A stretch of 64,000 nt of DNA from Eukaryota sp. TZLM1-RC (taxonomy: Eukaryota > Protista > Metamonada: BaSk clade). The translations under genes were made by a program, and so were the position numbers. Shown piece after piece: positions 1 through 64,000 of this stretch. Location of the stretch: positions 4,431,784-4,495,783 of the forward strand of contig JAUPSS010000004.1 of NCBI GenBank assembly GCA_040285825.1. Direction: 5' to 3'. The notes under the pieces were generated by a model. It was not told the origin of the DNA. It was given only the letters and a program-made list of their open reading frames with translations, and searched no databases. Position 1 is the first letter of the stretch. Each line of letters opens with the position of its first letter.

Positions 1-186
1 CTATGTTGTAAGAAGATTTAAATTATTCAACCAATTAGATTCATAGAACAATTGAGTAATAAATCACACTTAGGCAATGGTTTTGGGCACTCCACATTCA
101 GACATATTTTAGATGAGTTGGGGTGTAGAATATGCTGGACGACATTAAGGATGAGGAACGATGAATCAAAATCTCAGTTACCAACA

Positions 187-2079
187 ATGGCTGATACAAC
201 CATTAATGTCACATCTTCTAAAGATTCACCCTCTAAGACTACTCGTTCTGTGTCACTGATTCAGTTATGGAGACTCTATCCTCGTCACAAAGTTCTGCTA
301 TATCTCGGATCTATTCTCTGTTTTATTTCAGGTCTTGCTATGCCATTGTTTGCTCGTTTGTTTGGTGACATCTTCGAGGCGTTCACTCTTCCTTCTGACG
401 AAATTCGAGGTGAAGTTTTTGATCGTTGTATTCGCCTAGCCATCCTTGGTGTTGTTTTCTTCATCCTCAACTTTCCAGGTACAGCAATGCTTGGGTATCT
501 AGCCGAACATGTCCTCTACTCCATCAGAGTAAAGCTTTTTGGGTCTTTAATTGAAAAACCTAGTGCTTTTTTTGATAACCACCAATTGGGTACACTAGTA
601 AATAAGATTTCTGATGACTGTGCTATTGTACACAAGGGGGTTGGTGAAAAACCTGCCCAAGTTGTTTTTAATTTTGGTCAATTTTTGTTTGCCATGATTT
701 TGGCTTTTTACGAAAATTGGAGGGTCACTGGTGCCCTTCTTCTTCTCTCTCCTATACTCATCGTTACCGGGGCTATGGAGTCAAGAATGACTGAAATGGC
801 GGCCAAGAACCAATCAGATGTGAAGGGAAAGGCTTATTCCATCGTTCAGCAATCTTTAGATGGAATTACCACAGTCAAAAGTTACACTGCTAAGGAAGGA
901 ATGTTGAAAAAGTACCTCAAGGCTGCTGTTGTGCCTCTGAAACTAGGAATCAAAAAGTCCAAACTTGAAGGTTTCACTGTAGCCTCAATGTTTGGTTTAA
1001 TGATGCTTGTCTATGCAGGCTCTCTCTACATTAGTGGTGTTTTTATTGCCAATGGTACAGCCAGTGCTGGTGATGTTGCTGCTGTTTTCCTCTCGGTGAT
1101 GATGGGGATTATGGCCCTAGGAAACCTTGGTGGTTCATTAGGACCAATCGCAAAAGCAAAAGCAAGTGCAAGTAGTGTATACGAACTTATAGAAGCTCCA
1201 GCTGATGATCTCAACGAAAGCGGCATTATTAAAGAGTTGAAGGGTCATTTAAAGATTGAGAATGTCACTTTTAGGTACCCCACTAGGCAAGATGTGACTG
1301 TATTAAAGAACTTTTCTTTAGAAATTGAACCAAATACCACTGTAGCCTTTGTTGGAACCTCTGGAGGTGGTAAATCTACAAGTTTGTTGTAGTTAAATTT
1401 TAATCTTAGTTATTAATCTGTTGCAAAAGTTTTATGATCCAGAAGAAGGAAACGTTATTGTTGATGGAATTCCTTTGACTGATTTGAATCTAACTGCTTT
1501 TAGAAGGCAAGTTGCCCTTGTTGAGCAACATCCCAAGCTTTTTTCAGGAACTATTAAGGAGAATATTTTATTTGGCCTTTTCGGAACTGGTTTAGAATAT
1601 TCTCAGCCAGAATTGGAAAATAAAGTGATTGATGCTGCGAAAAAAGCCAATGCTTTTGATTTCATTACCTCCCTTCCCAATGGCTTTGATACTGAACTCA
1701 ATGAAGGGACCGAACTCAGTGGAGGCCAGTTACAAAGGATCTCCATTGCTAGAGCCTTGATTCGTGAACCAAAAGTTCTTTTACTTGATGAGTTTGTGTT
1801 TTGCTTTCTACTTATTCTAGACCAACTTCTGCTCTTGATTCCGAGTCTGAAAGGATGGTACAAGAAGTGTTGGAAGAAATGATGACTTCCCTGTCCTGTA
1901 CAATGATTATAATTGCTCATAGACTCTCCACTGTCAGAAATGCTGATAAGATTGCTGTCATTAATCGAGGGTTAATTGCAGAGGGTACCCATGAAGAGTT
2001 GTTAGCCAATTCGGAAGCATATCAAAAGTTAACTTCAAATCAACTTATTGGTTTTGCGAATAGCGAAGACTCTGAATAG
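187..2079 (+). CDS. ABCB (MDR/TAP-family) half transporter, TMD+NBD; join(187..1381,1410..1791,1821..2079)
   Basis: ABC_membrane-like hydrophobic N-half; Walker [11 protein letters not shown]-loop VEQHP, signature LSGGQ, H-loop IAHRLST. Removing two GT-AG mini-introns restores [15 protein letters not shown] and LLLDEPTSALD. Confidence 0.92.
1382..1409 (+). other. 28-nt spliceosomal intron (GTTTGT...TTAG)
   Basis: Contains an in-frame stop; removal rejoins Walker A to the NBD continuation in frame. Confidence 0.9.
1792..1820 (+). other. 29-nt spliceosomal intron (GTTTGT...CTAG)
   Basis: Removal restores Walker B/D-loop LDEPTSALD. Confidence 0.92.
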
Positions 2080-2384
2080 TTTTTTTTGGTTTCATTAAGT
2101 TTGTAATTATCTTTTTCTTAAATACAATCAGCAATGAAGAATTACTTTTCACTATTGAGTTGGAGTGGTCAAAAAGTTTTTAAATATTTATTGAACTACA
2201 ACACTTAGTAAAATTAAATCAGAACTAATGGGACGAAATTCATTGAACCATGATTTCCTCTACAAAATCATGATCTGCGTGCTTTCTCGCTATTGCTTCA
2301 GTTAATTGAAGAAAAAACCGAAGTAATCTATTAATAATCGCAAATTGAATTCATGATCCCCACAAAAGCACATCAAGATATGTG

Positions 2385-2810
2385 TGTAATGATTCTTTTA
2401 TACCAATGGCTCAATCAAAATATAGGGACCCCTAACGGTTTCCGAAAAAGCCAAAATTGACAAATATACAGCAAAATTGTTATCTTTGAATGCAGAATCA
2501 CATACTCATTATGTCCTCTGTCCATTTGCAGTTTCCCTTCATGGCACGCTTGGACCTCTTGCTTTATCTTTCTTGGATGATTTTGTTGAAATTGTGAAAC
2601 AACGTACTGGAAGAGTTTTTGGCAAAACTCTTTGGGTATTTTCAATTTTCAAAGGTGTTGTTCCCTTATTGTCTTCAGCTTTGTTGTCTCTTGGACGCTT
2701 TTATGAAAGAAAAACCTCCAGTCAATTCTTCTTGGCTGATTTGGGTTATGAAGATTTAGAATTTTGACCTTGTCGTATAGTTTGCTTATTTATTGAAATA
2801 AATATAAATA
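2385..2810 (+). mobile_element. 3' fragment of RLE-type (CRE-like) non-LTR retrotransposon, family A
   Basis: Near-identical to 38890-39330 and similar to 22750-23230 (YVLCPFAVSLHG..G...DLGYEDLEF*). Confidence 0.75.
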
Positions 2811-3167
2811 TATTAAAATTCCCTTAAAAATAGAAAATACAATTTTTTTGTTTTGCCAGTAAACACAATCGAAAATTCCTCCAGTCCTTTTTTACAACTA
2901 CATAGAAATTTTCAACGAGAGCCAAAGCAGCTTTACCTAAAGATCCCAGCTATCTTCAAGGGAATGGTGTCATTGATTTTTGTCATTGGTTTTCTTTTTT
3001 TGGTAAGTTTTCTGAATCTTTAGTACTTGACTGTTTTGATGTAGGGGATGCAGATTTTCAGGATGTGGGGCTTTAGTTGTGTATTTGGTGATCCTTGGTC
3101 AATAAATATGGAGAAAAAATAATTCAGTTACACTAACTAGACTACTTCACAATTGAAGCTTCAATAT

Positions 3168-4341
3168 CATATCTTGATGTGCTTTTGTGGGGATCATGAA
3201 TTCAATTTGCGATTATTAATAGATTACTTCGGTTTTTTCTTCAATTAACTGAAGCAATAGCGAGAAAGCACGCAGATCATGATTTTGTAGAGGAAATCAT
3301 GGTTCAATGAATTTCGTCCCATTAGTTCTGATTTAATTTTACTAAGTGTTGTAGTTCAATAAATATTTAAAAACTTTTTGACCACTCCAACTCAATAGTG
3401 AAAAGTAATTCTTCATTGCTGATTGTATTTAAGAAAAAGATAATTACAAACTTAATGAAACCAAAAAAAACTATTCAGAGTCTTCGCTATTCGCAAAACC
3501 AATAAGTTGATTTGAAGTTAACTTTTGATATGCTTCCGAATTGGCTAACAACTCTTCATGGGTACCCTCTGCAATTAACCCTCGATTAATGACAGCAATC
3601 TTATCAGCATTTCTGACAGTGGAGAGTCTATGAGCAATTATAATCATTGTACAGGACAGGGAAGTCATCATTTCTTCCAACACTTCTTGTACCATCCTTT
3701 CAGACTCGGAATCAAGAGCAGAAGTTGGTCTAGAATAAGTAGAAAGCAAAACACAAACTCATCAAGTAAAAAGAACTTTTGGTTCACGAATCAAGGCTCT
3801 AGCAATGGAGATCCTTTGTAACTGGCCTCCACTGAGTTCGGTCCCTTCATTGAGTTCAGTATCAAAGCCATTGGGAAGGGAGGTAATGAAATCAAAGCAT
3901 TGGCTTTTTCGCAGCATCAATCACTTTATTTTCCAATTCTGGCTGAGAATATTCTAAACCAGTTCCGAAAAGGCCAAATAAAATATTCTCCTTAATAGTT
4001 CCTGAAAAAAGCTTGGGATGTTGCTCAACAAGGGCAACTTGCCTTCTAAAAGCAGTTAGATTCAAATCAGTCAAAGGAATTCCATCAACAATAACGTTTC
4101 CTTCTTCTGGATCATAAAACTTTTGCAACAGATTAATAACTAAGATTAAAATTTAACTACAACAAACTTGTAGATTTACCACCTCCAGAGGTTCCAACAA
4201 AGGCTACAGTGGTATTTGGTTCAATTTCCAAAGAAAAGTTCTTTAATACAGTCACATCTTGCCTAGTGGGGTACCTAAAAGTGACATTCTCAATCTTTAA
4301 ATGACCCTTCAACTCTTTAATAATGCCGCTTTCGTTGAGAT
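3168..4341. repeat. Right arm of ~1.17 kb inverted repeat
   Basis: Reverse complement of 1208..2382 with a few homopolymer indels and rare substitutions; spacer of 785 bp. Confidence 0.93.
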
Positions 4342-5347
4342 AGTCTCCTTCTTGATTAACTCTTTCCATAAAGCTTTGAGCCGCGCCCTTAGCCTTTACA
4401 ATATCAGGAAGCTGGGCAGAAGAAAGGGAAATACCCATTATAGCAAACATCACGCTGAAGAAGGCACTAAGGACTTCACCAGGACCAACAACACCTCTAG
4501 CAACGTAAATACCAGAGATGTAGAGAGCAACGGCATAGGTAAGAAACATAAGGGCGTACATGGAACTCATCATTCGTGATTCAACTCTTGATCTTTTTAC
4601 CCCAGCTTTAAAGGGTTTCTTAGCAAATTCAGAAAACTTTCTAATAATCAGAGATTCACCAGAAAAAGCTTTAATTGTCCTTATTGCTGAAAAGGATTGT
4701 TGTGAAAGTGCATTTGTTTCCTTCTTAATACCAGATTCTTTTTTAGATGCCGAATACATCAATTTGTATTCGATAATACTAGAAATGATCATTAAAGGGG
4801 TTATAGCGAGCAAACCAAGAGTAACTTGCCAAGAGTTGTAAAAAGCAACTGCCATACCAAAAACGAACTGAACTCCAAAGGAAAGCACCATTGGAATCTT
4901 GTCGACCAACCCTTCAAGCATTGTGTTTCCCTGTTCAGCCATCTGAGCTACCAACTCAACAGGACTGTTTTCGTCAAAGAAAGCCAATGGTTGGTTCATC
5001 ATGGAAGAGAAGAACTTGTGACGAAGTTCATGAATGGCTTTGTGTGAGATGTTAGCGAACAAACATGTGGAGGAGTAAAGTGTAATAAACCAAAAGACTC
5101 CGATTGCACACATAAGGATGGCCTTTGATAACAGTTCAGACTTAATTTCATCTGAGGGAAGAAGAAAAACGTCAAAGAAGTCACCCATAACTTGAGCGAA
5201 CAAAGGAAAACCAGATCCAGCAAGAAGGCCAAGAACGATGCCGCCAAGTAATCGCTTCTTGTAATTGGGTGCATATGCCCATATTTGGTGCAACGAAATA
5301 TCTGGTGAAATGCTATCAGAAGCAGAGGGAAGGAGATCTGCTGACAT
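3471..5347 (-). CDS. Second ABCB half transporter (introns 4140..4167 and 3730..3758); NBD frameshifted as assembled
   Basis: Divergent TMD fused to an NBD essentially identical to gene 1. Three single-base homopolymer indels (~3770, ~3895, ~3907) break the frame, so this is either sequencing error or a young pseudogene. Confidence 0.82.
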
Positions 5348-5419
5348 CGGTTAGTAGCACAAAAATATCAAATAGTGGCAACCTGATGAGATGTGAAGGA
5401 TATTTTTTTTAACTGGAAC

Positions 5420-5857
5420 TTTAATTGAGATAAAAAAACCCATCTAGAATTCATTATCCTCCAAACAAGCGTCACTATTACTGAACCTACTCACAGCATT
5501 ACGTTCATATTCTACACCAATAGCTAAAAGTGCCTTTGAAATCATTGTTGGAATAGACTTGAAAATGCAAAAAACAATTCTATTTAACCAGAAAGTGGAA
5601 TTCATTGTTTTACCAGACCTATTCAGTAACACTTTTTGGAAATTTTCAAAAAAGTGCAACCCTGAAGGTCCAATATTGCCAAAAAGAGAAATTGCAAACG
5701 GCACAAACTGATATTTCACATGTTCCACTCTACCTAACTGTGCCAAAGGTTCTTCATATTTTTTATCTTCTATTTTTCGGCGTTAGATAACGGCGAATCA
5801 GCGGAATACACTAAACGAGCAGCAGAATTTTTGCAAACATCAACTGAGACAACATCT
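5420..5857 (-). mobile_element. 3' part of CRE-like non-LTR retrotransposon (family D), split by the Gypsy insertion
   Basis: RLE C-terminus (FVPFAISLFGNIG...FWLNRIVFCIFK); joins 12074 across the ATCT TSD; an uninterrupted homolog lies at ~23440-23815. Confidence 0.8.
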
Positions 5858-6011
5858 TGATGGTCTTGGCTGTTGGTTATTGTCTGACATACAATGTGGA
5901 GTAACAGAAGTGTAATTTATTACGAAGAGGAATTGTATTCTCTCTTCTTAAGCTAACAGGCGGAATACTAATAACTAAACTATTAACTATAAATACTATT
6001 CAAGACGAACA
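5858..6011 (-). repeat. 3' LTR (154 bp)
   Basis: Direct repeat of 11920..12073; contains the integrase stop codon (6000-6002). Confidence 0.93.
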
Positions 6012-7490
6012 CTGCCTTTTCCTCTCATTCGAGCGACGAGCCCTAGAAGCTCTAGTCACAGGAGGTGAACTAATAGAATTATTACGCTTCTTGGGAGGAG
6101 CGGATTTAGTACGGCGACGTGCTTTTGAAGTCTTGATAAAGTCTTTATACGCGGCAGTATTTTGGACTGTAGACACATGCTCAGTGGTGATCTCTTTTCC
6201 CGGCCATTGCACTTGGCAAAAGTCACCTTCCTGACTGAGCACTTTTTCAATGATGTGTTCTTCGACATCACCTGCAGCGACCCAGGAGTGGAACTCATCG
6301 TTGGTGGGCAAGCTGGAGTGCCAGGGAGCTAAGTGTTTGACCCTAGCTTGGACAATCGTACCTGTGCAGAGATTCTTAATATTCACAGACGAATTGGATA
6401 CGATTTCAGTAATTAGGAAGGGTCCTAAATAGTCTCCATGAAGCTTAGCGGAAGAGCCAGATGCTCCCAATACCAATTGACCAACTTCAAAAGGGTTTGG
6501 AGTTGACGATCTAGCTAGCTTGGAAGCTTTGGAAGCTTGATGGTGTGCTGCCTTTTCCTGTTTCTCTTTCAATCTTCGAAATTTAGATTGAATTTCTTGA
6601 ATAAAAGATGACTCAGACGTCGAGCTTTCAATGATTTCAAGAATTTTGCCAGGGTCTGATCTGGGAGACACATCTGAGCCAAAGATCACTTGGTATGGGG
6701 TGTGGTTGGTTATTGAGCTCTTGGAAGAGTTGATCAATAATTGCACATAAGGCAAGTATTCAGACCACACATCGTAGGCATTGAAGTCTACGAGCAATTT
6801 CCGTAGGTTTTGCAGGATGTCTCTGTGTCGGCGCTCTACCAGGCCGTTGGACGGAGAAAACCTAGGTTTTGACTTTGACACCTCTATGCCCAAAAATTTG
6901 CTTAATTCGTCAAAGACAGCCTTGGAAAATTCGGGTCCATTATCGCTGTGGATTTGAAATGGAATACCAAAGATGGCACAGACTTTCCAAATTAATGCAT
7001 CTGCAGTAAGATTGGCATTTATCTCTTTTAAAGGCACGATGATCGTGAACCTAGAGAAGCTGTCAATAAATACGAGGATGTATTTGTAGCCTTCTTGATC
7101 TTCTGGAAGAGGACCAATAACGTCGGCGTTGACGCGAGCAAAGGGTCTGTCAGCCCACAATGAACCGGTTGGGGGAACATGCAGTTTGGAAACTGGCTTA
7201 GTTTTCTGACAGGAGGGGCATTCTTGGACGTGCTTATTCATGTCGGTGAGCATGTTTGGCCACCAATAATCGCTGTTCCTGAGCTTGTTCAGGCTTTTAG
7301 TTTTGCTTGGATGACCTCCTTGCAGAAGTCCATGCAACAAGTTAAGGGTGTCCTTAATGAGTGATTTGGGAATCACTATCTTGTTGTCGTGAGTCATATA
7401 TAAATCAAGATGATTGTTATGAACACAGTTGTTGAAAGAGGGGTCTTTGGAAGCTATGGCAAGCTTCTGCTCGGACCTAATCCTACAGAT
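6000..7490 (-). CDS. Gypsy integrase (HHCC, DDE, GPF, chromodomain-like C-terminus)
   Basis: HGLLQGGH...CPSC, ADVIGPL, SDNGPEF, NGLVERRH, YLGPFLI, EEHIIEKVL...VQW. In frame with pol across a single TAA at 7491-7493. Confidence 0.9.
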   Translation of the reverse strand: MCRIRSEQKLAIASKDPSFNNCVHNNHLDLYMTHDNKIVIPKSLIKDTLNLLHGLLQGGHPSKTKSLNKLRNSDYWWPNMLTDMNKHVQECPSCQKTKPVSKLHVPPTGSLWADRPFARVNADVIGPLPEDQEGYKYILVFIDSFSRFTIIVPLKEINANLTADALIWKVCAIFGIPFQIHSDNGPEFSKAVFDELSKFLGIEVSKSKPRFSPSNGLVERRHRDILQNLRKLLVDFNAYDVWSEYLPYVQLLINSSKSSITNHTPYQVIFGSDVSPRSDPGKILEIIESSTSESSFIQEIQSKFRRLKEKQEKAAHHQASKASKLARSSTPNPFEVGQLVLGASGSSAKLHGDYLGPFLITEIVSNSSVNIKNLCTGTIVQARVKHLAPWHSSLPTNDEFHSWVAAGDVEEHIIEKVLSQEGDFCQVQWPGKEITTEHVSTVQNTAAYKDFIKTSKARRRTKSAPPKKRNNSISSPPVTRASRARRSNERKRQCSS

Positions 7491-10025
7491 TTATGGCTCG
7501 AAAATAGGCAGGTCGTTGGAACATCGTTCTCTGATGACCATGATACGTTCGAAGTTGTTTAAGTCTTCGATGTAGTATCTTTCATTTTCTGTTCCATCAA
7601 TTTTATCAATGTAAAATATTGGATGAAAATTTGGAGGCATTTGATGGGACAAATGATTGATCTCTTGATGGTCTATAGGCGGAACTATTCGAGACAACAT
7701 ATCAGCCCAGAAGTTATCTTCCCCTTTGGTATGTACCAAATCAAAGCAGAATTCAGAGAATATGGGTAACCATCTTGTTACAATTCTGTTCTTCTCAGGA
7801 GCCGTGAACATGTAGGTAAGGTTTTGATGGTCTGTGAATATAACCAGTTTCCTTCCTTTCAAGTAGTTTTCAAAACCACTTTGAGTTAACATGAGTAGGA
7901 TAGCATAGAGTTCCTTTTGGTTTGTCGGCCAGTTCTTTTGCGAGTTGGTTAACAGCCGGCTGAAGAAGCTGATAGGCCTACATTTCCTGTTGATCAGGGG
8001 GGTACCGGGGTCGTCGACTTGTTCGATTTGTTCCCATATGACGCCGCCTACAGCTATGTCGGACGCATCGCAACTAATTAAAATTTGGTTTTCCAGCGGA
8101 GGTAAGCTGAGCGGCATGTGCTTCGCTATCAGTTGTTTGATCTTCTGAAGGAGTCCGTCGTGCATGTCGGTCCATTGAAGGCGTTGCGCACGGGGTTTGG
8201 GTTTAACTTTGGAGTTATTTCCATCCTTCTTAGTCAATCTGATGATAGGAGCGATGAGCTCAGATACCTGAGGAAGCCATTCTCTAATGAAGTTGACTGA
8301 TCCTACGAGGCTGTGGACGTCTTTAAATGTCTTTGGTCTAGGTAGATTCAACAAAGATTCAACGCGAGTGGGATCGATAGTCCGTTGCTTGTTTTGGAAA
8401 ACACTGCCCAGTATTTTGATTGGGTGTCTGGAAGACACGAAATGGCACTTTGGAAGTCCCAAAGAAACTCTTGTGCATCTGGCTTGATCAAGGACGCGAC
8501 GGAGGCGTTCAATGAATTCGTCAAAGGTTGAACCTATGATTATGATGTCATCTATGTAAATGAAGGCACCGTCTCCAGAGAAGATGTCAGCCATGACGTT
8601 TTGGAAAACGGCTGGGACATTCTTTAGGCCAAAAGCTGCACGTTTGAACATGATGCTTTTGCCGGGAATGCTCAGGGCTGTTTTCTGCCAGTCCTTTTCA
8701 GCAATCTTGAGTTGCCAAAAGGCTTTGGGGAGGTCAAGGGTGCCTATGTAGTTCGCTTGGGAGAGAAATACCAGCACATCGGAGATCCTTGGAAGGTTGG
8801 GCTCAACAGGAATGGTGTTGGCGTTGACTCCGTATTTGCCACTATAGTCACCGGTAAGGCGGGGCTTACGGTGATCTGGGTAGACCACTAGACAGACAGG
8901 GGAGCTGAACTCATGGTTCGATGGGACAGCAAATCCTGAGTCTACGAGTTCGTCGAAAATTTGGTTAGCGACCTCTAGCCTGGCTGGATTCAGGGTCCTG
9001 GGGGGTCTTCTAACTCTGACGTCTTCGTTGTAGAAGTTGATTTCCATGGGAGGGCAATCAATACCTTCAGCATGAGGCTTGAGGGTAAATACGTCTTCGA
9101 ACTCTTTCAAAGTTTGAAGTAGGGACTTCTTGAAATGGTCGTTGTCGAGGTTGATGGTACAACCAGATGAGTTGATGTGTTCCAACCAGCGTGTGGAAAC
9201 GTTGACGACTTCTGAAGCTTGCGATATTCGATTGTCGAATTCGGCTTCAGGTAATAGTAATGTTCGACAGGCGTCGTCCATTCTAATATAAATGTCCTTG
9301 TTGTTCATCAGCCCAAGGTGGCTCAACAAGTCAGCACCAATGAGAATGGTCTCATGTCCAGGAACGATGCTGAACTTGTGTTTCACGTGTACAATCTGGG
9401 TAACACTACCTAGTCTAATGCTAAGGGTTCCAGAAGCAGTACCAAGGGACTGTGAGGTAGTTCCATCAGCAATCTTGTATGAAATGGTTTCGTTGGAACG
9501 TGCCATGTTACAATTACTGATGACGTCTTCCGTGACTACTGAGCATGTTGCACCAGAGTCGATTATGCCTTTAACTTCGACATTGTTGATCAAGAAGTTT
9601 AATTGTAGGCAGTTGTGATTCATGGATTGTACCATAAAAATTGTGTCAGAATCATGTCCATGTAGGTCGGCTTGTTCTGAGAAGAAGTTAGCCTGACTGT
9701 TGGGTATCTTGGTAGGTTCCAAGTTTGCAAGCGGATTGATAAGAGAATCTTTCCATGCTGAACTTTCTGTATGTGGTTGTGTTGTTGTTGTAGGGGGTAT
9801 GGTTTCTGAAGTACATAAATAGTGACGGGAACGTTTATTGTAAGAAGAGCCTCTGCCTCTGGCGCGAGTACCTCTTCGACTACGGAAACCAGAACCTCTA
9901 GAACTTCTACCTCGAGCTTGTTGTTGAGCTTGTTGCTCTCTCCATTTCTTGCTCCTTTGGCAGTCTTCACTGGGGCACCTTTCCGGTCGGATGGCCCTTT
10001 TGCTTACAGAAGTTGCATTGGACAT
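7491..10025 (-). CDS. Gypsy pol: aspartic protease, reverse transcriptase, RNase H
   Basis: IIDSGAT protease, LDLPKAFWQ, FGLKNVPAVFQ, YIDDII, SCDASD, NQKELYAI, FTDHQNL, ADMLSR. Confidence 0.95.
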   Translation of the reverse strand: MSNATSVSKRAIRPERCPSEDCQRSKKWREQQAQQQARGRSSRGSGFRSRRGTRARGRGSSYNKRSRHYLCTSETIPPTTTTQPHTESSAWKDSLINPLANLEPTKIPNSQANFFSEQADLHGHDSDTIFMVQSMNHNCLQLNFLINNVEVKGIIDSGATCSVVTEDVISNCNMARSNETISYKIADGTTSQSLGTASGTLSIRLGSVTQIVHVKHKFSIVPGHETILIGADLLSHLGLMNNKDIYIRMDDACRTLLLPEAEFDNRISQASEVVNVSTRWLEHINSSGCTINLDNDHFKKSLLQTLKEFEDVFTLKPHAEGIDCPPMEINFYNEDVRVRRPPRTLNPARLEVANQIFDELVDSGFAVPSNHEFSSPVCLVVYPDHRKPRLTGDYSGKYGVNANTIPVEPNLPRISDVLVFLSQANYIGTLDLPKAFWQLKIAEKDWQKTALSIPGKSIMFKRAAFGLKNVPAVFQNVMADIFSGDGAFIYIDDIIIIGSTFDEFIERLRRVLDQARCTRVSLGLPKCHFVSSRHPIKILGSVFQNKQRTIDPTRVESLLNLPRPKTFKDVHSLVGSVNFIREWLPQVSELIAPIIRLTKKDGNNSKVKPKPRAQRLQWTDMHDGLLQKIKQLIAKHMPLSLPPLENQILISCDASDIAVGGVIWEQIEQVDDPGTPLINRKCRPISFFSRLLTNSQKNWPTNQKELYAILLMLTQSGFENYLKGRKLVIFTDHQNLTYMFTAPEKNRIVTRWLPIFSEFCFDLVHTKGEDNFWADMLSRIVPPIDHQEINHLSHQMPPNFHPIFYIDKIDGTENERYYIEDLNNFERIMVIRERCSNDLPIFEP

Positions 10026-10795
10026 CAGCGGCCTGGGAAGACGATTGTGGTAGGCTTCCTCCTCTCTTACTTTGTTTTGGGCGTTTACCTGGACCAGAAC
10101 CTCGTGGTCTGGGGATGTCAGGTGGGGAGGGAACGACCATGGGAGGTCGGCGAGAGGCCTGCTGATGAGTTAATTGGTTCTGATAGGTGAAATCGACATG
10201 GTTCAGTTGTTCCATGAACGATCTGGCGTTACAGAAATTCTCGTATTCAATTTGAAGAACACTAAAGAATTCGCCAAGGGTGTGCCCATCGCATGAGTAG
10301 TGGGAGGGAGAGGACCAGATCCTGAGGAGTCTGTCTCTGATAGGGATAATTCCTACGCTTTCTAGGACATGAGTAGCAACTACCCAGTCTGGAAGTCTAT
10401 CAGCTGGAGGAGTGGAGCTTATGGAGAATGTTCTCAATTGTTGAGAGATGCCCCTAAACTCTTGGATGGCGGTGGAACATTAATTAATAATCTCTGTCGA
10501 TAAGGATATCGAGAGATGCATTGTACCCAGGGCTGAACCTAGGGTATGGACAAGGGTTATGAACATTTAAGAAGAGGTTGTCTTCATCTCCAGCGAAGCG
10601 TCTGAAAACTCCTTCTCGAGTAGTTCTCATGAACCTAACTCCGGGTCTTGGGTCGTAAGTAGGTTCTGGGTCATTCCTAGAGGTTTCTGGGGTGATCCTT
10701 TCGTCGGTAAGAAATGGACCTATTCTGGGAGAGATCCATAATCCTAAGTCGTTTTCGACTTTGGGACCGTAGAAAGGAGGACGTTTGTTGCTCAT
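9967..10795 (-). CDS. Gag-like region (interrupted) ending in a CCHC zinc knuckle
   Basis: CNFCKQKGH is completed by RPERC in the pol frame (1-nt offset near 9990); a further break lies near 10480. Confidence 0.65.
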
Positions 10796-11952
10796 CTCCG
10801 TGGGAGGGATGGCTTCTGGGTCCTCTGGAATGACTTGTGTATCCCCCTATATCTAGCATAAGGATTGTGCTGGCGGGAAGCACCATGATGAATACTCGAG
10901 CTAGCGTAGGAGTTAGTTTGAGAAGGGGTGTGTTTAGCAAGTGTAGAGGATGTTCCTCTTCTAGCCTGTAACTCTCTTTCCAGTCTGTTCTTGAGTTTCC
11001 AGATTCGATCTTCATGGAAGTAACGTTCTAAATATTTTTTAGAAACCTCACCAGTTTCTCTATCAATTTCAGGAACATGTTCCGTGGGAGGAACCGGAGG
11101 TTGAGCTGTGTGAGAAAATTCCCTGGGAGGTTCCTCATAGTCAACCAGATCTGAAAATAATAGTTCATACCTCTTCCTTTGCTCTTCGGAAAGATGCGAA
11201 GGAAAATTTGGTGTGCTAGGAGTGGAATCTCTAGCCTGGGGAGGGGAAACGGACAGATTGTTAACTCCTCTTACTGTTGATGTAGTAAGAGGAGATCCTG
11301 AAGTTGGGACAGCAGGATTTTGAATAGTTCTCCTAACAGTTGGAACTGCAGGGAGAAGCTGTTGAGAGTGAGAGGGTGGAACCTCAGAACTGGATGGAAG
11401 GGATGAAGATGGTACTTCAATGGCCTTCTTAGAGGAGGAAGAGGGTTGGTCTTCCAATCCTTCCTTTGCGGTGAGAGATGGTTGAACAGTCTCTCTGCTC
11501 TGAGTAGAAGGTGAAGGTGGTACTTCAGAACTTCTTCCAGGGAGGGGAGAAGGTGGGACTTCAGATGCCCCCAATTGCGAAGGGGGAAGAGGAGCAACGG
11601 AATCCTCTACGTCCTCGTCGTCGTAGGAGACCAACGAAGGACTTCTTCCTTCCGAAGGAACGGAATCCTTGGGAGGGTTGTCTCCTTCCACAGGAACAGA
11701 ATCCTGAGGAGGGGAGCTTCCTTCCATGGGTACGGAATCCTCTGGAAGGGAATTGTCTTCCTTTGGGGTGGAACCCTCAGGGAGAGTTGCTTCAGGAAGC
11801 GCAGAAGCTTCAACCGAAGAAGGAGGCACGGAAGCAGGGTCTGTGGTTAGTGGTGAGGAAGAGGGACCAGTCTCTTCCTCAAGGATCCTACGTTGAGCCG
11901 GGGACGACCCAATACGTATTGATGGTCTTGGCTGTTGGTTATTGTCTGACAT
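10792..11952 (-). CDS. Gypsy ORF1, Pro/Ser-rich low-complexity protein with 12-aa repeats
   Basis: 386-aa ORF whose ATG lies inside the 5' LTR; repeats DSVPxEGxxPP; its stop overlaps the next ATG (ATGA). Confidence 0.7.
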   Translation of the reverse strand: MSDNNQQPRPSIRIGSSPAQRRILEEETGPSSSPLTTDPASVPPSSVEASALPEATLPEGSTPKEDNSLPEDSVPMEGSSPPQDSVPVEGDNPPKDSVPSEGRSPSLVSYDDEDVEDSVAPLPPSQLGASEVPPSPLPGRSSEVPPSPSTQSRETVQPSLTAKEGLEDQPSSSSKKAIEVPSSSLPSSSEVPPSHSQQLLPAVPTVRRTIQNPAVPTSGSPLTTSTVRGVNNLSVSPPQARDSTPSTPNFPSHLSEEQRKRYELLFSDLVDYEEPPREFSHTAQPPVPPTEHVPEIDRETGEVSKKYLERYFHEDRIWKLKNRLERELQARRGTSSTLAKHTPSQTNSYASSSIHHGASRQHNPYARYRGIHKSFQRTQKPSLPRR

Positions 11953-12073
11953 ACAATGTGGAGTAACAGAAGTGTAATTTATTACGAAGAGGAATTGTAT
12001 TCTCTCTTCTTAAGCTAACAGGCGGAATACTAATAACTAAACTATTAACTATAAATACTATTCAAGACTAACA
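11920..12073 (-). repeat. 5' LTR (154 bp)
   Basis: Direct repeat of 5858..6011. Confidence 0.93.
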
Positions 12074-13640
12074 ATCTACAACATTGAGAACACCATCCAT
12101 CCCTGGAGCTACTAAATCTTCCCTTCTTTTACCAAAGGAATCATCAGTTTGATCTGAAGACAACTTACGTACTGATGGCTCAATAAATGCCTCTATATTG
12201 AAACTTTTGCACATGGCATATAATTGATCACGAACTGAGTTATGAACAATTGAGCGATAAGTTGTAAAATACTTACAGTTTAAAATATGGGAAAGCGTAA
12301 CAACACTTTTACAGCGACAAATTAAATCATTTGGTAAAGAACAAGGCTTTAGAAAACTTCTCATTCTCATTGCAGTGGTCCATTGGTGATCATTAAGTAG
12401 AAGGCCATAAATGTTGGGAATTTGGGAGATTAGGCAACTTGAGCAACTTTCTTCAACATCAATCAAAAAGTTTGCAAAAACGGGATTTTTTTCTTTAGCC
12501 AAGCTAAGACGTGCAATATAATCCAAGTTTTCTAAAACTTTCAAGATTCTTTTCTGCAATTTTGCAAAAGTCAGTGGTAAGGAGAGCAAGCTTCTTGGAG
12601 GAAGTTCCACAATATCAAAGGGGAAACATTTAGACCAAATATTGGGTGAAAGAGTTTCAATTTCCTGTTGCAAAGAAATAAGATAAGAGCTGCCGCAATT
12701 TTCAATGAGATCAATTTTTTCAGGAAAACGATTCACAAATTCATAAATAAAATTGTTACCACCTTCAATAAAGGCAGCTTGATTTATGAAAATCAACACC
12801 AAAATTTGTACCACAAAAAATGTTGCTTCGTCACTGAGATGCATCAATTTCCAATAATTTTGCTAAAAAATTGGTTCTTTGTTCATTAAAAATGCGACAA
12901 AACTCCAAAGAAATTGATGGTGATGTTGATCTCAAAATATGAGTAAATTTTCCAGAATAACAAATTTTTAGGAAAAAGAATTTCAAATGTTTCTCAATAT
13001 TTAAATTTTCTGTTGATTCTAATTCATTTCCAAATTGGGTCAACAGAGTCAAAAGTTGGCCTTTGACTTCTTCAATATTTTCGAGATAACAACCCAAAAA
13101 ACGAAAACCAGACTGATCATAATTGATAAAGGGGACATTGACATCATTAATGAAAAAATCAATTGGTTCATGGCCAATAATCAAACATTTGGAGATATTC
13201 AATGAGAGACCAATATCTTCATAACGCTGTTGAATAAAAGTTGCTATTTGTTTCAGAATTGTAATAGGAGCAATTACAGAAATGTCATCCATATATGCTA
13301 CAATATCTATTTCTGGGAATTTTTCTTTTAATTCGCACATTAATGGATGAGTTGCCAGACAAAAGAAAAAAGGACCAAATGGGTCGCCTTGTTTAACACC
13401 TGAAGACGAAAGCAGGTCAAAGTTTTCATAGACCAATGTGGATGATTTTCCATAAAATGAATAGAAAAAAGGCTCAACTTCAGGTAAATGCTTTCGTAGC
13501 AAAGGTAAAATGGAAGAACGAGATACAGATATGAAAGCATTCTTAAAATCTAAATTGAAGATGTAATTAGAATCACTAGAATTAAAAAACACATCAGACG
13601 AAAGAGCAGCAGATGAAGCACCATCAATTGAAGGATATTT
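12074..13640 (-). mobile_element. CRE-like non-LTR retrotransposon (family D), RT + zinc finger + RLE, frameshifted
   Basis: LDFKNAF, GVKQGDPFGP, YMDD, CRCK...HILNC, HNSVRD, EP...RREDLV. Confidence 0.85.
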
Positions 13641-13769
13641 GTTTCTTTGATTTTAGGGAGCATCCCGGATTTCATCAATAATGGGTTCTCTGCCCAATAT
13701 TTCATCGATATCTTATTGTATCTATCATAGTACTGACATACACTGTAATGCTATCTTTACTTTATTGCT

Positions 13770-14120
13770 TCTGTGGACATCTACGAACAGTATGGCCCAC
13801 TTGTCTCCAACGACAACATCGACCGGCTTTCTTGCTTGCAGTATAGTTCATTTTCTCGTCCGCAACAGTGCTCTGTTGATCATCATAGCTATGAAGCTCT
13901 GTTTTGGAAGTACAAGAAAAGTTTAGGCGTTTGGTATTAGATTGTGTTACAGTATATCTCCTTATCTGTCTTTATGGAGTACACATGGATGAAAGCAGCT
14001 GTATTGAGGTGGTTGTGTCCCACAACGTCTCCAACTTTCAGTTCCAATGTACCGGAGTAGTACGCATTTGCCAATGCAGAGAGGTTGTTTTTATGTCGAT
14101 TGATGCATTACGGGATATTA
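13770..14120 (-). pseudogene. Possible decayed transposase C-terminus (zinc-knuckle-like RCCRWRQVGHTVRRCP)
   Basis: Manual minus-strand translation resembles the C-terminal knuckle of Mutator transposases; many stops. Confidence 0.3.
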
Positions 14121-14184
14121 TAATTTAATTTGATGAAATACGGTGTTTTTCCTTGATTTTATGTAATTTTAAAACTACAATCTA

Positions 14185-14560
14185 TTAAAATATATTTATT
14201 GAACTTGCACACTTAATTAAACTACAATCTAAAAATCAAAATCTTCAAAAAAGAATTTTGAATTTCAATTTTGGGCCGATTGTCTTTAAATTTAGTTTAC
14301 ACAAAACTTCGATCACTTCAGTAAATTCTAGGTGTTGTCAATGGCTGGAATTCTAAATGTAGAGTGTTCAAGTTATATCCATATGTGTTGCGTAGAGCAT
14401 TGAAATGATGAGTACACCGAATTGTATTGTGTAGACTTTGTTACAACTTTGGAACACTTGTAGTTTTGTCAAGTTCCTTTTTATTAAAAGGCTTTTACTA
14501 TTGGCCCATTCTCGTTCCGTGTTTTCAAAAACAATCGAATTGAGTGAGGGGCTTGTCAAT
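14185..14560 (-). mobile_element. Decayed 3' end of a CRE-like non-LTR element
   Basis: Ends FEDFDF* followed by the same TTAAGTGTGCAAGTTCAATAAATAT-type 3' UTR seen at ~36385 and ~52110. Confidence 0.5.
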
Positions 14561-14600
14561 AATTGAGATAAAATAAAGTTGATATCCTCATCTTACCCTC

Positions 14601-17518
14601 ATGTCTGTCGCATTACTCTCTTATCTTGATGAAACAGAACCCGAACTACATCTTTCATGCTTACAAGCCTTACAAAACTTGATCAGCACTCATTGGTCGG
14701 AAATAGCCGATCGTTTACCTCAAATGTATGTTGAGCAACTCTCAGGTTTGTTGATTTCAGTGAATCACTTGCTGAACAAGCCGACTTCCCTGGTAAAAGC
14801 CTCGCTGCCCTTACAGCCTCCAAAATTCACTACGAACTAGGGTCATACCAGGACGCTGTTTCATACGCCCTACTTGCCGGTGATCTTTTCGATCCCCAAG
14901 CTGAAGACCTCTTCACCAGGACGATCCTTTCTGAATGTATTCAACAATGGATAGATCAATGTCATAAAGGAGTGGATGAAGGGACCCTCCAAAGTGGCGA
15001 CGAACTTGATCTCCCTCCCCGCCACCGAGAAGTTATCTACTCTGTGTTTGATGCTTCTCTCTCCAACCCCAACGACCTTCTTTCTCTCAAGAATGCTCTA
15101 GGCACGGCCATTGCTGCGAGGTCATTAAACCTCATGGAGAAGATTCTAGAATGTGTTACCCTTGAAAATCGGCAAATATTACTAGACTACATTCATTCTC
15201 TACTCGAATTCATTCGCAATATTGAATTTAGAGAAAAAATCCTCAGAATTCTTGCCGACCATCACGTGACCAGTATTGCTGATTCCCCAAACTCTTTTGC
15301 TTTCATTTCAGCTTCCAGATGCGCGATGACCCTGGGGGATGCTTCACTAATGTCAGTGGTGTTGTCGTTATCTGCTGGGTTTGACATCAATCTAACCTAT
15401 CAAATCTCAATTGACATTGCTGAAACTGCAACCTTTTCCTTTATTTCCTTGTTAATCAATGACGTGGAGGATGACGTGATACGGTCAATATTATCATTCA
15501 TCCCTATCTGTCGCAACAGATTACGTTTCCTTCACGGTCGGTGTTCTGCTGATCTAGACTTACTCAGAGCTATTCGGGATTCATTTGAACCCAAAACTTC
15601 CATTCTCATGACAGGTGCTTTGGTTGCTAATGCGTTTATGTACTCGGGAACCACCCTGGATACCTTCCTTCGAATGAATCTTCCTTGGATGGGTGGTGCC
15701 ACGTTTTATGCAAAGTTTACGGCATCAGCCACCCTTGGAGCCATTCACCATGGACATCGGGATAAAGGAAGGAATGTTCTAACAAGGTTTTTGCCCCCTG
15801 ATGAAGCATTTACTTCTCGACTAAGCGACCCTTACTCCCTAGGTGGAGGTTGTCTAGGGCTAGGTCTCGTTTATTCCGCAAAGGGAGCAGGAAGCAGAGA
15901 AGTGGTGAATTACCTTCGAACAGTTCTTGCCCAGGCAACTTCATTAACTGATGACCTCTCCTACCATGAACCCTTTATCCACGGTGCCTCTCTAGGGTTA
16001 GGGCTTGCTTCCATGGGAGTTGGTGATTCCATTGCTGATCCTTCCACTACGGCGGAGAGCGTGGAGTTGTTGAAGGCGGTGTTGTTTAATGATTTAACTA
16101 TCGCTTCTGAATCTTCTGCTATTGCTTTAGGTTTGTTGTCAGTTGGTTTGGTAGACCAAGCAAAAGAATTGGTGGAATTACTTACCACCATTGCACAGGA
16201 TTCGAAAAAGCCCAGAGTATCAAGGGGATGTGTACTAGGTCTTGCTTTAATGTCATTGGCCTGTGAAGAGAGAGCTGCTGCGGTGTATGATGCTCTTCTT
16301 TCTTCTACTGATGCTGTTGTTCGTTACGGTGGTGTTTATGCTTTGGGCTTGGCATTTGCTGGTACGGGTAGCCCTTTTGCTCTTCAGAAGCTACTATCTC
16401 TGGCCAGTACTGACACGTCTGATGATGTGAAGAGATCAGCAATCATCATGATTGGTTACGTCATGATTAAGAAACCTAAAGAAGTCACATCACTAGTGAA
16501 CCTTTCTTCCCGATCACACAATCCCCATTTAAGATATGGAGCAGCAATGGCTGTTGGGTTGTCTAATGCAGGTACAGCTGACGGAGAGGCCATGAAAATG
16601 TTACACACATTATCAAAAGACACAGAGGACTTTGTTCGACAAGGAGCTTTTATCGCTTTTGGTTTGGTTATGCAGGGGACTTCTGTAGGTACTACTCCCA
16701 GAAATGGCATTATTAGAAAGGAAATATTAGAAATTCTTGGTTCAAAATTTGAAGACAACTTGGTTAAATTTGGTGGTATGGTGGGTTTAGGATTGCTGGA
16801 CTTTGGAGGTCGAAATTCATACGTTTCATTGGTATCTCCTTCAAATTCTGGTATTTTTTCTAATAATTTGTTAATTCAGAATGTGGTAGGATCCGTCCTT
16901 TTCCTTCAATATTGGTTTTGGTCACCATATTCCCTTTGCATTTCTCTATCAGCCGTTCCTTCAGGTTTCATTGGAGTAGTTGGTAATAGTAACCTTGAAA
17001 TTCCCAAGTTTGATTTGATTTGCAAAGCCAAACCTTCATCCTTTGCTTATCCACCTAATTATAAGCCTCCTGAGAAGAAAAAAGTATCAAAGGCAGCTAG
17101 TGCTGTATTATCAGTAAGTACTAAGGAAGTAGCAAGACAAACAAGACTGGCAAAGGAAAGACAGCGTGAACGAATGGAGGAAGGTCTACCAGTTAGTGTC
17201 AGCAAAGCAAAGGAGAGGGCTATGGAGAAGGAAGAAGCTGAAAAGGTTAAACCAGTCGAACCTGAACCTGAGGAATTTGAAGTAGAGAACCCTGGCAGAG
17301 TGGTACTGAAGCAAACAGGATGTATTGATGTTCCAGAGTCTTGTAGATTTAAGCCAATTTTAACTGAGAAAAAGATTGGTCACGTGATTTTGATTGATTC
17401 TCAGCCTGATGAAAGTTTCGAGCAAGCTTCTTTTACAAAAGAAGAAGAAAAGAAAAAGGATGAGAACCAAGAGGAGAATGCAGGACAGTTGCAAACTCCT
17501 CAAGCAATGAGATCATAG
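14601..17518 (+). CDS. RPN2: 26S proteasome regulatory subunit Rpn2/PSMD1; join(14601..14725,14761..17518)
   Basis: HWSEIAD, AALTASKIHYELG, DTFLRMNLPW, KFTASATLGAIHHGH, PC repeats (HNPHLRYGAAMAVG), FAYPP, VLSVSTK, ENPGRV; 35-nt GTATGT...TCAG intron. Confidence 0.95.
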
Positions 17519-17757
17519 GTTTTTGTTATCAATGTTTATAAGAAGACAATAAATGATTTGTGAATGTTGAGTCGTTTTTTAAGGGTTCTATAAGCTCGAA
17601 TATAAATTTATTGTTTTAACTTGTTCAACTTTTATCAGTTGATCAAAAATTAATAAAAAGATCTCCTTCATAGCCAATTTAAAACGCAAACAATGTTCAA
17701 ATTTATGTCTTCTAAGCAAAACAAGTTGAACTCCAATGAATCCAATGAAATTCTGAT

Positions 17758-19819
17758 GGGACAACACCAAAATCCACACGTACCACAATTTTTAATCAAA
17801 ATCCACAAACATTTCTCAAAGTAATTTTCACAATCCACATCATCCAGAACCTGTGATGAAAATCCACATATGACGTGACCCAAATCTTTTCAAGTTGGTT
17901 GATCAAAATCATCTTTATTGAACACCTCTATTCAACTGCTTCTTATGAAACAATAAACTATTGATTAGGACAACCTCTTTTGTTATGGTTTACTTCTCCA
18001 CATAAACCACACTTATAAATGCGTTTCTGAGCTGGCTCTAATGAAGTTTGAGATCTTCTGGGCTTACTTCCTGATTTTTTCTCTCTTGCATTCCTCATAC
18101 GAACTTTCTTGGGTCTGCCCACTCTCGGCTTGGCAATTGGAGGTCCGCTAACATTTACTTCCGGTGCTCTTTCATCAGATTCAACGTTACTCTCCAACGT
18201 AACATCATCAACAGATAATATTCTCCCTCGTAGGCACGTAAATACCATAAAGAAGAGTGCTGTGGTGCACAGTATTCAATTCCTCTTGAACCGTTCCTTG
18301 TCAAAAACATCAGCAAGTGAGCACATGGAATTCCTTCTTTCCCATCACAGCAACTACAACTCTTTTCCTCAATATCAACGTTGAACACTCTACCACTGTA
18401 TATGACCTCAAACTCATCGTCATCAACTTCAATAGATCTTAAGTCACGCAACAACATCAACCTCTCCTCAAGATTCTTAACAGCTCTTGGAACTAAAGGG
18501 AATTCAATCATTGCTCTTGCTTCTTTTCGTCTTGATACAAACCATCTTCCAAGCATTGCTCTGATACTATCAAACATTTGAACAATAGGTTGTTCTCTGG
18601 CTTCGTTGATAGCAGCATTGAGTGATTCCACGACGTTACTTGTGGTATGTCCCCACCTGTTTCCAGGAAAAATACACTCGACCCAATGTTGAGGATCTGC
18701 CGTCTTCTCGATATATTCCGCTGCCGTCTGTGAGACAATCGCCATTTCTTTTAGAATATCGTTGTAGTCATTGAGATTTTTTACTTTTGCTAGTCGAAAA
18801 ATAAAGGGCCTAGCTTTTTTTGATCCTTTACCTGTTGCATTATCAGCAAGATGTTTTACACAGAATGCATGAGGACATCCAGGAAGTACAGCCTCCACTG
18901 CATTGATCAGACCTTTTTGCCGATCAGAAATGATTGAAGTACATGAGATAACAAATATGTTGCGAAGATGATCTAGAACCCACGACCAAGTTGCTGTATT
19001 TTCAGTATCAACAACTCCAAACGCTAGAGGGAATGTCTGTCCATTTGCGTCAATTGTTGCAGCTGCCAAGATTGTTCCAAGATACTGATTTTTGATGAAA
19101 CAGCCGTCCAACTCGATCACAGGTTTACAATATTGCTGACCAGTAATGGATGCTGAAGACGCCAAAAAGCAACGACTAAAACGATCATCATCACCTGCTT
19201 CAACAAAAGCCACAGTTCCTGGCATTTTCTGTTTCAAACGTTCGAACTAACGAGGTAGTAGGCTGAAGGACTTCTCCTTGTCTCCATATAACAACATTTG
19301 TGCTTCTTTTACCACTCTAGAACATGCGTTATGATTGATTGGCATGTCAGACATCCTTTCCATTCTAGTTGGAGATACTGGTCCACAACGTCTGAAATCC
19401 TCTTTCAACATAAGAGCCACAATTTTCGCAGGAACGTGATTTTTTGATTGTGCTTGACAAGGTGTGTTGTGCTCCACGAACTTCGTAACAATCCAAACAT
19501 CGCAATCAAGAGACGTAGCAATAAAACGAAAGGGACACTTCTCATCATCACACTTGATTTCCCAGCGGGTCTTGTTGTTATTTTGAGCAGGAGAGAACTC
19601 TTTGTTGATTTCAATACCATATTGATGCAGAGTTGTTATCATTTTGTCACGAGATTCGAAAGTATCGTTCACTGAGATGGATATAGGTTCAGAAGCTTTA
19701 AGTTTATTAAGATTAAGAGCAATAGTCATTTTTGTGGTTTTTGATGAAAAAGATGGGACTAATGTTGCTGTGGATTTTGATGGAAATTGATTTAATCATG
19801 TGGATTTTGGTGTTTTCCC
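17758..19819 (-). mobile_element. Mutator-like (MULE/MuDR) DNA transposon, 2062 bp
   Basis: Imperfect ~50-bp TIRs starting GGGA(C/A)AACACCAAAATCCACA; perfect 9-bp TSD AATTCTGAT (17749-17757, 19820-19828). Confidence 0.93.
17958..19729 (-). pseudogene. MuDR transposase (one in-frame TAG at 19247, one frameshift near 18230)
   Basis: N-terminal C..C..H domain, IELDGCF, ISDRQKGL, HAFCVKHL, TSNVVESLN, SWIM (CSC...IPCAH), C-terminal CGLCGEVNHNKRGC. Confidence 0.9.
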
Positions 19820-20370
19820 AATTCTGATTGTACAAAACCTAACATCGAGCAATTAGAGCTATCAGTTGTTGATTCATTAGTCGTTGTGTGTACTGTAGTA
19901 GAAGTAGCCAACATTAGAATAACGTAAGAAAATTTCATGATGACGTAATATTGATCATTATACAAATGAATGACTAATTTTAAAGAGACGAACCACGAGC
20001 AACCAACAGGTAACGACTGCTGGCATTGTCGTGTGTAGAATAAACTTGTTTTGCTTATTGTTGTACAATACTAAAGTACAAGGTACAATTAAAGTCACAA
20101 TTTGAAAGAGGTTAAAGAAACAATTTATAATACATTGTTGTGTAGAGACATTTCGTTGGGACTTAAGTTTTGTGGAACTTCTACCACTTAATCACGTATG
20201 TTTTGCCGCAAATTGTTGTAATCTTGTACCAAAGAAACATAGGTTGAGTTAAAATCGGTGTTAATGTTATAAAAAAATTCTTTACCTTGGCTTTCATCAA
20301 TGCCTATGAAGATGCAATGATGGATCCAATATATTGAAATTGAAACAGATTTCAACAACTAAATCATTTA

Positions 20371-21033
20371 TTAATCTTTCTTTTCTGTTCTTTTCTTTCT
20401 TTTCAACAAAAACCTAGACAATTCAGTACTTGTATTAGCCAATACAAACAACAAAGACATGCCAGTGCTCTTTTGATTACAAAACTCAAAGACAACATCA
20501 TTCACATACACAAAGGCAATAACAATGTTAAAAAAGGATGAAATGGAAATTGATGAATGATTTTGGATTGGATTTACACCATGTAGTCTTGATAGTAAGC
20601 CTGTCATCAACGAGGCACCATTGGCGTTGATCCAGCCGACAACTGCAATACTGAAGAAGGGAAGGTTGAGTTCTTTACCCAATTGAATACCAGAAAGAAG
20701 GGAATCATGAGAAAATTTCATGGAGACGGACGCAACCAAAGTGAATAAAAAGGACTGGTAGAATTTCTGAGCAACAGAAGGAAAAAGGGAAAACCCTAAA
20801 AGAAACACAAAATGAACTGGAATGGTGTAGTTGCTGAGCATAAATGCGACTGGTTGACCTAGTAGGAGCGAAACAATAAAGGAGCCTCCAAATCCAATGA
20901 GCAATGTGATGATGAGAGTTTGAATAAGGTTGTTGATGCAACCTACTCTTGTAGTATTTTGATTACACAAGAAATGTGAGATCGACCTTGAAGAAATAGC
21001 AGCATTGCTGATGATAGGAAGAGCTTTGATCAT
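20371..21033 (-). CDS. TRIC/TMEM38-like multi-pass membrane protein
   Basis: About 6-7 hydrophobic segments; GFGGSFIVSLLLGQP and GWINANGASL resemble the two TRIC repeat motifs; ends in KKD. Confidence 0.6.
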   Translation of the reverse strand: MIKALPIISNAAISSRSISHFLCNQNTTRVGCINNLIQTLIITLLIGFGGSFIVSLLLGQPVAFMLSNYTIPVHFVFLLGFSLFPSVAQKFYQSFLFTLVASVSMKFSHDSLLSGIQLGKELNLPFFSIAVVGWINANGASLMTGLLSRLHGVNPIQNHSSISISSFFNIVIAFVYVNDVVFEFCNQKSTGMSLLFVLANTSTELSRFLLKRKKRTEKKD

Positions 21034-21159
21034 TGTAACAGATGATGTCTATAACAATGGAATAAGTGTCCTTTTCACTGCAATGTAAAAAGACTGAGTT
21101 TTTTAGAAGTAAAAGATACCCTTTTCTTCATTTTTTCAAAATTTAGTTTGCCTTAAAAA

Positions 21160-23230
21160 CACCCCTCCAACTGAATTATTAGCTGCTCGTTTGATTGCCT
21201 TGGTATAACCTGGAAATGGTAAAAAACCTGATAGAATTCGTCCAATTGCAATTGGTGAATCAATTACTTGTCCCTTTGCATCAATTGTTGTCAATCGTGT
21301 TGCTTTAAAGGCTGCAAATTTTTTTAGCTCCTTTTCACTTTGGCATTAAAACAATTGATGGTACATCAGTTGCTGCATTGACTTCTGATTTATTTTTTAA
21401 GTCTATTAATCAAAATTATATATTTAATTTGGATTTTAAAAATGCCTTCAAATCTGTACACCGAAGTGCATTTTATGTTGTTATTCAAAAAGAATTTCCA
21501 GAATCATATGGTTATTTTTATTTATTTTATGGCAAAGCCAGTGAACTAATTTATGAATCTTATACTCTATTCTCATCTTCTGGAGTTAAGCAAGGTGACC
21601 CTTTTGTGCCATTACTGTTCTGTTTAGCAATTCACAAGTCTTTAATTCATTACAGTATACTTTATCCAATAGTAGGATACATGGATGATATTTCAATTAT
21701 TGGTCAATTGAATGTTTTGAATGAAATTGACGCTGAAACTTCACTTTTTTACAAAAAGATTGATCTTTTGCTAAATCCCGACAAATGTCTTCTTATAGGA
21801 AATGTAAAAAATAGTTTAAATGGTGATGCTGTTGAAATTCCTTTCGTAAATTATTCCTCAGATGCTTTTCCTTTCCTTGGTTGTTGGCTTGGAAATGTTC
21901 CCAAAATTACTGATGAATTAAATAATCTTTTATTCAAATTGGGCTCTGAACTAGATACAATTTATTCATTTGAAATCGTGGAACATAATCAGTTTTTTAT
22001 CTCAAGAATTTGTTTCTCCGGTAAAATTGGTCACATTTCAAGAACAACTTCTCCAAATATTTCACGTGAATTTTGCCGCTCCTTTAACTACTTAAAAACA
22101 AAATCTTTTGCCTCTTTGATTGATGTCAATCCTGAATTAATTCGAAGCCATGTATTTTCATCATCTAATTTTGGTGGAATTAATTTCACTCAATCGTCTA
22201 TTCTCGGTCAGGCTGCTTTCTTTGGTGGAGGGAAAGATTTCGTTTTTGAATTTTGCAACAGTCTTCCAAACGATGTTGATTTATTGAATTCTACAAGCAA
22301 TAATTATTTAAGAGACCTCGAAATCTTGATTTTTTGCCTCCAGAAATTTAGAGTAAGTGCTTCCCCAATAATGTACACGAAATTTCACCTAGAACACTAG
22401 TTAATTTGAGCGATTGTGTTAAAAACTTACAACAAAAATTAACAATAATATTTGAAGGCTTGGATTTTAATGTTCGTCTTGGCTCGGCCGAAAAAAATAA
22501 TCCCGATATCTCAAATTTTTTGTTAGATGCTCAAAATAGTTCTTCTTCTTGTTTAATTTCTCAAATTTCTCAAAATTATGGTCTTCTTTTAGATGATACC
22601 ATATTTTCTTGTACAATGCGCCAATGTTTTATTTGGCCCAATAACGTGTTTCATAATCTGATTTGCAAGTGTGATTCAAAATTTTCTCCAAATCATCAGT
22701 TTAATTGTAAAGACTTTATTACTTTTCGATCAAAAGTTTATATAACACTGATGTGTGTAATAATTTTTTCATACCATTAGCTCAGTCAAAACACAAGAAT
22801 GCGCTGTCTGTTGCCGAAAATACAAAAATTGATAAATATGAAGCAAATAATCTAATATAGAATAATATTATTGAATGTAGAGCAAGGTTGTTATCGTTGA
22901 ATGCTGAATCTCACACTCATTATGTCCTTTGTCCATTTGCATTTTCCCTTCATGGCACGGTTGGATTACTTGCTCTATCTTTTTTGGATGATTTTGTTGA
23001 AATTGTAGGACAAAAGCACAGGAAAAATTGTTTGATAAAACGTTTTGCAGAACAGAATAGTGAATAGTATTTTCAATTTTTCAAGGCATTGTCCCCTTAT
23101 TGTCTTCTGATATATTATCTGTTGGTCGCTTTTATGAATGAAAAACTTTCAGTCAATTCTTTCTGGCTGATTTGGGATATAAAGGTTTAGATTTTTAATT
23201 TTGTTGTTTAGTTTCTTGGTGGAATAAATT
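21160..23230 (+). mobile_element. Decayed CRE-like non-LTR retrotransposon, family A
   Basis: RIRPIAIGES, LDFKNAF, GVKQGDP, YMDD, CKC...H.FNC; multiple frameshifts and stops. Confidence 0.85.
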
Positions 23231-23439
23231 TTCAATTTTTAAATGATATCTTCGTCTTTGAACCTTCATTAACCTTGACTCTCTGTAGGTATACCGGTTT
23301 ATCTCCACGTTTCACATGTGCTTCCATCACTGCCAGCCTATTCAGTGAAGCATTTTGATCGCATGATTTGCACACTGTAAGCCCGTGACGAATAGTCATC
23401 TCATTTCTCTTCCATGACTTGGATTTTTTTTCGGCGTTG

Positions 23440-23815
23440 GATAGTAATGAATCAGTAGAATACACCAAACGAGCTGCAGAATTTTTGCAGACATCGACTG
23501 AGACAACATCTACAACGTTGAAAACACCATCGAGCTACTAAATCGGTTTTCTGTTACCAAAAAAATCGTCAGTCTGATCTGCAGCTAGCTTATGTACTTA
23601 CTGTTCAATAAAAGCCTCAATATTGAAACTTCTTCACATAGCATACAATTGATCACGAACTGAATTATGAACAATTGAGATGGTAGGTAATAAAATATTT
23701 GCAGTTCAAAATATGGGAAATTGTAACCACATTCTTACAGCGTCAAATAAAATCATTTGGTAACGAACAAGGACATAAGAAACATCTCATTCTCATAGCA
23801 GTAATCCATTGATGA
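23440..23815 (-). mobile_element. Fragment of family D CRE-like element
   Basis: Clear similarity to 5800-5857 joined to 12074-12390, without the Gypsy insertion. Confidence 0.75.
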
Positions 23816-23849
23816 AATGATAATAATAAAATATAATGATAGTAGCGAG

Positions 23850-25363
23850 CAAACTAAAAGAAACGGTACTTAACCTAATACATGGTTTAACCCAATTTGG
23901 TCACCCAAGCAGAAACCAAAGTCTTCATAAACTTTCCAAAAATGATTTCTAGTGGCCAAACCTGAGAAAAGATCTCATCAAACATATAGAACGTTGTCCA
24001 CCTTGTCAGAAAACAGCACCAGTAAAACAATCAAAGACTCCCTCAACTGGTTCCCTGTGGGCTAACCGCCCTTTTGCAAATTAAACGTGGTACTATTGGC
24101 CCACTTAATGAAGAGAACAACGACAATAAATATTTATTAATTTTAGTCGGTTCATCTACAAGATACACGATGCTTGTACCATTGAAACAACTCAATGCTT
24201 TAAAAGTAGCAGACGTATTGATATGCAACGTCGGCGCACTCTTTGACATATTTATGTCTATACATAGTGATAATGGTCTGGAGTTCGCCAATGAAAGATT
24301 TAAACTGCTTTGCTAAAGGATGTCAATTAAAATATCAAACTCAATTCCTTATCATTATGAAAGTACTGGATTGGTAGAATGAAAACATCGAGATGTGAAA
24401 CAGTACATAAGCAAATTATTAATAAACTACAACGACTATGATACATGGTCAATTTGTGTGCCTATATCTGAATTATTAATAAATTCAACCAAAAGTAGAA
24501 TTACAAATCACACTCCATACGAACTGATGTCTGTGTCATCTATCAGCCCAAGAACAGATCCTGCTGACATCCTGGGAGGCATTTTCGATTTTGAATTGAA
24601 TGTGCCACTTTTACAAGACCTCAAATTTAACAGTCTTCAAAAGAAATGGGAAGAAGCAGAGCATGACCAATTATTAAACACACCGAGTCATAATTGAGAA
24701 ACTAAAGAAAACACATTTAATATTGGTGACTGTATTCTTCGAAAGACTAAACAACCTAAGAAATTGCATGGATCTTGGTTAGGCCCATATCTGGTTTTAG
24801 AAACCCCTTCCAACTCCACTTTATCAATAATGAACCTGACGACTGGCGAACAAACAAACGTATGTAACAGGGACTGCAAAATATATAACGCTAACGATGC
24901 TAACGAAGTTGATCTACTTAGGGCAATCGCAGCTACTCATTCAGGTAAACATGTCATCGAAGAAATCCTTGATGAGTATAATACTGCTCAAAAACCCTTC
25001 TGTACTGTAAGATGGTGTGGTGGAGATACTACCGAAAAAATACTCCATTATATCAGTTATTCAAAAGCGTGTCAACGATTTAATAAGAAACCCAATAAAA
25101 GAAAACGTAAATCTATTGAATCCGTCAACCGCAGCTCAGGCTCTACCTGTGCCTCAGCAAAAGGGTTATCTGCAAAGGAGGCGGAAGAACAATTGTATAT
25201 AGTGGTAATTAAGAAAGGTGAAAAGGTAGTGTAGGTATCACACTCACTAGTGCGTACCTTAGTTTATATTGTATAGGGTTAAATAAAATTATCTTTATCC
25301 TAATCCGCTTTAACTAACCCTTACACTGACACTGACAGCTAGCAACAATGCCTGCTGGCAACA
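23850..25363 (+). mobile_element. Decayed second Gypsy family: integrase + PPT + probable 3' LTR (25230..~25363)
   Basis: HGLTQFGHP, CPPCQK, SDNGLEF, HTPYEL, WLGPYLV, chromodomain-like HVIEEIL...VRW; purine run AAGAAAGGTGAAAAGG followed by TGTAGG...CAACA. Confidence 0.75.
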
Positions 25364-26710
25364 TATAGAATAAAAAAGATGTCTAAAAAAATAAGCACAA
25401 ATTCAATTGGATTCGCAATTATTGAATTAATTTCAATCTTATTAGCAACTTCTTATTAGGTGCACAGTAGAGTAAAAGTGTCTTTAAGTAAGTAGTGAAC
25501 AGTAATTTCATTAATTTTTTCGATGAGAGAGTCCTGTTTAATGAAGTTAAATGGTTTTCGTCTCTTAAGTTCAAAAGTGTGTTCAAAATTCAAGGATAAA
25601 TCACATCTATAATTGATACAGTCGATTGCACTTGTGTTGGTCGTATTAAAAACACTGTTGATTTCAGCTTTAAATAAGTTTCCTTCAATTAAAAACTGTC
25701 GACAACAAAGCTATCAGAGAAATAAAAAACAATAACGATAGTCGATTATTTTTCTCCAAAAGTTCTACTGCAAGTCTGTTGATCATGTTGATGATATATG
25801 GTTCCATATGTCATATTCAAGCCACATTGTGGATATATCTTGTGGTAAATGCAAGATTTGCTTCCACATTTCCGTGTTCAGTGAGGTCACCAACCAAATC
25901 ATCAGCATCAATAAAAGTAAAATAAAATGAATAGAAAGTTACTTCAGTGGAAGTAAAAGATTCCAATACAATACGAAGGTAACATTCATAATCCACATTA
26001 TTTTCAACATTTACGTGAATTAAATATTCTGCAACGTACTGAATGTGCGAATGTAATGAATGTTATATATAATTAGCATTGTCAAAAATTACGTGGTTAT
26101 TATTTTCATGATAAATATTGTAGTTATGATCGCTGTATTTGCTTATCCATTAAACCAATTCATAAAAAGCTGGAAAAATTGAATCAAAAGATATATTATT
26201 TATATTATATACAACTGTTCCAATTTTAGGCATACCTTCCTCCTCGAAAATGTTGGAATCGCAATGTTGGAATACGGATTCAACCATTTCACTCATATCA
26301 AATGTTACAGTTGATGTTGAAATCACTGGGAATCAGTTTCTAAATTTAGTTGACACAACAATACCATCTTCTTGTGCATCCTTATAATACATTGTGGCGA
26401 CATTAACCAATTTTCTATTCTTACTCGTGTTTAAAACAGGTCGCACCATATATTCACAACTCCTAACAAGTGAATGGGTTTCATTAGTTCCACCAAATGA
26501 AGTGCTGTGTGTGTCATCTTGTTCGGTTGCACCATTCTTGTTATTGTCGATATTTATATTAGTCGATTTTAAACACAATTTAAGGAAATACAAAAAAGGG
26601 AATGGTTGGTTGATCCAAATTACAGAAATAATGAAGGTCATTCACAAATGTCGTTATATGTTTAAATAAATCAATTATCACCACCTGAAGATATATTTCA
26701 CCACACTAAA

Positions 26711-27097
26711 TTGAAAACACCAAAAAAGTACATTAAAACTTGGATTAAAAAAGGTTTACAATTTCCTGAATGGTTACAGGAGAAAAATTGTAGATACTGG
26801 ATTGATTTTGCAATCACAATGATTTTATCAGGACACCCTGATTTACCAAACTGGGTGAAAAAAGGTTTATTAGAAGATGACCAACATTTGGATAAAGTAA
26901 TTAATGTTCGGATTGATCAAGATAATGCACCAGATTGGATTGTCTCAGAATTTAATTCCAGAGATCGCTTAAAGATATTAAAGAAAAAGGTTGCAAAGAA
27001 AGTAAAGATTAAAGATTGGGTTTTGAAATTATTAACAGATGATGAACGTGAAGAGCTATGGCAATTTGAAAATGACACTAGTATTTGCGAGTCGTAA
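26711..27097 (+). CDS. Hypothetical protein with repeated PxW motif
   Basis: 128-aa ORF with coding-like composition (FPEWL, LPNWV, APDWI, IKDWV); start uncertain. Confidence 0.45.
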   Translation: MKTPKKYIKTWIKKGLQFPEWLQEKNCRYWIDFAITMILSGHPDLPNWVKKGLLEDDQHLDKVINVRIDQDNAPDWIVSEFNSRDRLKILKKKVAKKVKIKDWVLKLLTDDEREELWQFENDTSICES

Positions 27098-27267
27098 ATT
27101 TAGTTGTTGGTTTGAAAATTTTAAATATAATATAAATTATAATTACAATTAATATAATCATTAATATGATTTTTAATTTTGGAACAATAATTTTTTTGAT
27201 GAACCACTTTTACCAACATTGTGCATTTTAAACAATTCATCAATGTTAATTTTCATTGATTCTTGAA

Positions 27268-28100
27268 TTAATTCATCTTCACTTTCTTAAAATTATTATT
27301 ATTTCTAACATCAATTACCAACAAATCAGTTTTATCAGGACTTGGACGTAAACCCCTCCCTAGTATTTGGTCATATAATATTTTCGAATAAGTAACTCGA
27401 TTGTAAATGATTAAATCAACCCTGGGGCAATCAAAAACAGTTGTCAAAACACCAACATTGGAAATAACCTGTATGTCACCATTCTCCAATTCTTTTAATA
27501 TTTCATCTCTATTTTTTGTTTTTCCATCAATGTGTTTGGATTTAATTCCGTGTTCAACCAACACATCATTAACATTTTTAGATTCATTAATAGTTTTTGA
27601 AAATATCAATACACATTTTCTATTTGTTTCTTTAATCATATCACCAAATTCCTCCACTTGTTTATCCATTTTTTTTACCTCATATGGCACTAGATATGAA
27701 TTATCAATCATCCATTCTCTTGTTTTGGAAAAAATTATTGGTAAATCCAAATGATATGGTGTTGCAGTGAATCCAATCACATTTGAATTTGATGAAACTC
27801 TCTTGATTATATTTTCAACTTGTTCAACTGCTTGGTGAACTTCATCTATAATAATCCAATTAAATTTACCGTGTTGTAATAGTTTATCAACACGATCTTT
27901 GGTTTTTGTGTGATGTAATGAACATCTTCCGGCAATGACAATTCTTTTATCATATTCTTCTTTTGATGCTTTAACTATGCCAATCTCATCTACTAAATCT
28001 TCATTAACCATTTTAATTTTATCAATTGTTTGTTGACACAATTCATCTGTGTAAATGATGATCAAAACACGTTCAGTTTTAGGAATTTGTGTTTCCAGGG
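27268..28100 (-). pseudogene. N-terminally truncated SF2 DExH helicase (Irc3/RadD/UvsW-like)
   Basis: RVLIIIYTDELCQQT (Ia), IIIDEVHQ (II), GFTATP (III), LIFS (IV), FDCPRVD (V), QILGRGLR (VI); Walker A not present. Confidence 0.8.
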
Positions 28101-29916
28101 ATATTAATGATAAATTAGAATTACATGATCAGATATTACAAAATACATTGAATATGAATAATGTCGATAATTATTCATTGGTCATTGATGAAAATACATT
28201 GGAAGCATTATATACTACATTTATACGTGTATTAGATAATTATTTACAACTTGATGATAATGGGAAGGAATATATATTAGATTATCATACTAAAACAGAT
28301 GATGAAAAAGCTGACATACTTGAAACATTTAGGGGTGGTAACATTGATGAAGATGCTTATAATAATTTGAGATTGGTTTTGAATGTTGATGGACTAAATG
28401 ACCTCATAGAACAATGTTTGTATATTTTATTAAATTGAGCATATTCAATAAACGCAATTCCCAATTCATTTACTTTAAATAATGTAAGATTTGATGATGA
28501 GTTTAAGAAAACAGTCAAAAAAATATTTAAACGGAGTGTTATTTATATTAATAATGCCACAATTTTATATAAACTCATCTCAAAATTTCGAATGGTCGGC
28601 TAATTACACCTTTTATATAGCGGAAGCATTTTTAGAAGGATATTATTCTGGAATAACAATGATAAGACATGGTGATTATATTTATGATCAATACCGAGCT
28701 AATCCTGATTATCAAGGTGTACCAGTATCAAGTGCTATGGTCCATGCAAGTCTATGGGTCACTCACTACGTAGTACCCATCAACATCTTCAAAGAACACC
28801 ATTTTTAAATGGTGCATCTAGAGAAATTAGAGAACTCACCACACCAGGATATTTGACATTTTATAGTAATGTATATCAACATTCCAATCCCACTAATATT
28901 GAAATTAATAGATTGGGAAAACATATTAAACAATCATTTGCACAAGTGGGATCAGACAACATTGGAATGGACTTACCAGGCAATTTTTACAATAGATTGA
29001 TTGCATTTGAATATGAGGGTTGTAATGAAGATTTTATTGCACATGTATCCGATGGTTTTGAATCTTCGGAAGGTGGGAGATTCCCATTACAACATGCATC
29101 TGAAAAAGAAAAATTACGCTCAAAATTTTTCAAATTGGTAGTCAATGAAGATGATTACAGAATAGATAGCATTCATAACCAAGATAAAATGCCACAAATT
29201 CATGAAACTCAAGAAATTAAAAATGTTTTAATTTTCAATTCTAGTGGATTTTTAATTACACTAATTGGAGATACATTACAACCAGTTCCCTTTAAATCAA
29301 CATCAAGTTGATTTAAGCAAGTCGTAGTAATAGACCAAGTGAGCCACATGGATTTGTGGAATATAGACAAGATTTTATGAGATATAGATTTATTGAAATA
29401 CATGGAGATGGTGTTCATTTACGATATGGTATTTCAAATTATTGTTTATTAAAGGGATTGGTACCGTTTGAAGATAGAATTGAAGTTAAACGTAATTTTT
29501 TCCTGAAAAATCGAAATGATATTGAAAACATCTTAACAATATTCGCAGGGAAAAGTCGTAACATCGTGTTATCAAGAGTACGAAAAACCTCTAATCAACA
29601 AATATTAACAAAAATTTTTAATGCATTAAATTTAATTGTTGGGTATAATTTATTAGAAATTTATAATGGAAGTAATGGAAGAATAGATATTGAAACCATT
29701 GTAGATATAATAAATGGACGCAATGTGGGCGCAATTGGTGAACTATTAGCTAACCAACAATTAGTAAACACATTAGATAAAACATCACAACCATTTATTG
29801 AAAATAGAACTGTAAATCGTATTCAATTAGAAATTCAAAATCATTTTGGCGACCGAGATAAAATTTTCACACACGTCTTACCTGATGTTGCAGAAGAGTT
29901 TAATTCCATTAAATGA
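28100..29916 (+). pseudogene. Chain of co-oriented hypothetical ORFs, probably one or two fragmented genes
   Basis: ORFs 28055-28438, 28491-28808, 28754-29311 and 29356-29916 abut or overlap; one shift falls at a T-run near 28805; no recognised motif. Confidence 0.4.
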
Positions 29917-30338
29917 GGTTCAACGCAACAACCAGATGGTTCGGTGTTAAAACTTTTATTAATCGATAATATTTTATTAAGTAACAATACCTATTCTGTT
30001 TTGCTGAGTGGCCGTACATCTTTACTCTGATCAAATGAGCACAACTGAATTTGTTGAACATTACAATATGAAAGTGAAATAGAGAACATTCTTTTATGAC
30101 ACACATACTACTTGAAATGAAAAAAATACGCAATAAGGTAGAATACAGTGTTGGTTTTTGATTATGAACCAAAAGAACCAGCTTTGAACAATAAAATGGG
30201 TTATGAATTACTACTTTAAATGTATCATATTACTGATGGGAACTAATCTCTGTAATACTTTGAAAAAGAACAAATAATATTGCATAATGAATGAATACAG
30301 CATAAGCGGATATCTCGAGGAGCTATTCTTTCTTGTTG

Positions 30339-31055
30339 ATGTTAAAGCTACTGTCCCTGTTTTGCATCTTTATTGCTGTATTGGGGTCATGTCCACCAAC
30401 AGAACGCGAAGCTCTGATAGCTATCTATGTGGCGTTAAAAGGGGGTGATTGGGCCAACACTTGGGACATTCATAACCCAGGAATAGACCACTGCAGCTGG
30501 TATGGAGTGGAGTGTTCTTCTGGAAGAGTAACAGCTATTATGCTCCAGGAAAACAACCTAAAGGGTGTCATACCATCTGTAATAGGCTGTTTTAACAGTC
30601 TTCAATATCTCAAGTTGCAAGGAAACATGCTGACGGGTTATATTCCATCCTCAATTGGCCATTTGCAAAAATTGAAGACGTTAGACCTCTCCGATAGTTT
30701 GATCACTGGACGTATTCCTACTACATTGTGTAATCTTTATGGTATGTTTTATGGATATTTAACAGCAGAAAGTCTACAATACTTGAACCTTCATAACACA
30801 AGACTTAATGGCAAGATACCTGAATGCTTTGATGTGAGATTCTCGTCTTCATTGGTATCATTTTCGGTACATTGTACAAGTCTTATTGGTACCATTCCAG
30901 ATGGTTTTGCAGATATGCGTTCATTGAGGTACCTCACATCCTATTGTACTTCAATGGGATGTGCCGGATGTACTCAGTTCAATGGACCTCATGGATGTCA
31001 AAAACAGTGTGGAAATGTCAATTGTGATAGTCAATGTCTAGCAAGTACTAGTTGA
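30339..31055 (+). CDS. Small secreted leucine-rich-repeat protein (LRRNT_2 cap + plant-specific-type LRRs, Cys-rich tail)
   Basis: Signal peptide, EREALIAIY...W...HCSWYGVEC cap, LxLxxNxLxGxIP repeats; probable in-frame mini-intron at 30742..30765/30768. Confidence 0.88.
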   Translation: MLKLLSLFCIFIAVLGSCPPTEREALIAIYVALKGGDWANTWDIHNPGIDHCSWYGVECSSGRVTAIMLQENNLKGVIPSVIGCFNSLQYLKLQGNMLTGYIPSSIGHLQKLKTLDLSDSLITGRIPTTLCNLYGMFYGYLTAESLQYLNLHNTRLNGKIPECFDVRFSSSLVSFSVHCTSLIGTIPDGFADMRSLRYLTSYCTSMGCAGCTQFNGPHGCQKQCGNVNCDSQCLASTS

Positions 31056-31059
31056 ATGT

Positions 31060-31230
31060 ATTGTAAATTTCTATCAAAACGCGCTTGATAGACGTTAAGC
31101 TTACTTTAGATCCATCACTATATGATATCACGATCAAATGGTAGTTAAAGCAGCAACATAACAATATGCGTACAGGTACGCAATACATGGAAAAACACTT
31201 ATCTACGGGGTCTCCGGAACGCCGCAGGTC
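31060..31230 (-). ncRNA. Candidate Fanzor omega-RNA scaffold
   Basis: Immediately 3' of the Fanzor ORF; stems 31167-31173/31176-31182 and 31070-31077/31085-31092; boundaries are inferred. Confidence 0.4.
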
Positions 31231-33111
31231 TTTCATTGTAGAAGTTCTCACTTATGGCAATCTCAAGCTGGTTTCTGGAGGCTGAGATGTCCCTCGACCA
31301 GAGTGTCTGACATTGAGGGCAGACAAACTTAACATTGTTTACCCTCCCATCATCGTGATACACCTTTTGATTGAATACCTTACAGCAATTCGTTTTGGCA
31401 GATGTGTAGAATTGATCTCCATTAGGCTTCACATATGTAAAATGTTTCCGAATCTTCTTCAAAAAGCGCTTCCTTGGGGTTTTCACAGCTTGTCTTAATG
31501 GCCCATCACCTCCACAACCAAACCAAATTTTGGTTTCTCTTCCATTAGCCATTAGATTAATTTTTTCAATTAATCCCATTATCCTTTTTTAACTTCTTAT
31601 AAAGAAATCAAACTTGTTGCGGCGCAGGGCTCGGCGATCTCCATTCATCAGCAGTTGGTCTAGTATAGTTCTCGGACGGAAGTCGGGATTACTGATTTCT
31701 TCCTGTGTCGGTACCCACATCAACGGCATTGCTATTTCATTAAGATATTTGTGTAAATTCTTAGCGAAATAGCAATTTGGTGATGCATGGGTCAGGACCG
31801 GGAGGTGAATGATCTTCCTTGCCTTTGGATTCAGAACAAGGGCCGAAAGTTGATGATCAACATTGTTATTATCAAATCTTGATCCAATTGAATAGCCACA
31901 CAAATTTTTGTGGTTAGGATCAATTACACAAAATGAATATTCAATTGGATCAACTGGAGGAGGCTCATAGGCGTCGTCAGTTCTTCGACGTTGCCTTGGA
32001 CGGACCTGTTGTTGAAGTCTAGAGTTTTGCTTTCGACTCTTTGCAGGCATATTGAGTTTCCCACTGGCTATGGTGGTTGCCAATTCTCTGTCTGTCCGGC
32101 GATTCTTATTTTTTTAGGGGCAAAGGAAAAAGTGAAGCGGATTGAAACAGCATCTGAACTGATTGTGTAAGTCAGATACTTCTTTTTTCTGAAAAGGGCA
32201 AACGGATCTTTCAGCAGACAGTGGTTGGCATTAAAAGAGAGAAAATGCTTTTCCAGTTTTTGACTAAAAGAGATAAAGCCAGGAGAATAACTGGGGGATG
32301 TGCAAACAACATTTCTTCGCATGGTGTCAGATGCAATATTTTCCAGAAAGGATACAATATTTAGCCTAGTAGTGAATAAGAAGGTGATGTTGTCTAGATT
32401 GAAATCAACATTCTCCAGCATCAACATAGCGTCAAAACGATGAGGGTCGGCAACCTGCTGAGTAAATAAATCCATTATGTACTCATGGTGACCTTCATCA
32501 TACCATGCGCGCAAAGACTCAGAAATAGTGGCTGCAGTCGTGTTCACCACTAATGAAGCATATTTTTTTGGGCAAGGGCACTCAAAGAAGGTAGCCTTTG
32601 TCCGGAAGAAGTTCAGCTTCCAGGAGACAGGGCCATCAGTAAGTATTTGACAAAAGCTGTTCGCCATTTGCAGTACGTGAAAGCTTCTAATGTCAGAGTG
32701 GTACCAGTTGTTGGTTCCCTTCTGAAAGCCAATAGGAGGAAACGGCCAGCCAGGTCGGAAAGAGACATCATAGAGTGCGCGGTACACTTCCATATGGTTC
32801 TCGAATGGGCGTCTCACAGTCGGATGAGGTACCATTACAAAGTCTTCGCATTTATACACAAACTCTTGTTGATATAACCAGAAAGCCATTTCCGGATATT
32901 GCAGAACGAACAGCTGTGCTAACCGGGCAGTAAGCACAGTGACAGTTCGAATATAGCGAAACTGTCTTTCCATTGAAACAAGAGCTGCAGTAGAGAAGAA
33001 CTGAGCAGCACTTGCTGGAACTGTCGGCTTGCTGTCGTTTATTGGTTGCTCACGACGGTTAACCTCCCAGGGGAGTACACGCCCTCGACGTGGCAACTCT
33101 GGATTTGCCAT
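31199..33111 (-). CDS. Fanzor1-like (eukaryotic TnpB) RNA-guided nuclease, ~637 aa; split by a 1-nt A-run indel (32109-32115) and an in-frame TAA (31589-31591)
   Basis: ISSDAVSIRFTF (TDGVS-like), RuvC-I VIDPN, WFGCG, DQFYTS (DExxTS), NCC...CPQC zinc finger, RuvC-III WSRDISASRN, terminal ERPAAFRR. Confidence 0.82.
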
Positions 33112-35149
33112 AGGGAATGTCAGTCGAGAAAGGATCAGACTGTCAACAATAAAAATTTCATTTATTCACAACTTCTTGCATCTATAAAAATACAAAACAT
33201 GAGCAAAATGTTGTAAAATGTTGTAGGAGTTGTTGTAGGTGATAACATTAGCATATCCAACCAAGAAAACGTGTTGTTTCAATGAGTTGGTATAAAGTTT
33301 TATTTTCATAATGTGATCAACTTGACACTTCTTTAATCTTTAAATAGAAACCACTCAACCTAACAACTTCTCTCTTACACGAACTTTATCTTCTACGATG
33401 TAAAGACTTGGGTGAGTCTTCTTCCACTCAACATTTTGATGATTTTCAGAAATCGTTTCCTTCCATAACCTCACTAGAAATTCAGCGATTATGCCTTTGG
33501 TCCCTATTCAGCTGACACCTTTAGAGTTTGAATAGATTACGATAGAAAATTAGAATATTGTCTTTTCAATATCTGTTTTTTCATATTCAAACTTGCTGTC
33601 TTATCATCTTCGGCTTCGTTTATTAACTCCACACCTTCTACTTGTGCAGAACTTTTGATATTACACTTTGATAAGAGAATGGCATTTCTCCAATCCATAT
33701 TGCATTCCATCGCTTGCCGTGGTTGCTAAAGTCACAGCGATGTTCGTTATACATTATTGATTACAGTTGCATGCAGCTTTCTTTCACATATATGGTGGAC
33801 TTAATCTATTCACACATCAAGGACCATTCTCTTTTGTCTTCTCATTTCGTCAGTCATTGATGTGGTCATGGGGGAACTGTCCAAAAGGGCTGATTTGACA
33901 CCAAAACTACTAGTTGTTTTCGATACTCTCTTTTTCGGATTGAATCACACTCTAAATACCATTCTATTATATAGTCAATCTCTGCAGTCCTTGGAAGATT
34001 CCTCGCATATAGCCTTGAACTAACAAAACAAGTCCCTCTCTTTCAACACTTATTGGGGAATTCCTTGGGGTTTTGTCTGATCTGAATTACTCAAATACCA
34101 TTTATTAATAATGGTGATCCTAATTAATTCGACTCCATATCAAGCAGAATACAGGGCTCCATGTCCATTATAATTGCTCCTCTCAGCTGGTTTTTTTCCA
34201 ACACCACCGCCATTGTTCTTTTTTTAAAAAAGATAATAATTTTTTAAAACAATTATAAAGAGGAATGTCAGACTTGGATATCTAGGTGTTCTGAGAATCG
34301 TGTTGCAAGCTTGGACAGTCGAATTAAGCACGACGTGTCTTCTTTTGAGTTGAATTGGTCCCTGATAAACCACCACCAAAGTACAATCTTGTTGACTGAG
34401 TCCAAGACTGAGAAGGCGTATATATATAAGGTACAATTGCTAATACAATGGTAAAGAATGTAGATTTTAGGATTTCTTCTGATAAAAAAGGATTGACAGA
34501 TTTATATTGTAACTAATACTCACCACATAACTAATAGTTCCAAAATGAAACAGTATCGCTTCATCTTTTATTATAGTGTTCGTGCAAGTGTTGGTAAAAA
34601 GGATAGTGTTGGTGAAAGAAGTGGTGTGTTGAAAAAGGATTTTATAATTATGTGGACAAAAGGAAAACCACAATTGATTTTAGATTTAAAATATATAAAA
34701 TCTTTCATCTGAAAGTAGGTGAGTGTCTTGAAATTAATGGATTTGAATAGTTAATAATATACCTAATCAATTAACTTTGATACCCAATTTCCAAGATCTA
34801 TCACTATTTTCGACATTCAATTCCGTTCATTATGAATCTTACAAAATTAAGAATAGATGAGTATTTTGATTTGGAAACATTAATCATATAGAGATATTGG
34901 AAATTAGATTCTTTTATGATGATGACTATTGTGATTTTGTTCAAAAATTAATAAAAATAAAAAAAATTTAAAAGTGAAACGAAAAAGCATAATAATCAGC
35001 ATTCAAAGTTTTAGAATTATCATACAAAGAAAATTTACTAATGTTGATTGAACCTTTGAACGATTAATAAAGAAATAAGAATGATTTTTGCACAAAATGA
35101 AGTTTCCTATACTGATTTTTTGTATTGTGTTTTTAATTATAAGTTTTGT

Positions 35150-36410
35150 CACAATTACTGGAATCAAAATGTTCCAAATTCCAGACCATGCTTATCTTAG
35201 TCCACATTATGGCGGTTTAGGTTGGACGAAGGCTTCTATTCTTACCTCGTGTGCTTTTGTTGGTGGATGCAGAAATGCAATCTTTGAGTTTTCTGAAAGA
35301 TTTGCATATTGGGAAAATTTATTGATGACAACGCAAAGTTCCACTGTTTTTGCATTAAATGAAGGAATTTCAAAAATTGATGCAGAAAAATGGGGTCGAT
35401 GCTTTCCCCAATCATTCAATGGCAATATTCCAGAAAAGAATGTTTTAAATTTAAAATACACTCTTCAAACATTACAGAAACGATGGACTGGAACGTATGA
35501 AAATGACCTTTATAATAATATATGCAGCTCGGCTGTTTTAAGTCAAGGTCTTCACTCATTGTTATTGAAAAAAGGGTGTTTGTGAAAATAAGTCATCAAG
35601 TTCTTCACTTTTTGTAACCATTGTACCACGAAGAGTTGGTTTGTGTGCCACTGATGAAGCATTTGTAACAAAAATGAGAATATATTTGAATATCCCCATT
35701 AATCCATTATCAAAAGAAAAATGTATTTGTTCAAATTCACCTCAATTCATTTTGCGCCATGCTCTGAATTATTCTAAATTGATAACATATCGTACTTCAT
35801 TACATGATGCTGTTAGAGACACTGTTTTCAATATGGCACAAACTGCAAGAATATCGTGTATCAAAGAGCCTCTGCTGAAGGAAACACTTTCTCTGAATAA
35901 TTTTGGTTCTGATGATAGAGGTGATGTATACTGTGATTGGATTAATAATTCTGAAGCTATTGTTGATTTTGTCTCATGTAATGTTGCAATTGAGACTTTG
36001 GTTCACAGAAGAAAACTTAATCCTGTGAGTGCTCTTGATTTTAAAGCAAAAGAAAAACATAGAAAATATGATAAAGAGATTGATGAAGCTAATGCTGGTA
36101 GAAATACACAGTTTTATTGCTTTCCCATTTTCGATAAACGGAAGACTATCAGTTGAAGCAGAAACTTTTTTGAATGACTTCCAAAAAATGGTTCAAGAAA
36201 AAACAATGAAAAGATTTGATATTTTTTATGGCGTTCTCGGATTCAATTTGCCGTTATTAATAGATTAGCTCGGTTTTTCAATCGAATAAGAGAAGCTTTA
36301 GCTAGACAGCAAGCAGATCAAGATTTTGTAGAGGAAATCTTGGTTCAATGATATTCGTCCCATTAGTTATGAATTAATATATTTAAGTGTACATGTTCAA
36401 TAAATATATT
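35150..36410 (+). mobile_element. 5'-truncated CRE-like non-LTR retrotransposon, family B
   Basis: GGLG, CIC...HALN, HDAVRD, KEP, RGDVY; closely matches 52110-53375 on the opposite strand. Confidence 0.85.
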
Positions 36411-36440
36411 TGTTTTTAATTTTTTTAAAAAATAACTTTT

Positions 36441-36613
36441 GAGACCGATCTACAACTGCCTTTAATACACCTATGCCTTAGCAGCATATAGTAGTTCCAC
36501 TTAGATACTCCAAGTCGCGAGGCTTTGTCCTGTGAAAGCAGTAGGTGTATTAAAGTGAGGTAGCCCATGGATGAAGATCATGATTGACTTTGTCAAATGA
36601 CGCTACATGTCTC
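36441..36613. ncRNA. Candidate structured RNA or MITE
   Basis: Relatively GC-rich island with a 14-bp perfect inverted repeat (36460-36473/36542-36555), GTAGC/GCTAC stem and GAGAC/GTCTC closing stem. Confidence 0.3.
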
Positions 36614-36839
36614 TTACAGCCACTGTGAGTAAACATTGAGAAAGTTGAAAACAGGAGTGAATTTCACATATGAATGTATGATATGTGAAATTCACAGTAT
36701 GATTCCTTTTTGTAAATACTTTTAGAAAAATTTTACTGCTCCTGAAAAAATGATTTACAAATATATGCAAGTATCGGAAGAAATACAAAAAAATTTATTT
36801 TATTTTATTTTTATTTATTTCTGGCACATTTTCAGCTTT

Positions 36840-39600
36840 CAGAAATATGTTATTATTCCTTATCATTCTTTAGTCCTAAAATTGCTGGAGTTGGTTTTTT
36901 CTAAGTATTTGTGCAAAAGTGCTTTCATTGGTGGTATGAAAGATTTTCTTTTTGAGTGGAAATTTCGGTTTGATGAAATTCCTTTGAATGAATCACATGC
37001 TTTATTGAGGTCTCTCGAAAACGTGGTGCAAGAACTACCTATTGGTATGTGGAATAACTGTTTTCCTTCAAGTTTGTTTCTGTACCTTCGAGATCTTTGT
37101 CTAATCCTCATCTTGCTTTTGTGAAATTACAGCAGTCTGTTTTAAATGGTTTTGAAGACCTGGATTTTTCTAAACGACTTGGTGTGACTAAGATTAAGAA
37201 TCCCGTCTTTGCTGCTTTTGTATCAGACATTAAAAATTGCACTAGTTTAATTTCTCAGCAACCAAGGCCATTTGGTCTTCACTTAACAAATGAAGCTTGG
37301 AAACAAAAAATGCGTTTGAGATTAGGGATGTATCCAATTGGTCGTTTGGATAATTCTGTTTGTATTTGTAACGAAAAAGCGTTTGCCAATTTCCGTCATA
37401 TTGTGAGTTGTAAGAAGTTTCTTCAATATCGGTCAGTTCTTCATAATGCTGTTCGTGATGTGACATATGAAATGTTTAAGTGTTACAATTTTAGTTGCAA
37501 AGTAGAACTGTTGTTGAACTATTATAGCGATAATAATTTGTTAAGCAAGGTGATCCCCTTGGGCCATTACTCTTTTGTTTAGCAATTCACTAGTCTTTGA
37601 TTCATTTCAGTAATCGCTATCCGATGTTGAAGATAGTAGGATACAAGGATGATATCTCAATTATTGGTCCATTAAATGTTTTAAATGAAATTGCTTCTGA
37701 AGCCTCACTGTTTTACACAGATATTGGTCTTTTGCTTAATGCCGACAAATGTCTCCATATAGGAAAGGTACAAGATAGATTAACCATTGATGGTGTTGAA
37801 ATTCCTTTTCTTAACTATTCCTCAGATGCTTTTCGTTTCCTAGGATGCTGGCTTGGAAATGTTCCAAAAATTACTGAAGAATTGATTAATCTTTTGATGA
37901 AATAGGGTTCTGAACTTGACACAATTTCGTCATTTGAAGTTGAGAAACATATTAGGTTTGTTTCTTAAAAATTTGCTACTCTGGTAAAATTACTCACATT
38001 TTAAGAACAACATCCCCTGATATTTCACGTGAGTTTTGCCGCTCATTTAATCATTTGAAAACAAAATTGTTTGCATCATTGATTTATGTCAATCCTGATC
38101 TAATTCGAAGTCATGTATTTTCATCATCTAATTTTGGTGGAATTAATTTCAGTAAATCGTCTATTCTCTGTCAGGCTGCTTTTCGTGGTGGAGGGAAAAA
38201 TTTTGTTTTTGAATTTTGCACCCGTTTTCCCAATGATGTTAACTTATTGAATTTTACAAGCACTAATTTTCTTAGAGACCTACAAAATGATCTTGATTGT
38301 TTGCCCTCTGATATTGGAGTAAATGTTTTCCCGACAATGTGCAGGAAATACCATCTAGAACACTAGTTAATTTGAGGTATTGTGTTAAAATATTGCAACA
38401 AAAGTTAACAATAATTTTTGAAGGATTGGATTTTAATGTTCGTCTTGGCTCGGCCAAAAAAGCCCGCTTTCGCAAATTTTTTGTTAGATGCCCAAAACAG
38501 TTCCTCTTCGTGTTTAATTACTCAGATTTCTCAAATTTATGGTCTTCTTTTAAAAGATACTGAATTTTCTTGTACAATGTGCCTTCGTTGTTTTATTTGG
38601 CCTAATAACGTGCCTCATTATTTGATTTGTAAATGTGGATCAAAAATTCCCCCAAATCATTTATTCAATTGTGAACATTTTATTACTTTCCGATCAAAAG
38701 TTCATGATGCGGTAAAAGATCAACTCTATTGTATGTCAAAATCACATAGAATTGTTTCCTATTTAAAACCATTACTTTCCCGTTTGGTTGATGAAGATAC
38801 TTTGAATTCGTTTGGTCGAAATAGAGGTGATTTAATGCTTGAAGGTCTTGAAGGTACTACCATATAATACAGATGTGAGATCGATCCACTGATGTCTGTA
38901 ATAATTCTTTTATTCCAATGGCTCAATCAAAATACAGGAACCCCTTAACTGTTTCCGAAAAAGCCAAAATTGACAAATACAAAGCACAATTGTTATCCCT
39001 GAATGCAGAATCGCATACTCATTATGTCCTCTGTCCATTTGCAGTTTCTCTTCATGGCAAGCTTGGACCTCTTGCTTTGTCTTTTCTGGATGATTTTGTT
39101 GAAATTGTGAAACAACGTACTGGAAGAGTTTTTGACAAGAGTTTTTGGCAAAACAGAATTGTATTTTCAATTTTGAAAGGTGTTGTTCCCTTATTATCTT
39201 CAGCTTTGTTATCTCTTGGACGCGTTTATGAAAGAAAAACCTCCAGTCAATTCTTTCTGGCTGATTTGGGTTAAAAAGACATAGAATTTTAACCTTGTCG
39301 TATAGTTTGTTTTTTATTGGAATAAAAATTAAAATACTTGAAATAATAATAATAATAATTTGTTTGATTCACGTCGAGGTGATTAAATTGTTCCTTTTGT
39401 GGATTCCTCTTACGTTGTTGTTGATTTTACTACAGTTGATCCCTTTGCTTCAACTTATCGTGATGATGTTTTTGTTAGTTCTAATGATCACTTGATCAAG
39501 GCTGAGGTTCGTAAACGAGACAAATATGCTGAGTTATTAAATGATTTAAATAAGAACTTTTTCTGGAAATTATGGGTTATAATTTGTTTTGTTTTAATCA
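36840..39600 (+). mobile_element. Family C CRE-like fragment (36840..37542 and 39353..39600) interrupted by a family A insertion
   Basis: CIC...HIVSC, HNAVRD before the insertion; RGD.IVP...VDFTTVDP...AEVRKRDKY after it. Confidence 0.75.
37543..39352 (+). mobile_element. 5'-truncated family A CRE-like insertion with TSD and (AAT)n tail
   Basis: Starts at KQGDPLGP; TAATAATTTGTT duplicated at 37531-37542 and 39353-39364. Confidence 0.82.
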
Positions 39601-40329
39601 CCTGCTGAAACAACATCAAACACTTCAGCAACCATCTTAAAAATTGAAGAATTGGAATTTTCATTAATAATTAATTTTTTTCAGCCATTACGTTCATTGA
39701 TTTTATGGCATCCATTTGGATATAGGTTTCATCTAGAAGTATAATTTATTGAGATGATGAATAGAAGTAAATGTAGCATTAAAGTCGCATGAACCAGACA
39801 AAACGTGAATCAAGATAACCAAAAATCTGTATCCAACACCACTGAAGCAACTATTCTATATCCTCATAAATCCAACTTTTTCCCAATTTGCGATTGAAAC
39901 TACATCATGATTTAGGACAAATTTAATGTAGACTTTTAGACACCGAAATTGTACAATCAACAATTTTTGAACTATTCTTAGGAACTATCAATTGTGAACT
40001 AGACTCATGACTCAGAAAGAGCTTCAGTTAAACTGAAAAGACTTTGTAACAACTGTTAATCATATTGAAAACTTCTAAAGACATCAACAGTAGCTGTAAT
40101 GTGATCAATAAAAAGACCAAACTGAACCTTGAGATTTGTACTTTTGTTTTCGACATACACATGGACATAGATTATCACCATCAGTGTTAATTCTCAATAC
40201 ACTTCAACAGTATGTGAACCCATTGATCGAAATCATAAGGTCAAATAATTCTAATACCAACAAAGTACCAAATAACACACGGTAAGGCGTACATTTTTTC
40301 AGTTTTCAGAATGTGTGTACCATTGTGAT

Positions 40330-40560
40330 GATAGCTAATTGATCTGCTGTTGATATGAAATGTACCTTTATTATTTACTGCGTTTCTTGATTGTGTATCG
40401 TCATCGTGTTCTTGACAACAGACAGCGTTTGGCAGTAGTTTTGTAATTCAATGGTCACGAAATCAATAAAAATTTTATTGTGCTCAAATCGAACAACAAA
40501 TTATCAGTGGCATGTATTCAAATTGGCAAACAGTCTTGTTTGTCTTCTAGAATACTCTTT
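40330..40560 (-). pseudogene. Possible Ty1/copia RNase H remnant
   Basis: Manual translation gives IIKVHFISTADQLAIIT, like the copia RNase H end motif; stops present. Confidence 0.3.
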
Positions 40561-40755
40561 CGTGCTGCTGTAATTCTTGCTTCGTATTTCAAAATCATGT
40601 TTTATGTTAATGGGTGAAAAAGTGTTCTGGGGTACACTTCTCCAAAATATAATAACAAAGTTCAAGTGCCGTCAATCAATGTACTGAATCTGTTTTAGTT
40701 TATAATTTGGTTTCTACAAGCTTGCTATCGTTAAAACTAACAATTGTGTATTAAA

Positions 40756-41447
40756 CTATTCCCTTGGAGGAGAACGACGTCCACCTCTTCCAAAACCTCT
40801 TCCGCGTCCACCTCTGCCACCACGGACACGTGGAGCTCTAAACCAATTGGTGAACTCCTCGGTCACATCAACGCCTTTGGCTTTTCCTTTTTTTGGAGAA
40901 ACTTCCTCAACAGTATATTCATATTCTTCCTTGGGTTTGTGGATTACCTGGCCCATGTTGTAATCAGCATCAGCTTGTTGACGTCCTGTGACTTCGGTGG
41001 TAGATGTTTGCAATTCTGCAAAGTATTCTTCAAGAGTACGTTTTTGGACAGGTTGTTCGAGTTCCTGCTCCTCTTCAGGGTTAGGAGAAGCAACTGGTTC
41101 GGGAACAGCTTCAGGCGCAACATTTTCCTCGATCAGATCGGCATCAGTACCCACATTGTACTTGCCACCACCCTGTCTTTTGAGTTCATAAGATCTACCA
41201 GTACCTGAGTGGCGATCGAATGGTCTTTTTGGATCACGTTTTCCGGAACCCTTGGTGGGGGGAGCATTGGAGTGTTTTTTTGGACCCTTTGAGACAGCTC
41301 TGTCGTCTTTTGAGATATCGGTGGGATCAGCAGCTGAGATAAGGTCAGGGAGTGAGACAACAAACCAGGATCTGCGAAGACTTTTGGGCCGACCTTAGTT
41401 GGCCCCGACTCTTCCACGCTCAGAAGATCAAAAGGATTTGTAGACAT
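40756..41447 (-). CDS. Stm1/SERBP1 (HABP4_PAI-RBP1 family) RNA/ribosome-binding protein; 32-nt intron 41334..41365
   Basis: MSTNPFDLL N-terminus; spliced KRPFDRHSGTGR...KRQGGGKYNVG, TLEEY, C-terminal RGG box. Confidence 0.88.
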
Positions 41448-42945
41448 TGATATTAAGTTTGAGAGAAAGAAAAACTTTTCAGATATGGTGTATCGGTTTT
41501 CTCCAAAAACATGTTGCGAACTATTGTATGGGATACTTGACATTTTCAACAGCTCTAAACCTAGCAATGATTGTTGATATACTCAACAGTTAGACACCAG
41601 CAGCTGACAGAATGATTCAACACATTTTTATAAGAAAACTAGATCTATTATCATTAATGACTCGGAATGTGTGTTTGCTTGGTCATGTAATGATCGTGAT
41701 TACTAACTCAACTTTACTTACCGAAGTATTATATCACCATTTCTGTAATACAAATTTCTACATCCATTCCTCTCGTTGCTCGATGGTGCTTTACATTCTT
41801 TGTTATTTTGCATTTGTAACCATACATTTGGATAGTGAATTTTTGCTTCCATTGCTTCTCAGCCTTTCCTTTCAACAGCTTCCTTGTTTCTGATTTTAGA
41901 CATAACCTTGTAATTTTGGAATCCGCTATAATATTAAACAGTAGTATTCAAGTGTAACTGTCATGTCTGATACCTTGGAAGCAACATATCAGTGGAAATG
42001 ATAATAAATAGATTAAATAAATGTTTAGAAATTGAAGATTTCAATAGTTCTTTTGGTACTGAAGCCTCTGTTTATTCCATTTTGAAGGACAGTCTTTTTT
42101 GTTATCAATCTTTTGACCAATTTAATTTTGTTGCTTTCGGCCACTTACGCTTAATAAATGGATACAACTTCAGTAGTTTTATTGTTGAACTTTCGAATTC
42201 AATTGTACAATTAATATTGTTGTTGAAATATCACTCACCCACTTTCCCTAAGACTTCCTATGTGTAATCATCTCAATGAAGAAAACATTACCTGAATATG
42301 TGCTAAAATTGGATGAATGGTGATACAGGACAAAGGACGTTTTAGATGGTTTACTTGGACACCACTCACAAATTTCATACAGAATCTAGTTACAGCAAAT
42401 TCAATTAAATTACTGAAATTAAACAACCTCAATTTGTTTGTTCAACAAATGGTTGAATCTAATGTGAAGTTTTAATCTGAGCACATTAAAGAAAACAAAA
42501 TGTTGAGGGAAGATAATTTATAAAATCAGTCTTTAATAAACTTGCATAGATATTATAGAATTCAACTATTCTATAAGTGATAATACAAACCTACACTATA
42601 TATAATCATGATGTGTAGTCCCATCATGCCTTATCAGCTTTTTTATAGTGAAACTGTATTTTCTGTATAATGGAAATAATCTAGCATGTCTGAATATGTG
42701 TGCAATTTTTCAAACCGGATAATGATAGGCCTCAATATTTGAATAGCAGATAGTTTTTGTAATTATTCAGTATTAGTTAGATAGTATTTACTTTGTGAGC
42801 GCAGAGCCAACACATCAGCATGGGAGCATGAGGTAAAATCAGTTTTATTGCTGGTTTATCAATTTTCTTTTGAGAAGTAGTATTAAAGATATCTGTCCAA
42901 TTAACCTCGCATTTACCACTTTTGCTCCCTTCAACCTTCAACATA

Positions 42946-44112
42946 ATGCCTCGCAAGAAAAACAAAAGGAAAGCCGTTGAAGAACTTGAATCTCCAGATC
43001 AAGAGGGTGCCGGTTTGGACTCTATGGAATCACCAGACACTATAGTTACCGACTTTGCTGCCTTAGAGATCGAAAATCTTCAATCTGAATTAGACTTTAT
43101 TCTTACAGCTAGACGTTCAGCTCAACGTACAAACAGACTTTCTGGAATTGTTTCTAAGCTATCAACTTCTAACTGCTCTGAGGCTCTATTAGGTCGCACA
43201 TTTTCTCTCAGTCAATTAGCCAGACGTGAGTTTAAGAAATGTTCATCCGACACCACACCTCTTCTTAGGCTTTTCCAATTGACTTGTGCTACCCTACTAA
43301 CTGATGCGGAAGAATTTGCGACCAATTGTTATTCCGAGGTTCAAGATCTCGCACTGAAGAAGGAAGAATCGTATAATAATTTGGCTTTTCAGGCACTCGC
43401 AGCTGCTGTCACGTTCTCTATTGTTAATGAGAATGTAATTGAGGACATTTTTCAATGGGCTTCTAGAAATTGTGTTTCAGATTCCTATTCTCATGATGGG
43501 CCTCAGGTGTTATTGAGTGCTCTAGCAGTCACTGTTCCTGAGAGAGTGTCACCTTTGTTCCCTTCGTTTTGTAGTTTGGTTTTTTCTTCTACTGTTGAGA
43601 AGCAGACGTCTACTGCAACATTACTTGCTGTATTAGGTGAACATTATATAACAACACATAGAAGGGAAAAAATACCCAAACAATGTACTGAAAATCTTAA
43701 TGAAATTCTACAACAAAGTCACCGTCGAGTTCAGAAGGACGATAGGGTTAGCAGAAAACGCCACTTATCAGCAGTACTGGCTACCCTTGAACATGGAGAA
43801 TCTCCTTCAGAAACAGTTATTATAGACAGAGATACTCTTGTGTTATCTTCTTGGAAGCAACTTTTTGTTTACTCCCTGGTTAAGAGTGTTTTGGAATCAG
43901 GAACCTTACACATGATGACTTATAACCATAACCTTCGAGAAGCTTTCGGTCTACCTCCAGTTCTCCATGCTGAGGAGAAATCTACTCCTTTACCACCAAT
44001 GCAGAAGTTGGAAAAGGTTGTGCGGTTGAAACAGCACAAGAAGGAGGTATTTCAGAAGAGATCCAGCCAACGGTCGAAAAAGGAAGCTGCTCTTTCCCTT
44101 TGGGAAGATTAG
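42946..44112 (+). CDS. Interferon-related developmental regulator (IFRD1/2-like) protein
   Basis: Basic MPRKKNKRK start, helical core, C-terminal KDDR...VLATLEHGESPSETV...SW...VLESG..HM..N..LREAFGL typical of the IFRD family. Confidence 0.8.
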   Translation: MPRKKNKRKAVEELESPDQEGAGLDSMESPDTIVTDFAALEIENLQSELDFILTARRSAQRTNRLSGIVSKLSTSNCSEALLGRTFSLSQLARREFKKCSSDTTPLLRLFQLTCATLLTDAEEFATNCYSEVQDLALKKEESYNNLAFQALAAAVTFSIVNENVIEDIFQWASRNCVSDSYSHDGPQVLLSALAVTVPERVSPLFPSFCSLVFSSTVEKQTSTATLLAVLGEHYITTHRREKIPKQCTENLNEILQQSHRRVQKDDRVSRKRHLSAVLATLEHGESPSETVIIDRDTLVLSSWKQLFVYSLVKSVLESGTLHMMTYNHNLREAFGLPPVLHAEEKSTPLPPMQKLEKVVRLKQHKKEVFQKRSSQRSKKEAALSLWED

Positions 44113-44653
44113 TTTTTTTACTAAGAGATTCTTAGTTGTATTTAAAATTATAGTTTTTATTGTTTCTTCAAGATCGATTTGTTCACATGTTCAGAGATCA
44201 ATCACTCAATGATAAAAAATAGTATTTTAATATTGAAATTGGTGGAAATTGGTAACTCAAAAACTGAATCTTTCTGTCCATTCAAAAAACCAAGTAATGA
44301 CCATATCTATTTGCTTCTCCAATTCTCTCCTCAAAGCTTTCGTTACCACCCACTTTCATGATCTCACTCTCTTGCTCTGAATGAAAGTCTGTAGGTATAG
44401 TAGCGGATGAAGAGGAAAAGGCGTTTGAAACTGAAATTGTCCAGAAAGTTTAAAATTGGATAATGAAACTGACCAAGCTCATCCACTTGCTTGTATTTTA
44501 TTGTAGTTTATACAAATTATTAACGTAATTCAATTCAATTTGGTGCTTTTGTGTAGTCACCAACGAAAACAAACACTTTCTCTGTGAGTTTTAGACTATG
44601 ATTTCAAAAATGCCGTTTGATGTTGCTGAGACATCTATTTCGTTCAAAGATCA

Positions 44654-45787
44654 TGTAGGGCTCCACTACTGTGACCCAAGGAAAAGTTTTTTTAATAACA
44701 AAATTAAATTTATTCAATTTTCACGTCATCATACGTGATTTGGTGTTATCCAACATCTAACACTACCCCTTCTTTACTGCTTTTTTCAGTGACGGGGAAT
44801 TTCCTGTGAAAGAATTGAGTACAATTTCATATGGGTTTTCTGAAGAATCGATATCGTATACCTTTAGCACATTTCCAAGGCATTAGACAGAACAATTATC
44901 AGCATCAGCTTCATTGACAGCACAAATAACAATGTTGAACTGCTTTCTTTCTCCAATACTATGGACGTTGGCGGATCTCCTGACATGGTTTACCGGACTT
45001 TACCATTGCGAAAAGGACAATTGAAAGCAATAGAGCTGGGTTTATGGCAACAACAACGGGTCTTGTTGCAATATCTGTGTCCCTGGCGGCTAAGCGGGTA
45101 CTGATAGTACACAAAGATCAACACCAGATTTTAACTTAATATGACCAACAAGTTCATGAGTAGCAACTTGAACAAGTGTTTTGAAATCAGGGATCAACCG
45201 ATCATTGATGCGGGACACAAAAATATCAGCGAAGCCTTTCTCGCAATACCAGCAACAATTAGTTTCAAAAATCAGCTTTAAGCATGGCCAAACAGTCAGT
45301 CTTTCGTTTACTTTCAGGAAGCTTTTAAAGTAATCATTCATTTTTTTCTGTGACACTAGAGATTGTACGTTCATGTTCAGCTGAGAAAACTTTTCGTTGA
45401 ATATTTTTCAAGAAAAAAGTTGTTCAGATGATTGAATTAGGTAAGCAGCACACTATCACAAGTTTTCACCTTCGGTTCATACAATTACATGGACTTTGAA
45501 ATCAATGAATCTACGGCGAGCTTCAAGGAAGCCACTGTAGTGCTATCAGTGCCAAACGGATACACTTTAAACTCACTCAAAAACATACATACATTTTCTT
45601 CGGACAGCGAGGTCAAATAGGGACGGTCGACAGGACACATAACACAACTTTACCAAAAGCAGAAACAACAACGCCAATAGAACAGCGACTGGAACAATAA
45701 CGTTATTGTAGGGTTTCACTGCAGCGACCAAAGGAAAAGATTTATTAAATAAAATAAATTATATTTGTTGTTATCCAACATCTAACA
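44654..45787 (-). mobile_element. Miniature non-autonomous LTR element (~1.13 kb) with cargo ORF remnants
   Basis: Diverged LTRs TGTTAGATGTTGGATAACA...CCCTACA at 45707..45787 and 44654..44762; PPT AAAGAAGGGG before the 3' LTR; no RT or IN. Confidence 0.72.
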
Positions 45788-47550
45788 AACAACTATTGAT
45801 GTTTAGTTCTATTGATGTCTCAATAAATATTCCAGTTAAAAAAAAACTATTGATGTTTAGTTTTGCATTATATTCTTAAAGATACACTGTCATTACTTAA
45901 ACAAATTTTTATCAGAAATAACACTGATGAAAATGATGAGCATCACCCAAAGAAACAACTTGGGCGAAAACAACGTAGACTGATATTCAATTCACCAAAG
46001 TACCCTTCACATTTGAAATTGAAGCCTCGACACACCCCAATTAGTTTCAAAAATCAGCTTTAAGCATGGCCAAACAGTCAGTCTTTCGTTTACTTTCAGG
46101 AAGCTTTTAAAGTAATCATTCATTTTTTTCTGTGACACTAGAGATTTGCACGTTCATGTTCAGCTGAGAAAACTTTTCGTTGAATATTTTTCAAGAAAAA
46201 AGTTGTTCAGATGATTGAATTAGGTAAGCAGCACACTATCACAAGTTTTCACCTTCGGTTCATACAATTACATGGACTTTGAAATCAATGAATCTACGGC
46301 GAGCTTCAAGGAAGCCACTGTAGTGCTATCAGTGCCAAACGGATACACTTTAAACTCACTCAAAAACATACATACATTTTCTTCGGACAGCGAGGTCAAA
46401 TAGGGACGGTCGACAGGACACATAACACAACTTTACCAAAAGCAGAAACAACAACGCCAATAGAACAGCGACTGGAACAATAACGTTATTGTAGGGTTTC
46501 ACTGCAGCGACCAAAGGAAAAGATTTATTAAATAAAATAAATTATATTTGTTGTTATCCAACATCTAACAAACAACTATTGATGTTTAGTTTTGCATTAT
46601 ATTCTTAAAGATACACTGTCATTACTTAAACAAATTTTTATCAGAAATAACACTGATGAAAATGATGAGCATCACCCAAAGAAACAACTTGGGCGAAAAC
46701 AACGTAGACTGATATTCAATTCACCAAAGTACCCTTCACATTTGAAATTGAAGCCTCGACACACCCCAATTAGTTTCAAAAATCAGCTTTAAGCATGGCC
46801 AAACAGTCAGTCTTTCGTTTACTTTCAGGAAGCTTTTAAAGTAATCATTCATTTTTTTCTGTGACACTAGAGATTTGCACGTTCATGTTCAGCTGAGAAA
46901 ACTTTTCGTTGAATATTTTTCAAGAAAAAAAGTTGTTCAGATGATTGAATTAGGTAAGCAGCACACTATCACAAGTTTTCACCTTCGGTTCATACAATTA
47001 CATGGACTTTGAAATCAATGAATCTATGGCGAGCTTCAAGGAAGCCACTGTAGTGCTATCAGTGCCAAACGGATACACTTTAAACTCACCCATAAAAACA
47101 TACATACATTTTCTTCGGACAGCGAGGTCAAATAGGGACGGTCGACAGGACACATAACACAACTTTACCAAAAGCAGAAACAACAACGCCAATAGAACAG
47201 CGACTGGAACAATAACGTTATTGTAGGGTTTCACTGCAGCGACCAAAGGAAAAGATTTATTAAATAAAATAAATTATATTTGTTGTTATCCAACATCTAA
47301 CAAACAACTATTGATGTTTAGTTCTATTGATGTTTCAATAAATATTCCAGTTAAAAAAAACTATTGATGTTTAGTTTTGCATTAATTCTTAAAGATACAC
47401 TGTCATTACTTAAACAAATTTTTATCAGAAATAACACTGATGAAAATGATGAGCATCACCCAAAGAAACAACTTGGGCGAAAACAACGTAGACTGATATT
47501 CAATTTACCAAAGTACCCTTCACATTTGAAATTGAAGCCTCGACACACCC
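45256..47550. repeat. Three tandem units (782, 729, 784 bp)
   Basis: Units start at 45256, 46038 and 46767 with CAA microhomology; unit 2 lacks ~53 bp between AACTATTGATGTTTAGTT direct repeats. Confidence 0.93.
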
Positions 47551-47591
47551 CAAGTCAGGATTCCTGACTGTTATCCCATCTTCGCCCCATT

Positions 47592-50500
47592 ATGAACAAA
47601 CTCCTTATTTACCTTCTGCTTTTGGTGTCGTTTTCTGTTCAAGAAAATCTTCCTGAGACTATTGATTCATGTTTCACATTCGAAGATTATCCGCAATACA
47701 ACGTCCCTACAGATCAACACACCACGATCATTTTCGATTCACAGTGTCCATCACTGGTTCTACCTGAAGGTGTCACTTTATTAACGTCTGGCACTTTGCT
47801 CATCCAAAACCTTCAATTCAATGTTGAAGGTACCCTTTTCAATTCTGGTACTGTTGAACTTTCTTCATCTAATCTGACAACGTCTTCAGCTAGTGGCAAT
47901 GTGTTCTCAACCAATCATTTTCATGTTGATTTCAATTCTATTATCGATGTGAGTTTGGGTAAGGTGACCCTCAGCAATGATGATATCGAGGGACATATCT
48001 TAGTCTCTGGAGGTGAACTTTATCTAGAAAGTGAAATGGTGCTAAATCACACAATAACCATGACATCAGGTACTATTAATCTAAATGGAGGTCATATTAC
48101 TAGTGAGGAACAACCTACATTTGACCTTTTTTGTGAGGAGGGGTGCTTACTGGATATATCTGGTCAAGCCAGGGTTCCATCAGTGAGTTCTTCAGGAGCA
48201 CACATCAAGACCTCAAGTTATCCTGTCATTTCCAAATTTTTTTTGGCTGATTCCTCCACATTGATGTTGGAAAGTGGTAGGCTAACCATTGAAGATCAAC
48301 TTGAGGTCAATGATGCCTTTGTCACTTCCTTGTTCAGTGATGGAGAAATCGTTGTTGTCGAGGGGTCCTTCCAAGCTCAAGCAAGAATAAGTGATGTAGC
48401 TATTGCTGTTTATGGGACACTTGCTATTTCAAACGTGGTTACAATTTTCAATTCTACCATCTATGTAAGTCAATCTAGTGGTTTGTTTGTTTATGTTGAG
48501 GATTGTATAACTGAATTACTCCATGAAACAGTATTTATCAATAACGAGGGTTCGTTCACCATTGTCAGTGATTGTGAAGTTTTTGGTGGAAGTTTTGACT
48601 TGGTATCAGTTGGAGATTTCAGTATTATTAATTATGAAATAGATTCTTTTATTGGCACTTTCCTTCTTTCTACGAATTACCTAGTCGTGACGCAAGAAGC
48701 AGTTTCAGAGCACAATATTGTACTGTCTTCTGGAATTGTATACTTCGACGACTTGTATTTTGATCTCGCAGAATCAAGTTTAATTATTGATGGCTCTGCT
48801 TTGTTTTTACAAGGTGACTCTTTTATTGAGTATGTTGAATTGCTTTCTGGTAACATTACTGTCGAAGGTAACCGTGTCTCACTATTTGTATTAGAATTAG
48901 TCGGAAATGGAACTCTTTTTTTTAATGATTGCGAAGGATTTAACATTTTTGAAGATTCAGTTTTCCAATCTGGCGAGCTTATTTCAAACACTTTGACTGA
49001 GATTACTGTGTTTTCAGGTTTTGTTTTTAATCCATTAGATGCTACTTCTCTTTCTTTTACCAATATTTCACTTGACCTTCAAAATGTAGAATTGGTGATC
49101 CCTTTGTGCATGTCCATGGATAATTTGGTTTTTTCCATAGCAAGCAACTCAATCGTCAATATTACTGCTACTGATCTTTGTGGAGATCCTTTACTGGAAC
49201 AAGGAGGAACCATTCTTAATAGAGGAGTGGTTAACGTGTTGACAAGTTTAATCATTGAAGGTTCCTTTCTTAACCATGGAGATTTGATCATTCCAGCTAA
49301 CGTAGAATTTATTATTAAATCTGAATTTGTTTCAGTGAATTTTCAAGATTTTGATTTTATGGGGGTTTATTCCCGAGGTTCAATAATTGTAAATGATGAT
49401 ACCAGTAGAGTCTTTTTGGGAGGGGAACTAGAGCTTCTTGGTGAATTGATTAATAATGGTGAGGTTGTCTTTAAAGACGCAACTTTTATCACCAATTTTA
49501 CTGTTCCTGAAGGGGTCTACGTCTTTGAAAATTCTATTGATATTGAAGCTTGGTTGAGAATTTCCAACTTTGGACACTATTCTTTTTCCAAGGCAACAGT
49601 TCATTCTGAATATGATCATTATTTGGAAGTCGACTGTTCTGATTGCTTGGTTAAAGTTACAAAGTCTACAATTAATGATTTAGCATTGAAAAATGGTCAA
49701 GTTGAGATTGATTCTACAGACAATACTATTTCTTCCTTCACCTTAGATGATGGCCAGGTCACCCTAACTGAAGATTCTGTTTTAACAGTTGAAACATTAA
49801 CCTGGACTGCTGGTACTGTTCAAGGTGTTTCTAGTGCCAAACTGATTCTTTCTGATAATGGTTCAATTGCTGGTGATGCTGTTATGAATGACTTGACTAT
49901 TGAAATGTCTTCCAAGATTAATTTATCTCCTTGTCTCACTGCCCATACCTCCATTTTAAATGTTCAAGAAACAGGTGAATTGGAAGTTGCGTCAACTGAA
50001 TCCTGTTCTCATTTGCTTGATTTAACAATCAATAATAATGGTAAAGTCATATTTTCCACCAATGTTGATTCAAGTTCACAAAAAAGCTCCATCCAACTCC
50101 ATCACCTCATCAATAAAGGTTCATTTACCATTACTGATAACAGTGTAGTCACTATAACGGATTACGTTTACAGCAATCAGGGAATTTTCAACCAAGGTCT
50201 TTTGGTTTTGGGTGGCCACGGCTTGGTTGAACATAGTTGCTTGGGCAATTTTGTTAATTATGGCGAGTACTTGTTCAATGATGTCCTTTGTTTAAACAGC
50301 TCAGTACAGAATGATGGTGAGCTCACTGTAACCAATTCATCCACTTTGCTCTCAAACTGGGTCAATAAGGGTACTTTCACTATTGGTGAAGATACTATTT
50401 TGGTCATCTCTGGACCTTTTGAATCTACAGCGTCTTCTGTTATCCAAAATTATGGTGATTTTTCTATTGAGTCTGGCGATGTTTTTCTGTCGGGTCAATT

Positions 50501-51389
50501 GTATTCAAATTTCCCGATTACAACTATTAATTCTAATGTTGTTTTTAATGATTTAAATGCTCCTGTCACTGAAGTGTTTAACTCTCTCCCTTTTCCATCA
50601 TTTTTGGAGAATGGAGCTTCTTCTTTAAGAATTTCAAACTCTGAACTCAAAGAGCTTCATTTGTTCTCTGGTAATTTGGTACTAGGTGATGAGGATTCTA
50701 TTATTGATTTACTTTTATTTTATTCAACTCATATTATTCAACTAGATTCTGTTGTTACTTCCCTCAACTATACCGCCACGACAGATACTATTCTGAAAGG
50801 GGATGGTTTCATTTCAACCCCCCATGGCAATTTTTTCAAAGGCAAAACCGAATGCAAATGGGGCTTCTTTGGTTTTGATTGCCTTGGTACTTGTTCAGAC
50901 TTCATTAATTGTGATGAATGTACCACCAATGAGGCTTGTGGGTGGATTCTCGAGGATAAGAGTTCTATCGATGATGGCGAATGTGTGGTGGTAATAGATG
51001 ATCAACCAAAGGTTGATTTCAATTATCTTTTAATTGAAACTTGTTCTTTTGATCCTCTTGATAATGAAGGTGGTTCAATGTTGCTGCTTATTATCATTGG
51101 AATTCTTTTATTAGGATCTGTTGTAGTTTTCGTTGTTTTAAAGAAATTAAGAACAAAACCTTTGGATCTTGATTTCACCATCGAGTTAGACCGTATTATC
51201 CACAAACCAACTCTAAGTTCCTATACAGAACCAACTGTGTCAGAAGTGGATGAATGGGTCATTGAATCAGAATTGATGAAGGATTTCGACTTTGATGTTT
51301 ATCAGATGGAACTTGACCATCAGGATGAAGATGATTCTGATGAAGCAGTTCATTATTCTGATGATGATTTTGTTGTTTCCCTCAATTGA
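47592..51389 (+). CDS. Type-I membrane surface protein (beta-helix-like ectodomain, EGF-like + PSI-like module, TM, acidic tail), 1265 aa
   Basis: Signal peptide, beta-rich N/G repeats, CKWGFFGFDC, CDECTTNEACGW, TM LLLIIIGILLLGSVVVFVVL. Confidence 0.85.
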   Translation: MNKLLIYLLLLVSFSVQENLPETIDSCFTFEDYPQYNVPTDQHTTIIFDSQCPSLVLPEGVTLLTSGTLLIQNLQFNVEGTLFNSGTVELSSSNLTTSSASGNVFSTNHFHVDFNSIIDVSLGKVTLSNDDIEGHILVSGGELYLESEMVLNHTITMTSGTINLNGGHITSEEQPTFDLFCEEGCLLDISGQARVPSVSSSGAHIKTSSYPVISKFFLADSSTLMLESGRLTIEDQLEVNDAFVTSLFSDGEIVVVEGSFQAQARISDVAIAVYGTLAISNVVTIFNSTIYVSQSSGLFVYVEDCITELLHETVFINNEGSFTIVSDCEVFGGSFDLVSVGDFSIINYEIDSFIGTFLLSTNYLVVTQEAVSEHNIVLSSGIVYFDDLYFDLAESSLIIDGSALFLQGDSFIEYVELLSGNITVEGNRVSLFVLELVGNGTLFFNDCEGFNIFEDSVFQSGELISNTLTEITVFSGFVFNPLDATSLSFTNISLDLQNVELVIPLCMSMDNLVFSIASNSIVNITATDLCGDPLLEQGGTILNRGVVNVLTSLIIEGSFLNHGDLIIPANVEFIIKSEFVSVNFQDFDFMGVYSRGSIIVNDDTSRVFLGGELELLGELINNGEVVFKDATFITNFTVPEGVYVFENSIDIEAWLRISNFGHYSFSKATVHSEYDHYLEVDCSDCLVKVTKSTINDLALKNGQVEIDSTDNTISSFTLDDGQVTLTEDSVLTVETLTWTAGTVQGVSSAKLILSDNGSIAGDAVMNDLTIEMSSKINLSPCLTAHTSILNVQETGELEVASTESCSHLLDLTINNNGKVIFSTNVDSSSQKSSIQLHHLINKGSFTITDNSVVTITDYVYSNQGIFNQGLLVLGGHGLVEHSCLGNFVNYGEYLFNDVLCLNSSVQNDGELTVTNSSTLLSNWVNKGTFTIGEDTILVISGPFESTASSVIQNYGDFSIESGDVFLSGQLYSNFPITTINSNVVFNDLNAPVTEVFNSLPFPSFLENGASSLRISNSELKELHLFSGNLVLGDEDSIIDLLLFYSTHIIQLDSVVTSLNYTATTDTILKGDGFISTPHGNFFKGKTECKWGFFGFDCLGTCSDFINCDECTTNEACGWILEDKSSIDDGECVVVIDDQPKVDFNYLLIETCSFDPLDNEGGSMLLLIIIGILLLGSVVVFVVLKKLRTKPLDLDFTIELDRIIHKPTLSSYTEPTVSEVDEWVIESELMKDFDFDVYQMELDHQDEDDSDEAVHYSDDDFVVSLN

Positions 51390-52104
51390 AATGTTTTTAG
51401 AAAGCTTTTCTTGTAAATTTTGTATAGTAGTTCATTTAGTTTTTACTCCTCTCAACACCTCTTTTACCATCATTATTTACGTACAGAAACCACCAGCAAA
51501 TAAGCCATACCCTTGGAGCAAAGAGTCAACTCAGGGATGAAAGGAATTGTATAAACTTTTGGTTACCCAAGAATCAGACAGAATTGAACCTGTAAGTTAC
51601 ATCTTATAGTGATTCATCAATTATCAATACAATTCATCACCTTTTGTAAATTCATCCTCCAGTTTTTCAAAAAATTCGTGGATTACCATAAAATTTATGG
51701 CATCTGCTTTGTTGATTACTGGAACTATTGTTATTTGATTTTTAACTCTTGATCAATTGAACTATTGGTGAGCTGGATCACAGCAATGGTTCAATACAAT
51801 TCAGGAAAGTGTTTATCATCAATACTGTTAAGAATCGCAAAATTTATTTAATAAATAAAATTTATATTATATAAAATTGAAAACTTACAACTTACTTAGG
51901 ATTACACTTATTGATAAATGAAACTGAATATTGTGGAAGGCAACTTTTTCACAATTAAAGTTGTGTACTACAGAAAATGAGTTTATGGTAGACCTAGACT
52001 ATGAACCAGGAAGTTTCTCAAAATTATTTTAAATTGTATTTTTTTCAGAATACAAGTTGATAAAATCAATAAAAATAAAATAAAAATAATATTTTGTTTA
52101 AATT

Positions 52105-54700
52105 CTAGATATTTATTGAATTTGCACACTTAATTAAATTAACTCATAACTAATGAGACGACTATCATTGAACCAAGATTTCCTCTACAAAATCTTGATC
52201 TGCTTGCTGTATAGCAAAAGCTTCTCTTATTCGATTGAAAAACCGAGGTAATCTATTAATAATGGCAAATTGAATCCGTGAACGCCATAAAAATATATCA
52301 AATCTTTTCATTGTTTTTTCTTGCACCATTTTTTGGAAGTCATTCAAAAAAGTTTCTGCTTCAACTGATAATCTTCCATTTATCGAAAATGGGAAAGCAA
52401 TAAAAACCAGCTGTGTATTTCTAGCGACATTAGCCTCTTCAATATCTTTATCATATTTTCTATGTTTCTCTTTTGCTTTAAACTCCAGAGCAGCCACAGG
52501 ATTAAGTTTTCTTCTGTGAACCAAAGTACCATTTGCAACATTACATGAGACAAAGTCAACAATAGCTTCAGAATTATCAATCCAATCACAGTATACATCA
52601 CCTCTATCATCAGAACCAAAATTATTCAGAGAAAGTGCTTCCTTCAGCAGAGGCTCTTTGATACACGATATTCTTGCAGTTTGTGCCATATTGAAAACAG
52701 TGTCTCTAACAGCATCATGTAATGAAGAACGATAAGTTATCAATTTAGAACAATTCAGAGCATGGCGCAAAGTGAGTTGAGGTGAATTCGAACAAATACA
52801 TTTTTCTTTTGATAATAATTGATTAATGGGGATATTCGAATATAATCTCATTTTTGTTACAAATGCTTCATTAGTGGCACACAATCCAAATCTTCGTGGT
52901 ACAATGGTTACAAAAGTGAAGAATCTGATGACTTGCTTTCACAAACACCCTTTTCCAATAACAATGAGTGAAGATCTTGATTTAAAACAGCCGAGCTGCA
53001 TATATTATTATAAAGATCACTTTCATACATTCCAGTCAATCGTTTCTGTAATGTTCGAAGAGTGTACTTCAAATTTAAAACATTCTTTTCTGGAATATTG
53101 CCATTGAATGATTGGGGAAAGCATCCACCCCATTTTCCTGCATCAATTTTTGAAATCTCTTCATTTAATGCAAAAACAGTGGAACTTTTCGTTGTCATCA
53201 ATAAATCTTCCCAATCTGCATAACTTTCGGAAAACTCAAAGATTGCATTTCTGCATCCACCAACAAAATCACACGAGGTAAGAATAGAAGCCTTCGTCCA
53301 ACCTAAAATCGCCATAATGTGGACTAAGATAAGCATGGTCTGGAATTTGGAACATCTTACATCCCAGTAATTGCGACAGAACTTTTACACGTAAGTCATT
53401 AAACTTCTGAGCCAAAGGCCTAGTGACATGAGGATTTGTAGATCGAAATATATGATTGAAGTTGGAACTAAAACACAGTCTTATAGAGGTAAATTTGATG
53501 TGTCATTGTATATCTAAATTCATCATTCGGTCATTTTGTCAGAAATTGAGTTCAACTTTTCAAACAATTTTTTGGTAATTTCATCATTATTTCCTAAAAA
53601 CGAACCCAAATGACGAATAGCATCAATTGAATATAATATGGCTTGAATTTCAATATCATCAACTATTGTGGAAACTGGAGAATTCGATAACAAATCACAT
53701 TTAAGTAAATTAAGTCGGAGACCAATTTTGGTAAATAATTCTTTAAAACATACAGTTGCTTGTTTCACAATATTTAAATCACCAATAAGAACAACATCAT
53801 CCATATATGCAATCATTTTTAGCGAAGGAAACATCTCTTGAATTTGCAATAAAATAGGATGAATGGCCAAACAAAACAAAAGAGGTCCTAACGGATCTCC
53901 TTGCTTTACACCACTTGATGAACTCAAAATGGAATTACCAAAATGTAAATTAGAATATGTGCAATATGTTGATGGAAAATACGGTATTAATTCCGGCATA
54001 TATTGCAATAGAGCACCATGTATTCTGCGACGACTTAGTGATTTGAAAGCATTACTAAAATCCAATGACATACAAACATTAAATTCATTTTGGCGAAATA
54101 AAACATCAGTAGCAAATATCGCTAAAGAGACTCCATCTGTGGTATTAGTACCATATTGAAAGGGTAATAAAATTTTTTTGCTTTTTCATTGAACCTGCTT
54201 AAGCAACAAGCAGAAAAAAATTTTGTAAGCTCTCAGAGACTGCAATAGGACGAACATCCATTTTTGAATTTTTGACAAGTGCAGTCAAACGAGAACTTCT
54301 TAATTCTTCTGGATATTTGAGTTGACCAGTCAATACTCTGTTGAAGAATTTGGTTAATAAAACAAGACAATCCTCTGAAGAAATAATTGCGGCTTTTACA
54401 TGATCAATAGAAATACCAGAAAGTCCGGCAGGCTTACCGCGTGGTCTCTTTTTTATCACCGAAAATACTTCTGATACCATCAATGGATAATGTTCCCAGT
54501 AAGTTCCGTAAAAATTTTGATCCATTATAGGGTCTTCCAAAGGATGAAGTATTTTTAGTTTATCTATTGTATTTTGATTGTTGGGCGTTTTAACTCCGGG
54601 ATCTAAAGCTGACAAAGCCCTAGACCATTTGTTGTCAAAGCATTTGTCTTCAAAAAATTTACTTAATTTCTGAGATGACTGTTTTCTCGGTGCCTCTTTA
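52105..54700 (-). mobile_element. Decayed CRE-like non-LTR retrotransposon, family B
   Basis: VRPIAVSE, LDFSNAF, GVKQGDPLGP, YMDD, HDAVRD, RGDVY, KHRKY; frameshifts. Confidence 0.87.
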
Positions 54701-56352
54701 GTTAAATCTTCGGAATTATTTGTTTAAATCTATTTAATTTTGTTTTTTCATTTTTCTGCTGCATGAACAAATGAATGGTAGATAATAGTTTATCGATGGG
54801 AAGTAAAAGAAAGTACCAATTACTACTACAGTTCTTTAGATATCGCCAATAGTAAGATGAAACAGTAAGCGTGTTAACTTTCTTGGATGTAAAGTTAGAT
54901 GTACATTGATTTAGGGAAAATTTTTGGAAAGTGTGGTTGTGGTTGTGGTTGTGTGATGTCCCGATCTTTTGCTCATATAGATATGAAGGATAAAGAAATT
55001 CTATATTTTATTTATTTTTGAAACTGCCTGCTATAAACCCAAATAAGTGTCAGTAAAATTGCTGAAAGTTTTGAGTATGAAGTAGAGAACTTTGCTTTCC
55101 TTTAACAACAGAATAATTTACAGAGACTCCATAGAATAGAACTCCAGATTTATTTCATTATCTTCCTTCTTGAAACATTGGCTGTCATTTCACTATGTTA
55201 TTGAATAGAGGTCATTCCAAAACTTCACTAGGTAATGTTATATGAAAATGATTTTTCATATTTGATGATGCTTGACACACTTTTTGATTTCGTCAGTTTA
55301 CATTCAAATTTCAATGTTTCCTTGAAGTAGTTATGATTTCTTGCGACACACAATAATATGTTTGGATAATAGTCTTTTTAGGTTTGAGGTCCAATTAAGA
55401 AACTTTTTCAAAATTAAACCAATCGACAAACACATAATTTTCAAAAATGTATGTTGACAGGATCTGTCATTTACGGTGAACAAACAAATGAGTGGATCAT
55501 TCAGACATCCAGTGATTTTGCTATCTGGCAGAGTTTATTATTGGTGGAAAGTAGGCTTAAGGCAAAGATTATTATTGTAGTCGTAAGTTCGAAAATTGCA
55601 ATGAAGCATCAAGAAGCTGAAAACGAAGAATCGTTGCTGAAATGTCCATCAAGGGACCATCAATTGCTCCTATTCAAATTTCTTGAAATCTATGGATATG
55701 GATTGAAGATTATTTTCACAGTTTGTTATAGATTAACGATCTTATTACGTTTGTGCCTTAATACTGCTGTTCAATGAAATAATGATTGAATAATAATGTC
55801 GTTGTAGAAAAGCTGACGTAATTGATGCTGATTTCGAAAAGGAACTAGAACTTTTAAACCATCAAAGAACAGTGTTTGTAGATAGATTCTAATATTAGTC
55901 AAAAATGCATTTATTTAGATCATCATTTTTACCATCAAGGTCCAAACCAGCAAAAGTATTTAATTTTAATTGTACCAGACCTATTGTCAATAATGACAAT
56001 TTGTATTGACAATGGTGTGGACTATATACTTAACAAGAACATAACTATAACAACAAGTCGAAAACAAAATGACCATTCAACACGAATACTGACAAAGTTG
56101 AGGCTTTTTTTATTAAAAGGATTTTGACACTGATGATTAATTATTTCAGTCTATAGTTGTTGAGAAACAATTTTCCAAAACTAATACCTAATAGGTGTAC
56201 GTCCATTTTTGATCATGACAATATAGAGTTAGTTTCCTGAGTAATTGCTGTCATTCTATACCTGTGTTTTCAAATAACAACTCACTATATATCAAATTGT
56301 AAATAATCAAAGATCCTTCAAACTGATTTTTATTAGACAACAAAAAACTGGT

Positions 56353-59300
56353 TTAATCAACAGAAAGAGAAGTTTCTTCTTTTGTATCTTCTTCCCCAGA
56401 GGTGTGCTCTGTGTCATGAAGTTCTTTTTCTGAAGAACTTAATTTTTCTCGATCCGACACTACACGATCCTCAACATCATCTATAATAACCTCAATAGCA
56501 GACTTTTTGTCTTCTTCCTGATCAGAAACAATGGAATCACCTGACACATGGATTTCTATTTCGTGCTCACTAGCAACTGGGTGAATGGAAACATCGTTGA
56601 GTTCAACAGGATCAATAGTCCGCAAATGGACTCTTGGAATATATTTGGACTCTTCCTTGCCAAAGAGCCGCATAGTGAAATAAAGCGCTAAAGAAATTAA
56701 AATAATAGTGATTAAAATTCCAGCTAATGGGTAATTCGTAGTTTCTTCATTATCAAGAGGATCAAAAGAACAAGTTTCAATTAAAAGGTAGTTGTAATCA
56801 ACCTTTGGTTCACCATCTATTACCACCACACATTCGCCATCATCGATAGAACTCTTATCCTCGAGAATCCACCCACAAGCCTCATTGGTGGTACATTCAT
56901 CACAATTAATGAAGTCTGAACAAGTACCAAGGCAATCAAAACCAAAGAAGCCCCATTTGCATTCGGTTTTGTCTTTAGAATGATCTCCTCTTGGAGTTGA
57001 AATTACTCCCTCACCTTCAATTGATGATCCAGGAGCAGGAATAAATGTATCTACCGAGACTGCTACATCAACAACAATTGGAGAAGAAGTTGAGCTAATG
57101 AGGGTATTAATTGTAGAAGGATCATTCACAAATCTAACGTTGCCTTCCATAATGCGTAAGGTTTCCACATAAACACCCCTGAACTGAGTGTATTCAGTTT
57201 CAACAGAAGTAAAAGCAGGTCCAAATTCCTTATAATTGATATCTACAGCGTGAATTGAAGTGTTGCCGAAAACCACATTTCCACCTGTGATTTCAATTGT
57301 TTCTTGACTAAATAGATCTCCATAAATGTCAGTTCTTCCAGAATTTATTTTCAGAACGCATTCAAGGCTCCAGGCTTGAGGAACTTGGAAAACACCATAA
57401 TTGATAAATTCAGTTAAGTTGAAATGGGTACCAACATTGACTTTACCATTATTATTGATTGTTAAATCAAGCAAATGAGAACAGGATTCAGATGATGAAA
57501 CTTCCAATTCACCAGTTTCTTGAACATTTAAAATGGAGGTATGGGCAGTGAGACAAGGAGATAAATTAATCTTGGAAGACATTTCAATAGTCAAGTCATT
57601 CATAACAGCATCACCAGCAATTGAACCATTATCAAAAATAATAAGTTTGGCACTAGAAACACCTTGAATGGTACCAGCAGTCCAGGTTAATGCTTCAACT
57701 GTTAAAATAGAATCTTCAGTGAAGGTGACCTTGCCATCATCTAAGGCGAAGGAAGAAATAGTATTGTCTGTAGAATCAATCTCAGCTTGACCATTTTTCA
57801 ATGCTAAATCATTAATTGTAGACTTTGTAACTTTGACCAAGCAATCAGAACAGTCGACTTTGAAAGAACCATCAGCATCAGTTGCAACAGTAGCATGATA
57901 CACCTCTACATTACCATTGGAAGAAATTGTAATACCTTGATGGTTGATATGTTCAGTAAAAACAAAAGAACCTGTTTCTAAAACTAAATCTTCACCAATA
58001 GAAAGGTCTTCAAAAGTTAAAATACCAGTGGTTTTAATTGTTCCATTAGCTTCCAAATTTGCGGTAATTCTACTACTGTCAGAACTGGTTTCTAATGTAC
58101 CTAGAACATTCAAAGTATCTGTTGATTCAAGATTAGCGACTTCCAAGTAACCAGCCTCTGAAACAGTGAATGTGTTACCATTGGCTACATCAGCTACGTT
58201 GAAATGGGTATCAACATTGACTTTACCATTATTATTGATTGTTAAATCAAGCAAATGAGAACAGGATTCACTTGATGGAACTTCCAATTCACCTGTTTCT
58301 TGAACATTTAAAATGGAGGTATGGGCAGTGAGACAAGGAGATAAATTAATCTTGGAAGAAATTTCAATAGTCAAGTCATTCATAACAGCATCACCAGCAA
58401 TTGAACCATTATTAGAAAGAACAAGTTTGCCACTAGAACCACCTTCAATAGTACCAGCAGTCCAGGTTAATGTTTCAACTGTTAAGATAGAATCTTCAGT
58501 TAGGGTGACCTTGCCATCATCTAAGGTGAGAGAAGAAATAGTATTGTCTGTAGAATCAATCTCAACTTGACCATTTTCTAAGAACAAGCTATTAATTGTA
58601 GACTTTGTAACTTTAACTAAGCAATCAGAACAGTCGACTTTGAGAGGACTAGTAGCATCAGTGGCAACAGTAGCATGATACACCTCCACATTACCATTGG
58701 AAGAAATTGTAATGCCATGATGGTTGATATGTTCAGTAAAAACAAAAGAACCTGTTTCTAAAACTAAAGTTTCATCAATTGAAAGGTCTTCAAAAGTTAA
58801 AATACCAGTGGTTTTAATTGTTCCACTAGCTTCCAAATTTGCGGTAATTCTACTACTGTCAGAACTGGTTTCTAATGTACCTAGAACATTCAAAGTATCT
58901 GTTGATTCAAGATTAGCGACTTCCAAGTAGCCATTCTTCGAAACAGTGAATGTGTTAGCATTAGCTACATCAGCTACGTTGAAATGGGTATCAACATTGA
59001 CTTTACCATTATTATTGATTGTTAAATCAAGAAAATGAGAACAGGATTCAGTTGATGGAACTTCCAATTCACCTGTTTCTTGAACATTTAAAATGGAGGT
59101 ATGGGCAGTGAGACAAGGAGATAAATTAATCTTGGCAGACAATTCAATGGTCAAGTCATTCATAACAGCATCACCAGCAATTGAACCATTATTAGAAAGA
59201 ACAAGTTTGGCACTAGAAACACCTTGAACAGTACCAGCAGTCCAGGTTAATGTTTCAACTGTTAAAACAGAATCTTCAGTTAGGGTGACTTTGCCATCAT

Positions 59301-62300
59301 CTAAGGTGAATGAAGAAATAGTATTGTCTGTAGAATCAATCTCAACTTGACCATTTTCTAAGAACAAGCTATTGATTGAAGACTTTGTAACTTTAACCAA
59401 GCAATCAGAACAGTCGACTTTGAGAGGACTAGTAGCTTCAGTAACAAGAGTAGCATGATACACCTCCACATTACCATTGGAAGAAATTGTAATACCTTGA
59501 TGGTTGATATGTTCAGTAAAAACAAAAGAGCCTGCCCCTAAAACTAAATCTTCACCAATAGAAAGGTCTTCAAAACTTAAAATACCAGTGGTTTTAATTG
59601 TTCCATTAGCTTCCAAATTTGCGGTAATTCTACTACTGTCAGAACTTGTTTCTATTGTACCTAGAACATTCAAAGTATCTGTTGATTCAAGATTAGCGAC
59701 TTCCAAGTAGCCATTCTCTGAAACAGTGAATGTGTTACCATTGGCTACATCAGCTACGTTGAAATGGGTATCAACATTGACTTTACCATTATTATTGATT
59801 GTTAAATCAAGCAAATGAGAACAGGATTCACTTGATGGAACTTCCAATTCACCTGTTTCTTGAACATTTAAAATGGAGGTATGGGCAGTGAGACAAGGAG
59901 ATAAATTAATCTTGGCAGACAATTCAATGGTCAAGTCATTCATTACAGCATCACCAGCAATTGAACTATTATTAGAAAGAACAAGTTTGGCACTAGAAAC
60001 ACCTTGAACAGTACCAGCAGTCCAGGTTAATGTTTCAACTGTTAAAACAGAATCTTCAGTTAGGGTGACTTTGCCATCATCTAAGGTGAATGAAGAAATA
60101 GTATTGTTTGTAGAATCAATCTCAACTTGACCATTTTCTAAGAACAAGCTATTGATTGAAGACTTTGTAACTTTAACTAAGCAATCAGAACAGTCGACTT
60201 TGAGAGGACTAGTAGCGTCAGTGACAACAGTAGCATGATACACCTCCACATTACCATTGGAAGAAATTGTAATACCTTGATGGTTGATATGTTCAGTAAA
60301 AACAAAAGAGCCTGTTTCTAAAACTAAAGCTTCACCAATAGAAAGGTCTTCAAAAGTTAAAATACCAGTGGTTTTAATTGTTCCATTAGCTTCCAAATGT
60401 GCGGTAATTCTACTACTGTCAGAACTGGTTTCTAATGTACCTAGAACATTCAAAGTATCTGTTGATTCAAGATTAGCGACTTCCAAGTAGCCATTCTCTG
60501 AAACAGTGAATGTGTTACCATTGGCTACATCAGTTACGTTGAAATGGGTATCAACATTGACTTTACCATTATTATTGATTGTTAAATCAAGCAAATGAGA
60601 ACAGGATTCACTTGCTGGAACTTCCAATTCACCTGTTTCTTGAGCATTTAAAATGGAGGTATGGGCAGTGAGACAAGGAGATAAATTAATCTTGGCAGAC
60701 AATTCAATAGTCAAGTCATTCATAACAGCATCACCAGCAATTGAACCATTATTAGAAAGAACAAGTTTGGCACTAGAACCACCTTGAATAGTACCAGCAG
60801 TCCAGGTTAATGTTTCAACTGCTAAGATAGAATCTTCAGTTAGGGTGACCTTGCCATCATCTAAGGTGAGAGAAGAAATAGTATTGTCTGTAGAATCAAT
60901 CTCAACCTGACCATTTTTCAATGCTAAATCATTAATTGTAGACTTTGTAACTTTGACCAAGCAATCAGAACAGTCGACTTTGAAAGAACCATCAGTATCA
61001 GTTGCAACAGTAGCATGATACACCTCCACATTACCATTGGAAGAAATTGTAATACCTTGATGGTTGATATGATCAGTAAAAACAAAAGAACCTGTTTCTA
61101 AAACTAAATCTTCACCAATAGAAAGGTCTTCAAAAGTTAAAATACCAGTGGTTTTAATTGTTCCATTAGCTTCCATATTTGCGGTAATTCTACTACTGTC
61201 AGAACTAGTTTCTAATGTACCTAGAACATTCAAAGTATCTGTTGATTCAAGATTAGCGATTTCCAAGTAGCCATTCTCTGAAACAGTGAATGTGTTACCA
61301 TTGGCTACATCCGTTACGTTGAAATGGGTATCAACATTGACTTTACCATTATTATTGATTGTTAAATCAAGCAAATGAGAACAGGATTCACTTGATGGAA
61401 CTTCCAATTCACCTGTTTCTTGAACATTTAAAATGGAGGTATGGGCAGTGAGACAAGGAGATAAATTAATCTTGGCAGACAATTCAATGGTCAAGTCATT
61501 CATTACAGCATCACCAGCAATTGAACTATTATCAGAAAGAACAAGTTTGGCACTAGAAACACCTTGAATAGTACCAGCATTCCAGGTTAATGTTTCAACT
61601 GTTAAAATAGAATCTTCAGTGAAGGTGACCTTGCCATCATCTAAGGCGAAGGAAGAAATAGTATTGTCTGTAGAATCAATCTCAGCTTGACCATTTTTCA
61701 ATGCTAAATCATTAATTGTAGACTTTGTAACTTTGACCAAGCAATCAGAACAGTCGACTTTGAAAGAACCATCAGCATCAGTTGCAACAGTAGCATGATA
61801 CACCTCCACATTACCATTGGAAGAAATTGTAATGCCATGATGGTTGATATGTTCAGTAAAAACAAAAGAACCTGTTTCTAAAACTAAATCTTCACCAATA
61901 GAAAGGTCTTCAAAAGTTAAAATACCAGTGGTTTTAATTGTTCCATTAGCTTCCATATTTGCGGTAATTCTACTACTGTCAGAACTAGTTTCTAATGTAC
62001 CTAGAACATTCAAAGTATCTGTTGATTCAAGATTAGTGACTTCCAAGTAGCCATTCTCTGAAACAGTGAATGTGTTAGCATTAGCTACATCAGCTACGTT
62101 GAAATGGGTATCAACATTGACTTTACCATTATTATTGATTGTTAAATCAAGCAAATGAGAACAGGATTCACTTGATGGAACTTCCAATTTACCTGTTTCG
62201 TGAACATTTAAAATGGAGGTATGGGCAGTGAGACAAGGAGATAAATTAATCTTGGCAGACAATTCAATGGTCAAGTCATTCATAACAGCATCACCAGCAA

Positions 62301-64000
62301 TTGAACCAATATCAGAAAGAATCAGTTTGGCACTAGAAACACCTTGAATAGTACCAGCAGTCCAGGTTAATGTTTCAACTGTTAAAACAGAATCTTCAGT
62401 TAGGGTGACTTTGCCATCATCTAAGGTGAATGAAGAAATAGTATTGTTTGTAGAATCAATCTCAACTTGACCATTTTCTAAGAACAAGCTATTGATTGAA
62501 GACTTTGTAACTTTAACTAAGCAATCAGAACAGTCGACTTTGAGAGGACTAGTAGCGTCAGTGACAACAGTAGCATGATACACCTCCACATTACCATTGG
62601 AAGAAATTGTAATACCTTGATGGTTGATATGATCAGTAAAAACAAAAGAACCTGTTTCTAAAACTAAATCTTCACCAATAGAAAGGTCTTCAAAAGTTAA
62701 AATACCAGTGGTTTTAATCGTTCCATTAGCTTCCAAATTTGCGGTAATTCTACTACTGTCAGAACTGGTTTCTAATGTACCTAGAACATTCAAAGTATCT
62801 GTTGATTCAAGATTAGCGACTTCCAAGTAGCCATTCTCTGAAACAGTGAATGTGTTACCATTGGCTACATCCGTTACGTTGAAATGGGTATCAACATTGA
62901 CTTTACCATTATTATTGATTGTTAAATCAAGCAAATGAGAACAGGATTCAGTTGATGAAACTTCCAATTCACCTGTTTCTTCAACATTTAAAATGGAGGT
63001 ATGGGCAGTGAGACAAGGAGATAAATTAATCTTGGCAGACAATTCAATAGTCAAGTCATTCATAACAGCATCACCAGCAATTGAACCATTATTAGAAAGA
63101 ACAAGTTTGGCACTAGAACCACCTTGAATAGTACCAGCAGTCCAGGTTAATGTTTCAACTGTTAAGATAGAATCTTCAGTTAGGGTGACTTTGCCATCAT
63201 CTAAGGTGAATGAAGAAATAGTATTGTTTGTAGAATCAATCTCAACTTGACCATTTTCTAAGAACAAGCTATTGATTGAAGACTTTGTAACTTTAACTAA
63301 GCAATCAGAACAGTCGACTTTGAGAGGACTAGTAGCGTCAGTGACAACAGTAGCATGATACACCTCCACATTACCATTGGAAGAAATTGTAATACCTTGA
63401 TGGTTGATATGATCAGTAAAAACAAAAGAACCTGTTTCTAAAACTAAATCTTCACCAATAGAAAGGTCTTCAAAAGTTAAAATACCAGTGGTTTTAATCG
63501 TTCCATTAGCTTCCAAATTTGCGGCAATTCTACTACTGTCAGAACTGGTTTCTAATGTACCTAGAACATTCAAAGTATCTGTTGATTCAAGATTAGCGAC
63601 TTCCAAGTAGCCATTCTCTGAAACAGTGAATGTGTTACCATTGGCTACATCCGTTACGTTGAAATGGGTATCAACATTGACTTTACCATTATTATTGATT
63701 GTTAAATCAAGCAAATGAGAACAAGATTCAGTTGATGAAACTTCCAATTCACCTGTTTCTTCAACATTTAAAATGGAGGTATGGGCAGTGAGACAAGGAG
63801 ATAAATTAATCTTGGCAAACAATTCAATAGTCAAGTCATTCATAACAGCCTCACCAGCAATTGAACCATTATTAGAAAGAACAAGTTTGGCACTAGAAAC
63901 ACCTTGAACAGTACCAGCAGTCCAGGTTAATGTTTCAACTGTTAAGATAGAATCTTCAGTGAAAATGACCTTGCCATCATCTAAGGTGAAGGAAGAAATA
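56353..64000 (-). CDS. Giant type-I surface protein with 260-aa tandem repeats (5' end beyond window)
   Basis: Open frame >2500 aa; EGF/PSI-like module, TM LAGILITIILISLALYF, acidic tail. Confidence 0.9.
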   Translation of the reverse strand, partial: ISSFTLDDGKVIFTEDSILTVETLTWTAGTVQGVSSAKLVLSNNGSIAGEAVMNDLTIELFAKINLSPCLTAHTSILNVEETGELEVSSTESCSHLLDLTINNNGKVNVDTHFNVTDVANGNTFTVSENGYLEVANLESTDTLNVLGTLETSSDSSRIAANLEANGTIKTTGILTFEDLSIGEDLVLETGSFVFTDHINHQGITISSNGNVEVYHATVVTDATSPLKVDCSDCLVKVTKSSINSLFLENGQVEIDSTNNTISSFTLDDGKVTLTEDSILTVETLTWTAGTIQGGSSAKLVLSNNGSIAGDAVMNDLTIELSAKINLSPCLTAHTSILNVEETGELEVSSTESCSHLLDLTINNNGKVNVDTHFNVTDVANGNTFTVSENGYLEVANLESTDTLNVLGTLETSSDSSRITANLEANGTIKTTGILTFEDLSIGEDLVLETGSFVFTDHINHQGITISSNGNVEVYHATVVTDATSPLKVDCSDCLVKVTKSSINSLFLENGQVEIDSTNNTISSFTLDDGKVTLTEDSVLTVETLTWTAGTIQGVSSAKLILSDIGSIAGDAVMNDLTIELSAKINLSPCLTAHTSILNVHETGKLEVPSSESCSHLLDLTINNNGKVNVDTHFNVADVANANTFTVSENGYLEVTNLESTDTLNVLGTLETSSDSSRITANMEANGTIKTTGILTFEDLSIGEDLVLETGSFVFTEHINHHGITISSNGNVEVYHATVATDADGSFKVDCSDCLVKVTKSTINDLALKNGQAEIDSTDNTISSFALDDGKVTFTEDSILTVETLTWNAGTIQGVSSAKLVLSDNSSIAGDAVMNDLTIELSAKINLSPCLTAHTSILNVQETGELEVPSSESCSHLLDLTINNNGKVNVDTHFNVTDVANGNTFTVSENGYLEIANLESTDTLNVLGTLETSSDSSRITANMEANGTIKTTGILTFEDLSIGEDLVLETGSFVFTDHINHQGITISSNGNVEVYHATVATDTDGSFKVDCSDCLVKVTKSTINDLALKNGQVEIDSTDNTISSLTLDDGKVTLTEDSILAVETLTWTAGTIQGGSSAKLVLSNNGSIAGDAVMNDLTIELSAKINLSPCLTAHTSILNAQETGELEVPASESCSHLLDLTINNNGKVNVDTHFNVTDVANGNTFTVSENGYLEVANLESTDTLNVLGTLETSSDSSRITAHLEANGTIKTTGILTFEDLSIGEALVLETGSFVFTEHINHQGITISSNGNVEVYHATVVTDATSPLKVDCSDCLVKVTKSSINSLFLENGQVEIDSTNNTISSFTLDDGKVTLTEDSVLTVETLTWTAGTVQGVSSAKLVLSNNSSIAGDAVMNDLTIELSAKINLSPCLTAHTSILNVQETGELEVPSSESCSHLLDLTINNNGKVNVDTHFNVADVANGNTFTVSENGYLEVANLESTDTLNVLGTIETSSDSSRITANLEANGTIKTTGILSFEDLSIGEDLVLGAGSFVFTEHINHQGITISSNGNVEVYHATLVTEATSPLKVDCSDCLVKVTKSSINSLFLENGQVEIDSTDNTISSFTLDDGKVTLTEDSVLTVETLTWTAGTVQGVSSAKLVLSNNGSIAGDAVMNDLTIELSAKINLSPCLTAHTSILNVQETGELEVPSTESCSHFLDLTINNNGKVNVDTHFNVADVANANTFTVSKNGYLEVANLESTDTLNVLGTLETSSDSSRITANLEASGTIKTTGILTFEDLSIDETLVLETGSFVFTEHINHHGITISSNGNVEVYHATVATDATSPLKVDCSDCLVKVTKSTINSLFLENGQVEIDSTDNTISSLTLDDGKVTLTEDSILTVETLTWTAGTIEGGSSGKLVLSNNGSIAGDAVMNDLTIEISSKINLSPCLTAHTSILNVQETGELEVPSSESCSHLLDLTINNNGKVNVDTHFNVADVANGNTFTVSEAGYLEVANLESTDTLNVLGTLETSSDSSRITANLEANGTIKTTGILTFEDLSIGEDLVLETGSFVFTEHINHQGITISSNGNVEVYHATVATDADGSFKVDCSDCLVKVTKSTINDLALKNGQAEIDSTDNTISSFALDDGKVTFTEDSILTVEALTWTAGTIQGVSSAKLIIFDNGSIAGDAVMNDLTIEMSSKINLSPCLTAHTSILNVQETGELEVSSSESCSHLLDLTINNNGKVNVGTHFNLTEFINYGVFQVPQAWSLECVLKINSGRTDIYGDLFSQETIEITGGNVVFGNTSIHAVDINYKEFGPAFTSVETEYTQFRGVYVETLRIMEGNVRFVNDPSTINTLISSTSSPIVVDVAVSVDTFIPAPGSSIEGEGVISTPRGDHSKDKTECKWGFFGFDCLGTCSDFINCDECTTNEACGWILEDKSSIDDGECVVVIDGEPKVDYNYLLIETCSFDPLDNEETTNYPLAGILITIILISLALYFTMRLFGKEESKYIPRVHLRTIDPVELNDVSIHPVASEHEIEIHVSGDSIVSDQEEDKKSAIEVIIDDVEDRVVSDREKLSSSEKELHDTEHTSGEEDTKEETSLSVD
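57420..64000 (-). repeat. Coding tandem array, 780-bp unit, at least 8.4 copies
   Basis: Exact 780-bp periodicity (for example lines 57421, 58201, 58981 ... 63661 all begin GAAATGGGTA). Confidence 0.97.

Follow-up and report, generated by a model that had tools for sequence, protein, structure and literature searches.

A pseudogene copy of a multicopy Fanzor1 gene in the genome of the soda-lake protist Skoliomonas

The locus described here is a pseudogene copy of a multicopy gene for Fanzor1, an RNA-guided DNA-cutting enzyme, in the genome of Skoliomonas isolate TZLM1-RC (which we take to be S. litria), a free-living anaerobic metamonad protist from soda lakes. It lies within a stretch of 64,000 nucleotides of genomic DNA, referred to below as the window, where the gene is present as three minus-strand pieces extending from 33111 to 31199, and we are confident that it represents a dead copy of a mobile element that is multicopy and non-autonomous and carries a Fanzor1 gene. 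A preliminary description had drawn attention to a Gln at the position of the RuvC-II catalytic Glu and had suggested that, were this a family trait, the protein could be a non-cutting RNA-guided regulator. A naturally occurring Fanzor regulator devoid of nuclease activity would have been important, but sister copies rule that out, and the window copy, being a pseudogene, is unimportant in itself. What is useful is the family to which it belongs, a metamonad Fanzor1 lineage of soda-lake protists which is far removed in sequence from the solved Fanzors.

The broken gene and its sister copies

The three consecutive open reading frames had been proposed to join into a single protein of about 637 aa, and their coordinates proved right: the joined pieces align over their full length, with 89–91% identity, to the uninterrupted natural 637-aa sisters P0026 and P0029. 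The 5' piece (32116–33111, minus strand, codons 1–332) encodes the WED/REC part and carries SDA at the position of the TDG motif; the annotated 347-aa ORF P0023 (32068–33111) extends past it and its last residues are out of frame. A frameshift follows at a run of seven A residues (32109–32115). The middle piece (31592–32108) carries RuvC-I, with the motif IDPN and an intact Asp at 31919–21, and is closed by a premature TAA (31589–31591). The 3' piece (31199–31588) encodes WFGCG (earlier given as FGxG), RuvC-II (GDQFYTS) with CAA for Gln at the catalytic position (31412–31414), a Cys finger (CC...CxxC), RuvC-III (SRD, with Asp at 31289–91) and RPxxF, followed by the stop codon. All of these positions, and the order of the motifs, were confirmed as first described. 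Against Pfam, the last piece matches the TnpB/Cas12f TNB domain beyond the cut-off (E 3.3e-6), so that the resemblance is not due to chance. The pieces were queried separately and the fold was taken from the natural intact sister P0029.

Beyond the stop codon lies a conserved non-coding right end (31060–31198, minus strand), a putative omega-RNA scaffold, which is 139 nt long here and about 167 nt long in the sisters. It is bounded by TA (31059–31060), a possible target dinucleotide, and the right flank that follows (31043–31058) would be the guide. On the other side of the gene, the rest of the 5' non-coding part of the element extends over 33112–33410, with about 58 nt lost near 33215; homology to the sisters ends at 33410 and the far left end of the family is missing from the window. 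No transposase gene was recognised beside the window copy, in agreement with the preliminary description, or in the element at the fetched loci. Nor did the region 33410–34500, where a lost partner gene was sought, yield similarity to any fetched locus or a convincing Pfam match.

Twelve copies were compared, the window copy and 11 sisters read as DNA, out of at least 28 close copies; the sisters were fetched by protein and the sample is therefore biased to copies that keep the gene start. The premature TAA and the Gln codon, which might have been common to the copies, are both private to the window copy, all 11 sisters having CAA at the first position and GAA at the second. The A7 run is only partly private: the same slip occurs in two sisters (L006 and L008), while the other nine have A8, and it may represent a recurrent homopolymer slippage hotspot or an assembly error. 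Uninterrupted frames are present in L001 and L002 (637 aa) and in L003 (632 aa). Among 62 retrieved family proteins spanning the RuvC-II motif, from three Skoliomonas genomes, the residue is Glu in 61 and Lys in one, and it is never Gln.

The RuvC triad of the window copy is D-Q-D, broken by the frameshift and the stop, and there is no single open D-E-D frame. Since the Glu codon is retained in the sisters, the Gln reflects ordinary decay rather than the emergence of a new non-cutting regulator and, lying downstream of both the frameshift and the stop, it would not be translated in a full-length protein. It is one of about 80 substitutions accumulated since insertion, and the window copy does not make the full-length protein. 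This copy differs from the majority sequence by 80 substitutions, more than any of the 11 sisters (20–65), and its pN/pS of 0.65 falls among those of the other broken copies L005, L007 and L008 (0.58–0.67) as against 0.22–0.53 for the intact ones, values which are based on 16–73 changes per copy. The right end is also damaged, by a 28-nt deletion at about 31087–31083 that is found only in the window copy and removes most of the last hairpin; the folding z-score is -0.89 here compared with -2.16 in an intact copy.

In some diplomonads TAA is a codon for Gln. Such a reassignment was considered for this genome and rejected, because TAA terminates 13 of 21 host genes and occurs inside none of them; it is a genuine stop codon here.

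It could be argued that the locus encodes a nuclease-dead Fanzor which has been retained as an RNA-guided DNA binder or repressor, the eukaryotic counterpart of the bacterial TldRs. The exchange of Glu for Gln is a conservative one at a catalytic residue, both Asp residues are retained, and TldRs are known in bacteria (10.1101/2023.11.30.569447). However, the Gln is private to the window copy and is preceded by a frameshift and a genuine stop, the putative omega-RNA is damaged, and the divergence looks near-neutral, and we consider the probability of this explanation to be negligible. RuvC inactivation is not fixed across the clade, and the window copy lacks an intact frame under purifying selection. 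At the level of the family the proposal is refuted, as judged from the sequences of the D-E-D sisters.

The assembly was generated from Nanopore (R9.4) reads polished with Illumina reads, and single lesions, above all that in the A7 run, could be assembly errors. The gene would then be less broken than it appears, with at least one lesion arising as a consensus error in a repeat poorly polished by short reads. The use of R9.4 reads and the recurrence of the A7 slip, in three of the 12 copies, fit with this, homopolymer slips being typical of Nanopore error, but the stop and the Glu-to-Gln change each involve a base substitution, homopolymer error does not explain the deletions of 28 and ~58 nt, the divergence of about 5% should allow short reads to be placed uniquely, and the same assembly holds other copies that are intact. 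We regard it as very unlikely, and decay of the window copy, a caveat already raised in the preliminary description, is borne out by the frameshift, the stop, the exchanged residue and the right-end deletion.

Several other features of the window were observed. An AT-rich cluster (28–29% GC) of short intronless ORFs at 27268–29916 includes a DEAD/ResIII-type helicase fragment and is possibly viral or Polinton-like. Large ORFs resembling surface proteins, at 56356–63999 (minus strand) and 47568–51386 (plus strand), contain 780-nt (260-aa) tandem repeats in nine copies with about 94% identity. Perfect inverted repeats of 604, 437 and 128 nt, 100% complementary, surround a retroelement relic at 1208–4341 and are either a recent inverted duplication or an assembly artefact. 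ORF pieces at 18158–19795 (minus strand), located 11 kb from the Fanzor gene, show by eye the signature of a Mutator-like (MULE) transposase.

A Fanzor1 lineage of Skoliomonas

When the first piece was used as a query, every protein matched came from Eukaryota sp. TZLM1-RC or GEM-RC1, both of which are Skoliomonas isolates, and the piece belongs to a cluster of 28 members which includes P0023. Further subfamilies, at 38–52% identity, form clusters of 18 and 17 in TZLM1-RC, of 41, 14 and 10 in TZLM3-RCL, and of 8 and 3 in GEM-RC1. In searches with intact sister proteins against 1.84 billion representatives, the strong full-length matches that were looked up derive from Skoliomonas; the best of the remaining, outlying matches stands at 2.6e-14, and the motifs of these outliers are those typical of Fanzor1. 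Viral and JGI metagenome contigs yielded no relatives. The family is a Fanzor1 lineage restricted to Skoliomonas and, given that a literature search found no paper treating Skoliomonas together with TnpB, and none among those listed treating it together with Fanzor, it seems to be undescribed. Fanzor1 elements that lack a transposase were already known (PMC10432273).

The assignment to Fanzor1, proposed initially from the motifs, was examined with a model of the intact sister P0029 (pLDDT 64). In a Foldseek search the Fanzors of Parasitella, Spizellomyces and Guillardia occupied ranks 1–7 (E 1.3e-8 to 4e-5), while VIA gave Fanzor1 Z scores of 15.9–19.3 over 433–476 residues, compared with 10.6 for the next fold, at an rmsd of about 10. 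The overall predicted fold matches that of Fanzor1, with expanded REC and WED domains. The triad of the intact family (D398, E567 and D608 in P0029) is split round the Zn finger, and 90% or more of the 30 proteins in the alignment retain it. RuvC-I carries DPN, a variant of the DPG that serves as the Fanzor fingerprint (PMC10711439), and SpuFz1, from Spizellomyces punctatus, likewise has Asn two residues past the RuvC-I Asp (PMC10432273). E567, within GDEFYTS, occurs nine residues before the first Cys and corresponds to the alternative Glu that closely precedes the Zn finger, the distance between the two being about six residues in Fanzors and about 50 in canonical TnpB (PMC10711439). The SDA at the TDG-motif position in this subfamily is replaced by SDG or SNG in related ones. 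Taking the modelled fold and these motifs together, we consider the Fanzor1 assignment sound for the family.

This genome is densely populated with Fanzors, which lie in local clusters. More distant copies were seen within a few kb of many copies (at L001, L002, L005 and L006, by tblastn of P0138, with a 362-aa TNB gene in L005). A 1323-aa protein annotated in TZLM3-RCL, P0262, combines XPG/FEN1-type nuclease domains with a Fanzor TNB domain and is either a fusion or a merger of gene models.

In the family, natural intact copies are available (P0026, P0029 and P0028), the right end has been mapped, and a T-rich/TA sequence is a candidate for the target motif. A cleavage assay would accordingly be easy to set up, and the family provides a system for addressing the question of what role Fanzor1 plays for its element in eukaryotes.

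Ends, insertion sites and spread of the element

The 12 copies are dispersed, 94–98% identical, and have unrelated flanks and a common right end. The right boundary lies about 167 nt past the stop codon in all 12, ending in GAAATTCACAG, and TA follows in nine. The right end is predicted to form three stems closed by a terminal stem, with 0 compensatory pairs, and this predicted fold would resemble the three-stem shape with a terminal stem described for Fanzor1 RNAs; a search of Rfam with the right end gave no match. Two further loci are of interest here. In a second subfamily the end is formed by a similar motif, GAAATTCTCAGA (L004:11867-11990 and L009:11866-11982), with the following gene starting 6 nt later in L004 and about 25 nt later in L009. 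A short piece at L004:5259-5319 is 80% like the putative omega-RNA, has no recognised Fanzor gene adjoining it, and is possibly a ghost locus or relic.

The right end is located 10–81 nt ahead of an annotated start codon on the same strand in 7 of the 12 copies, a placement which applies to 4.7% of intergenic positions (binomial p 3e-7). The tendency of right ends to occur at gene starts holds and is not base-precise. The window copy is an exception. It adjoins the stop codon of an LRR ORF that runs towards it (30333–31055, plus strand), and the sequence that would serve as its guide is antisense to the end of this ORF, from the final codons through the stop, automatically so, given that the guide is simply the right flank.

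The left limits, by contrast with the common right end, differ in nearly every copy, falling at -1149, -823, -803, -748, -722, -660, -640, -620, -548, -410 and -243 on the scale of L007. The first of these is shared by L007 and L008, the latter with an internal deletion, and -410 is that of the window copy (33410). L007 and L008 begin directly after a T-run ending in TA and their start mirrors the right end at only 7 of 10 positions; two copies cannot prove that this is the true left end. A left end at -792 was rejected, since L001 and L007 share sequence beyond that point and the 8-nt asymmetric inverted repeat found there is not terminal. Matches to asymmetric inverted repeats are limited to 8–9 nt and do not occur at the terminus of the longest copy, no target duplications exceeding 5 nt were found, and comparison of guides with the flanks of other copies gave short chance matches only. 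At L007:8680-9000 (plus strand), and in common with L001, L002, L005 and L011, there are decayed remains of the tail of another Fanzor, with CxxC followed by WNRD (Pfam TNB E 0.12); the element of the longer copies looks like a Fanzor gene set behind an older one, after which both moved together.

By analogy with SpuFz1 and TnpB, intact copies would produce the Fanzor protein and an omega-RNA with the right flank as guide, and would cleave their own insertion site in its unoccupied form, where repair could restore or spread the element. New insertions would presumably be made by a separate enzyme supplied in trans. Copying may begin at the right end and stop early, as proposed for the Chlamydomonas Helitron2-associated Fanzor1 elements CRe-1, 2 and 3 (PMC3627910), a mechanism to which we would give a little short of even chances. 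The CRe elements, too, are often truncated at the 5' side or deleted internally while keeping their 3' ends intact (PMC3627910), and the two longest family copies likewise start just past a T-run. In contrast to the CRe elements, the family lacks 7–19-bp target duplications and convincing asymmetric inverted repeats, no Helitron partner was found for it, and its gene is intronless. The main alternative, a TA-targeting cut-and-paste element that uses a transposase in trans and whose left ends were lost later, is credible, if on balance doubtful.

Spread by retroposition has also to be weighed, with a CRE-like non-LTR reverse transcriptase copying the Fanzor RNA from its 3' end to yield 5'-truncated copies. 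The fixed 3' end and variable 5' ends would be accounted for, and many relics of non-LTR retroelements are present in the window, but the copies have neither a tail nor flanking sequence brought along from a donor, and target duplications longer than 5 nt are lacking; with tails and duplications missing, retroposition appears improbable. It bears only on the movement of the element and not on the deadness of the window copy.

A broader proposal is that the Skoliomonas Fanzor1 elements spread without a dedicated pair of transposase ends, by a copying process that starts from the right end and is directed into the promoter or 5'-leader DNA of host genes, with the Fanzor itself aiding insertion. 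This is speculative and, in our view, rather unlikely; if true, it would constitute a novel mode of mobility among elements with an RNA-guided nuclease, and the window copy would be a dead by-product situated away from a gene start.

Relation to SpuFz1 and TldRs

The best structural match to the family is SpuFz1 (PDB 8gkh and 9cez), with a Z score of 19.3 and 465 residues aligned. The two are alike in size and in the spacing of their key residues, with D383, N385, E541 and D606 in SpuFz1 (PMC10432273) corresponding to D398, N400, E567 and D608 in P0029, and in each case the element carries no internal transposase. The stand-alone state remarked on in the preliminary description is therefore not unusual, as SpuFz1 elements also lack a transposase (PMC10432273). 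The suggestion that the lineage is a divergent one is upheld: identity to SpuFz1 is only 11–13%, and the family profile gave no sequence-level match to any PDB chain. The elements differ further in that those of SpuFz1 have 30-nt inverted repeats whereas the family shows terminal symmetry of at most 4 nt, with the left end mostly missing, and the family has a Cys finger of the form CC...CxxC. Moreover, the window copy, unlike SpuFz1, is dead.

The likeness to TldRs is confined to the window copy and consists in the loss of one RuvC catalytic residue. TldRs are intact genes with a RuvC that is inactive throughout the clade (10.1101/2023.11.30.569447), whereas the change in the window is private to one broken copy of a multicopy element.
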